A DNA stretch of 64,000 nucleotides, taken from Botryllus schlosseri (taxonomy: Eukaryota). Positions 1 to 64,000 of this stretch are shown here, in pieces. A model generated the notes under the pieces. It did no database searches. It had not been told where the DNA came from and was given only the letters and a program-made list of their open reading frames with translations. The DNA is taken from the NCBI GenBank assembly GCA_051294905.1, contig CM119377.1, positions 8,060,001 to 8,124,000 of the forward strand, in the 5' to 3' direction. Positions within the stretch are counted from its first letter, which is position 1, and the number at the start of each line of letters is the position of its first letter. The position numbers were made by a program, and so were the translations under genes.

Positions 1-184
1 TGCAGTAACAATTGCACAATGCACACTCAGTTAGTCTTCATGAATAATACCAGAAACATTGAGAATAATACAAAAACATTGAATTATTGCAATATCGCGA
101 GCACGATTTGATCATATGTGTCAGATTAGAAATATTGTGTTTTCTTAGTGGTCATACAATAAGGATGCACATTGCACATGTAAC

Positions 185-1990
185 CAATGTTCCCTCTAAT
201 TTTTCACGAGTCTGCGCAAATACGCCAACTCACTGCGCAGGCCCTTGGACAACAGTGCGCAACCAGCCCCCCCCCATAAGGTGATAAACCGAACTTCTGG
301 GGGGCTTCGCCCCCCAGACCCACATCAGACTACACGCTTTTCACCACTACTAATCATCTGTGTCTGGTCTTCGTTTAGTGGGCGTTCCGGCTAAACGCGC
401 GACTCGCGACAATTTTCTATAATTCATGATCAAATCGGTAAATATCATCGGGAATTGCATATATTGCTATCAATTGTAATCCTGTCTCTGCGCACGTAAT
501 CACATTTACAGGTAAAGCTGATCGAGTGAGATGTGTTGGAAAAGGTAGGACCCCTAAATATAATTAAACATCTTCGGGCGTACCCGTTGATATAATGACT
601 TCCTTACATCATGCTATTTCGTGACCTCCTATCTGCTATGCCAAAAGGCATTGAAATCTGAACATAAGTCACTTTGATTCCACTGTGACGATATGGTGAC
701 ATACTATGGATTACTAGAAGACAGACATACACGCAGGAGAACGCACTTGAAATCAATACATGCGATCGATGTATAGGCCAGGGGCTGGCAACTTCTCCAA
801 TCGGCGGGCCAGATATAGGAAAATTGAGTACTTGGCGGGCCGGATTGCTGATTCGATACATTATTCGCCCGTTTATCCAGGTTATACACGGAATAAATCG
901 TATGAAATGAATGCATTTTACCGACAGCAATGTCACTTCAAAGCCAATTCTCGCCGATAATGATGAAGACAATGTGAATCATAGTGTCATATATGGTGAA
1001 GACAGAAGCAAATCGCACGGTTCAGTGAAATTCGTCTACGTCACTCTTTCCATTTGGCAAAAACGCGGGCCGTATGTTGCCCGCCCCTGATGTAGGCCTA
1101 CCGCGTTAAAACACTGTTGCGATGTCTTAATACCGGCAATGCACTCATTACTATCAAAACATACAGTCAGATATAATGATACGAATATTCAAGTCTGATT
1201 GAAGCAAGAACAAGATCAGCGTATGACCTTGTCGACAGAAGATACCCGTTCAAACGAATCGAATAAAATCACAAATTTGTGCTGCTGAGAAGCTGATCTA
1301 ATGCTACGTCCTACAGTGCATATATTTGCTGCATTTCCCGATCAACGTTTGCAAAGGGATGGATTTTTTCAACAATATTGGTGCTTGTCCTTGCATATTC
1401 TGCATATTATCCTATATCACAATACGTGATCAGATTCGCCTGATGGACGTGATGACTTCTAAAATTCGCGGCATGTAATTGTACAGTAAATCTTACACAA
1501 TATTCATGCCACGCGGAGAACACTATTCGTTACTTTCTCGCAGTAAACTTCGAGCTAGCCCATTGTTATTTATAACTTTGTTAAACCATGTTATTTCGCC
1601 ATTCCCACAAAGGATTGCGCTATTGATATGATACGATATCAGTATCGCTCACGCGTACGATACCATAGTAAAAGAAAAATATCTTTCGTGAGTCGCATAC
1701 GATTGCAAATTCTCATTGCTTCGCGGAGCGCAATATTTGCCTTTTCGGGCCGCACTTGTAGGCCTATACCTCGGTTTCGGACTTCAGCGATAGCACTATT
1801 TACCCCTGGCAATGTTCCCTATCATTTTTCTCGAGTCTGAGCGCCTGCGCGGTGCTTTGGACAAGAGATGCGCAACGATTAAAAAAAAGTCATCACTTCG
1901 GATTTTTTGTGCGCAGCCTAGATTTTCTGTGCGCAGAGACCGTTTCAGCACTGCGCATTTGCGCACGTGCGCAGCTTAGAGGGAACATTG
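185..1990. mobile_element. Non-autonomous hAT-type element (1806 bp)
   Basis: 15 bp TIR CAATGTTCCCTCTAA at both ends. Perfect 8 bp TSD CATGTAAC at 177-184 and 1991-1998. TGCGCA-rich subterminal repeats. No transposase recognised. Confidence 0.9.
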
Positions 1991-2595
1991 CATGTAACCC
2001 TGATATACATGTGCTACAGCCATATGTTTATGTCGGACAGCAGACATCATAAAAAGCTTAAATATCTAAATAATTTCCCTGAAAACCTTGACACAGTCAG
2101 AGACGGGCAAGGAGAAAATGTCCCCCAACATCTGAAGTGTAAGATACCAGATGGGGGTAAGATACCAGATTGGAGCTCACATACGTTAGCTGATTATTGC
2201 TCGAGTATCAAACTAGACAACCTACATAATTATGGGTTATATTAGCGTAAATTTGGACCCTGAAACTCTCACTTTATATGCCCTGTAGAAGCAATATCAG
2301 TTTAAATCAACCAAATAAAGCAGCGCAAATGTTTATTTGAAGTCTATTGATTTACTTTCGACTGCTTGTGGGTTTTGGAACGCTTTATACAATAAAGACA
2401 AAATATTAAAAGTAGGTATGAGACAATGTGGTGGGTGCCTAATCCAGAAACTTGACGTGATAGAGAAAAACGGACGTCGTTTTTGAATTCAGCGCCCAAA
2501 AGTTAGTCAAAATCAATTGTCTGATCAATGTCAACAAAAATTGTGTTGACCAAAGAGTATGAGAGTAAAGAGTATATCAAGCAAGTAATCTTTTA

Positions 2596-2808
2596 GCGAG
2601 ATAGCGCTGTGTTATAATCTGTGGTTGCAACACCAATGGGCTGCGGGTTCGAGTCCAGCCGAGGTCGACTTCATAATTTCTATACTTAAGTGTTGGAGGT
2701 TTATCTAGGCTCCTCCTCGCCACCTCAACCGCGTAAGCGATGTCTTACAAAAAGTTTATAAGTGGGCCGTGCTGTAAGTCGGCAGTTACGGAATAAAAAT
2801 AAAGAATA
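2596..2808 (+). mobile_element. tRNA-derived SINE-like repeat, copy 1
   Basis: A-box-like TAGCGCTGTG (~2602), B-box GGTTCGAGTCC (~2647-2657) and an A-rich tail. Homologous to the copy ~290 bp downstream. Confidence 0.65.
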
Positions 2809-2886
2809 TCGGTCTGATGTAAATTCCCATCAGTAGTCGACACACATCATCAATACCACAGGACAAAAAGCAGCTGAGTAATCAGT

Positions 2887-3087
2887 GGCGAGTTAGCGCA
2901 GTGGTGCAATCCACAGCTGCAACACCAACGGGATGCGGGTTCTAGTCCGAACGAGGTCGACTCCAAAATTACTACTTAGGTGTTGGAGGTTATCCAGGCT
3001 CCTCCTCGCCATCTCATCCGCGTTAGCGGTGTTTTTTAACATCCTTAACGTGGGCTGCACTACAGCTGCGGAATAAAATGAAGAATA
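2887..3087 (+). mobile_element. tRNA-derived SINE-like repeat, copy 2
   Basis: A-box TAGCGCAGTGG and degenerate B-box GGTTCTAGTCC. Shares the body (GTGTTGGAGGTT..AGGCTCCTCCTCGCCA) and the GGAATAAAA tail with copy 1. Confidence 0.65.
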
Positions 3088-3448
3088 TCGGCCTGCTGTA
3101 GATGATCATTGTAGTCGAAAAATATTATAAATACCACAAACAATAACAAACGAGGAAGCACGTATCATATCAGTAATTTGTGTTTTACTTAGTAATGACC
3201 ATAGTAGTCGACAAACGCCATGAATGCCTCAAACAAACATACAAACCTAACTCATCATGAAAATACAAAGAAAAAACGCGATGAAAACGATGTATTATAA
3301 ATGACACACATGTACCTTCGGACTTTCGGCACGTCGAAATTTAAACTTAATTATAAGTACTGATATATTTCCAGAATTTAACACAGATCTATCACATTGA
3401 AGCCGTAATATGTTCTCGTAACTTCTGGTTTTCGAATCTTTACGGTAC

Positions 3449-3944
3449 CAGAGGGGTCACCAACGCGGTGTCCGCGGGCTACCGGTAGCCCGCGAGGACC
3501 AAATTAGTAGCCCGTAGTCGTAGTAGCAAATATCCAAATTAAAGATTTGAAAGTCGAAGCAGAGAAGGGTTTTATATGGGCAGCAGTTTAACATGGGTCA
3601 GTCGAGCCCAAGGAACATACAAAATGAACGCAGTTTTCGATCGGGGCGTTGCTCGTCTTCGCCCACGCGAAGGCCTGACGGGAATATTCATGAGTCTCGA
3701 CTCGGAGATTGGCGCTTCGGGGCGCAGTGCGGCAACGCAACTGAGTCCGGAGACGCTGATGAGAGACCCGTTAAATAAGAGTTTTCTGTTCTGGGTAAGG
3801 GGTGGAAACCCTACCCAGTGCTTTGAATGTCAAAGTGAAGAAATCCAACTGAGCGAGGAGAAACGGCGTGAGTAATTGGTAGCCCGTCGCATTAATCAGA
3901 ACCCAAGAAGTAGCTCTTGGTTTCAAAAAGGTTGGTGACGCCTG
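3449..3944. mobile_element. hAT-like MITE whose interior is 28S rRNA-derived
   Basis: Ends CAGAGGGGTCACCAAC / GTTGGTGACGCCTG form an imperfect TIR. The flanks share only GTAC, with no clean 8 bp TSD. GTAGCCCG subterminal repeats occur in both arms. Confidence 0.7.
3517..3875 (+). pseudogene. Diverged, internally deleted 28S (LSU) rRNA fragment
   Basis: Matches conserved LSU motifs: TAGTAGCAAATAT, GAGAAGGGTT, CAGCAGTT-AACATGGGTCAGTCG and CAGTGCGG-AACGC. After a jump at ~3812/3813 it matches CCCAGTGCT-TGAATGTCAAAGTGAAGAAAT-CAA and AAACGGCG-GAGTAA. It is short and not in an rDNA unit context. Confidence 0.85.
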
Positions 3945-4146
3945 GTACCTTTTCTACCATTAAATCCTGAATATAATACTTTGAAAATGAGACCATACTT
4001 AGTTCATAGATTTATCCGGGTACATCAAACTCACAACGCATTGTCCCAAACAAATATGCCGCGTAACTACTTATACATCGCGAGCAATATATACATTTTA
4101 CATCCATATGGAGCTGACCACGCGTGAACCGATACATTTTTTCCAG

Positions 4147-7100
4147 GAACCAATATCAGGACAGACGCCGTAATATGTTTATGGTAAGTATAGGTAACAT
4201 GTGGGTTAGTATAGGTTTTTGCAAACAACGATCACGTCAATTCCGACACAATCGACGCCGCTAATTTATACCATGTCGCTAATTCGATTCCCAACCTTGC
4301 TTAGAAAATGCCTGATATTCCCGGCTATATCTGAGATATTCATATTGTCGGATATTGATGCTGGGAATAGAATATGTATGTATTGCACAGCAACGAATGA
4401 TGTCCAACGTACATGGGCGTCCTGGACAGTTTCACCGCTTTGGATTCCCAGAAGGAAATAACAGAATGCCATGGGCAGGGACAACTGGCGGCGAAATGTT
4501 CGGACCATATATTCGCCATCACGCAACACCGCAGGAATATCTTGCCGCGAGATACGGACGATATTATAGACAGCATCGTAAGTGGTGACAATTTTCGAAT
4601 ACGGAAAGTAGCAGTATAGCATACTTGTCATACATAGATTACATACCCCATGACGCCATTAGAATGACTGTTTGACTGTTTAATCTCAGCCGCCAATTCT
4701 TTACATTAGTAAATTATGGTACGGAAGAGGTTTTACAGGTCGTATGACCGATTCCTCTCGTCACTACCAAATCCGCATATAGGCGCTGCCTATTAGGCAG
4801 CGTGCAATAAAACCTACAGCAAAATAACCGTACCAGAGATGCCGACTGAAAAGGATTCAAGAACAAGCATATAGTGTATAGACCTAGAGTAAAATAAATG
4901 TAGAAGTCGAAGAGTCATTGATAGACAGTTGGCAATTGACAGTCACTGAAAGCTGACGATAATATGAGTAGGCTACAGCCATTAGAGATGTACGGATCGT
5001 TGTTTTTCGGAATCCGGATACTGTTTGATATTCAGATTTGTCAAAATTCTGATGCGATGCTAGGCTGCCGAGTCGAAGTTTATACAAAACGCCGAAGTAT
5101 AGACAGACAGAATGTCCCTTTCATGCATATAGAAATATATTATCCTGTCCTGATCCTGGCAAAAGTGTGAATCTGAATCTGAACTTCCTTGAAAACAACT
5201 TGCCGGATTCATATATCCGGTTACAGTACTGATTCTGTACATCTCTAACAGTCACATATGCCGCACAATATCAGGATATTTTATTCATTCGAACGTAACG
5301 TTTTCGCATTAACAATAATACTTATATCTTTATTCGACAATTAGCTTATCATGAAAATGCCGAGGAAGACGACGACGACGATGATGACGAAGATGACAAC
5401 GACGACGATGATGATGACGAAGATGACAACGACGACGAAGACGAGGAAGAATACGACGATGACAACGAGGGCGAAGAAGATGACGACGACGAAGAAGATG
5501 AGGATGATGATGACGATGATGAAGATCATGACGACGATGACGAGGAAGAGGAGGACGATGACGAAGAGGATGAAGAAGAAGGTAAGGAAAAATTGCGTGT
5601 AAAATCTTGAGACGATAGGTAATAAGAGACATATCTTGATAGGAAGTGAAGCGTTGCGATTGGAAATCGAGGTATACAAAACATCCATGACGTGAATATG
5701 CGAATGAGAGCAAAACACGCTGATGTATCGAATTATCATCTTTAATGGAGTAGAACTAAATACGGGCCGAATTTTTCTTCATAAGTATAATACGTAAAGG
5801 TTACGGCCCTGTTCGAGTTCGTTATCTCCTCAACCCTGCATCATTATACAAGTTTTTCTGTTGTCATCTTGCACCATGCAGACTTTAGAACTGGTTCGGA
5901 CTTTATACTTTCTCGATTGTTGCAGATATCTCTTGTGCTGATTTCGAGGACGATCCCGCTGAAGCATGCAGGGAGATTGGCCAAAGAACGAAAAAATGCG
6001 ATGTTGAGCTTGAACGAGGTAGGCCTACATAATAAACTCTAAAATAAATAAATAGTATGATGTAATACACATATTACAAATAAATAGATAACAAAATACA
6101 GTCGGATCAATAGTAGTCATGGGACCATGTCTTGTCCAATTACGGCGGACTATACTCTGGGTAGGCTATATATAGCCAGAAGGCAATAAAGATAACACTA
6201 CTTCACGCAATGTCATTCGTCCGAATGTCACGTTTCCAAGTGAGAACATTTCCCATGGAAAATGGAGTTGGAAATTCAAAATTCGGGAGAATAAAATTCG
6301 TCTTCTGACATCTATCATGATTCATGAGTAGGGCTGGGGAATAAGAATGATTAGGAAAGTTCAAATATGTAGGCCTACGTACATATTATGTGACCATAAT
6401 TACCGGTTTTATATCCCATTGAAGGTAATTTTGCCTTTTTCCGACAGTACCTTTTTGCTTTGTGCTTTGTGACAGTTGCCGTGGATTTATTACGACTTCA
6501 CAGATATCTCAGTTATACTAACGTGCGTACAGCTTTATACTATATACAACATTACTTCGTATGTTTTGCATTCTACTATATTGATGCTTCAAGGCTTACA
6601 AAGTGGAAGACTACATCGAAAGTATAATTCCCGTTGCGAATAGCTATATTATAGTGACAAGTATCCTCTAATTTCAGTACTTGAAAAAATAATCTCTCAC
6701 TGCTCGATTCAGTTTTGAGTATACTGGAATCATTGTTCCAACCCGTATTCATGAGTATTGAGTATTTGCAATCATGCATACCAATCCGTTTGTATATCAG
6801 TATGCCCGGAGTTCGCGACCCTTCGGCGTCGCATTGAAGACCGCATTGGCGGTTCGATTTCCAGCCAACAGTCCCGGCAAGTTGTGTTCGGTCCCGGAAG
6901 ACAGAGGATCCAACATTCTCGAACTGAACGTCAATGGGGAGGAAGAAGTGGATCAGACGATCCAGTTACGATTGAGCACGTAAGTTCGACAACAGTGAAA
7001 TGTGAGAATGTCAGTTAAAGGACGGAGATCATGAAGCTGATTAAGAGTCGATTATCACGTTCATCAGGATTTAATAATCCAGGATTGAGAAAACCGGTTG

Positions 7101-10100
7101 ATCGCTGCACATAAAGTCGATCGAGTTACATTTTTAGTATCATGATTCAATTGAATAGTATATTCATATTGAAATGAACCCGAATATTTTCGGCTGACAC
7201 TCGTCAGGGTACTCGTCAGCAACTATAGTAGAGAATTCAAAAGAACATCGTATATCAACAATCGTAACACAAAATATGACGTCACCAGCACGAAATGTCG
7301 AATACGAGAGCGTTCAATGTACTATTTTTAGATGATACACGAACTCCTTTTGTTGACACAGCCTTGGCTGGTGTATTTTGATAAAAGTCGACTCCAAGGC
7401 ACACAAATGAAAGTGTGAGCGACCCTTTCCGAGTATGCGAAATCTGTCGTCTCGATAATTTTTTCGCACAGGCGGGATTATCCAACAAGTGTTTGGCAAT
7501 TGCAGAATTTATGGCCTTTGATTGTTCCGCATCAATCTTGAGTGGGTGAGTTAAGGGTGAGCTTTTCACCGAGCGTGTTCTAATGAATCTAGGGACATGC
7601 TGCAAGCGCTTTGACGTTCTTCCCACGTAGCCACAATCACAGTGACACTTAAATTCGTAAACTACATTGCTTTGTTGAAGTGCGGGAAGCACGTCTTTAC
7701 GTGTTGCAGGGAGCAGTTGCGTTGTCGTGAAAATCACGTTGTCGTGAAAATCACGTCACTGTGTCGTAACACTTATTGACCGCTGAAATCAATTGTTTTT
7801 CAAAGCGGGCGGAAATAGGCCCTATCCAAGGTAGATGGATGTAAACATCTTTGGTTGTTCGTTCGGTACTCGGTAGGCTCTGTTGACTTTTCTGCATTGA
7901 GTTGCGTTACTTTCCTCTCTATGCTGCGGTTGATGACATGTTCAGGGTAACCGTTATTAAGTAAGATTTTGCGGATGTTGTCAAGTTCCGAGTTCCGTTT
8001 ATTACCCGAACGTATCCAGACATGGGGTGATTACTTCATGAATGTAATCGATTGCGATTACGATTACTTCTGAATGACGCGATTACGATTACGATTACGA
8101 TTACAGCAAAATCAGGAAGTAGTCGATTACGATTACGATTACATTGGAAAAGTAATCACGATTACTCACGATTACATTTATTTTGCATCTTAGAAGTTAT
8201 ATTGGAAGACAATATATGGATTGGGCTGAAAAGGCCTAATGAGATAACAAACTTCCTTTAAAAAGATGCGTCATTTGCTTGTTACGTCATAATGAGTACA
8301 TATTGCCCATTTTTATAGTAGACGATATATCGCACCCAACGATTTGCATTCTTGCCAGGTCCATGACTGCCGCACCCCAAATTTCCCAATTGGGTGGGGA
8401 GCGAGCTCGAGTGGGACTCAAAAGTATTTCGTAAGTCAACATAAATTATAGAGTATTTTCGAGAGATTTAATTACCTTGAAAATTATGTTTTTTCAAGTT
8501 GTAAAATTATGCCATATTTGTGTAAATGCTTTCGAAAAAACATGTTGTATGAGAGTACGGACAATTGCCACCCGATTTAACCGACATACATCGATATAGG
8601 AGGATTGGAACCCCTCAAAATAGTCGATTCAACAGTTATATTAAAGATATTTCGTCAAAGGAGCTATATTTACCCTATCTTTTCAATTGTCAATGTCAAA
8701 CCACATTCGTGACGTCATTGCTTAAAAAAGAAGCAATAAAAAACATGTTTTAAACAAGAGCCTTCTTTTAAATGTTTGCTTTAAATTGATCTTTGTTTTA
8801 AAAGCAACCCTGATTTAAAGTAATATGCATTTAGGTTCCAGTCAATACCGTGCCACGACACACCAAAAGACATATGCAGTTTAGACCAACTCGCGACTTC
8901 ACGAAGTGTGCTACTAAAGAAAGACCTTAGCCGAAACTTAATGTATGTGCCCATTGTCAATAGCCGCGCTGGGTGGGCGTGACTAATAGTATGGTCCTTC
9001 CAATCTGAGCCCACAATGCAAATGCCACTCCCGGACACCCACGGAGCATTAAAGACATAACAATTTGTGTGTGCGTCTCACGTAAGTTTTTTCTTGTAGT
9101 CTGCTACGTTTGGGATACAACAATATCTTTTGATTATATAACAGACCGGAGGCCATGAATTAACAACATACCCTGAAGTGATTATAACAAGATACCAGAC
9201 GTAAATCTGACCATCGGGGGGCAGAGAGAGGATTAAAAATTAATGATAATATAATGCAATTATCAATGTTATTGACGACGTTCAGTCTTCAACTTGAAAA
9301 AATCACCCTATGATGGCCAAATACCAAGGTTTGGACTGGGGGACAAATTGCTGTTTTGGTTCTGATTCTAGCTATATCCCACGCTAACATGATATAGAAG
9401 CCCGTGGCTATGGCGGCAGGTCCCTATGTTGAGTAAAAAATAGTGAAATAACGATTGGCGCCCGTTTCAGGTAAAGTCATATGAGAATAACATGAAGAGA
9501 ACATACAACTCTGTCTTCAACTAAAGACAGATAATGTACTGCAAGCTGCCGTTACGAGAAACGGCAAAAACGCCTCGGTTATCATATATATCAGCAGCTG
9601 TTGATGTTTAATGCTTCGTTTTATTTGACGAGTACGAAATTTCAAATCTTTGTCCGGTGTACGTACGTACACTGTAAGTTTTTTCATGTCATTGAAATCA
9701 GAAAAGCCAACACTTTTTTCGTCAAAAAAGATCCCACGAAAAATGTCCTAGATGATGTCGATTGTGCTTTATATTTAGGTGTTTCCATATATAGGTGTTT
9801 CCGTATTTAGGTGTTTCCAATCTAGGTGATACCTCAATGCGGCCTGATATAGAATACTAAATAATCTGGCGTACATGTCAAGTCGACCTGTCCTCGAAAT
9901 AACACTAAAACCACCTGGTGTACTCGACGACATCTAAAACTGTTCGAATCCCGCATGGAACATTTTATTATAAACGGAAAAATGAACGTGCAAAGAAATC
10001 AACAAGTAAACGCAATGAAATTGAAGGCAAGAAATAGGACTTGCATCAGCATAAATTAGAGCCGAATTTTTTAATTTAGAATTATAAAAAACTAATTAGA

Positions 10101-13100
10101 GTTTTTGATTATGTAACATAATTAGTACAAGTACTAAAACGTACTCCAAAGTACTATACTCAATAAACGAATGCAGAGAGGAACTTAACCTCACAGGATT
10201 TGTACGATCTAACGTACTTGTGAAGTACTACTCAAAGAACGATAGTGAGAAACCCGGAAAAAGTCTTATTCTGGAGCTGATTGTTGAAATCTTAAAAAGA
10301 AATCAGCCAATCTGGTAGACACATATTGAGCACTTTTGTCACCTATTACCACATGTTGAACGAAAGCCAGAAGCTGAAAATCTTTCGGATATGATAGGTC
10401 CCAGGCATAATAGCATGCCATAATATTAATTAACATGTCAAAGACCGTATCGTATTCTTGGCAAGAAATTTTGTGGCCATCAGTCAGAATCCAGCCCTGG
10501 ATCTTGCCATTTTCGTGCTTGGCAACAACCAAATGTGGAGGGTGTGATCATTAGCAGTGGATTTCAGTATCTTGAGCCTGAAATGGAAGTATTTTTTGAA
10601 AATTCAAACTATGCATACGACTGTCAACAACAGGGGTAACATCTCTACACCAGTAATTCACCAAGTTATTTAGACACACCACACAATAAATATTCCAGTC
10701 TTTGGTATGACCCGGCCGGGGATCAAACCCACGACCTACCGATCGAGAACCCGGACGCATAACCATTACACATCTCGCTCACCACTGCCGCACAGTCAGC
10801 TGCATGTATCAGTGATTGACATCATTATATAAACTTAGTTATAATCAAGTACCTGTTCCACTGACAATGCAGATACTGTGGACTTCTTTTTAGAGTTCAG
10901 GCTGGCGTCGGTCTTCTTCCACTTTACTCTGCCATCGGCGAGTTGCGATTGTACTTTCAGCAGATTTTTAAGTTGATCATTCACACTATACTGAAAAACA
11001 AAAAGAGAAGTTACTATCAATCATTCTAAATCATAATAGCTTTGCAAGTCCCAATTTACCCCAATTTTGTGTAATTAGTTCTCATCTCATCAATTGTAGT
11101 TGGTGCAATCAACTTCCAGAAATCTTCCCTGACCTGTAAAATTTTTTTTCAGTATTATATTAGGAACTATCACTATATTCTTTGTGGCCGTATAAAAGGC
11201 ACATAATTCCTACCCCAAATCATTCATGTTGTGACATCAGAATGAGTGATACAGGAATACAAGTCTCGACCGTAATACTCAATTCAGAGTCAATACACTG
11301 ACGCACACTCGATATCGCAGAGGCCTAATGATAAATCATACATGCGCTCACCAGTCTGATATCACCCAAGGTTGGGAAAGGTTGCAGAATTTCATTGAGA
11401 GGGATCCCTTTCTTCGTTAGCTGAGCATGCCGGTGCCCGTACAATTGTTTGAAAAGAGTCACGATTTTCTGCAAGTTGCAGTCCTCGTTGTCAAATTCCT
11501 TTTGCAGCTGACGAGTTGCTTCTTTAACAGTCAACTTGAATCCACCTGAATGTGTAAATATTAGTTCAACTACGCTGTAATTTACACCGGCGCACATCAC
11601 CGGACTACTTTTTTCTACTCGCAGTACAAAATATGCCGTAATTTACACCGGCACACATCACCGGACTACTTCTATTTACTCGCAGTACAAAATATGCTGT
11701 AATTTACACCGGCACACATCACCGGACTACTTCTATTTACTCGCAGTACAAAATATGCTGTAATTTACACCGGCACACATAACCGGACTACTTCTATTTA
11801 CTCGCAGTACAAACTATGCTGTAATTTACACCGGCACACATCACCGGACTACTTTTTTCTACTCGCAGTACAAACTATGCTGTAATTTACACCGGCACAC
11901 ATCACTGGACTACTTCTATTTACTCGCAGTACAAAATATGCTGTAATTTACAACGGCACACATCACCGGACTACTTTTTTCTACTCGCAGTACAAACTAT
12001 GCTGTAATTTACACCGGCACACATCACCGGACTACTTCTATTTACTCGCAGTACAAAATATGCTGTAATTTACACCGGCACACATCACCGGACTACTTTT
12101 TTCTACTCGCAGTACAAACTATGCTGTAATTTACACCGGCACACATCACCGGACTACTTCTATTTACTCGCAGTACAAAATATGCTGTAATTTACACCGG
12201 CACACATCACCGGACTACTTTTTTCTACTCGCAGTACAAACTATGCTGTAATTTACACCGGCACACATCACCGGACTACTTTTTTCTACTCGCAGTACAA
12301 AATATGCTGTAATTTACACCGGCACACATCACCGGACTACTTCTATTTACTCGCAGTACAAAATATGCTGTAATTTACACCGGCACACATCACCGGACTA
12401 CTTCTATTTACTTGCAGTACAAACTATGCTGTAATTTACACCGGCACACATCACCGGACTACTTTTTTCTACTCGCAGTACAAACTATGCTGTAATTTAC
12501 ACCGGCACACATCACCGGACTACTTCCATTTACTCGCAGTACAAACTATGCTGTAATTTACACCGGCACACATCACCGGACTACTTTTTTCTACTCGCAG
12601 TACAAACTATGCTGTAATTTACACCGGCACACATCACCGGACTACTTCTATTTACTCGCAGTACAAAATATGCTGTAATTTACACCGGCACACATCACCG
12701 GACTACTTCTATTTACTCGCAGTACAAAATATGCTGTAATTTACACCGGCACACATAACCGGACTACTTCTATTTACTCGCAGTACAAACTATGCTGTAA
12801 TTTACACCGGCACACATCACCGGACTACTTCTATTTACTTGCAGTACAAACTATGCTGTAATTTACACCGGCACACATCACCGGACTACTTTTTTCTACT
12901 CGCAGTACAAACTATGCTGTAATTTACACCGGCACACATCACCGGACTACTTCCATTTACTCGCAGTACAAACTATGCTGTAATTTACACCGGCACACAT
13001 CACCGGACTACTTTTTTCTACTCGCAGTACAAACTATGCTGTAATTTACACCGGCACACATCACCGGACTACTTCTATTTACTCGCAGTACAAAATATGC

Positions 13101-16100
13101 TGTAATTTACACCGGCACACATCACCGGACTACTTTTTTCTACTCGCAGTACAAACTATGCTGTAATTTACACCGGCACACATCACCGGACTACTTCTAT
13201 TTACTCGCAGTACAAAATATGCTGTAATTTACACCGGCACACATCACCGGACTACTTTTTTCTACTCGCAGTACAAACTATGCTGTAATTTACACCGGCA
13301 CACATCACCGGACTACTTCTATTTACTCGCAGTACAAAATATGCTGTAATTTACACCGGCACACATCACCGGACTACTTTTTTCTACTCGCAGTACAAAC
13401 TATGCTGTAATTTACACCGGCACACATCACCGGACTACTTCTATTTACTCGCAGTACAAAATATGCTGTAATTTACACCGGCACACATCACCGGACTACT
13501 TTTTTCTACTCGCAGTACAAACTATGCTGTAATTTACACCGGCACACATCACCGGACTACTTCTATTTACTCGCAGTACAAAATATGCTGTAATTTACAC
13601 CGGCACACATCACCGGACTACTTCTATTTACTCGCAGTACAAAATATGCTGTAATTTACACCGGCACACATCACCGGACTACTTTTTTCTACTCGCAGTA
13701 CAAACTATGCTGTAATTTACACCGGCACACATCACCGGACTACTTCTATTTACTCGCAGTACAAAATCTGCTGTAATTTACACCGGCACACATCACCGGA
13801 CTACTTCCATTTACTCGCAGTACAAAATATGCTGTAATTTACACCGGCACACATCACCAGACTACTTCCATTTACTCGCAGTACAAACTATGCTGTAATT
13901 TACACCGGCACACATCACCGGACTACTTCTATTTACTCGCAGTACAAACTATGTACTTCTATACCCACATTAATACTATTTAGTAATTTACCTGACACGG
14001 AAGCGTTTTTAAAGGAAGCAGGACGTTGTCTGAGAAGTCTGAGCGCTCTCAATTTCTGAGACAGTTTCGTGTTGATATTTTTCTAGAAAAATAATGAGAT
14101 GATCAGTGAAAATGAATTCAGACCAATGAGACCAGTTTACTTTACCCAGGGGGGGTTTTGTAAGGTAGATCCTGAGCACGGATACTTCTCCACCAGTGCC
14201 TTCCCAAACTTTCGATACGATGACTTATTGGTCATATCACCATTGTTAAGGATGTGATTTGCACACTGCTCCACTACCAGGTTGATGACTTCATAAGCTG
14301 TACGTTGCTTCAGCGCTAGTTCAACTTTCACACTGAATTACGGCAAGGGCATCGGAGGATCGAGGTGCTTGATACTGCATGGTGGCTGATGAAAAATCGA
14401 TGAAAATATGAGTTGGTGTCCTACTAGAATAATGTGGATATTTACCATATCATCCACAAGGAGATCTGTCGAGTTGTCGTCTTCTTGAGGAAGTGTGGAC
14501 TGCTGAGGCATTCAGGTTAGCTAAATTCATTGCAAAATTTTATCAAATACTTACCGGCATAGCTGCTTCTGAAGAAGCTAAATCACAACGGACTGACGGC
14601 TCTACGGGCACGGTGGTATCTAAATCGTCATTGACGGACGGCTCTACCGGCATGGTGGTATCTAAATCCTCATTAACTGACGCTTCTCCCGGCAAAGTGG
14701 TATCTGATTCAGCGATCGAGGCTGATCTATCGGATATATTGTTTAGACATTGATTTGTTGACGACTTTTTCCATAACTGAAACAACAAGACTTAGTTGCA
14801 TGAACACATTTCAGTTGATTAGCTTCTTAGTTCTTGCAGATTCAACAGATGGCGCGTCACACCAATGGTGAATATTTGCTAGAAGTCTTTATCACAAAGC
14901 CCGCAAAAATTATACGAATTGACATCATTCTCTCAAAAAAAATGGAACAGTTTTGAACGTAACATCAATATGACAGATAATCCTTATCGTTACAAGCAGT
15001 ACACATGTCCAACATGCCTCGTCATTACAAACTGCTGATCATCAATAATATTACTGATTTGAGGCCACCGAAATTCATGACCAGAAATGCAGTGCAACCC
15101 ACAGATATTGCTATGCGTAATAACAACTGAATTCATTGTGAAATTGAAAGCACAGACATCCAGTTTATGGTAGTTGCAAAATAATTGATCATTTACATAC
15201 AACAGCTTATCAATACAAATAAATTCTGGTAAGCCATCATCTTTGAGCCGTTCAACAAGGATATCTCCAACTTTGTTCCACTCATAATGACACCACAACA
15301 GAATGTAAATTGACAAGATTCCAAGCTCTTTACTATGTTTGGTACCGGTACGCTGCAATACGGCCGATCAATGCTAACACAGTAGAAAAAAGTATCGCAA
15401 CTTCAATTATTATTGAAAATCTGATACTCATGGCGAAGAGCGTCTCTTAGCTGTTATAACAGATCATATTGCTTAAGCTATGCGTGAGCTATATACAGAT
15501 TAGGATCGTACTTTATATCAGATATCTATATAACAGGGTACATGAATGCTAAAGCTATTTATCTACCTTCCAATTTCTTGATATGGCGCGATGCAACACC
15601 GTTACTCGCCAAGAAAGTTCTGAAATCTGCAGCACGATCAGTTCCTGTCATGTTCCCAGCACGTTGAATCGCAAAAGAGCGAGACGGGGAACGCAGAACT
15701 TACGCAAAGCGGGAAAAAAAGGAAATTTTCCCTATAGCGCCTAGCTTCGTTGGCGGCCATGCGCTGAAAGCTCTCTTTTGTGCTGCTCCTAGCGGATAAT
15801 TTCGCGGTGGCGGGATCTCAAATTTACCGTGTACTACATAGGCCTACTGCTCGCCAATCAGCAACGGTCAAACTGCGTTTACGCATAACCAAACATCAAA
15901 TCGCAAAGTGGTGATTAATTATCCTGCTGCGAGGTACTATGGCGCGTGGAACGTGTTCATAAGCTGATTAACAGCATAGCGGGTGTTCTTACAATCACAC
16001 TTATGTACGTACACGTACAGTCGTACATCGAATATCTATTTACTGTGAATACTTCTTACGCAATGGCTAGCAAAGCTATAGGCTACTTCTGACGTAATAA

Positions 16101-19100
16101 TGAGCAATGGCATTTGAGAATCAGACGTTTGTGCTATCACGTAACTGGTATAACTTCTCTTCCCTGTTCACGAATATTCAGTTCATTTCATAGTCCTTGT
16201 ACAAATAAAAAGTAATCGGTATTTCACAAAGTAATCGATTAGTTATGGGAAGTAGTCGATTACGATTACGATTACTTCGGAATTTTTTCGAATGTAATCG
16301 ATTACGATTACTTGAAAATGCTGTAATCGTCTTAATCGATTACGATTACTAATCGCGATTACCCCATGTCTGAACGTATCAACAACGCTCTATGCACGAG
16401 GGTGCCTATGAGGTTGATATACGCTGTTCTTTTGAATTCTCTACTAGTTGCTGACGATTACCCCTGACGAGTGTCAGCCGAAAATATTAGGGTTCATTTC
16501 AATATGAATATACTATTCAATTGTATATTGAAGTTCTGTACCTCCAAGAAGCTGTTCTCATGATTCAGCAAACCAGGACAAACTGTACATGTACAACACT
16601 GCGTAAAACTCGTACGCAGGATTATTTCCGAAAATGACCCTGACGATTGTCTTCTAGGTAATGGCGTCACTCAACAACCGTACAATAAAGGAATTATGTA
16701 CGCACCATAGTAGAGCAATATATCTTATCCATATTCTGTAATTCGTTGCGTCACTGTACCGTACTAATTGGACACGACCTTCATTTCGCGGCTATGATAA
16801 TTCAACCTATTGCAATCGCAGTATCTTTTATCAGCAGCCTGTCGTTTCATTAAACAACCTGACAACTGACAACTAATAACGCGTTTACGCACCATGATGC
16901 AACAGATATCATCGCACACAATACCTGATATGATTTTATTAATTAATTAATAAATATTAACACAACAACTGATTGAAGACTAGGAACACCTCGAGATCAT
17001 CATTAACCTTTTCCGAGTTTATATGTCCCGATTAAAAGTTTTTAAAATGACGATTAGCATCCTCTCGGTTCAGCTAACATTATAAACTCCACGCAGTTTT
17101 TAATCACGCGATGAGCATTCTCCTGGATCAGCTAACTTCATGATCTCCACCCGGAGACCTTCGTATGGTTCGCAAATTCTCTGAATCTATTGTAATAATA
17201 ATGATCGTGACACAATAAGTCTGTAAATGCTTCACATTGTTGTAGTTGCCTATACAGTGAGATGGTCAAAGTGGTCAGACTTCATACTCAAAATCGAACT
17301 AACTACGTAAATTTCTACTCAATTGTAAGAGTAGCAATTTCGACGTCAAACTTCCTCAAGTGGAATTATGAATTGAAAGGTCCGAAAAACACTCAAATAA
17401 GCAGTTACAAAAAGATATTTAATCGAGGGATCACATACTTTTAGCAGTTACAACTTCGGAAATTGTAAGATGTATCTTGGCGACCAATTCAAAATACTGA
17501 TGACACGAATAGGTAGGATATTCAGAATTATATTCAGGTACCGTGGCGCAGGGAGTATTTCACGTGGTTCCCAAGGCAATGTCACTCTTAAAATTGATTC
17601 AACCTTATCCCAAAACTATGCTTTCTGCTTTTCATAATCCAAACTACAAAAAGTCAGTAGTTTTGCTTTAAGGGCGTTCAAGTAGAAGTGAAACCACTCG
17701 AGTTAACAGTGTAAGTATAGGCAAAACCTACTTGCGCGCACCGAAAAAGTAGAAGTACTTCGTCACTGATCTTAATCCGGGTTGTAACCAAGTCCCAAGG
17801 TCCAAAGCCACGAGTCAATTCTACTTTTATAGTTTTGGCTCTAGTCAAGTCGAGTCATTTTCAAGTCACCACCGAGTCAAGTCAGAGTCCAAGTCAGGAT
17901 TCAAAGGTTCGAGTCCGAGTCACAGTGTTGAGACTCGAGTCCGAGTCCAAGTCATTGTGTTCACCAGAGTTGGATCAATTGTAATTTGTAATTGTAATTG
18001 AATGTAATTAATTACATTTTTCAATGTAATTGTAATTTAATTGTAATTGAAGCATTTTTATTTTGTGTAATTGTAATTGTAATTGTAATTTGACAAAAAT
18101 TTTGCTCAATTACAATTTCAATTACATTAAATTGCTATTGAGACCTGACAAGCACAACATAAAATAATTGACTTATAATACATTCTCTTTAAATGTCGAC
18201 AAGGAATTTGGTGGATCCATTCGCGGAAGCCCTTGACTGCGCCCTTGCGGGCGAAGTTTTTTTATTTTTACCGCTATGCTGGCCTCGGCTGCCATTGTAT
18301 ACATTTTTTTGATTACTAACCAACGGATGGATTCGCATCACGTGACTCACGATTGAATACGCCGAGAAGCGAACTGCTGAGCCGGCTAAAAGCAGCAGAA
18401 TTGATAGTCCCATAGCTGGCGATCCAAGCGTCGAAATTTGATATGTATGGTCCTAGTCGAAAGCTAGTGTCGCACTGATTCCGCAATAAAAGTATATTTC
18501 CAGGCAATGGTACCATCCCAAAATAGTCGTGAAAGTCTGGGAATCGGCATTGTTCTGAACGATCGCTGGGCGTAATTGGTAATTGTTGTGGTCATGCTGC
18601 TGCAGCGCTCTCACTTTTCAGAACAGTCGGCCTTAAACGGCTATTTTGGAGCAGATACATTGCCCTGACGAGATTTTATTTTGTATTTTCGGAATTAGTA
18701 CATCAATAGCTTACGATAAAGACCAGATGCATCAAATTTGGACGCATGGATCGCCAGCTCTAGGACTACAAAGTTTGCTGCTTTTAGCCGGTTCTGTAGT
18801 ACGTTTGTCGGTGCATTCATCCGTGACTCACATCTAGCGCATCTATCCGTGGGTTGGCAATCTACAATACGATTTCAGATCACGATGCTGCATCGTTACT
18901 TCGTCTGGCTAACTAACCAGACCACTGGATATTATATAACGTCTTATCTGACAAAGCACGGTTTTGTTTTTACTCCTCATCCTAATTCCTACGTCCCTCG
19001 ATAAAAATAATATTATTTCTTTAATTATATACTATATACGCAAATCCAACACGTGCATATATTATAATACTTTTTTAACGACATACTGCACCCTATCCTT

Positions 19101-22100
19101 AATCCTAACCCATAGGAAATTAGGTAAATAACATCTTACATTTCCAATTACGTGAGCCATAATTATCGAGCATACAAAACACGCTTATATTACGTCTTAC
19201 GTCACAATGACATCTTACATAGCATACTATGTACGCACATAAACGCATTTATTACTACACAATCTGAACTAGACTTGAATTGTTGTTAAATACGACGCTA
19301 CGGTTGTCAAGGAGCACGGTTGAATTTATGATTATTCAATTACATGTTCAACAGCAGCAATTGTAATTGTAATTGTAATGTAATTGAAGCATGCAAGGAG
19401 TAATTGTAATTGTAATTGTAATTTGATATTTTTAGCATGGAGTAATTGTAATTGTAATGTAATTGAAACATGCATGAAAGTAATTGTAATTGTAATTGTA
19501 ATTGAACTGAAATAATGTAATTGATCCAACTCTGGTGTTCACTGCTCAATTTCGTGTTCAATCCTGTTCAACTCTTTTTTACAACTGTGTTTATGTGAAG
19601 TCGAACGCCTCGTATTCATAATATAGTTCCTTTCCTCACTTTACACATTGAAACCAGTACTGACAGACGAAATACCAACAATGTGGTAGCTTACTATTCT
19701 TCTAAGTTGCAACTATATGCCTGTCTTAGCCGTCCGAGTTTCGAATTATATGACTTGGTCGAGTCTCGCTCATAGACTCGAGTACACTGTAAAAAAAACC
19801 TCGATTTACCGCGAAATGTTTGGAAGCACGGTAGCCAGACATTTCGTGGTAATTTAACATTACCGTTAGTCAATGTAAATTTAACTTACACTCGTCCGAT
19901 AATCTCACTTTACACGCCAGACTGTAATATTACAGTCACCTCCGGTATATCCAATCTACATTTTATCCTGTATATTTGCCACTCAGACTGTAATTTTACC
20001 GCCTACCTACATACATGCTGTCTGTGTAAATCAGGATTACATACCAGCTTGTAAATTCACGTACATCCTATACCTATCGCAAAGCAACCCGATGCTAAAA
20101 TATCGCAAAAGCTTCTTCACACTCCCAAAACGACAGTGGAACAAACTGTATAGTGTATATTCATTCATGATTCACGATGAGAAGATTATCGATCGAAAAG
20201 TATTGCTGCTGGAGGTCTAATTCTTCTTTAGGAGACATGCAGTAACACGGGTGGTCTCCCACCATCGGCCAAACTTCCAATTGTTTCTTTTTCTCGTCCT
20301 CATTCCTTCTGTGTAGGTAGTATCTTGCAGTTCCACTAAAAAGAATTCATGCGTAAGTCGCTATAAGAAGCAAAGTTCCTGACCTAGACATGACATTATA
20401 AAGACTACTAAGACAAATAGGGTAACAAAAATATAACAATTTTTGAAGTACCGGTACTGGTACATTGTGTGGTGACGGCTCCGCCTTTTACATCATATAG
20501 CAGAGATTCATGACTTACTTTATCAAATGCAGCGGGCAAGTTATAAATGATAATTCATCTTCGTGTGGGCCAATTATTATTAGTCATGCACTTTATTGCA
20601 TGCTGTTATTTCTTGACCCCTGATCAGGATTGTCCATCGTATTGGTAGTGGAAACTGGAAACATATTGAAATCGCCCAAATATACCATAAAAAAATTTCT
20701 TTCGTGAGGAGCACACGATTCTGATTCCTGCTCAGATTTAGAAGGGCGCTACTATATTAGAATCGAAAAATTAAGTTATGATGAATTGCGTGAAGCGCGA
20801 AGAAAATCTCAAGAATAATTAAAATCTCTAAAAAAATTGGGAGTGAATTAGTAATTTCAATTTGCATGTCGACGGATGCTAACACATACTAATTGAATTA
20901 GGTGTTGACGGCCGCACAAATTCCCATCTACTGCAGCAGGTTGCCCATCCCTGATCTAATAGTATACATATGGTATGTCTTAACGCCAAGTTTGAATCCG
21001 TATTCCAGTCTTTAACATTTTTGACAAATTTCTCCAAACTCGTTTGAAAATAGCAAAAAAACATTGGACAGGACATCAATTTGTTTCAAGGTAGGTTGCA
21101 CTGAGACTAATCCTAATGCTGGTAGTGACTGCAGAGAACAAGGCGTCGTTCTGTACTGCCATGATCAATTTGATCAGTTTCGGAATTGAATTGAATTAAA
21201 TTGTGTTGATATAGGGTAGCTTAATTGAGGGCGAAACCAAGCAACCTATATTGCATATAAGTCTGTCTTACGCAGTGCAGTTCGCCAGCTATTAACAACA
21301 GCTACCCAGCGCAACGAGCTTTAGGCTACTGCCAAAGCTATGAAGTAATAAATGACTTACACATGGGAATTCCTCTAAATCTTCAAAGAATATCAAAAAT
21401 TTGCTTAAATGAAGTTGAGCGCGACTGCTGGAGTTTGAATTTGGCGAGCTTTCTTGAATACGAAATAAGTTTCATCTTCAACAATCGTCTTCTGAAAATG
21501 GTTGCAAAACACATGTTTAGTCAGAATTCATACAGACTTAGTCAATTTCTCGCGTTCCCCAGGCTGAGAACCACTGATCTTATGTATTGAAGCAAAAGGT
21601 TCCTCATTTGAGGTGGCATGTGTGCCAAATATATCAGCAGTGGATGGAAACATCTCTATGCTATGGCCCAAAAATGACATAAACATGCCAACAGTTTCAA
21701 CTACTCCGCGGCAGAGTATGTGGTGTCACAGGTCAGTATATAGGTCGACTAACATCCCAAAATAGAACAGAGAATGCGGCGAATGAAATATTTCAACTTG
21801 ACTTTAGAGCTAAATTGAGGTAATATTACATATCAAAATGTAAAATTACAAGCTACGCACAGTTATTGGCAGCTACCGGTAATTCGTTGCAAAATTTACA
21901 GAGATTTCCCAGTAAATCTACCAGATTTTTTACAGCGTACAAGTCGAGTGAATACACAAATTGACTCAATTTTAGAAAATGACTCGAGTCAAGTCGAGTG
22001 ACCAAAAATCGCGACTCGAGTCATTACAACCATTCCTTAATCACTACCAGACATGGGGTAATCGCGATTAATAATCGTAATCGATTACGACGATTACAGC

Positions 22101-25100
22101 ATTTTCAAGTAATCGTAATCGCAATCGATTACATTCGAAAAAATCCCGAATTAATCGTAATCGTAATCGACTACTTCCCATATTTAATCGATTTCCTTGT
22201 GAAAGAACGATTACTTTTTATTTCTACAAAGACTGTGACATAAACTGAACACTCGCGAACAAGGAAGAGATATTATACCAATTATTGAGAGCACTATCGT
22301 CTGATTTTCAAATGCCACTGCTCATTATTACGTCAGAGGTAGCCTAATAGCTTTGCTCGTCTTTGCGTAGGAAGTGTCCACACATAGTAAATAGATATTC
22401 GATATACATTAGTGTGATTTTAAGAAAACCCACCGTCCTGTATATCGGTTTATCAATACATTTCAGACGCCTCTACCTCGCATCAGGATAATTAATCATA
22501 ATCACCTTTCTGCCTAAGTTAAAATAGCAACTTTTATATTGATGTTTGGTTATATGTAGGGTTGTATTTAAAACAAAAATCAATTTAAAACACACATGTT
22601 TAAAACATGGCCCTTGTTTAAAACATGTTTTTTATTGTTTTTTTTTTGTTTTTTTTCTACCCATGATATCCCAATGATGACGAATACCTTCTAAAATGAC
22701 GATACAGTGATTATTGCGACTGCACGGCATGGAATGCTCCAAGAAAATTCTTGTATTCAACGAATATTTTATCGAAAAAAAATCACTGAGTGGCTAACAC
22801 GGCACAATGAGCAGCATAGAGCAACAACGGCTTATACTTTTACGACATCATCGTAAATATTGTCCATAAATAAGTTTTGCATCCTGCATCATGGACGGAG
22901 TTATGAAATCGTCCCGCCCTTCAAGTCGACCGAGTATACCATTTACACGACTCAAAAGAGTCGTAGGGTATGTATCGTCATCGTCAGTTTATCTGGGTAC
23001 ATCCTCGGCTTTGCTGATTTCGTCGATAACCTTCTCAGATTCTTCTTCCTCGGCAAGTATTCTATTAAACTTCCTTAATAAGTCTTTCGATTTCTGACAG
23101 TCAGACTCTCCAAGCGAATGGTGACTTTTAATCTTCAGAATCATTTCTAGATTTCCTCAACTTGGCCTATTTCTTGACTTGGTAACGGTGGCAGCTACTG
23201 CTGACTATAGTCGTTCACACGAGGCCACATGCGGTGAGCATGATAGTAAGGTCTTGGCTAACATAGGAATGTTCGGTGCATCCTCATGTACGTCACTCCA
23301 AAAGATCATGGGATTTGCTGTACCGAGAGACAGAATTTTTGGAAATGTTCATTTTCCAAAAAATCCCATGGAACATTACCGCTTATCAGTGCAAGAACCA
23401 AGTGCTCGTAAGCAGAATTAGTAGCAGCCTGATTAAAAGCACCCCCGTAAAACTGATGCAATACTGTTTGAATGCTGCTGCTCCCGACACTCGAGCTGCG
23501 CTCACTTTCATCGTCCTTTTCCAATTGCACTGGACGAGCGATTTTGCATTTGCTGCTAATAGGGGTCCTGGCTGTTACACTCATGAGTATGTTCCGAAGT
23601 ATTTATTCGGTCTGTATAATATCTACCGGCCTATATCTATCGGTCTACCTCATCATGCAGAATTTTTAAGGAGTGGGGCCATCATCATCAAAACATCCAA
23701 TCGGTTCAAGTGATATATAGCCTGCATCTTATAGGCCTAATTGCTGAAGCGGTGACGATGTCGAGGGTTCCATTCCTACCATATTGTATGCGTCGACTAT
23801 TTGGTGTGCAAATCGTTCGAGGGTTCATTCTATATGATTTTCGAAAATATCAAGAAAGGTTACGATATAATTATATAACTTTTGGAAAAAAAACACAATT
23901 TTGTGTTTTTCTAAATGGCATTTGTTTCAAACAATGTTTAAAACATGTTTTAAACTAAGTGTTTTAAACAACCGTTTGTTTTAAATGCAACCCTAGTTAT
24001 ATGCTTAGTTAAACTATAGAATGTAATAGTTAGGTATGGTGTGAACGTGGGGTTCACGTTCGCGTTCTGTGAGTGAACCTCGGAAATTTAGAGGTTCGCG
24101 TTCACAACAGAACCTTCGAACCTTTTTCATATATTACAATTTCCACTTCATTATAACATCTTTCGTTCAAATTTATTGCATTTCAACTGCGGGCCACTCT
24201 ATGCATGGCGCTGGCAGTATAAAAAATCAACACTAAACGAGCATGCACCTTGACAATCTCAAAAGTTTTATTTGTGTTTTTACAAAAGTTTGCTCGAAAT
24301 ATCCAGCTTGGCCCGCAGTCACACAACATCACGAGCGAAATGCGTAGTCAGCGAATGATGTGTAACCGAACGGCTACAGATGCATATTCAACCAATCAAT
24401 GAGATTGGTATCGTTTTTTGACGTATAGCAGGCGTACGGGGTCAATCTTGACTTCATATTTTACTGTATTATTAAAACAAAATCAGTGCCATTGAGGAGT
24501 TGGCTACTGCTGTATAACTTGTTAATGGGGTAATGTTGGCAGCAAGTATAGAAACCCGTTTTACACTCTGCTCAATATCAATGTAGCAATACTCAGACGC
24601 TGAATACATTGTCCGGTCTGGCCTAGACCGTTAAGGATTAAGCTTATATTCCCTGGTAAATCCTCGTCGAAATTGTTGGCTAAGCGACGGAACATATTGA
24701 TTTTATGAGATTGTTATATCCTTTGATTGCCTCAGTTGATGATACATTTAGCGACGTTTAAAACGCCAATATGTACTTCAGCATCGTAGCATTATATGGC
24801 CCAAGTCGTCTCTAGTTATCGTGTACAGTGTATGTACTGTACACACTGTGTCACATTAATATAGGCTATCACTTCATCGGAAGATGCGATTGGAATTATA
24901 GCAATATGACGTTACGTGACGTCATGAGGTTCACGTTCGCGTTCACACAGAACCTTTCAAAAAGGTTCGAGTTCACACGAACCTGAACCTTTCAGAGGTT
25001 CACACCATCCCTAGTAACAAGGAAATGTCCCATCTTTTTTAAAGACAGTAGTTGTATCATTGGGCCTCTCCAGCGCAATCCATGTATTGTCTTCCAATAT

Positions 25101-25746
25101 AACTAATACGATGCAAAATAAATGTAATCGTGAGTAATCGTGATTACATTTCCAATGTAATCGTAATCGTAATCGACTACTTCCAGATTTTGCTGTAATC
25201 GTAATCGTAATCGCGTGATTTAGAAGTAATCGCAATCGCAATCGATTACATCCATGAAGTAATCACCCCATGTCTGATCACTACTGCCTATATAGATCTA
25301 ATTATTCGATACAGACCTTGCGGTCGACGGCCTCTATCATATGGAAAAGAGAATCACTTTTGAGTTTGAGACCCACGGTTTTATTAATACAAAATTCCAT
25401 ACAGTTTCGTCACATTTTCTCAGATAACGGTCGACGAGGACGGCAAAGGGGATGTTGAAGTGGTAGTTACACTTTTTGGACGCGAAGGCATTCCCCTTTC
25501 CATACCAAGGTCTGAATTGAACGCAGCAGACGGTTCGATGGCGGATATGATAACCAGGAAAGTGCAAGAGTTGTTTCGGGAGTACGTACAGTTATTATGT
25601 TATTTTATTGGTCAAACAGCCGATATCGGACTTTCGGAGTATCAAGGCATATTGATTACGGACCCTAATTTTAGTAGTTATTTCCAGAAAAATATTGCTA
25701 TAATTGGAGGCATTAAAACTAAATTTATTATTTCAGACAACCTTAA
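4147..25746 (+). CDS. Clusterin-like secreted-protein gene, partial (5' exons not resolved)
   Basis: Phase-consistent GT-AG exons: 4147-4183 (2/0), 4391-4577 (0/1), 5345-5581 (1/1), 5926-6018 (1/1), 6801-6979 (1/0), 25424-25581 (0/2), plus a tiny last exon (25688-25703 EKILL* or 25737-25746 EQP*). Translation includes DISCADFEDDPAEACREIGQRTKKCDVELER-VCPEFATLRRRIEDRI and GDVEVVVTLFGREGIPLSIPRSELNAADGSMADMITRKVQELFRE. These resemble the human CLU second Cys cluster and C-terminus as I remember them. Confidence 0.65.
5345..5581 (+). repeat. Coding GAC/GAT/GAA/GAG low-complexity exon (poly-Asp/Glu tract)
   Basis: Acceptor AATTAG at 5344 and donor GTAAGG at 5582. The frame (P)YHENAEEDDDD...EEDEEE is open across all 237 nt. 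Mixed synonymous codons argue for protein coding rather than a simple microsatellite. Confidence 0.8.
7178..7210 (-). ncRNA. Minimal type I hammerhead ribozyme motif, stem I shortened by 1 nt
   Basis: - strand reads ACC-CUGACGA-G-UGUCAGC-C-GAAA-AUAU-UC-GGGU. The core is intact; the stem I 5' strand lacks one C. Confidence 0.55.
10690..10789 (-). mobile_element. tRNA-derived SINE head (truncated)
   Basis: - strand GTGTAATGGTTA (A-box-like), GGGTTTGATCCC (B-box with CpG decay), followed by GGGTCATACCAAAGACT. No acceptor stem or CCA. Confidence 0.6.
11568..13953. repeat. 61 bp minisatellite, ~39 copies
   Basis: Unit GCTGTAATTTACACCGGCACACATCACCGGACTACT(TCTATT/TTTTTC)TACTCGCAGTACAAA(A/C)TAT. 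The period is 61 throughout and there are no unique spacers. Confidence 0.98.
14990..15358 (-). pseudogene. C-terminal remnant of a CACTA/EnSpm-type transposase
   Basis: KVGDILVERLKDDGLPEFICIDKLLYVNDQLF resembles the P-x-F-x-x-I-x-x-I tail of animal EnSpm transposases. It lies <500 bp from the element end, so the catalytic part is deleted. Confidence 0.55.
16460..16493 (+). ncRNA. Minimal type I hammerhead ribozyme motif (intact) in the PLE inverted repeat
   Basis: ACCC-CUGACGA-G-UGUCAGC-C-GAAA-AUAU-UA-GGGU. Stem I is ACCC/GGGU, the CUGANGA and GAAA core is present, loop III is the palindrome AUAU, and the cleavage site is UH. Confidence 0.7.
17965..19534. mobile_element. Non-autonomous hAT element (AATTGT subterminal arrays)
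   Basis: 16 bp perfect TIR CAGAGTTGGATCAATT. Perfect TSD GTGTTCAC at 17957-17964 and 19535-19542. Confidence 0.93.
19785..21937. mobile_element. Non-autonomous EnSpm/CACTA-type element
   Basis: CACTGTAAAAAA ... TTTTTTACAGCG (11/12 match) with TA duplicated on both sides. TGTAA(A/T)TT/TTACA subterminal motifs. Only faint coding remnants inside. Confidence 0.82.
22557..23995 (-). mobile_element. hAT deletion derivative with transposase remnants
   Basis: 21 bp TIR TAGGGTTG(T/C)ATTTAAAACAAA. Perfect TSD GTTATATG at 22549-22556 and 23996-24003. - strand LALISGNVPWDFLENEHFQKF (post-BED region) abuts NPMIFWSDVHEDAPNIPMLAKTLLSCSPHVASCERL*SA..TKSRNRPS*GNLEMILKI (hATC dimerisation domain). Confidence 0.9.
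24031..25013. mobile_element. TIR MITE with GAACC/GGTTC repeats
   Basis: 16 bp TIR TAGG(T/G)ATGGTGTGAAC (15/16 match). Flanks match only 5/8, so no clean TSD. Confidence 0.75.
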
Positions 25747-26457
25747 TACCTGAGATGTGGACATCAGATTCCGTCGGTGAAGAAGGGACGTATTGAATTA
25801 TTGATCAATACATGTATTTTGCATCACTGCGTCACGCTGTACATTTGATGTGTGAAAGAATCACCCCTAAAATTTGGACAAGAAAGGGCTTATTCATATT
25901 GGAGTCGAATATAACTTATTGTTAGGGTCGTCCTGTCTGAAAGTATTGCATTTGTCATCTGACTACCTTTTTCTTTAGTAAATGCCTGGGAATTGCTTCA
26001 AGTAGACAAACGGGTGGTGTCGAGACACTCCATATTGTATTTCACTTATCAACATACATATGGATAGTCCATGGGCTGGACATCCGCCGTATTTTTTAAT
26101 TTCAGGCCATAGGCGAATCGGAGCTCCATAAAGACTTTTTCTGATATTTTCTGACACTACCTGCATGCGTACCAGGGAGTGGTGTGCAGGATTTGACCAT
26201 GCATATACTGGATGGATATTGGCAGGATTGTTTTTATTTTTGGCCGGATGTTGATTGGGGCCAGAGTCATACTATTTTTCTGATAAGGCCGGAGATGCAT
26301 CGGAGCCGGATTCCATTTTGAAGAAACGAGATCGGAGTCGGACTAGGCCCTAGCAAACATGTTGATATTCCCCTCACTTATACCTATAGTAAGTCACATG
26401 AAGATAATATGCATGTTTCGACCAGGGACTGCAACGTACATAGTGGAGGCTTTATGA

Positions 26458-27184
26458 CAGGGGTGGCCAACCTTTTCGACCAAAGGGCCACATTAGATTT
26501 ACGAACCAATGCTCGGGCCACTTGAATGTTGATGATCTTCTTTAGTCGTCCGATATGAGTGAGCCAGATTAGGTAACGGTGAAAACAAGACGTATCTTAC
26601 TACGCATCAAATTCGATGACAAATGTCATGAAAACTCCAAGCCGCGAAAGGCGCGAAAAGTTTTCAAGTTGACGAATTAATTCGTTTAATTATATTGTTA
26701 CTTGCATATATTGCGGGTCAACTATGTATACCGCTGGGCTCATTTGGCAAACGCGAAGTCGCCATTTGGACGACACGTTCTCTCGCAATTGCGAATATAC
26801 AGTTAAGACTCATTTCTGTAGATTAAGCGTATTTTTTTCTCAATTCCAGGAGGGGTACCAACACTAAAAGCAAGAAATTGAGGGACAATAAATCGCACGA
26901 AGTGCTAAGAAAAATTTCCAAGTAAAATATATCTGCCACGAAACATTCAACTTTTTGACCATGTACGAAGATATACGAAATATGTATCTGATGGCCCCTG
27001 GCTACGTCAATGCGCCGGAACTGATATTTTAGCCATCAACACCCCAAATTGCGCGATCAGGATGATTAAATTTTTGTTTGGTTTTGCAAGTTCATAATAA
27101 ATGAACTGGGTAATTATTTTGTTGTTGATATTATAACTAATAACTAACACATTTGGCCCGCAGGCCACGGGTTGGCCACCCCTG
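26458..27184. mobile_element. hAT MITE (727 bp)
   Basis: 15 bp perfect TIR CAGGGGTGGCCAACC. Perfect TSD CTTTATGA at 26450-26457 and 27185-27192. Confidence 0.93.
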
Positions 27185-28283
27185 CTTTATGACTTTTGTG
27201 TAACTTGAAGACTGTCGGAGGGACATGGGGATTAGGTATTAGGTGGACCCTGAGGGTACGTGGCAAAAACTACGAACTGTTTCGAATATACAAACATCAA
27301 CGTCATGCGTAACGGACCAATATTGTTGCGAGTAGCCAAAGTCTGTCATGTCTGAAAAAGCGGCGATGGAAGGTGATGTGGTCAGATGACCGAAATAACT
27401 CGACTGCCCCTGGAAGGTGTTTCTCTCTATACTCGATATGTGATGATCATGTCGGTATGCAAAGACACGTCGACTCTAACCTATTTTGGCTTCCTTAGTA
27501 TTCTACTTCTAAAATGACCGGAAAGATACCACAGTCCCACAGCTACCATGAAGTGACGGGACAAGGAATATACAAATTGATTTGGTCTGTTTCAGAGAGG
27601 AGACGAATGTCAAAATCCGATGGCTAGTTTCAAAATTCGGGTTGTTCGAAGTTTATACAAAATTATAAAATTAACTTTTCATTGGTGACTTCTTGTATAT
27701 GCCCGTGACATTTCGAGAATTTTTTCATCTCGTTATAGCTCAAAAGTGCTGAACGCCACTGTTTTAGCATTTTCTCAGATATGATGAGTCGCGAAATAAA
27801 ATAAAAACACGGACTGTGAACCGTCAAGATTCAATTAGACATTTTGGCAGTAAGTAGCAAAAATAAGCTATTGATTATTGTGTAGCCATTTTCATATTGC
27901 GTTGCCAGTTAAAGTGTTTACATATGCTTTGAGTCTCAAATGAGTATATAGTTACCATATCACGAAGAATACTTATATCGGACCAGCGAAAAAAACAATG
28001 AGGGTAGTACATTACTTTGTTTATTGGAGTTTTCTCCTTCGCTGCGCGAGAGGCTTTTCTTATCCTACGACCCTTATGCTCACAGTATCGAACTCTTTGG
28101 TAAGCTATTTGATTGCAGAATGACACAGAAATCATCCAAACGATCATAAATTATATGTATTACAAGACGCATTTGCACCAATTACATATACGCACAGTGC
28201 GCATGTCCCCATTGCATATGATCCGACTGCATAATTCAACGCTAAACTATTGAACAGCTTCATTGACAAGGCGATGTTTTGAA

Positions 28284-31200
28284 CTAACACGTTTTCACAA
28301 TTCCAAGTGCTTTGTCGTAGCACACTTTTGTGTGAATAAAGCACTCGTTTTCTCCTCCCTCGTGGAACAACGTATCCTGACGCTCGAAGTCAATGATAAT
28401 GCCTCTGGAAGCGGGAAGCGCAAATCCGCCAAAATCAAACTGCCGACCGACTTCAACACTTCCTGATGATTGCGACACGAATGTGACCGTTCCCGTGGCA
28501 GGCAAGTATCTATCGTACTCTAAATTCATGTTTATTGTGCTATCACCACTTGCGGATTCATCAAAGTTAATCAGGACAAGTCTGGAGCTCAGTCCCGGTA
28601 ATTCTCTGATGAACCTGAAAATACGAAGATAGAATTTGTTAAATAATACTAACGAGCCGTGCTGTCGTCATACTTGTGTCACTTTTTTACGGTCGACTTT
28701 TCCCGATACAAAGTTAGTAGTACATGAGCTATATATAAGTTTAAGTTGACTCCTTCACTGAATAAAGTTTTATGACTTGTGTAAAATGACTGTGACGGAA
28801 AAACGTGGACACCATTGATACGGGCAATGTTCAGGTCGTGACCCATGTGTTTCACGATATAATATGGCTTTCTTGTAAAACAATATAGCGCGGTTCACCA
28901 ACATTAGGTGGGAAAATGTAATCGGCTGCTACAGCAGCGAAGTAGAATCATACAATATACTTGCAGAATTCGATTGGCTCGGGGATTTTCTCCCATGTCA
29001 GCTAATAGTCTGAAAGGATTGAAATTTTCCAGCGAAATCGATTAAATGCAGGACGCCGAAGGATTTTAAACAAAATTGATTCAGCCTACATTTATCCTGC
29101 CGTAAATTCACAATACGATCGAGACGCAATCATTTCTACGCAATATATTTGACAGTGGGGAGTTTGCTATATTGCCGAAACATATAGGCGCATGCCGTGT
29201 ATGCTCCGATCAACTTCCACTAAAATATTTATAAAATCACGTATACCCGTTGATTCGTTCATTACAATTTGACAAATATAGTGAAAATACATTTAATATC
29301 GTCGAGTTGATGCACTCACGCTAGCGTGTTTCCAGCTTGTACTTCCAGCATACAGAAATATCCTCTTTGATACACCATTTCCTGTCGCAGTGAAATCAAT
29401 CTTTTGTACATTTGTAGCATCGAATCACTGTCTGCCCTTTGGTCCTGTAATAGAGTTCATACCTAATTATATATCTTCGGTATTCATCCTCTGACTGCAC
29501 TGGAAACATAAGAAAATTCGGACCGCTCTAAATAGCTATGGGAACGACGCGCATAACATGCTGATCATGATCATGTATTCCGTTTTTATAAACTTTCTGG
29601 GTATACTCGCACCTTCTAGACTGAGTATTACGCTGAACCACTACTGTTATACTTGAATAGATAGGGTACTTCGCGATATGCGTTGGACCCGAGAGGAACC
29701 TCATCCTCGTTTTTCAGATGCTAGGTGCCACATGCCATAACAACACCTATGGTCGCCTATTAATTACCAACCTCCACATTTATATCCACATAATCCTGAT
29801 TAACCGGAAGCCAAGGCTCGCAATTTTCGCAAAATCCTGCAAAGTCCCCGTCCCCGTTCCATTGCATAGGCGTTCGTTCGGGATCTCGGAAATCGTTCGA
29901 CTGTACACAGTATATAGCCCAGAGACAAGTATGATATGAGTTAAGCAAGCAGCAAATATGTCATGGTGTGATTTAAGCGGGTCAGATTATTTACCTGATC
30001 GGCTGGTATATTGTTATTGTCGGTCATTCCGATTTCGTCACCGTAGTAAAATCCAGGGGTTCCCGGCAAGGTCATGATCATCACTGCTGCGCATCTGGCA
30101 AGTCCCCAGCCGACGCGTGATGGCAGGCGAGAATTATCATGGTTACTCACCTGTACCAAATAATGAAGAGTCAGTCTAAAAGGGCGCTGTTCCTTTCATA
30201 ATGGACTTCATATACTTGATTTGTTACTAATTTTGGAATTCAGTTTTCGCAATCGCGTCCTGATATTTAAAAGATCTGAGAAGCTAAAACACGAAACATT
30301 GGTAACTTGCGATCTAGTTTGCGACACCTACTTGACTTGCGTTTGGGACATTATATTGCGAAATTGAATCAAATTTGCCATGGAAGGAGACCAAAAGGAT
30401 AACTACTCTATCTGTAATTGCAACGCAAGCGCAACCTACGCCATTTCAAACAATGAAAATAATCTGCACACTTTGAACCGTGACGTCAAATGTATACCTA
30501 TAAACTTAGCTACAATTTAGTAAACAGTTGAACTGTGTCAATTATTAACTATACACGTTCGTTTCTATTTTGAGAGTTCCTGGAGTTCCCGAGCATTGAT
30601 GAGGCATTCGAAAGACACGCGACGGGTCTCAGGGCATTGTAAGAATATATAATGCGGAAGAAAGTCCGAGGTCGAGACTACAACTCGTGCGGTATATCAT
30701 TGGGACCATATTTTATAAACTACTAGACATTACAAATAATATTAGCGGTCTATATACCGTCCAGCTTGGCCATCTCCCAGCGGGCATATTTCTCATCCAC
30801 TCCAATACTTTGCCGCTCATTGAAGTTGCATTCCATTCCGTATCGGGATCCGCGGTAATCAGAAGGAAATTCATCGGGAAATCACCTTCAGGAGCGCGCT
30901 CAGTCCCGTAGTATCTCAGTGTCTCTTCGATGTTGTCGGTATAAACTTCAGTTTGCATGAATCTAAGGTAGGTTTATATGGCGTGGCAATCCATGGTAAA
31001 GATATTGCATGAATAAAATCTTTGGTGACGGCTGAATGCTCACCTGTAGACGCCTGGTTCCGTGCTGTATTCGTCAAGCAATGCTCTCCAGTCGGCTACG
31101 ATGTCGTGAACACCCTTGTAATTTTGTGTGTAGTCGGCATATATGTTGGCCTTATTCACCTGGAAAGGAATGCTCCTTAAAGTTCATGTTATCATCGCGA

Positions 31201-34200
31201 AGAGGAAGTTACATTCAGAGACGTCATTGGTCGATTGGACGGTTGCTTGACATATGAGTAATTGAGTATGAGCAATGAGCATGCGACACAACTACTTCGT
31301 TTCCATGCACGGCCGACGGACGGCCGAAAGGCCATGACGCATGCGCTGTACAGTGTACATGTCGGCCGTGTTTCCATGACCAGGCGTAATCCGACAGTGA
31401 CTTGGCCGAGCCAGGAGGGCGAAGCGTTCACGGTGACGTTTTTGGCTTAGTTATTCAGTAATAATTTAATAATAATCACACGATTGCGAAAAATGACTCG
31501 GTAAGAATGTACCGAGACGACTTGCAGCGCTCATTCAATCAAACAACCCGCTTTGACTTGGAACACCAACAGTCCAACACGTATAGGCCTAAATCCAACA
31601 TGTAAAATGGTCATGATGAACCAGGCGATTAAAACTAACAGAAGATAAAATCATATGGAAAAAAATATGAAAATTAGGTGGCATATCTTGATTCTTGATA
31701 TGTGATGGGCGATATAAATATGGGATATCGTGGTCCTATAATTTCGAGCGCAGACTAGTAACTTTTTTGTATAGTCTACCGGTAATACTATTTCGTCGTC
31801 GTGTTTCAGAAATGGGCTCCGAGTGTCTTGTTGATGACTTGTTTACCAGGGGAATGTGAATAAATTTTTAAGTTCACCTAGATTGTTGGCATGCAACATA
31901 ACACAAACCCTCGAATTGTGGCAGCAGCGTATGTGTGCAGATCACGAAGAAGATTTCGGTAGCCTAGGGTAGGGGTAATTCGCAGCAGTACTGATATTAC
32001 TAACTTCTGTTGCAATCATAATTAAATTCCTGATTTCTCAATGCGTCCAAGATCTGCCCGGAGTGTCACCAATTGTTAATTTGATACGAAAAGTGTATTG
32101 TGAGTAGCGAATATCAATCAGCTGATCGAAGATACCGCTCCAGCATTGCCGAACGGCCACGGCCAGCCGAAGTATTCACTCGACAGCCGATATGTCGGCC
32201 GACGTGGGCGTGCTCTATGCAGCGCAACAAAAATTCTCTTGTTCGTCGGCCGAGTCACTTGAAAACGAGCCCGTCGGTCGTGCATGGAAACGCAGTAACT
32301 TAAAATCGACAGATGAGCAATGAGCATGGAACACGTAAGCATGCGACACTTCAGCATGTGACTTTATGACCTCCAAACCTACCGTAAGCCCAACCATAAT
32401 CCTACCCAACCCTAAATCGAACCCTAAATCCAATCCCAACCCAACCCTAACCAGAAATTTAACCCACATGGTCAAGCTCATCCGTCGCATGCCCAATTAT
32501 CGCATGCCGAGGTGTCGAATGATATTATGTCCACGGACCGGAATCGACACCTTCCTATCTGTTCATTACATCGCCTTGTGTCTTGAGTATAGTATTGTAC
32601 ATTGCATATCTTGAGCGAACGGAAATATAACACCCTACGACACGGGCGCAGGGTTTCAAACCAGGTTACTGTTTACTGAGGGAATTATCAATCCGACAAC
32701 TCCAAACCCCGATTTCAGTTTTGGTTACGTCTAAATTACATTCCTATACAATGATGCTCATATCTAAACAGCGTTAAGACTCGATACGAGTCAGGATATT
32801 GTAACAATTTTTAATCCTTATTCCAGGTCGGGTAGAATCCAAATCTGGTATAAAATAAGTCACTCTCCTGAATAGTATTCCAGTCGTGCAGAAGTGAGAG
32901 CTTAGGCGGAAAACTCTATACGCAGGGCGATCTCATGATTGCCGCTTCGGGAATTAGTGTTATGGTTGTAGGCTATAAGGTAGGGTTACCATACGTCCTC
33001 CTTTAGGAGGATTTGTCCTCCATTTTCAGGTTTTTGAAAATGTCCTTCGATGATGCCTAATCTTCCTCCTTTTTGAGATTTTGTCCTCTTTTTTGAGAAT
33101 TTTGGTCAAATTTACTGTGTAATTGAACTGAGATACCGTAAATCAGCACCGAAGTAACGCTCCGGCGGGTATTTCGGGAGCTAAGCCGGAAAAGTGACCT
33201 TTTTTAGTCAACCACCTGTTAACGTGCAGGAAAAAACTGTATTTTGGGCGCTGAGCGAGAAAGTTGACCTTTTTTTAGTCAACCGACCACGAAGTGGGAT
33301 AAATTTACCATTTTTCAAGATTTTTCCCCGGTATCCTAAGTTTGAAAACTCTTAAAAAGTGTCCTCCTTTCCCGATTCCAAAATATGGTAACCCTAGCTA
33401 ATGTGAACACCAATACAAATGATTTACCGGGAGAGCACTATCCACAACCGGATTGTCTCGCAGGTGCTCGGCTTCCAGCATGTACGCCAGCGCATCGCAT
33501 CTGAACCCATCCACTCCTTTCTCCATCCAAAATCTCAAAATGTCCTGAAATCATGTGAAGTGCAGAATCAAGATATTGCACCTGGAAACGTCTATTACGT
33601 TCTTACCCGAAGCTCTTCCTTCACTACCGAGTTTCTCAAATTCAGATCAGGTTGTTCCGCGTAAAAGCCATGATAGTAGAACTCCTCACGAGCGGCATTC
33701 CATGTCCATGCTGAGGTGGTATTGTCGAATTCACTGACCTGGGGTGGTTATCAATGTTGCTGATTTACCCTCTACTAAACTACTATGCTCAATAGTGGGT
33801 CTCGTAATCCTCGTATACTTATAACTAATCAACTACATATGCGGAATTAAAGAGGCCGTAAAGCTCAACACTATCTTCCAAACAAATAAGAATGGAGGGT
33901 ATGTGTATAATCATCCAAGCAGAGTAGGCATTTGAATTGAAACTACCAATAAAACTAAGTATATACTTCATGTGCACATGTGTAGCTTTATATTTCTTAT
34001 ATATATTATGAATGTTCTGTAGTATATAACTACTTTTCTGTCCGTGGCGCAAAAAGCCTCTAGTTGTGATAAGCGCCACTCATTCTATTGCGTTTTTATC
34101 TATAATAAAAATATTAATAATAGTAATATCAAATGTGTTTCAAGTAGGCCTACGCCTTCTTACCCAATTATTGGGAATATCATTTGCGTTTGCTCCAGCA

Positions 34201-37200
34201 ACCCACATATAATAGTCTTTGTAAGTGTCATACTCTTCATGATTGGGGTCTGAGCTTGCTTGGAACCATTTGTGTTGATTGCTTGAGTGGTTAGGCACAA
34301 AATCCATGACAATCTTCATTCCTGAAGATATCATTGACTTCATCACTTCTCATTGAAATACAAGCGTGTGCGGGTCGACATCGCTATTTCGAGCAATATG
34401 CGCATTCAGGAAGCGAATGGACTCATATAAATTATACAAACAAGCACTTGGGCCACACGTGGATTTTATGGCACAGTATATGTATTCGCATTTAGGCTTC
34501 TCACCTAGATTATGTATTTCCTCAATCAGTTTATCCATTGCATCCATTCCGCCGAAAGTCTCATCGATTGCCCGGAAGTCGCTGATATCGTACCCGTTAT
34601 CTTTTTGGGGTGATTCGTAGATAGGATTGAGCCACAATACGCGCACTCCAAGTTCTTCAAAGTAGCTCAACTGATCTATGACTCCTAAGGAAAAGGCAAC
34701 GCGAATTAGTTACATTACTAATACAAGAGCAACGGAAAATAAGCGCTATATATGCTGTGTCTGTGTGTCACCGCTATGCGTAAGCTATTACATGCATGCA
34801 GTTCGGGGGATATTCAATATTTGGTTCATACCAAAGCATGGTTCGGTGATCTCTGACTTTTCATTTTGCTTTCTGTAGACCTGCGCAACTATAGTATCAT
34901 GACCACCAATAGTGATGTCCGTCATATTAAGCATCCCCTAAATAAGGATAACCAACATTTTTAGAATTTGTTAAATTTTTATTTAATGCTTATGAAATCA
35001 CTGTGTACCTGTAACCGGAGGTGGTCATAATAATCAGCGTTGATACTCAAGTAGACGTAGAAGTAACGCCACAAAGTTACACTCAATTACAGTAGGCAGT
35101 TCAGGAAGTTAAAAGACATACCGGGATTCAGTGGGTATAAAAGGAAGTCGTGTTGATAAACAACTGTTTCGTAGAACTGGAAGTAACCTGACAACTCATC
35201 CACTAGCGTAAGGAATGCAAGTAATACAGGTAGAATCCGCACTATCAGCGAAAAAAACACACCAGTAGTAAAAACCACACCAGTGGTACACGACACCATA
35301 ACCTCCCTCTGAATTACAGGACGATACAAATCAAACATTTTAATCAATTTAATGGTTGTAGGTAGGAACGTAGGAAGGTATGCACGACGCACGTATAGGC
35401 AGGCAGGATTTATATCTACGATATAACTCCGAGTTAGGTACTTCGGCTCTTGGGTACTTGCAAAAAGTAGGAATACTTCGTTACCGACCATCTATAACTG
35501 TATGCATGTGAGCTTACTCATTCGTTTCAGGATAGCTGTTATTTTACCACTAGAAAAGTAAACCAAGTATACCGTACATACAATTATACAATGACTAGAT
35601 AGTATATTCAATGTTTACTCGTTGCTAGCTATATCTCACCGTAGAGATCTCCGATTCCATCAGTTTCCCCATCTGGCAGACCCAAATCTGGAGGCGACCA
35701 ACTGTCTTTGAATGACTTCGGATAAATTTGGTAAATCGGACTGGTTTGCCAATAGTCGAGACAAGGCGGCGAGATTACGATGATCGCTATCACAAGCGAG
35801 ATCAACGTCAGTATTGTCAAGATCACGATCCCGAAAAGAATGTTTCTGGCCCAAACAAATTTCTTCTGGCGAGAATATTTGAGGAGAACTTCTTTGGGCA
35901 TTCCTGTAAAATGTAAGTGAACTTATAATGTTTATTCAATGACATAGATTGACCAAAAGTCAAGTATGATGAAATCGGAAATATTTTATGAATTTCTACT
36001 TCCATATCGCACAGTAGGTAACCGCCAGTTAAACGCAATTTACTACAAAATGGCGTATATTATAAAAAATATCAATATCTATCATCAAGAGCATAACTTC
36101 ATGACAAAATATTCTTCAATTTTACATAATTAATTCTAACACTCTTAATAAGAATAAGCAGAAGTAGTTGGTAACGAAGTACTTTCACGGAGTACTTCTA
36201 CTTCTACTTGCGTACCAACGATGAATACTCAGCCCGCCTCTGAGTATAGATTATGTCAACCATGTAGGTTGTAGGCTCTATCATTCACAAATTATAATAA
36301 TGACTATTACAGCTAATCGTTGGACTTGATGTACTAGAAAACAGCAAGCAGGCCAAATGGCTAGAGCAGTGGTTCCCAACGTGGGCAATATCATCCCCCA
36401 ATGGGCGATTTTGAGAAACAACGGGGGCCAAAATAACAAAGGAGGCGATTGGGAGGAGATTGGGGGCGAAAATGTTACAACGTGCAGTGAGATATATTTA
36501 ATTAACACGGTCAAAATGCACGTGGACACGGCTTATTCTGCATATGACGCGACTGAAAAGGTCAACTCAACGGGAAGTAGTCGCAGAAACCGGTTTTCCG
36601 AGCACCTACAACCTCGTAAAAATCGTATTTTCTCAGTAAACCCACCAGTGATCAGAAATAGGTGAATGAATTTCCCAAATATAGATCCTCTTTTTCGGAT
36701 CCGTAAATATAAGCGGCGAAAATTTCTGTCGAGATTGATAAGGGGCGAGGAGTCGGAAAAGGTTGGGAGCCACTGGGCTATAGAGGTTAAAATTGAAGAT
36801 TGTGAGCAATATCGATTAAGTAATTATGATATATTGACGAATATCGCACTAAATCTGTGATGTTATATCGTTTCTGAAACTTGTCCTCGAAAACGCGTCC
36901 CTCAAATATTGTTCATAGCTTAAGGAAATGTAGCGTATGGCCGTTGCATCGTTACATCACGTGAAACGCGAGACAGAACCTTTCATTGGTTGGCACCACC
37001 CTATCTGAAATTCTGTTACCTGCGTAAGGCCCATCGTGGTCGATGGAGCTCAGACTTGAAGAACGGCTAGATTTGAAGCCGCTTTCATTAATTTTCACTT
37101 CATCCAGCTCATAAGGTTGCACTTCCGAGGACGACGAAGATGTAGGTTCGGGCACCGTGGAAAATGAGGTCATACCGACCGCGTCGTCATTGACATAGGC

Positions 37201-37215
37201 GTTGTTAGAACTCAT
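28284..37215 (-). CDS. SLC3A1: rBAT / SLC3A1-like type II membrane GH13 protein (702 aa, 12 exons)
   Basis: Exons 37215-37020, 35903-35640, 34684-34505, 34321-34164, 33738-33607, 33544-33428, 31159-31044, 30962-30758, 30150-29995, 29900-29772, 29444-29320 and 28614-28284 total 2109 nt. All introns are GT-AG and phase-consistent. Motifs: [14 protein letters not shown], a TM helix, [40 protein letters not shown], and the rBAT-type C-terminus [19 protein letters not shown]. Confidence 0.92.
31294..32296. mobile_element. TIR element in an SLC3A1 intron (possibly Harbinger-like), nested in an older repeat
   Basis: 17 bp TIR ACT(T/G)CGTTTCCATGCAC followed by CGGCCGA-rich inverted arms. The flanks share only AACT. 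Superfamily uncertain. Confidence 0.6.
32981..33396. mobile_element. hAT-like MITE (GTCCTC repeats), copy 1
   Basis: 13 bp perfect TIR TAGGGTTACCATA with a degenerate TSD. Homologous in inverted orientation to 56006-56461. Confidence 0.8.
36367..36775. mobile_element. hAT (Charlie/Buster-like) MITE in SLC3A1 intron 1
   Basis: TIR CAGTGG(T/C)TCCCAAC. TSD GGCTAGAG/GGCTATAG (7/8). Confidence 0.85.
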
Positions 37216-37707
37216 AGCCGTTGATTTGGGTTTTAGAGCCTTCGGTCGAGTATTAGCTTTCTATACACTTTTAACGAAATAGAGTAAATTTAATGAGTCA
37301 GTTGAAATAGCATTTGATGACACGAGCTATGATAGCATGTTGCGGGCCCAGGGATTAAACCTTAATCCATCCATTTAAAAGATGTTGCAATGTCGTGAAA
37401 TCACTGTTTAAGCAACGGAAGACCATGCTATATGGCGTACTGATTGTTGAATTTTACTTATCCACGCAGCAACTATATCAATACCGCACCCGACTTATCG
37501 TGGCCACCAAGTATTCTAGCAATACCATATTAGGACAGGTGCCGAGATCGAATAGACTGATAGAATCGGGGAAGATGGAACAAAACACATTTATCTTTGT
37601 ACAACCGCGGACTATTTAATCATGTTGAATTTGTCAGTATCGTCAAAACCCTCCCCATGCAGCGATGCGAAGTATCTCGAGGATCTGCGGCGCCGTATCA
37701 TGTCGAG

Positions 37708-38362
37708 CAGGGGTGTCAAACATACGGCCCGCGGGCCGCATCTGGCCCGCCAGACGGTTTTATCCGGCCCGCGAAGCAATTTTCAGTGGATTGAAAAAGT
37801 CGTGTGTTATCGAGCATACTTCTAAAAGCAAATGTTGAGATTTTCAGCAAGAAATACTTAAACAATCCCTCACGACTGTAAATGTAGAGTATGTTCAAGT
37901 TCATAGGCCATAACCATATCCAACATGTGATTTCACTTTAGTCACCATTAGGAACAAGTCGTTCACGTTGACACCCAATTTCTAGAAGGCAAAAAAGTGG
38001 ATACAGAGTTTGTTGCCTGACGCCAGTACACGACTAAAACAAAGGCGAATAGAAATAGGAATACCATATAATCGTGAGAGCCTCATTTTTAGCCATTTAC
38101 AACGCTATTCAACCGCCCGGTCATCGTATTACTGCCATAATTCCATTGTTTGCGAATACCGGTGTAGCTAGTTCAGAACCCCTATGATCCGTAATATAAT
38201 GTAAAATACTGTTATGTGCCAAGACTTGATAATAAAGTATTCAAATTAAAGTCAGAGGCAGGAGTTCGAGGTAATATTTTGGAATCATTTGACTCGTGCG
38301 GTCCGCGAGCAATCTGAAGGTTTGAATCCGGCCCGCGATGCAAGCTGAGTTTGACACCCCTG
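37708..38362. mobile_element. hAT (Charlie/Buster-like) MITE
   Basis: 14 bp perfect TIR CAGGGGTGTCAAAC. TSD ATGTCGAG/ATGTAGAG (7/8). GGCCCGCG subterminal repeats. Confidence 0.88.
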
Positions 38363-39463
38363 ATGTAGAGGCAGTAGGCTACAGTTTGGCTTCAAATAAT
38401 GTTATCGTTTCCGGGGTATTGGGCGACACTATATACACCCTCATAATTTTCACATCGTCGGGTCATTCTCTGCCATAAAAAAAACTGTACCGTTATTATG
38501 TTTGCATGTCCAAATGTCATACCTTTGGAATAGGTATTGCGACATCGAAACTGGTCATAAGATGTGAAATTCCGCACTATCCCTAGATTGAGTAAAATAC
38601 ATAAGCCAGTTATCCGACTTCTGGCTGTGATATGTTACCATCTAATATACTATATGGGAGCTTTAATTCATAAACTATACTGAGATATCTCAGACTAGTA
38701 AAAGTTCGCATGCAAGTTTCTACCATAAACAAGTTATGAACAATATAACTATTTAAAATATATTTTATTAAAGCATATATAGGCAAACATATATGCCTTG
38801 TACGTCGTTACTACAGTCCCTCACCATCATAACACTTCACCCAATCTCTGAGGCTTATCTGTCAACGAGTCTCCCATTTTAGATAGTAATCCCAGCCACA
38901 TCCACGGAGCATAATATACAGAGAATGACGAAGCCTTTGTTAGTTGGAAACCGTCGCTCCGGACTTTTTCATGACCTGATATTTGAACAAACCTGTCGAC
39001 AAATATTTGGGCTCTTCGACTCGGTACCAAGTGGTTGCTCACATTTTTTACGCATGAACTTACAATAAGTTGGAAGAATATGCGGTGCTAGAGGTTGCCG
39101 TGTAGGGAAAGTGCATAATCACAGGGCCAAGTTGCTTGACGAACACCCTGGCTATGGCGAAATATAAATCCATGATATTCGCGTTAAGTGGAAAAGGGCG
39201 ACATCAATTCCACACGCATATGTGTAATTTGTACTTCTAAATACAACTTCAATTCGAAAACAATCCCCAACAGGATGCAGTTCGTTTTAAACACGCCTTC
39301 GCGTCGTTTTTCTTCAATATCCTGTAGATATGAACTCCGGATGTTTGGCTGTCAACAAATCTCGGAAACCTATTTGCATCAGTGCATATTTAACTCACTG
39401 TATTGTGCTACAACAGCTACGTGATACCCAAACGCCAGCAGTATCAAGTTATAGGAAGCAATC

Positions 39464-40990
39464 ATGTGTTTTAAATATAGTATATCTATGCGAATATTGC
39501 TGCTATGTGTGTTAGCGAACGCAAGATCCAGCTCAATACAGCGTCCCGTTACTAAGCGGTTTATAAATGCTGCTAAATTCGCACGACGAGCCGGATATAG
39601 CCACGCACATCGCTATGATAGGTGGACAGAGCAGAAATTGAACCACTACGATCCTTTTGACAAGCGGACATGGATGCAAAGGTACCGATTGGTGGATGAC
39701 TATTATGTCACTGGTGGGCCAGCTATTTTACTCCTCAACGGAGAGACAGATCTAGCTCACGTGAGTCCTGAAAGTAGCAGCCTTGTCATGCGCATAACGA
39801 GAGAAAGCAGAGGTCAGCTGTTTCACTTGGAACATCGCTTTTATGGGAAGAGCAGACCGACGGCAGATACCGGAACAGACAATTTAAGATACCTAACAAG
39901 CGAACAGGCTCTTGGGGACATCGCGAACTTCATCGACATCATATCGAAAAAGTCGAAATTGACGAAATGGATTCTATGCGGCTCGTCATACGCAGGCTCG
40001 TTGGCAGTATGGGCTAAAATGAAATACCCGCACCTAGTGTTCGCTGTCATTGCAGCAAGCCCGCCTTTGGTTGCAGAGCCGTTTTTCACACAATACATCC
40101 TATCCGTGAACCAGACTCTCTACAAATATGGAGGGAGTGGCTGCTATAGAGCTTTGGTTAATGCAAACAAGCAAATAGAGAACTTGATGAAAACAAATAC
40201 AGGCAAGCGGCAGTTAATGCGCTACTTCAATATATGCCCGAACACCGACCTTACTGGGGACGATATGTGGATATTTAACGGAGTAATGAACAATTATATT
40301 GATAACATAGTACAATACAGTAAACGCAACTCTTTACAAAAAGAACCGGACAGAGTTTACGTCACTCTTGACGAAATGTGTGATATAATGGATGCGGTTT
40401 CAATCGGATGGGAAATTGAGCGATTTGCTTCGCTGGTCAGTACGAAGAGAAATTCATCGTCCTGTTTGAATGTTAATTATGGCAGCTTTATAAAACATTT
40501 CACCAACGTAACCTGGTCCCAGTCTTCTTTTACACGGAATTGGTACTTTCAGAGCTGTTCTGAGTTCGGTTGGTTTCAAACTGCCCGCGGAATGGAGGCG
40601 TTTCGAAACGTTCCAGAAAGTTTCCCTAGCTCAATTTGCTATAGAATGTTTGATCGCAAATTTCAATTTAGCGATATGTATGTCGATACGGGGATTACTA
40701 ACACAAAATTTGGTGGCCTTGCAGCCATACGTAACTTAAAAAGGACCGTGATATCTAATGGTGGAATCGACCCCTGGCATTTGCTATCGTACTGGACACC
40801 CACAGTCAACCTAACAAATTGCGCCCGGTTTAATGCAGAAGTTCGAATCACTGACAGCTTGGGACTCAATAGCATTTTTGTAGAAGGAAGCTCCCATGCA
40901 GAAGTAATGGGAAGGGACTTACAAAAAGATACATTCGAGCTGCTGTGTTCTCGAAGAGCGATTTTGCGACTGGTTGACTCGTGGCTTTAG
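39464..40990 (+). CDS. Intronless secreted S28-family serine peptidase (PRSS16 / K12H4.7-like), 508 aa
   Basis: Single ORF with a signal-peptide-like N-terminus. S28 motifs: QKLNHYD..TWMQRY, LEHRFYGKSRP, LRYLTSEQALGDIANF, GSSYAG (Ser at 39986-39988), WYFQSCSEFGWFQT, NGGIDPW (Asp) and GSSH (His). The start may be the second Met (39488). Confidence 0.93.
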   Translation: MCFKYSISMRILLLCVLANARSSSIQRPVTKRFINAAKFARRAGYSHAHRYDRWTEQKLNHYDPFDKRTWMQRYRLVDDYYVTGGPAILLLNGETDLAHVSPESSSLVMRITRESRGQLFHLEHRFYGKSRPTADTGTDNLRYLTSEQALGDIANFIDIISKKSKLTKWILCGSSYAGSLAVWAKMKYPHLVFAVIAASPPLVAEPFFTQYILSVNQTLYKYGGSGCYRALVNANKQIENLMKTNTGKRQLMRYFNICPNTDLTGDDMWIFNGVMNNYIDNIVQYSKRNSLQKEPDRVYVTLDEMCDIMDAVSIGWEIERFASLVSTKRNSSSCLNVNYGSFIKHFTNVTWSQSSFTRNWYFQSCSEFGWFQTARGMEAFRNVPESFPSSICYRMFDRKFQFSDMYVDTGITNTKFGGLAAIRNLKRTVISNGGIDPWHLLSYWTPTVNLTNCARFNAEVRITDSLGLNSIFVEGSSHAEVMGRDLQKDTFELLCSRRAILRLVDSWL

Positions 40991-42143
40991 ACAGGCAAGT
41001 CCAATATAGCGAATACAGTGCATTACGGCGTCACAGCTTCCTTATTCTGTCACTGTCGCAGTGAAAGTCCCCAAGTTGCCCAACTCGACAGGCAGCGGAA
41101 CAGAAAGGTTCGCCAGTCACGTGGAAAACTTTTATGTAATGTCCTGTAAAACCCATAACCTTTTTTATCTGATTCACCTAATCCTCTATAAAATTGTATA
41201 GATCTATTTATTTACTTTATATATATGTATATTGTATAATACTGATGAAAATTTGAAATGGATGAGGGTTCATTATCACTTCAATCGTTCCCGCACCATG
41301 ATATTATGGAAGCTATTGTCTCATCTATAAGCAGAGCTGTGCTCTGTTACAGCTTTGCTGCAACTTCTAGTAACACTTTTCCGTAAGCTTTTCATCGGTT
41401 TACGGCCAGCACTTCCTTTTATTTCAATAAAGAACATATTCTATTGCATTTGTTGGTTTCAAAATATAAGCGGGCCAGCGAGAAACAGAGATTTCGTAGA
41501 CGCAGTGCATCTGAGCGAAATCCAGTTACTTGAGAAATTCGCATTTTGATGCATCTGTAGCAACTGTGAGATAATCACTAATCAACTCACTGCGCACACA
41601 CGAGGATAATGTAACAGGGGGGCAATTTCAAAGTTCAAATATTTATTGCAGAAATAGACAACAGAAATCGACGGACGTGCATACAAATGCTCACACGAAT
41701 TTACAAGTATAACGAAACAAAATAGGCAAATAGGTTGATTAGTATGCGTTAACACAACCTCCGATCGAATTAGGAATGCAGCGATAGACCATACTAGCCA
41801 CAGAGAGATCGCTATAAATCTCTTGGCTCCAGAGGAAGTCTTAATAAAACTTGAAAAACGACGAGAAAATGTATCATAAATATATGTAAAATTGTTCTCC
41901 GGTTCCTGACCGGAGAGGCAGTGTCAACAGGAATAAAAGTATTCATAGTCATAGGCGTGGCTTTTTACGAAGCGTAGATATCATGAAATTGTGACGTAAT
42001 TGCCCAGGCGTCCGCGTTTTTTCGGTAATACCATCTGCAAATACGCAGCAGTCTCGCATTGAGTATCGTCATACGCTCACGGAAAGTTTATTTTGCTTGG
42101 GAAGTCTCTTGGTAGCCTCCATTCTTTATAGGCCACGATTCCT

Positions 42144-45100
42144 TCAGCTGATCAAGCGTTCGGCGTGTCCGGATTTATTTTTGATTATGAACTTGATTTC
42201 ACGATCAGCTTTCTGCAATGGAGAAGTCAATTTTAACGAGAGGTCCGGCTTGTTGAATTCCCATTTAGAGAAATTCTAGTACATGAAAACCGGTAATATT
42301 GAAACAACATTTAAGTAACTATTCTTCCATACTGCATATATGGAGACTGGGAAATTATTGAATAGAAATGCACTGCCGCAAAGTCATCATCACATCTCAA
42401 CCAACGATTTATCGAAACTGCACTGTGCGGTGAGAGCTCAGTACAATTATAGCCATATCACTGTATTCTCATAGATCTGGTATATGTATGCGTACGCGTT
42501 TATGCGTATAACACTATACATTATACCGATCGTCATTATTTCGCACTTTCCTATGCATCGCTGTTTCATAATAACAGTGGAGGTGCTGAGCAGATCTTAC
42601 CTCAAACTTGGTAATAAATTCTCCGAAGATAGTGAAGAAAGGTTGCATTCCCACACCCTTGCCGTTCTCGCCGAAGTACTTCGCCGTCTTGTTGAATTCC
42701 TTTGTCGTGTTTGCGAGGAGCAATTCCAAATTTTTCAGAGACCCGTTACTCTCAACCAAAAATGATTCCATCGCTTGCCTGCCGTGACAAAGACGTTTTG
42801 CTTATATGGAATTAAGAGGGAGTTCGTAGCTAATCGATGATTGCAAGACTTGGGGTCAGTGTTTATCATCAAATCGTAATGAAATCGAAATCAGTCTGAT
42901 GGCCGAAATCAGTCTGATGGCCGAAATCAGTCTTATTTCTGATGTATATAGGTAAAGATAATCGCCTACTCCGTTGCATATTACACATCCATAGAATAGC
43001 GTGATTAAATCGCGAGTTCATCTCTAAATCGATGACAATGATATCTGGGAACTATAATCCTCAAATACAGCTTATCATATGATTATTATTATCGAATATT
43101 TTGTCGGGTACCCTCTTGCAGATTATATATTCATGCTAGCATATGGGCAATGCGTTCACAGGAATGACCCACTAATGAGAAATGACGGGGACAGTTAGCT
43201 AAATCCCATCGCAAAATACGGAAAATAAACGGGACAATTAGCAAAATACTCATGTCGCATTATAATGGAATATACCATGCAAAAACTTGGCTAGAACTAG
43301 GCCCAGAATCGGTACTCGCGAAACACATCAGACGGGGATTATACAAGATAACACGGAGACAATATTCCATTAAGAGTGAACTGATGCGTTTACAAAATTG
43401 AAGTTGATTGAAAGTTCTGATAGATTATTCAACATTTCCGTCAGATTACATGTAGATCATGATATCAGCATTTGACGTTGATCGAACATCGCTGGCATGT
43501 CACACCGCTTCGTATCTCGCACGCCAGACGGGAACGATTGCAAAAACGTGAAGCGGATCATTAGTGGGCCATAGATTTTTATCAGACGTGACGACACCTA
43601 TACCCGATGGAAAGGTGAGATTAGGGTAACTGCGTCAAATGAGCTTATGATATATCTTATCCTTGTTTGCAGTATAGTACGTGAAATCTAATGCGCCGTA
43701 GGCAAACGCGAGATCAACCAATCGTTTAAAAAGCGCCGCTTATTAATGGCGATATTTCAAGTTTAAAGCTTTACTAAATCATCCCGTAGGAATTTGTGAT
43801 GATATCACTTACTTGAATCGATCTCCCCTGACTTGTTTTGTAAGAGCTTCCGGCATCCGGTCGCGTATTTCAACCCATTCTGCTCGCATCTCTTTCAATT
43901 CTTGGAATACAGCCGGGTACACGACTGTAAAGCGGAAGGGGATGTTTTATATTATATTGGTAATTTTCGACAAAATGTTTAAATGGAACTTCAAAGTCTA
44001 TATCAATGAAGTGGTGATATCTTGAAAGGAAAGTTCACCTTAAAGAGCTATACATATATACATAGAGGCATATGTGGGGTTTATTGTGGTGCTATCTGAA
44101 TTAGCAAAATGTCTTAATCGGTAATCTATAAATAAGGATTGCTCAACTGTAAATCGAGTTCGTGAAGGTTCGAGGTAACGAAGATCTATTTCGACTTTTT
44201 GGAAGTTGACAGCAGAAAATGACCTCGTTACTTATTATGAACAATTCATTTGAAAGCGGGAAATATCTGACGCCCAAAACTGCCAGTACAAGCGTCTGGG
44301 AAATCGGCAGAACCATAGATCGTCACGGTTGACCTGATCCCGAAGCTATGCGTAATCCCTTCTCGCGTTACCGATCTCATGTTGGCATCGTCATATTTCC
44401 GAGGTCGTATCGGATAACTAAGGAATTTTGTTCTTTTCTAAACCCTACTCCTCGATAATTATCATTGTACAAGTGATTTTTATCGTGCACTTTGGTCGCA
44501 TTCATGGGGATTGGATATTTTAGGACGAATTCGATTGCAGGAAGCCCAACTTTACGATCCAAGTTAACGCATAATACACATGTTTTCAATGTCCATGTCG
44601 GTGCCGTGTAACGCACTGAAGTTATACTTAGACGCGGAAAAGGTGAGATGCTAACCTTTAGCGGCTGGACGCACATCTTTCAAATCATCTACGAAGTTAC
44701 TGAGTTCTGGGAATTTCGAGTACATCGCTCTTGCCAATATATGCAAAAAAGTCAGTTTGTTATCGCTGGTCTTCGTAGAATCCATCTGTAACGGCGACGA
44801 ACGATGAAGGAACATTCCAGGTACTTACACACAGTGTGTTGATACTTACGTCCGCGAGAAATTGGATCTTAAATCCCGTCGCTTTTGCGATTCTATTGTT
44901 TCCACGGTTCATGTAATTTCCCATTGCAAGCACGAATTCGAGTACCTTTGCGAGATTCTTGCTTTTACGCAACTGCAGCGACGCATGTTGAAGGCATTCG
45001 AGATTCTACAGAAGTATTCGCGTTATCAATGAAGACATTATTTTGGATTGTCACAGATTTCTGGGAGATTTTAGAGACAAACTTTATTAGTCTTATTGAG

Positions 45101-48100
45101 GAACGAAATCATGAGCCATGAACTTTGTTCGGTCGCAATTCTAATATTCGTCTTGAACTTTTTATGCCCATGCGTATTGACGTTGCTAATGACACGTATA
45201 CAATGCTCCTCCAATGCATCAATCAATCTCACCAACCAAGCGATGAAGGTGGGATTTGGTAAGTCCACAGTGCGATCCATATCGATCTTAATAATATTCT
45301 ATTTTGGGACAGAGCAAAACGGCGACTTGTTGAGATCTGTCATGATACGCAAGTAATTGTCAATAGTGGATATCAATTTACACGATAGCGTGTCTGGTGT
45401 CTACCTTACTTTTCGAGTCGATTTTGAATGATAAAACAACAATATCGGCCTTAGCACACCAATATTGGATCTAGCCTGTAGCTCATTATGTCAGTCGCTG
45501 AAGAGGCGCGAAATCACGTGAAATATGTACTACGATTTCAAATGGAAGAAGCCTACAACAGTGACTATGTAATATTCTGCATTTCACAGAGAATTTGATA
45601 ACAGTCAATTAGGTTGCATCAAATGTGTGTATACCATTAATTCAGACGGGGTCCCGATTTATAGCATACATACCTTTCGCACATCCTCCACTCGATCACT
45701 GAATCCTTGCTTGTACATTAGAGATTTCAGTCGGAGTCTGTATCCTGGTATCGTGACCATCTGAATGTAGAAATTAAGAATTACGATGCAATTCAACCTG
45801 ATGTTTATTTTCACATATCTTTTGATCTCATTTTAACGCCACAGAGAATACCCTACGAAGATAGTTAATTTCAAAGCAACCACTTCTGTAAGAGTCTAAT
45901 GTAACAGTTATGCGAGTAATTTTGTTTGGTTTAATGATATCGTGAGTTGAAACTTTTCTTCCGTGAGTCACCCGGTCGTCTACATTAGGGTTGTCCATAA
46001 TTTGGGAAATCTTACAAATCCTCGCTTGTAATGTCTTATTCGATAGATTATTGATAAAAAACGACACTGAGCCTGAAAGAAGCTCACAGAAAGGCCGTTA
46101 AGATTTCGTGCAAAGCGTTTGAAAGTAGCTGCCGAAGAATGGGCGTGCCACCGACCATAGCCGTGGTTTCTTGATTACTAGTCTTCTCGCCGTTATATGG
46201 TCGGTGGCACGCCCATTCTTCGGCAGCTACTTTCAAACGCTTTGCACGAAATCTTAACGGCCTTTCTGTGAGCTTCTTTCAGGCTCAGTGTCGTTTTTTA
46301 TCAATAATCTATGGAATAAGACATTACAACCGAGGATTTGTAAGATTTTCCAAATTATGGACAACCCTAGTCTACATATTTCGTGTCTAACGTAAACCGC
46401 ACGGCATCGTTTGGGATTCTTATACGCCATCTCATACGAAACGTTGGATAAACGCAAAATATCTACAATTCCATACTTCATAGCTAGAGTGTCATTTAAT
46501 CATTTTTCATTTGTCATTACTCGATAGGTACGGATATGCTCAAGTGCACCTATGGACTGGCATGGCTATAGTCAACAATCGAAGTATGCAGACATTAGAG
46601 AAACGTAGAGTTGCAGATATCGACTCACCGGGGCCTACAAAATCGTAGGCCCCCGCCACACATTCCCAGTTTCAATATCCCTTACAATCCTCAAATTTCA
46701 TCACCTTTCTCGCAAATTGATCAGCTTCGTTTAGCGATCTCGTGTCACCCGAGTACACCAGAAGCTTGGTAGCTTCGTCGTCGTCGGGTGCGTACAGGAG
46801 CATTTGCTTGTATTGGGACGAGTCCAGCCTTTGGTTGTTGCTCGACAGCAGAATACCTCGTAGCTGACTCACAGTCATTTTTAAATGCGCCAACAGAATC
46901 GCTGAAAGACACAAGAAACGGTAATTGAGGCATGGAGCAGTAAAACCGAGGTAAGGCTCGTTGTCGATGCACGTATATGGTTTTATCTTTGTGGACAGTG
47001 CCATGCGCAGCTTTGAGCATATATTTGTATCTGGGCGAAGAGGATTTGAAGATTTTGCCCGGAGTGTCGCATCAGATTCCGATTTACAATCTTTTGAAAA
47101 CTGGATTCGTATTTGGACCTCGAATTTTTAGTAAATCTCCAATTTCCATACGACTAATTTGTGCAATTGCAGTAACAAAGCTTGTATTCGGACACGATGA
47201 GAAATAATAATACAATTTGGATCTGATATTCTAATCTGAAAAAGTCAAATACCCTCGTTTCTGTAATAGCCTACACGTTTACTCCGATGTTGCTATCGCT
47301 GATTTGATAACTTCAAGCTCTCCATTCCAATGGCCCGTGTGACCCCGCATACCGAATCTATCTCCCATTCATCACGATTTATTTACGATACACAAGGCAC
47401 CAAGTAACTTATTACAAGACCATCGAGTAGAAGTTTCAACTTACATGTGTTATAAGCCTTTTTGTGCGATAAAATAGAGACAACGTTGCTTCGAACGGGC
47501 AGAGACATTCTTTCTGTAAAGAAAACGACGCGTAAAATGACAGCAACTAATCTACACCTGCCCGTGAAGATAAGTGCGACTACGCGGGCAATATATAACG
47601 CTCAACTCGACATTTAATCATCGACTTACTCAATTCTCTGGATTTTTTCGTTGCGAAATGCTGTTCAAGATCCAAGTACTTGACAACGTCGTTGATAGTA
47701 TCGCGATCGTCGCCTATCTGTCCCCATATCGTGTTGTTCATGTCTGGCAGTTCCAGTTTTCTCCAGTTTATTCTTTTCACGTTTGCGATATTGGGGCTAG
47801 TTGGGGGACCGTTGTTGATGCCTGGTACTGGCGGCGGGGGAGGGGGAGGAGGTGGTGCTAACGGGGGAGGCGGCGGTGGCATCGGAATAGATCCGTCGGT
47901 TAAATGCATGCTGTCAGGCGGTGAACTGTCATCTTCGTCATCAGTATCGGCCAGTAATGAGTTAATGTCAGTAAACGATAAATCCCCTTGTAATATTCCG
48001 TTGCTGGGGTAGTCTTGCGATTTCTTGCGCAGGCGCACAGCGGTTGAATGTTCGGATCTAGGTTCCGCGTACACTACGTCGTCATCGACGTACACAATGT

Positions 48101-51100
48101 TATCGGGCGCGTTGTTATCGGACGATTGTCGACTGTAGGATGGTGTTGACTGATCCTCGATTTTGCCAGCAAAATCGGGGATGTCGTCCACGGGAAACGG
48201 ATTGGTGACTGTTTCTTCGCCGCTTTGTAGGGAATTGATAGCGTCCATGAACTCGGTGTTGGGGTCCTGCTGTGGATTTGAAGTACGTCGACGTCTCTGA
48301 AATATACGATTGGTATATTAGATTTGAACTGCGTTAGCGTGAACATTAAAACAAAAGTTTACCAGTTCGAAAGACAGTAAAGCGTTATAGAATTAGATGA
48401 ATGGGCTGTTCAGACTGTTACGTTAGGACACATCTGTTTCATTAATCAAGTTCAGTGCTGACCAGTGAAGTCACGCAAATGCAAATTAACTTAGCTTTTA
48501 TCTGGCAAATCAACGGACACGTATTTTCTGTATGCATCAGTCATCAACTCAATGATCTCGCTGCAAACGATGACACCAGCTGAGCTATATAACATAATGT
48601 GATGTAACATGCCTTGATGACTTAATCCAGAGCACATCCTGGACCGTTATCCCTGCTGTATTCATTTGTATAATAATTAATACAATTTCAATGACACCAC
48701 CCTGCAAGATTCACGACAAGTGGAATTGAAAATGGAGTACAGAATATTTACTTCCGCGAGCTGTAACGGGATGAAGGTGACAGCAAACTAGTTATAAACA
48801 GACGTAAGATATCACCAGATAAAAGTCTTACCCTTGCTCGACTGGATGTCTCGATTTCCTGGGCAGGCGAATTGCGATCCTTGACCTGTTCGTTTTGAGA
48901 CGCCTGCAACGACGCCAGGTAGTTTTCGCTGACTTTTGATGACGGCAGAGGGTCGACTTCGGGATGATTACGTCTCGTGAATCTCGTGTTAGGCGGGAAC
49001 GATGTTTGTGCCTGGTCAGCGTTGGTTTGCGTGTTTTGCCTGCGTCTTCGAGTGCGTGTGCGGACTACGGGAACTTGGTATATATCATCGTCCGCGTTTT
49101 GGGTGCTTGGTTCTTGTTGCTTGTGCGAAGTTACTTCTACCGGCTGCGGAGAAGTCTGGTCGTTGACAAGGGTGTTATTGTTGGATTGGTCGTCTTGCGT
49201 TAAGCTCGCGAACGCCTGTCGCCTGCGCTTCTTTCTGCTTTGCCTCTCTCTTTCCCATTCTAGTTCCCGATCGCGGTATTCGTAATGCACAGGCGGGGGT
49301 GGCGCCGGCGTTTCCTTCGTTTCGTCGTCACTGTCGAATGTCAAAGGAAAAGGCGGGATTTCATCCTTTTTGTCTTCGATGTCGCTGAGATTCAACTCGC
49401 TCAAGTCGTTTGTGGGCGCGGATTGAAACAAGGAGCCGCTTTCGTTCGGGTCAGCCACGTTACCGTTTGGTAGATAGCTCCATTTCACTCCGTAGTTTTG
49501 CGAGGTAGAGTTGTTGGCTTGCTGTTGCAAGGCTTGCGCTAAATCGTCGAAAATGTTAAAGCCGTCGTCAAACTGCGCGCTGAGTTCAGTCAGAAACGCT
49601 TCGGTGTCGGAATTCTTGGGCGGACGGGAAAACGTAAGCCTTTTCTTCGAGTTTCTCACCATGAAACTCGGATCTGGGGTGGGCGGGTCGTTTAAAAACT
49701 CGCACGGGTCCGGGTATGAGAACTGGTCCTGCGCCGCCGACGACTGTTTGTTCGACACCGGGTTCGGTGAGTTGGCGCTGTTTTTGCTGGCGGATTTATC
49801 CTTGTGTTTGCTGTCCGCGTCTTTTTTGCTGCTTGATTTCTTACCGAAAAGCTTCTTGCTTTTTCCGTCTTCCTTTCCCGACGACTCGGAGTGGCTGGCT
49901 TTGTTTTTCCCCATTCCCATCCTTTCCAGGAAGCCGGGCTTACTGCCCTTTTTGGATTTGGCCTTCTCATCGTTCGAGGACGCTGTGGAATCGTTGGCCG
50001 CGGCCTTCGCGTCGTGGGCGTCTCTGTTTTTCTTCGAAATTCGGAAGCTGGCGCGTAAACCCTTCATTGATAAAGGGGATTTCAGTGACATGTCACTCTC
50101 GTCCTCTGTGGTTTGCTCGCAGCTGCTGTCTTCCTCAGAGCGCGGGCTGGCCCCGTTGTTATTGTTGTTAAAGTTTTCCGATAAATCTGTGTGAGGAAAC
50201 GGTCCGTTTAATATACGGTGCCTAACTCAACAATGCAAAGAATTAAAGACTGCTTATGCCGGTAATTCCTTTTCCGCGGAAATCCAGCGTGACCAGCGTA
50301 AAGTTTTACGGAAGTGTTATGCAATTACCCGAAATATCGCATATTACTTACATCCACGAGATCTATGAGGCTAACGATGTTAGTGTATCTTGTATTTAAA
50401 ACTAATAGTGTGAGCTGACGTTGTGAATTGTTTCTTATGAAATCTTTCAACCCTTTCGAATTCAAGAAAAACGTTTGTTTATTATCATGCGGTTCGCATA
50501 TGATGTGAAATCTGGTTGTTTTGAGAAACATATCACTCTCTTTAACTCCCTCTCTTTCTTAAATATGGCGACTTGGCAGTTGCGTGTTGATTCCGCTTTG
50601 TTATCTATTTTATGAGTTATCATTGTCGATTGGCTACTGTTGCCAGATGGTGTGGCCCATGACCTATGACGTAACTATATTCGCAGAACGGGAGGAATAC
50701 GTGGGTGGCTAGGGTCTCTTTTCTGCAAAAAATACCGATGAAAATTTCGCGGTGACTTGGTTTTCATAGGCAAAACCGGAACAACCCGCACCTACCACAA
50801 GCTATGCGAAGACAGGCAACTTGTGGTAATGAGGCAGCACAGGCGTAATTGTGACGTATTGAAAATTATAACTGTATGTGAAATAAGGGAATCATTGTCG
50901 GAAACTATTTCTCGTAAATACTGAATACTGAATATACACGAAGTGGATTATAGCATTGTTACTTTACACTGTTCGTAATCACTATATAATGCAAAATATG
51001 AGTGAATATTACAAGTGAATCAAGTATAAATCATGTCACCTATGCGTGTTCCGCATTTGGCAAAGCCCAACTAATCGCTCCGTTGGACTCATTCACTAAT

Positions 51101-54100
51101 CGGCTGTCGCATAGATCGAAATGCCTATCATACCAATAGCGTACGTAATGTAAAACAACACGGGTGAAGTTCTTGATTTACATGACGGCACGAGTGTTGT
51201 CGCACGAAAGAGCTTGCATATTGAGTGAGAGAATGTCTCAATAGTAAAGCTACCGTTATTTTCATTGAATAATGGAAAACTTTTCATCGTAATCTTTATC
51301 ACTGCTGATTTCTTCGGCAATGCCTTAACGGTGTATCCTCTGTATCTCATATTTCGTGCACGAATATTCACGATTTACATGTACTTATATTCCAATAAAC
51401 GTTCTTGCACGATTACGTTTCAAAAACACAATTTCGGTGTTCAACGGGGCTATGCGGTTAGGGAATTCTGAAAAGCCTCCATCTTGCAAGCTGAGATATC
51501 AGGTGATTAACCTGAGGTTATCAATGCGATTTCTTATTGATAATGACGGTGTATTGTTACGCGATAATATGCGGAACGATCCGCTCGTGGTGTCAACTAC
51601 GTTACAGGCACCGGAAAGCTGGTGCAATTTTCGTAATTGAATGTTGGCGTTTAAGATTAACACAGGGCTCCAGTCTCACGATCTTTGAACTTGTGTTAAA
51701 TTAGAAAATTGGATTGTTAACCCCCGTAACATCGGGATGCTGCGAATAACTTGTTACCGCAACCAAGTCCTAACCTAAACTCCTTTTCTGTTAGCTCATC
51801 GAAGACAACGAAGATATTGGAACCTTCATATATACAATATTCGTTATGTTGTATAAGCGAATGCTCAAATGGGTTCTGAGGGCCCAGGGCCGGGATTTTA
51901 ATTGCTCCTGAATGAGTGATGCTATATTGTATTTTTAAGAATTTCCTCAAGCGATTTGTCTGTTTTCCGTGTTTAAGCGGAATATACCGCGACTGAACAT
52001 TGAACAGATTGCCCAAATCTGATTTAGATAAGTCAAGTCCATGAATCACTCAAACGAATACAGGAGAATGAGTTATAACTCTCGCAAAATCGCGTGGCCT
52101 CATTACATATGTTGAGAATAGTCTCTCTGAAATATACGCGCCGTGTTATCGCAGCGCATCCGTCTGCGACATGCCACGGATTTTTGTCCGTTTGTTTTCC
52201 GTATTTAAAAGCGTATTTATGTTGCCGACAAGCATCTTGAAAGCCTTTCAAAATATTCAGTTATGGAAAACAATATCCCACCATGCCAACACTACTTGGC
52301 CTTAGGCGACCAGCGAAACATGTCGTCTGCCAAATTTGTCACGTTCTGAGATGTACGATTCGGAAAAGACAGTTTCCTTACTGTATCGAAAGCGCACACT
52401 GTATTGTTCAGCGGAAAACGTTCAACTATGACAAACAATATACCAAATCACCGAGTAAATTTCAGTTTTCACGCGAGTTCGGTGATAGTCGTGTGATATG
52501 CACGATGAAGTTATCGTTATCGTAGGCCCCGGTTACACTGCATATCGTAGCTAGGCGTGAGCAATATATTGCTATAGCTTATATGCTAGGGACCTTAATC
52601 TTGAGATGAGCTATAATCTAGCGAACTGACCTTTCGACATGGTATTTAAACAAACTATTCTGCTTTTCAACAAAACGCTGTAAGGCCCGAAAACATAAAT
52701 ATAATTTACGAGACCTGGCAACTATCACAGCATCTGTCTCTTACATCCGAAGAGTATTTTACTGGCCATCATAATTTGCGGAAACGTATGTTAAACCTTT
52801 CGTAAACTAACTCGCTTTCACGGTCTGTTGCTTTAGCTCGCCAGGGAGGTGTTAAGAAATTTTTCGTTCGCTTGCAAACGCGATAAGTGTCGACAGCTAT
52901 TGACAACAAATTGTCTCGGCTGCAGTTTAGCGCCTTTTATTGGGAATCGCGATTGTTTATATATGTGTGTGAGAGCCCATGCAATTGTTATGTAATCCAT
53001 AAATGCATTACATGACGGAGTGCAACCCGGGAAAATTCCGTACTTGAATAAGTCTTGCATTACTGCTTTGGAATTTATTCAAGAGGGGAACCACCCAGTC
53101 ATAATTACAAAAAGTACAGATGCAAGCACCTGACTCCTGACTACAAGCAAGAAACCAATTGTGGCGCGTATATTGGCAATGACGTTTCCTGAACTACCAA
53201 GTACTACAAATAGCGTATTGCAACGAATCAACAACCAGCTTATGTCACGATGGTGATGCGTAAATGCGCAATGCGGTTTCGTTATGCATAGAAGAAACGA
53301 CGGTTACACCGTTCTTTACTGAGCTTTATACCAGGTAGATTTTTAAGTCATGAGTTATCGTAACTACCAAAAATGTATGCCTAGATATGCGTGCCGTGAG
53401 ATCGTCATTACTCGACAATTCGAACGTATTATCACAAAATACGGCACGCGATTTATGACAAATGAAATAAATAGACAATAGTTGAAAGCTTCTCATCTGA
53501 AATATTCAACTCAACTCGCTGAAATAACCGAAATTCTTCGCAAGCCTTCCTCATGATTAGAATTTTCTTCGATAATAGCGTATTTAATACCGAATCTATC
53601 CACCAATCTCGCACTATTTTACCGCCGCAACGGCCAGTTAATAATTTCAACTGCACCTAATGTCGCCTTTTCCCTATATATTCTCCGTCTTGTCTCTGCG
53701 GTTTCCTGCACGCTGACGACCGTACTTAAGCGAACAGACTACGAACAAAAATGATAAATCGACGCCGAGAGAGAGAGCCTACACTGTTTATCTGCCGCGA
53801 TCAGCGGCTAATACCTTGAAGAACATCTCAGCTAGCGCGGTACACCGACTGGAAAATCGTACATCATTATTTCTCGGCGTAAACTGATATTTGAAGGCGT
53901 ACGGTACTCCGAAAATCGTAACCCAAACGAGACGCCTGACTGCTGCGAAATGCGCGAAAGAAACGTCCACCCCGAGGTGTTCCGCCGAGCGTATTTTTAC
54001 GCGAATACTTTTTCTCCGACCGCGTCGAAGTTTGCGTTGAAAGGGGGTGTCTGTTTCGCATTCCTAGGCGGCGCGGCTGAGACCGCCGAGGTAAACTGTC

Positions 54101-57100
54101 ATGCTCCGATTGGCGTTTGGTAAGAAACAATAACCTTTGCGCTGTTTCCCTTGTCAAACTGTTCGATTTGTTGAAATCCCGGTATTTGTCGAGTCTGATG
54201 CTATCGCCGTTAGGTCGAATGCCTTTGGATTAGGTAAATACCATTTATCAGCATGTCAATGACGAATGCGAAAAGAAAAGTTTAGAAACCCAGTGCCGAG
54301 TGCAACATCAATTTCATTACCACTGAGAACAATAAGTCGAGTCCAGTATTAATTGAATGGATTGTAGTATAGTAATGAGAGACAATCTTTCAGAGTACCG
54401 GTAATGAAATTATACGCCATTTGCCACTATTAGTTATTTGGTCAACAAGTATCATAGTTTCGGTACTATTTTCCACTGTGAAAGTCTCGAAACCTCAACT
54501 GGTCCACATCATAACTAGTGCTGGGCACAATGATTCGAGTACTCGAATCTGAATCGAGTATTAATTTTAATGATTCGATTCGAGTAGTAAAAAACGAATT
54601 TTTCGAGTGCTGAAATTATACGCTCTTTGCCACTGATAATAAATGTATCAACGAGAATTGAATTTACGATACTATTTCCCACTGTGGTAACCTTGAAATA
54701 TTGATTGTCGGTATCGTAGCATACAAAACATAGTACAAAGCTAAGAACGTTACTAAAAATAGCACATTTACGAAGTTCTGATCATCCCACAACATTGTCA
54801 CAGAGTGCAATGAAATCTGTATGGTCGAAAAATATACCAAAGTATCTTTAATGTGATGGATAGCAGGTATTGTATTCTTTGTGGTGGCATCAAAGGTACA
54901 TATTTGAACTTTAACATATTACATTCTGTTATGACGTCATAATCAGTGGTACTCGAATACTCGACTCGAAGCATAATGCGTGATTCAGAATCGATTCACT
55001 CAGGTACTCGATTTTGCCCAGCCCTAATCATAACACGTAACCTACGCGCGTTGATGATATATACAATATACATTTTCGTAAAGTCGCCGCCGACCTACCA
55101 CATTGTCGCAAAGTGCAATGAAATAGGTATGGTCGAAAATTCCGAATTATTTTAATTGTAGTCGCAAAAAGGTACATATCTGAGTTTCACTATAGATATC
55201 CATACTAGTATGAAGCCAAAATGAGGGATACCCAAATGCTAGACTCGACTCGAAGCCTAATATTTTATTCAGAAACGAATCAGTCAGTCAGAATTGATTT
55301 TGCCGTGTCCTAATCTTCATTACAACACAAACTACGGTTGACTTATTATATACTGTTTCGTCACAAGGAAGGATAGAAGAAGCTATCGATAGGTATCGTA
55401 GTTATATAATACAGCTTGGAACTTGGAAGGCATGTGACGTGATGAGTTTGTCTTTTTCGTAAAGGAACTCAACATCGCGTGCATTACCGCCCGATGCCAC
55501 TCACGCACCTGCGTCGTCGCGAAACTGGAACAGCCCTCGCGTTATTTCCTATGAGTAATTGTACTGCTGAAGCTACGTTTGCGAGTAGTCAGTGATTACC
55601 CGATCATTTGTAGTGTCGGGTTCCTCTGGCGACAAGTCGCTTGGCCGCTTGCCGAGGATTCCGTGACCATAATCAGGCATTAGGATTCCATTCCTAGAAC
55701 AACCCCGACTGTATTACAGTGTATTTCTGGTTGAGTTTTTCTCGCGCGGCACACTTTCCATTGTGGGCTGTTGTCAGTTCAGGGAGGTCTTGTACTTTAC
55801 TTGGGTCAGCCGATCGTGAAGGTTTGTAACCAAACATACCGAAATATACTGCGGCCGTAGCCCGGGTTACTGAAAGGCTGATCAAATGACAACAAGTATG
55901 TTATTGGCTAAGCCCGGCCATGTGCATTGTGCATGACAGCTATTCGTGTTTTACGCACAACCGCAATGCATTATCTGCAAATTTAGGGCATGATAGCCTA
56001 TAATCTAGGCTTACCATATTTCGGAAATGAAAAAAGAGGACACTTTTTCAGAAATTTCAGACAAGCAAAACTGGAGAAGAATTCTCAAAAACAGGTAAAT
56101 TTCACCCGCTTCATGATCGGTTGACTAAAAAAAAAAAAAAAAAAAAAAGTCATCACTTCCGCTCAGAGCTCAAAAACACGTTTTTCACTCCACATTGCTA
56201 GGTGGATGACTAAAAAAAAAAAAGGTCTTCTTTTCGCTCAGAGCTGGAATCACCACTTTTCCCTCCGAAATAACCGCCGGAGCTTCACTTCTGCGCTAAT
56301 TTGCGGCATATCACTCGCAATTTCCTCTAAATCTGACCTAAATTTTCAAAAAAGATGACAAAATCTCAAAAAAGAGGACAAAAGGGCGTCCTCCGAGGAC
56401 ACTTTCGAAAAAGTCAAAAAAGAGGACAAATCCTCTTAAAAGAGGACGTATGGTAAGCCTACTATAATCAGTCGGGATAACTTACACTTACAGACCAAAT
56501 CAACCATTCTGTATGGTAACTCACTGAATGTGTTCTGACAAACTATTTCATATAGCGGATGAATAAATATATGTACAGTATTTTACAATTGTGAAATGGT
56601 AAACAAACCAGTTTTAACGACAGAGACAAATCCGAATACTGTTATCGCCAAAACTTCGCGTGTACATGTGTTTGCGTAAAGAGAGAGAATGATAGAAAAT
56701 AACTGCTGTTCACAGAAATTATCCAACAGCAACATTACTTCAAAATTCGAATATCCCATTCGTATTTTCACACCTGTATCGCGAAATATAATTGACATGG
56801 GTTCCACGCACGAGTTGAGTTATACGTCAGTCAACGCTAGCAGGTATGTCGTCTGAATCCGATGTCGAGGTTAATGGTTCTATGCTTAACAGCATTCGCA
56901 GTTACCCGCTCGGTCTACTGGTCACATAAATAATCCTTGAATAAAGTATGAAATCCGATGCTATATAGAAAACGCTTGACAAGGCTTAACACACGACTTA
57001 TTGATTTTATCGGTCTGGAACGAATCTTCGTGCCCCATTAGATGCAGCATTGTGACAATTTACTTCCTCCGCGGTCAGACGGACTGCTTTTATTTCCTCT

Positions 57101-60100
57101 AGTTATGGCATATCTTTCTGTTAGTACATTATGTTACCACATCGCCAATATTGTAAACAACAGTGGCCTAGGTGGCATCGCCTTCAGTCGCGTAGCAAGG
57201 TCTAATTGGTATGGTCATGTCTGCTGATCACATCTATAGTCTACTCACGCTAACGATACGCGGATGCGTTACAGGTATATTATTCACTATTATGTCGAAT
57301 AAATATTCGTAAACCTCAGCTAGGCTCTCACGTAACATTGGACCGATGGAAAATATGTATGTAGAGATAAAAATGTTGAATGTTCATGTTCAATAGTTCA
57401 ACGTCACAGTTTCGTTGTAGCGTCATAGTTTTTAATGCTTTATGATTGGATTTTTCCTAAAGCCATATGGATTTCAAGGTTTATCGGTGAATCTATATAC
57501 GAATTTGGCTTGAGGTGATGCGATTGCTTTGTGAAGATTTCCATTTTAACTTACCTAAAGTTCTCGTAGGTCGTACGTTTTCAAAACATGAACATTGGGG
57601 TGAAGTTCAATCGTTCGGTACAGCATGATATCAATTGAATAGTATATTCATATTGAAATGAACCCGCAATTACCCCTGTCGAATGTCAGCCGAAAATATT
57701 CGGGTTCATTTCAACATGAATACACTATTCAACTGTATATTGAAGTTCTGTACCTCCAAAGCAGATTTGAACAACTAGAAAATCTTCAGCTTTTCTGAAC
57801 TAGATTAGAATTAGAATTAGAGCTCCCCAGTTTATTTCAAACTAGATTAGAATTAGAATTAGAGCTACAAAGTTTTTCCAAATTAGATTAGAATTAGAAT
57901 TAGAGCTACACATCTTTTTTCAAATTAGATTAGAATTAGAATTAGAGCTACTAAGCTTTTCCAGATTAGATTAGAATTAGAATTATAGCTACTTAGTTTG
58001 CAAAAACTTGGAAATTCAATGAAATTGCATATGGGAAATGAATACAGCAAAATGCAGTTCACATCAAATCACAGTGCGTGGTGCAAAAGGCGATAAGCGC
58101 CACATATTTTTGTTTAATAAACAAAATCAACAGTGCATTCCCATAACCATGAGAATGGTTACCTTCTGTACACCAAGCTTGGCTCGATTTTTACTATACT
58201 TTAATAAAATATTACTTCTTTTATGGTAACCGTGGGCATCGCCCATGCTCGTCAGAATGGCGATGTACTAACGTAAACTTTTAGAAACTAGAATGTTGTT
58301 CGCAGACTATTATTCGTCATAACTCATAATAACTACTATGACTGCACGGTGTAAGTAAGGCGATGGCGGCTTGGCACTGGATTTCCCTGCGCAAGAGGGA
58401 TATTCTTTTTAACTCACTGCAATAGTGCAATATGCCTCGGACAAAGAGGCATTTTCAGGAAAGCAATAATTAGATTAGAACTAGAATTAGAGAATACGGA
58501 CATTTCACAAATTAGATTAGAATTAGAATTAGGGCATAAGAACATTTCACAAATTAGATTAGAATTAGATTACTGGCATTTCGCTCTAATTTAGTGAAAT
58601 TAGACAACTAGAATTATCTAGTTGTCCAAGTCTGCTCCAAAGGATGGGATCAATGAGTTACCCAAAATACAGCAGCCTAGTCTAGAGTGTGAAACTAGTA
58701 ACCCTATAGTATTCAACTTCTAAAATTCATTCCAGCGTTACAAAACACAAACCATTCAGTTTTCTGGCGACTATCTGTTTTGCTCACCAGTGTGACGAAT
58801 TGGAATGAGTCACTTCGATGAACTTCCACCAAAAATCGACCTCGTTGAAGCGCTAATTAAGGCAGGCGTAGCAGCTGGCTTGGCGGTCGGAAAGTCATTG
58901 CTAACAACTATGAGTAATCATCATTAACTCACTTCGCGATATCCCGCTGATGTTATCTTGCGATGGCAGTCCGCCGGCCCACGCCTCACGAGCTCTACGC
59001 CTCACGATAAGCTTTCCGTTTGTAGGATGTTCCTTGCGTAACGCGGCAGTGCCATCTAGCGATCGTCTGAATTGTCGTCTCCTGCGCTCTCTCAAAGATG
59101 CGGGTTGGTATTCGACTGGTTCGGGTAAAGAGTTGCGAATGTGCGCCGAGTCCTTTTCCATATCGATGTCTTTGCTTTCGGCGTACCCGGCGCTTTGCAT
59201 CCGTCGGAGATTAGTTTCTCTTCGGCGCCGTCGCAGGCTTCTAGCGCCGCTTTCGTATGAGTTCTCCGGCTCCGGTTTCGCCACCGTGTATAGCTCATTA
59301 TTTCCGACCCGCGAGATGTCGGGTGTGTGTCGTGACTCTTGATACGCGTTGGAAAGATCAATGCCAGCGAACGTTCTCCTGCGTCTCGCCCGGCGCACGC
59401 TAATCGTCTCTCCATCATCATCGTTGTTGTCGGAGGTAACTGTGACTTCGTCGGCTTTGTCGCGATTTAGAGTATCACATTCGGTTTGAGTGTCATCCTT
59501 CTCTGGTTCGTCGACATCTTGTTTAATCGCCCGTCTTCGACGCGTTCTAGTGCTAGTTTTTTCTGACTGCTTTGCGATGATCTCGGACGCTTCCTCTTTT
59601 GCTGCTTGTTCGTCCTCTTCTTCTTGGTCTAAAAAGATTATAATTATTAACAGTTTCTTCGATCCCACTCGGCGCTCAATCACAGTTGCTTTGAGACTTT
59701 TAGTCGTTACGCCATGCAAAAACAAATTCCGGAAGGGCATGGTCGGATAGGTAGGCTAGTGTCACATATAAGTAATATAAAAAGAGTGCAGTGCAGTGAT
59801 ATTGTTCAAAGAGCTTCTTGGAGGTACATAACTTCTATATACAACTGAATAGTATATTCATATTAAAATAAACCCGAATATTTTCGGCTGACACCCGCCA
59901 GGGGCAATCGTCAGCAACTAGTAGAGAATCGAGAACATTGTATATCAACAATCGTATCACAAAATATGACTTCACCAGCATGAAATTTCTAATGAAAGAG
60001 CGTTCAATATACTTCTTTTAGGTGGTACGCGAACTCCTTTTGTTGGCAGAGTTTAGGCTGACGATTACCCGACGGGTGTCAACTGAAAATATTCGGGTTT

Positions 60101-63100
60101 ATTTCGATATGAATATATTATTCAATTGTATAATATTGTTCATTCTCATTATGTGGTGCATTATATCCGATGTTCAATCAAATATGATATAATGGCATTT
60201 CCAGAGGGGGCCAAACGTCCAATAACTAAGTAGGCCTACTTTTAATTCTGTAGAGAACTCAAGTAAGTTTTTCCTGTACTTCCATTACTTACTCAAGTGT
60301 TTATGTTTTTATGCTACTTCCACTTATACAAAAAGTTATCAGATGTCAGGCAAAACTAGACCTATAATACTTCGGCTACTTATTAGTTTTTACCAATGCT
60401 TACGCGGAAGGAAAGGTCTACTTCTGCTCTACTTGGATACCTCAGGCCAATTGCCGTTTTAGCCAAACTGCACCTTACCTCAAAATATAACTGCATTTTC
60501 GACAAAAAAAGAGGTGTTCCGTTTGGTGACTAGGCCACTTGAGACAAGACAAAAGGATGGTGACATTTCAAGGTGATTGGTCGAAATTATACAGTCTGAT
60601 TTAACCCCGAAAACTTATCTTCAATTTACCAAAACCTTGACACCCTATGCGTGGCGTCGCGTGAAATACACGGCAGTGATAAACAGAATGCGTCATCGCG
60701 GCTGTATTTGGTAACGAGACAATTGCGGAGTATCCATTCGGTAATTGACCACCTGGTCATTGAGCGATTCGCTACGTCGCCTCCAGCCCACCTTGGCCGC
60801 TAACAGGTGCGTAGAGGGTTCGTGCTTTGTAGTGAAAATTGCAAATGATCGAATCGGGTCGACCTCCATCGTCAACTAAACAAACTTGAAACGTTTCGGC
60901 ATACCTCTGGTCTGACTTTGTAACATTTCTGCGAGCATTCGTCGGCATAATATGCGTTCTTTGCCTTTCATCGACTGCACGATGAAGTACCATATCGGCC
61001 ACTTTAGCGGATTGTCCAAAACGCTGTTGATGAGACGGAGTATGTCGTACATGTCTTTGGTTAGTTCGTAGTTTTCCAGAGCTCGCATGATCACCCGCCG
61101 TTCGCTCGGCATGAGAAGATTGTGTAGCTGCAAATAAAATTAATCATTGATAAACTTGCTCGCACTAACAATACATAATTATCCATGTTTACTGGCCAAC
61201 GAATTTTATCCTGATTGCATGGGCAATTATAGAAAAAATGTCAACCATTACCCTGAAGCCATTGTTAGGATCAGAGGTGGTCAGGAACGAAGTACATCTA
61301 CTTTTTCCAGTCGTTATGTTTTTGACTACTTCTGTTCCTCCTAAACATAGGCAAAACTACTTACTGCATAAACTTTGGGTTTTTTCATGTAGGAAGTAGT
61401 TTACGGATATGAGTGCATTACTTTTATGAGTGATGATCTCATGACGGCTGGGCGATAGACCCCTTGCACAACGATAACTGAATATATTTTCTAAAATATA
61501 TTCTTAATATCACTGGTTGTTTTGCGAAAGCCGCGGAGTGGCTACATCCGATTAACTTTTAAAAGTAATGTTTGACACCGACTAAATCTACTTTTTCAAA
61601 TGGGCTACTTGTCTACTTTTCAGGTCTTCATTTCTACTTTTACTTGGAAGTAGTTTTGAGATGGCTTTAAAATCGCAAGTCCCAATTCTGATTTAGTTAA
61701 GATGTACGATCATATTTCATACTTTTACCTGTATAGCAACACCGACTAGTTTGATCACCTCTGGTCAGGATATGCTTTGTTATAGTTGAGAATATCAAAC
61801 TAGAAAGTTATCTTATTTTTCTCAGCAAAATATGACAACAAAATGTTAGTGGAAGCGACATCATAGTATTCAATTTCAATGACTGTGCGTTATCTTACGC
61901 CAGTTTTTGGTCGTGTCCGGATGAACAGATTGCAGAATGTGTACCAGTTCTTTTATAAACTCAATTCCCTACTAAATAACTCGAAACAAGATTTTTCTTT
62001 CTCGATACAAAGTTTAAAGTTCCTCATCGGAACAATGTTCGCGGCGTGTCTACTTTTTACAACAAGAACTAGAATACGGATTTAAATTTCACTGAAATGC
62101 TAAAACGGCAATACCCATAGCCTTATCCAACTGTAAAAAGTGCAGACAGATTACGAACTATAATGAAGAAATAGACATTCCTGCATCTGCTACTAAGACG
62201 GTACTGGAGTCTCATAAAGAATTGAACTAATCGGGAAAAGGTTATCAAAGTTTCATTTCCCATCACGCGACGCAAGTCCGGATCAAGATTTCACTATAAA
62301 AGATGTAATTATTGGCACTATGCGTTCATTTCATCTTATCTCAACGCTGGTCGATAGGACTCGTAAAATCCCACCATATATCGACGCCAAACGTGGGAGT
62401 ATTGACCGCGTCTTGTCTTGCATCACCGTAACTATACACCTCCTTGAAACAAAAGTCACCCGCGCACCGCAGGAGAAATGACTCAAACACAGATGTGCTT
62501 GGTGTTCAAACATTCACGGCCGATCGACTCCGCGTGACGTCAAGAAACGCGGCGCGATATCAAAGTATTCCTTACGTGCTGGTCGAAGTTCTCCCCGTGT
62601 ATTTTGAATTCGGGCGACACGAATTTGTGCGACCAAGTCGAGTTGAGTTTCGTGACTTTCACGTTGTCTTTGACTTCCGTGGCGTTTTTGTTGTTGTTTC
62701 GGTCTTTGGCTCTCTGGTCGTTGTCGGTCTTGGCGGACGTCGTCGGCTTTGTGGTGACGGACATGTTCTCCAGCGCGTTGTAGATTTGCGGGTCTATCGA
62801 CGGCGACGCGTGGCAAGGCATTTGTTGCTGTGTCGTGCCTTGAGTGATAAAGCTATGTAATGGATACTTGAATAATTTAAGGTTATTTAAATATATTGCT
62901 GTCGATGTGCATTCTGTTTAATATAGCGTAGGAATAAATATTAGATGTGCAATTAGGTAACGCCTTACGGACAGAGAGCACACATGAGCCGCAAAATCTT
63001 GGATTGGAGCATTTTGGAAACATCTATGATCACTCTAATCGAAATGAGTCCGTGACTCCATATTACTGTTAAAAAAAATGTTGGTGCCTCCCACAAATTT

Positions 63101-63570
63101 TTTCAACCACCTCTTCCACATTGACATCGTGGTTATAGACCTGAAGATAGAACGCGGAATATATTTCGGATTATAATCGCACCGAATGAGCACTCGACTA
63201 ATTAACGATTAACATTTCATGCTATAGTTTTCTGGCTGCAATATCAACCTTTCTTTTCAGTAGTTACAAGGCCCAGTATCTCAATAGGAATTGTAAACGG
63301 TGATGGCGAGAATTATCAATTAAAATTCGTTACCGGACTATTGATGACAGTCGCTGAATACCCGACGGAAACTCGCGCGAATGACAAAAGTTTCTGATGA
63401 TCAAACAAACTTTGTCAAAACATTCATGTCCAAAGTAAGCATATACATATTTCAGTGATATCTTGGGCCTTCTCTCAGCCCACTTATGTCTAGCTCAAAC
63501 GCACCAGACCGAGCTATATTAGAAATCCATTTCAAAATCGGCGCTTGTTCGCGGTTCGCACAAATTATCC
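42144..63570 (-). CDS. GRID2IP: Delphilin-like formin (harmonin-N-like domain, FH1, FH2), 5' end probably outside the window
   Basis: Phase-consistent exons: 63570-63484 (tentative), 62838-62576, 61127-60905, 59628-58933, 50186-48832, 48296-47630, 47513-47445, 46901-46705, 45760-45674, 45005-44850, 44785-44656, 43924-43813, 42778-42601 and 42212-42144. Harmonin-N-like FDQHLHNLLMPSERRVI..VLDNPLKW; poly-Pro FH1. FH2 motifs ILSHKKAYNTSILLAHLK, LAKVLEFVLAMGNYMN and TFLHILA..FPEL match delphilin as I remember it. Confidence 0.88.
42886..42932. repeat. 18 bp tandem repeat x2.6
   Basis: CGAAATCAGTCTGATGGC repeated, intronic. Confidence 0.85.
45986..46369. mobile_element. Fold-back hAT-type MITE (174 bp arms, 36 bp loop)
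   Basis: Arms 45986-46159 and 46196-46369 are reverse complements with ~3 mismatches. Perfect TSD GTCTACAT at 45978-45985 and 46370-46377. Confidence 0.95.
54516..55026. mobile_element. hAT MITE (TACTCGA repeats)
   Basis: TIR TAG(T/G)GCTGGGCA. Perfect TSD ATCATAAC at 54508-54515 and 55027-55034. Confidence 0.88.
56006..56461. mobile_element. hAT-like MITE (GAGGAC repeats), copy 2
   Basis: 13 bp perfect TIR TAGGCTTACCATA. Perfect TSD CTATAATC at 55998-56005 and 56462-56469. Confidence 0.9.
57632..57761. mobile_element. Extremely truncated Penelope-like terminal-repeat hairpin
   Basis: Inverted copies of CAATTGAATAGTATATTCATATTGAAATGAACCCG around a decayed hammerhead (CUGUCGA). The tail TATATTGAAGTTCTGTACCTCCAA is identical to that at ~16523-16546. 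Confidence 0.8.
57762..58634. mobile_element. hAT MITE (TTAGAA arrays) inserted in the PLE tail
   Basis: 22 bp TIR, 19/22 match (CAGA-TTG-ACAACTAGA-AAT). Perfect TSD CTCCAAAG at 57754-57761 and 58635-58642. Confidence 0.9.
59811..60132 (-). mobile_element. Truncated Penelope-like copy with inverted terminal repeat
   Basis: Homologous to 7150-7360 plus an inverted repeat at ~60055-60130. Both hammerhead cores are mutated (CUGGCGG; deletion). Confidence 0.82.
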
Positions 63571-64000
63571 CTGCAGGTTGCACGTGTACATTGCACAGTG
63601 CACAGTGCACATGCACACCCATGTACTGTACATTGTACCTATACAGTAGCAGAAAATTCAACAAACGAAAACATACATAAACGACGCACTCCAAACAAAA
63701 ATTTACTCGCAACAGACGATAGATGACTGTTCTCCCTCAGAATGTATTTGAAATAACAAATCACGCCTCCACAGTCCACACTAGTATAACGCTCAGATTG
63801 TTTCCAGGTAAAAATACAGGGCATCGCGGTGGATACGTAGCATGTTAGAAATGGTTTTTCCCAGGGCCGTGAATCACTGAGATATTATATTTCGGCATTC
63901 CGGACGCAACGCTTCGCTTGTCCCCCAAAAGAATGCCTTCCGTTCTGGTTTAGCGATATGTTTGTAAAAACCGCTTAACGGCTGAATTCGCCCGCCGTAT

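What the first reader, a model, noticed from the sequence alone, without database searches (positions are those of the whole stretch)
28284..37215. rBAT/SLC3A1-like heavy chain that retains a complete GH13 alpha-glucosidase active site
Seen: all four GH13 conserved regions are canonical. Region I is DFVPNH. Region II is GVDGFRCDA (Arg plus the nucleophile Asp at 33494-33496). Region III is QTEVY (Glu at 30947-30949). Region IV is VSNHD (His plus Asp at 30136-30138). The protein also has the juxtamembrane SPPC Cys that links heavy and light chains, and the rBAT-type Cys-rich C-terminus. Recalled: human rBAT has DGFSLDA and GGPD (Arg and His lost) and no demonstrated glucosidase activity. Inference: possibly a bifunctional or ancestral state, acting as a membrane alpha-glucosidase that can also partner an SLC7 light chain.
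Basis: partly seen in the sequence, partly recalled or inferred. Interest (0 to 1): 0.7.

Follow-up and report, generated by a model that had tools for sequence, protein, structure and literature searches.

The report
Sea-squirt rBAT gene, ancestral active site
This is an intact sea-squirt copy of the amino-acid-transporter helper protein rBAT (SLC3A1) that still has every residue of a sugar-splitting enzyme's active site, but the same is true of most fish, lancelet and other sea-squirt rBATs, so only the tetrapod (human-type) protein is the odd one out.

Summary
A 12-exon, all GT-AG gene on the minus strand (28284-37215) encodes a 702-aa type II membrane protein. All GH13 motifs sit at the stated codons.

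It is a true SLC3A1/rBAT orthologue. In a careful tree it is sister to an annotated Styela clava SLC3A1-like protein (99/96). It lies inside a tunicate clade (100/99) that is sister to vertebrate SLC3A1 (98/95), and maltases fall outside. It has the transmembrane helix, the juxtamembrane Cys113, the Ca2+ ligands and the four C-terminal cysteines of rBAT.

All nine residues of the exo-glucosidase -1 subsite are present: D182, Y185, H225, R325, D327, E393, H460, D461 and R513.

This state is not special to this gene. The same nine residues are intact in 47 of 55 fish, 9 of 13 tunicate-clade and the one amphioxus rBAT examined, and in 0 of 67 tetrapods. The gene therefore shows the ancestral chordate state, and the human state is derived.

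Whether any such rBAT hydrolyses sugars is untested. I found no paper on it; only human rBAT has been assayed, and it was negative.

Verdict: a sound, ordinary new member of a known kind. The scan had not reported this gene before.

The parts
37020..37215 (-). Exon 1: start codon and cytoplasmic N-terminal tail, ending in ...DHDGPYA(G)
   Evidence: model; aligns to Styela P0065 from residue 1
35640..35903 (-). Exon 2: conserved MPKEVLL motif, single transmembrane helix (about residues 86-108), juxtamembrane SPPC (Cys113 = 35761-35763), first GH13 strand (YQIYPKSF) and the DGIGDL loop
   Evidence: hydropathy maximum 3.34 at residues 91-109; weak PF16028 SLC3A2_N hit, 21.7 bits, below the cut-off of 27; 64 library hits led by tunicate and vertebrate rBATs
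35674..35700 (-). Lineage-specific in-frame insert of about 9-10 residues (WSPPDLGLP) in the beta1-alpha1 loop, absent from Styela, Ciona, amphioxus, vertebrates and maltases
   Evidence: an insert of different sequence sits at the same place in the related fragment P0001 (83% identical over this exon)
34505..34684 (-). Exon 3: beta2-alpha2 region with canonical [13 protein letters not shown] (Asp182 and Tyr185 = Asp60 and Tyr63 of B. cereus oligo-1,6-glucosidase)
   Evidence: the best PDB matches are bacterial oligo-1,6-glucosidases (E 5e-16 to 1e-15) and rBAT chains are not among the best 60; PF00128 E 2.7e-21
34164..34321 (-). Exon 4: region I DFVPNH (Asn224 Ca2+ ligand, His225) and the start of domain B
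33607..33738 (-). Exon 5: rest of domain B and region V QPDLN (Asp297 Ca2+ ligand)
33428..33544 (-). Exon 6: region [11 protein letters not shown] (Arg325, nucleophile Asp327 = 33494-33496, Ala328), then YMLE (Ca2+ ligands Tyr331, Met332 and Glu334 equivalents)
31044..31159 (-). Exon 7: ...STEPGVY(R), conserved with vertebrate rBAT
30758..30962 (-). Exon 8: region III FMQTEVY (acid/base Glu393 = 30947-30949) to ...WPSWT
29995..30150 (-). Exon 9: region IV VSNHD (His460 = 30139-30141, Asp461 = 30136-30138) and region [16 protein letters not shown]
29772..29900 (-). Exon 10: [11 protein letters not shown] (Arg513 = Arg415 of B. cereus O16G and Arg400 of Halomonas HaG)
29320..29444 (-). Exon 11: start of domain C, with Cys582 (equivalent of human Cys571)
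28284..28614 (-). Exon 12: rest of domain C, the rBAT-type C-terminal tail with Cys684, Cys691 and Cys702, and the stop codon; AATAAA 259 nt downstream

Best explanation
The locus is the intact SLC3A1 (rBAT) orthologue of a stolidobranch sea squirt.

Shown:
- It encodes a 702-aa type II membrane glycoprotein: a cytoplasmic tail of about 85 aa, one transmembrane helix, and Cys113 four residues beyond the membrane.
- The ectodomain is GH13 with domains A, B and C.
- It carries the rBAT Ca2+ site and the rBAT C-terminal cysteine pattern.
- It nests phylogenetically inside chordate SLC3A1.
- All nine residues that build the -1 subsite of exo-alpha-glucosidases are present, and this is the ancestral state shared by most non-tetrapod chordate rBATs.

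Inferred from family knowledge:
- It acts as the heavy chain of a b0,+-type heteromeric amino-acid transporter. It would be disulfide-linked through Cys113 to an SLC7A9-like light chain, which it stabilises and escorts to the apical membrane.

Inferred from conservation (about even odds):
- The ectodomain is still a working retaining exo-alpha-glucosidase.
- Asp327 would be the nucleophile, Glu393 the acid/base and Asp461 the transition-state stabiliser.
- Ala328 after the nucleophile suggests alpha-1,4 (maltase-like) specificity.
- The same brush-border complex could therefore release glucose and take up amino acids.

The stated confidence is for identity and ancestral state, not for enzymatic activity.
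For: Gene model and motifs.

Nearest relatives are annotated tunicate SLC3A1-like proteins. Identity is 64% to Styela clava P0065.

Careful tree (ultrafast bootstrap / SH-aLRT):
- window + Styela P0065: 99/96
- tunicate clade: 100/99
- tunicates + vertebrate SLC3A1: 98/95
- plus amphioxus: 94/94
- insect and mollusc maltases fall outside

Heavy-chain features:
- One hydrophobic span.
- Cys113 aligns with Cys in 127 of the 131 aligned homologues of 440 aa or more and in every SLC3-type row of the tree set.
- Cys582, Cys684, Cys691 and Cys702 align with cysteines in all vertebrate and nearly all tunicate sequences. Amphioxus shares two of them and maltases none.
- Ca2+ ligands N224, D297 and E334 match N214, D284 and E321 of Lee et al. 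2022, PMC9110406.

Active site:
- D182, Y185, H225, R325, D327, E393, H460, D461 and R513 are all present. Numbering is anchored on PDB 1UOK and 3WY1.
- The same set is intact in 47/55 fish, 9/13 tunicate-clade sequences and amphioxus, and in 0/67 tetrapods.
- These sites are 0.90-1.00 conserved in non-tetrapods (background 0.67). In tetrapods the three catalytic acids drift to 0.51-0.67 (background 0.75).
- Tetrapod rBAT still works as a heavy chain without them, so their retention elsewhere points to a separate, selected function of the sugar site.
Against: No hydrolytic activity has been shown for any rBAT. Human b0,+AT-rBAT was negative in a pNP-glucoside kit assay (PMC7159911; PMC8537225).

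The site is dispensable in several lineages. There are at least 9 changes of state on the tree. Examples are the nucleophile in Gadus, Callorhinchus and three further ray-finned fish sequences, and the Styela paralogue P0003.

This gene has a lineage-specific 9-10-residue insert in the beta1-alpha1 loop whose effect on the pocket is unknown.

The light-chain partner was not looked for; only this window was available. No expression data were examined. The spliced protein could not be folded with the tools.
Confidence: 0.88

Rival explanations
1. It is a heavy chain only, a pseudoenzyme. The protein escorts an SLC7 light chain exactly as mammalian rBAT does. The intact catalytic residues would be retained for fold stability, for Ca2+- or glycan-dependent maturation, or for non-catalytic sugar or ligand binding, with no turnover of any glycoside.
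For: Human rBAT keeps the three catalytic acids and has no measurable alpha-glucosidase activity. Sporadic losses of the nucleophile in some fish and in tunicate paralogues show the site is not essential for viability of the gene. The held literature reports no activity for any rBAT.
Against: The human protein that tested negative lacks Arg197, His328 and Arg415 and has a displaced beta2-alpha2 loop. This gene has all of them, and its loop exon matches bacterial oligo-1,6-glucosidases better than it matches rBAT. Fold stability cannot explain retention, because tetrapods lost these residues and kept heavy-chain function. Mere binding would not require the nucleophile, the acid/base and the stabiliser to be conserved together at 0.90-0.99.
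Confidence: 0.4
2. It is an ordinary membrane-anchored digestive maltase of the insect/mollusc GH13_17 type that merely resembles rBAT and does not pair with an SLC7 transporter.
For: The complete catalytic set is identical to that of annotated maltases. Database names for related invertebrate proteins waver between 'maltase', 'alpha-glucosidase-like' and 'SLC3A1-like'.
Against: The tree places it inside chordate SLC3A1 with strong support, and maltases fall outside. It shares with vertebrate rBAT the PYAGMPKEVL cytoplasmic motif, the transmembrane helix, the juxtamembrane Cys, four C-terminal cysteines and the C-terminal tail. The maltases in the set lack the rBAT cysteine pattern and C-terminal tail, and only two of them carry a Cys at the juxtamembrane column.
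Confidence: 0.05
3. It is a pseudogene or an artefact of the gene model.
For: No transcript evidence was examined. The model was built by hand from open frames and splice sites.
Against: There are twelve exons with canonical GT-AG introns, no stop or frameshift, and a gap-free alignment across all 11 junctions to an annotated orthologue. Intron positions match those seen in the Styela locus.
Confidence: 0.02

Closest known systems
Styela clava 'amino acid transporter heavy chain SLC3A1-like' (P0065; NCBI assembly GCA_964204865.2, record OZ123524.1)
   Same: 64% identity over the full length. Same topology, the same matched intron positions, the same nine active-site residues, the same Cys pattern and the same C-terminal tail. 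It is the sister in the tree at 99/96.
   Different: The window protein has a 9-10-residue insert in the beta1-alpha1 loop and small indels in domain C. In Styela the gene lies tail-to-tail with a degenerate paralogue (P0003: GIDGFRCLG, TQF, SNPES). No second copy lies in this 64-kb window.
Mammalian rBAT / SLC3A1 (GH13_35; PDB 6LI9, 6YUP, 7NF6)
   Same: Orthologous clade. Shares type II topology, the juxtamembrane Cys, domains A, B and C, the Ca2+ ligands, the C-terminal disulfide cysteines and the catalytic triad positions.
   Different: About 38% identity. Mammals have Ser for Arg197, Pro for His328 and Thr for Arg415 (O16G numbering), plus a degenerate beta2-alpha2 loop (SSLKDFRY against SPQKDNGY). 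The window gene keeps the enzyme-type residues.
Fish and amphioxus rBAT (for example Chiloscyllium, Latimeria, Esox, Branchiostoma floridae rBAT-like)
   Same: The same complete nine-residue set, Ala after the nucleophile, and the heavy-chain features.
   Different: 41-42% identity. They belong to different lineages, and amphioxus has only two of the four C-terminal cysteines.
GH13_31 / GH13_23 exo-alpha-glucosidases (B. cereus oligo-1,6-glucosidase 1UOK; Halomonas HaG 3WY1)
   Same: Every -1 subsite residue, the QPDLN region V and the DNGYD loop. Exon 3 matches these enzymes at E about 1e-15.
   Different: They are soluble bacterial enzymes with no cytoplasmic tail, transmembrane helix, linking Cys or C-terminal Cys-rich tail. 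1UOK has Val after the nucleophile (alpha-1,6) according to the literature; here it is Ala.
Insect and mollusc maltases (GH13_17; for example Cqm1 6K5P, Cryptotermes maltase)
   Same: The closest enzyme relatives of rBAT. They have an identical catalytic set.
   Different: They fall outside the chordate SLC3A1 clade. They have a signal peptide or GPI anchor rather than the SLC3 N-terminus, and lack the C-terminal cysteine pattern. The anchoring type is from my own knowledge and was not tested.
4F2hc / SLC3A2 (GH13_34)
   Same: A heavy chain of heteromeric amino-acid transporters with type II topology and a linking Cys.
   Different: 4F2hc lacks domain B and all catalytic residues. The window protein has both.

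Membership tests
SLC3A1 / rBAT (CAZy GH13_35) | Type II topology: cytoplasmic N-terminal tail and a single transmembrane helix ahead of the GH13 domain | tested here: met
   The only strongly hydrophobic span is residues 80-117 (19-residue windows starting at 80-99 score above 1.6); KD maximum 3.34. The PYAGMPKEVL motif and helix align with vertebrate rBAT. The PF16028 hit is weak: 21.7 bits against a cut-off of 27.
SLC3A1 / rBAT (CAZy GH13_35) | Juxtamembrane cysteine that forms the disulfide with the SLC7 light chain | tested here: met
   Cys113 (SPPC) aligns with Cys in 127 of 131 homologues and in all chordate rows. The disulfide itself was not testable.
SLC3A1 / rBAT (CAZy GH13_35) | GH13 ectodomain with domain B present (absent in 4F2hc) and domain C | tested here: met
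   Exons 3-6, 9 and 10 hit PF00128 profile positions 21-206 and 312-417, including the domain B stretch 81-170. Domain C aligns to orthologues.
SLC3A1 / rBAT (CAZy GH13_35) | rBAT C-terminal tail with conserved cysteines (human C571-C666 and C673-C685 equivalents) | tested here: met
   Cys582, Cys684, Cys691 and Cys702 align with Cys in all vertebrate and nearly all tunicate sequences. The disulfide pairing is inferred.
SLC3A1 / rBAT (CAZy GH13_35) | Domain B Ca2+ site (N214, D284, E321 in Lee et al. 2022) | tested here: met
   N224, D297 and E334 are present, mapped through a mammalian orthologue.
SLC3A1 / rBAT (CAZy GH13_35) | Phylogenetic placement within the SLC3A1 clade rather than with maltases | tested here: met
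   Careful IQ-TREE run: tunicates + vertebrate SLC3A1 98/95, with the window inside the tunicate clade at 100/99.
SLC3A1 / rBAT (CAZy GH13_35) | Forms a disulfide-linked heterodimer with b0,+AT (SLC7A9) and supports b0,+ transport | not testable with these tools
   Needs co-expression. The light-chain gene lies outside the window.
Active GH13 exo-alpha-glucosidase (GH13_31 / GH13_17 type) | Catalytic triad on beta4, beta5 and beta7 (Asp nucleophile, Glu acid/base, Asp stabiliser) | tested here: met
   D327, E393 and D461.
Active GH13 exo-alpha-glucosidase (GH13_31 / GH13_17 type) | Invariant GH13 Arg (region II) and the two His (regions I and IV) | tested here: met
   R325, H225 and H460.
Active GH13 exo-alpha-glucosidase (GH13_31 / GH13_17 type) | -1 subsite closure typical of exo-glucosidases (Asp60, Tyr63 and Arg415 of 1UOK) and region V QPDLN | tested here: met
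   D182, Y185 and R513, positioned by phmmer alignments to 1UOK and 3WY1. QPDLN is at residues 295-299.
Active GH13 exo-alpha-glucosidase (GH13_31 / GH13_17 type) | Measured hydrolysis or transglycosylation of an alpha-glucoside | not testable with these tools
   No assay exists for any non-tetrapod rBAT in the held literature. The human complex was negative.
4F2hc / SLC3A2 (GH13_34) | No domain B and no catalytic triad | tested here: not met
   Domain B and the triad are both present, so this is not a 4F2hc-type heavy chain.

The most novel reading that the evidence does not exclude
Non-tetrapod chordate rBATs, this one included, are genuinely bifunctional. They would be an active brush-border alpha-glucosidase covalently coupled to an SLC7 amino-acid exchanger, an enzyme-transporter complex that tetrapods reduced to a pure chaperone subunit when they lost Arg197, His328 and Arg415. 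That would settle the 'fake or orphan alpha-glucosidase' question for rBAT by showing that the orphan activity exists outside tetrapods.
Probability: 0.45. Interest if true: 0.7.

Novelty: new member of a known kind. Interest (0 to 1): 0.3.

Why it matters
The gene itself is a routine orthologue. Near-identical architecture and motif states are already annotated in other sea squirts, amphioxus and fishes.

Its value is as a pointer. Fort et al. 2021 asked whether the rBAT ectodomain is a 'fake or orphan' glucosidase. That question has been addressed only with the human protein, which is the derived, partly dismantled version.

The comparison made here covers the nine -1 subsite residues. They are intact in about 85% of fish and in most tunicate rBATs, and never in 67 tetrapods. 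In tetrapods the catalytic acids drift. This shows that the right proteins to assay are the non-tetrapod ones, such as this gene or its Styela, Ciona or zebrafish counterparts.

A positive result would reveal an enzyme-transporter coupling at the gut or kidney surface and would date its loss to the tetrapod stem. A negative result would make rBAT a striking case of a long-conserved but silent active site.

Tried and rejected
1. Whole-protein searches and structure prediction of the window protein were not possible. I searched exon by exon and did whole-protein work offline with the spliced model.

2. A second, tandem copy in the window, as in Styela, was sought. tblastn with the model and with P0003, P0065 and P0067 found only chance-level hits outside 28.2-37.3 kb.

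3. I considered that the 9-10-residue insert in exon 2 might be an unrecognised micro-intron, because a 30-nt GT...AG stretch exists there. I rejected this. Thirty nt is implausibly short for an intron, the insert is in frame, and a related species' fragment (P0001) carries an insert of different sequence at the same spot.

4. The key evolutionary papers (Gabrisko & Janecek 2009; Janecek & Gabrisko 2016) are not held. Whether they already tabulated the Arg/His state in fish and tunicates could not be checked. From memory, they reported that the triad is variably kept among rBATs and that rBAT is closest to the oligo-1,6-glucosidase group.

5. Literature searches for any glucosidase assay of fish, tunicate or amphioxus rBAT, and for 'pseudoenzyme' treatments of rBAT, found nothing.

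6. The scan's notes hold nothing on an SLC7 partner in this genome.

7. The reading 'ordinary maltase' was rejected on the tree and on heavy-chain features. The reading 'pseudogene' was rejected on the clean 12-exon model.

Full report
**1. What is in the sequence**

Between 28284 and 37215 the minus strand carries a run of open segments whose translations read, in order, like a GH13 protein. Placing canonical GT-AG boundaries that keep the frame gives 12 exons:
- 37020-37215
- 35640-35903
- 34505-34684
- 34164-34321
- 33607-33738
- 33428-33544
- 31044-31159
- 30758-30962
- 29995-30150
- 29772-29900
- 29320-29444
- 28284-28614

This is 2109 nt and 702 aa with no internal stop.

A global alignment to the NCBI-annotated Styela clava protein P0065 shows no gap at any of the 11 junctions. 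tblastn of P0065 on its own genomic locus shows breaks at corresponding positions for the exons it recovered at high identity. An AATAAA lies 259 nt past the stop. The window has no N and only this one copy.

**2. The observation**

- DFVPNH at 220-225
- GVDGFRCDA at 320-328, with Asp327 at 33494-33496
- QTEVY, with Glu393 at 30947-30949
- VSNHD, with Asp461 at 30136-30138
- SPPC, with Cys113 at 35761-35763
- the C-terminal [20 protein letters not shown]

Six exons hit Pfam PF00128 in collinear order, at E-values from 2.7e-21 to 1e-04.

The contrast with mammals is visible in tool output. PDB rBAT chains align as GVDGFSLDA against GVDGFRCDA, and ovine rBAT aligns as PDN against HDN. Fort et al. 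2021 say the same: human rBAT keeps D314/E384/D449 and lacks the Arg200 and His332 equivalents of Halomonas HaG (PMC8537225).

**3.

Exon 3 ([13 protein letters not shown]) matches bacterial oligo-1,6-glucosidases at E about 1e-15, and rBAT chains are not among its 60 best PDB hits. The 1UOK alignment fixes Asp182 as Asp60 and Tyr185 as Tyr63.

Exon 10 ([11 protein letters not shown]) aligns Arg513 with Arg415 of 1UOK and Arg400 of HaG.

All nine residues that build the -1 subsite of exo-alpha-glucosidases are therefore present: D182, Y185, H225, R325, D327, E393, H460, D461 and R513. So is region V, QPDLN.

Fort et al. single out the beta2-alpha2 loop as displaced in all rBAT structures. Here its sequence is of the enzyme type, where the mammal in the alignment reads SSLKDFRY.

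Ala328 follows the nucleophile. Fort et al. relate the equivalent Ala in human rBAT to alpha-1,4 specificity.

**4. What the gene is**

A phmmer scan of 1.84 billion representatives with exon 2 (tail, transmembrane helix, SPPC, first strand) returned only 64 hits. The full-length ones are rBAT-type proteins.

The best full-length relative, P0003, is 'rBAT-like, Styela clava'. Its own neighbours are SLC3A1-like proteins of Styela, Ciona, Clavelina and Phallusia, followed by vertebrate SLC3A1. Further relatives are amphioxus rBAT-like, Holothuria rBAT and an Owenia protein.

In a careful IQ-TREE analysis (52 rows, 701 columns, LG+C20+F+G4), support (ultrafast bootstrap / SH-aLRT) was:

| Grouping | Support |
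|---|---|
| window protein + Styela P0065 | 99/96 |
| that pair + (Styela P0003 + P0067) | 100/99 |
| tunicate clade | 100/99 |
| tunicates + vertebrate SLC3A1 | 98/95 |
| plus amphioxus | 94/94 |

Insect and mollusc maltases lie outside. The larger quick tree agrees.

The genome is therefore that of a stolidobranch ascidian. Other notes of this scan independently call it a sea squirt.

Heavy-chain features are all present:
- A single hydrophobic span, with the KD maximum at residues 91-109.
- The PYAGMPKEVL cytoplasmic motif shared with vertebrates.
- Cys113, aligned with Cys in 127 of 131 homologues.
- Cys582, Cys684, Cys691 and Cys702, aligned with the cysteines that correspond to human C571, C666, C673 and C685.
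- The Ca2+ ligands N224, D297 and E334, which correspond to N214, D284 and E321. Mutating those blocks maturation of mammalian rBAT (PMC9110406).

**5. How unusual the intact site is**

It is not unusual. I aligned 137 chordate sequences besides the model. Group labels came from the source names.

| Group | Sequences | All nine residues intact |
|---|---|---|
| Cartilaginous fishes | 9 | 6 |
| Lobe-finned fishes | 2 | 2 |
| Ray-finned fishes | 44 | 39 |
| Tunicate-clade proteins | 13 | 9 |
| Amphioxus | 1 | 1 |
| Tetrapods | 67 | 0 |

Tetrapods almost uniformly read Ser, Pro and Thr at the Arg197, His328 and Arg415 positions.

Transmembrane, Cys-bearing protostome relatives (Capitella, Centruroides, Pollicipes) are intact too. 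Oyster 'rBAT', Holothuria and Owenia copies are degenerate. On the tree the intact/degenerate character changes at least 9 times.

The window gene thus shows the ancestral chordate state, and the human state is a tetrapod-stem loss.

In Styela the intact gene (P0065) lies tail-to-tail with a degenerate paralogue, P0003, which reads GIDGFRCLG, TQF and SNPES. After duplication one copy kept the site and one let it decay.

**6. Does the site do anything?**

Nothing here measures activity. The only assay in the literature, on the human complex with a pNP-glucoside kit, was negative (PMC7159911). That protein lacks three of the nine residues.

The conservation pattern is informative:
- In 70 non-tetrapod sequences the nine sites are 0.90-1.00 conserved, against a background of 0.67.
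- In 67 tetrapods the three catalytic acids fall to 0.51-0.67, against a background of 0.75.

These counts are not corrected for shared ancestry.

Tetrapod rBAT functions as a heavy chain without these residues, so fold or trafficking needs do not explain their retention elsewhere. Simple binding would not need the nucleophile, the acid/base and the stabiliser all together.

I therefore put roughly even odds on real glycosidase or transglycosidase activity in this protein and its non-tetrapod orthologues. The main rival is a long-conserved but silent or purely binding site.

The lineage-specific 9-10-residue insert in the beta1-alpha1 loop (35674-35700) is an unknown. It is shared in position, but not in sequence, with a related species' fragment.

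**7. Comparison with what is known, and novelty**

The protein passes every testable defining feature of SLC3A1/rBAT (GH13_35) and every sequence-level feature of an active GH13 exo-glucosidase. It fails the 4F2hc definition, because domain B and the triad are present.

Annotated orthologues with the same state already exist in public databases. The general closeness of rBAT to oligo-1,6-glucosidases and insect maltases is established (Gabrisko & Janecek 2009, as cited; the paper itself is not held). The gene is a new member of a known kind.

Modestly new, as far as the held literature shows, is the clean phylogenetic split of the full nine-residue set between non-tetrapods and tetrapods. That split tells experimenters which rBATs to assay. 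I found no paper testing a fish, tunicate or amphioxus rBAT.

**8. Verdict**

- Observation: confirmed.
- Interpretation: partly supported. The rBAT identity, the complete site and the ancestral state are right. The gene is not exceptional for its lineage. Bifunctionality is untested.
- Interest: low to moderate, 0.3.
- Most novel reading still open: a true enzyme-transporter complex in non-tetrapods, with probability about 0.45.

Noticed in passing
window 39464-40990 (+): An intronless 508-aa ORF encoding a serine carboxypeptidase S28 family protein (PF05577, E 1.1e-85). It lies head-to-head with the rBAT gene, about 2.2 kb from its start codon. A single-exon gene is unusual beside a 12-exon neighbour, so it may be a retrogene or a lineage-specific acquisition.
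   Followed up: partly
window 47580-50091 (-): Two long open segments: a proline-rich FH1-like run followed by a weak FH2 match (PF02181, 19.6 bits, below the cut-off), and a 447-aa Ser/Lys-rich low-complexity segment. These are probably exons of a formin-type gene.
   Followed up: partly
L001 (Styela clava OZ123524.1, 7828190-7855539): 10001-17350 (+) and 18134-24182 (-): In Styela the catalytically intact SLC3A1-like gene (P0065) and a degenerate paralogue (P0003: nucleophile, acid/base and His328/Asp329 lost) lie tail-to-tail, with two trypsin genes upstream. The window has no such second copy, so the partner paralogue was lost or has moved in this genome.
   Followed up: partly
window 35674-35700 (-): An in-frame 9-10-residue insert (WSPPDLGLP) in the beta1-alpha1 loop just before DGIGDL. 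Among the named sequences it is unique to this lineage. A related fragment (P0001) and P0005 have inserts of other sequence at the same spot.
   Followed up: partly
protein P0168 ('Lampetra planeri', NCBI): This 'lamprey' rBAT groups with cod (Gadus) deep inside teleosts in the tree (99 SH-aLRT). It is probably contamination or a mislabelled record rather than a lamprey gene.
   Followed up: no
proteins P0035 (630 aa) and P0036 (753 aa), ENA/JGI metagenome contigs of 3-16 kb: These are membrane-anchored, Cys-bearing GH13 proteins with all nine active-site residues. They fall in the deuterostome SLC3A1 part of the tree (P0036 next to the tunicates) yet come from metagenome contigs, apparently as uninterrupted genes. 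Their source organisms are unknown.
   Followed up: no
protein P0264 (Salarias fasciatus, 1106 aa): An rBAT-like protein annotated as fused to PP2C domains (PF07830, PF00481). It is probably a gene-model fusion with a neighbouring phosphatase gene.
   Followed up: no
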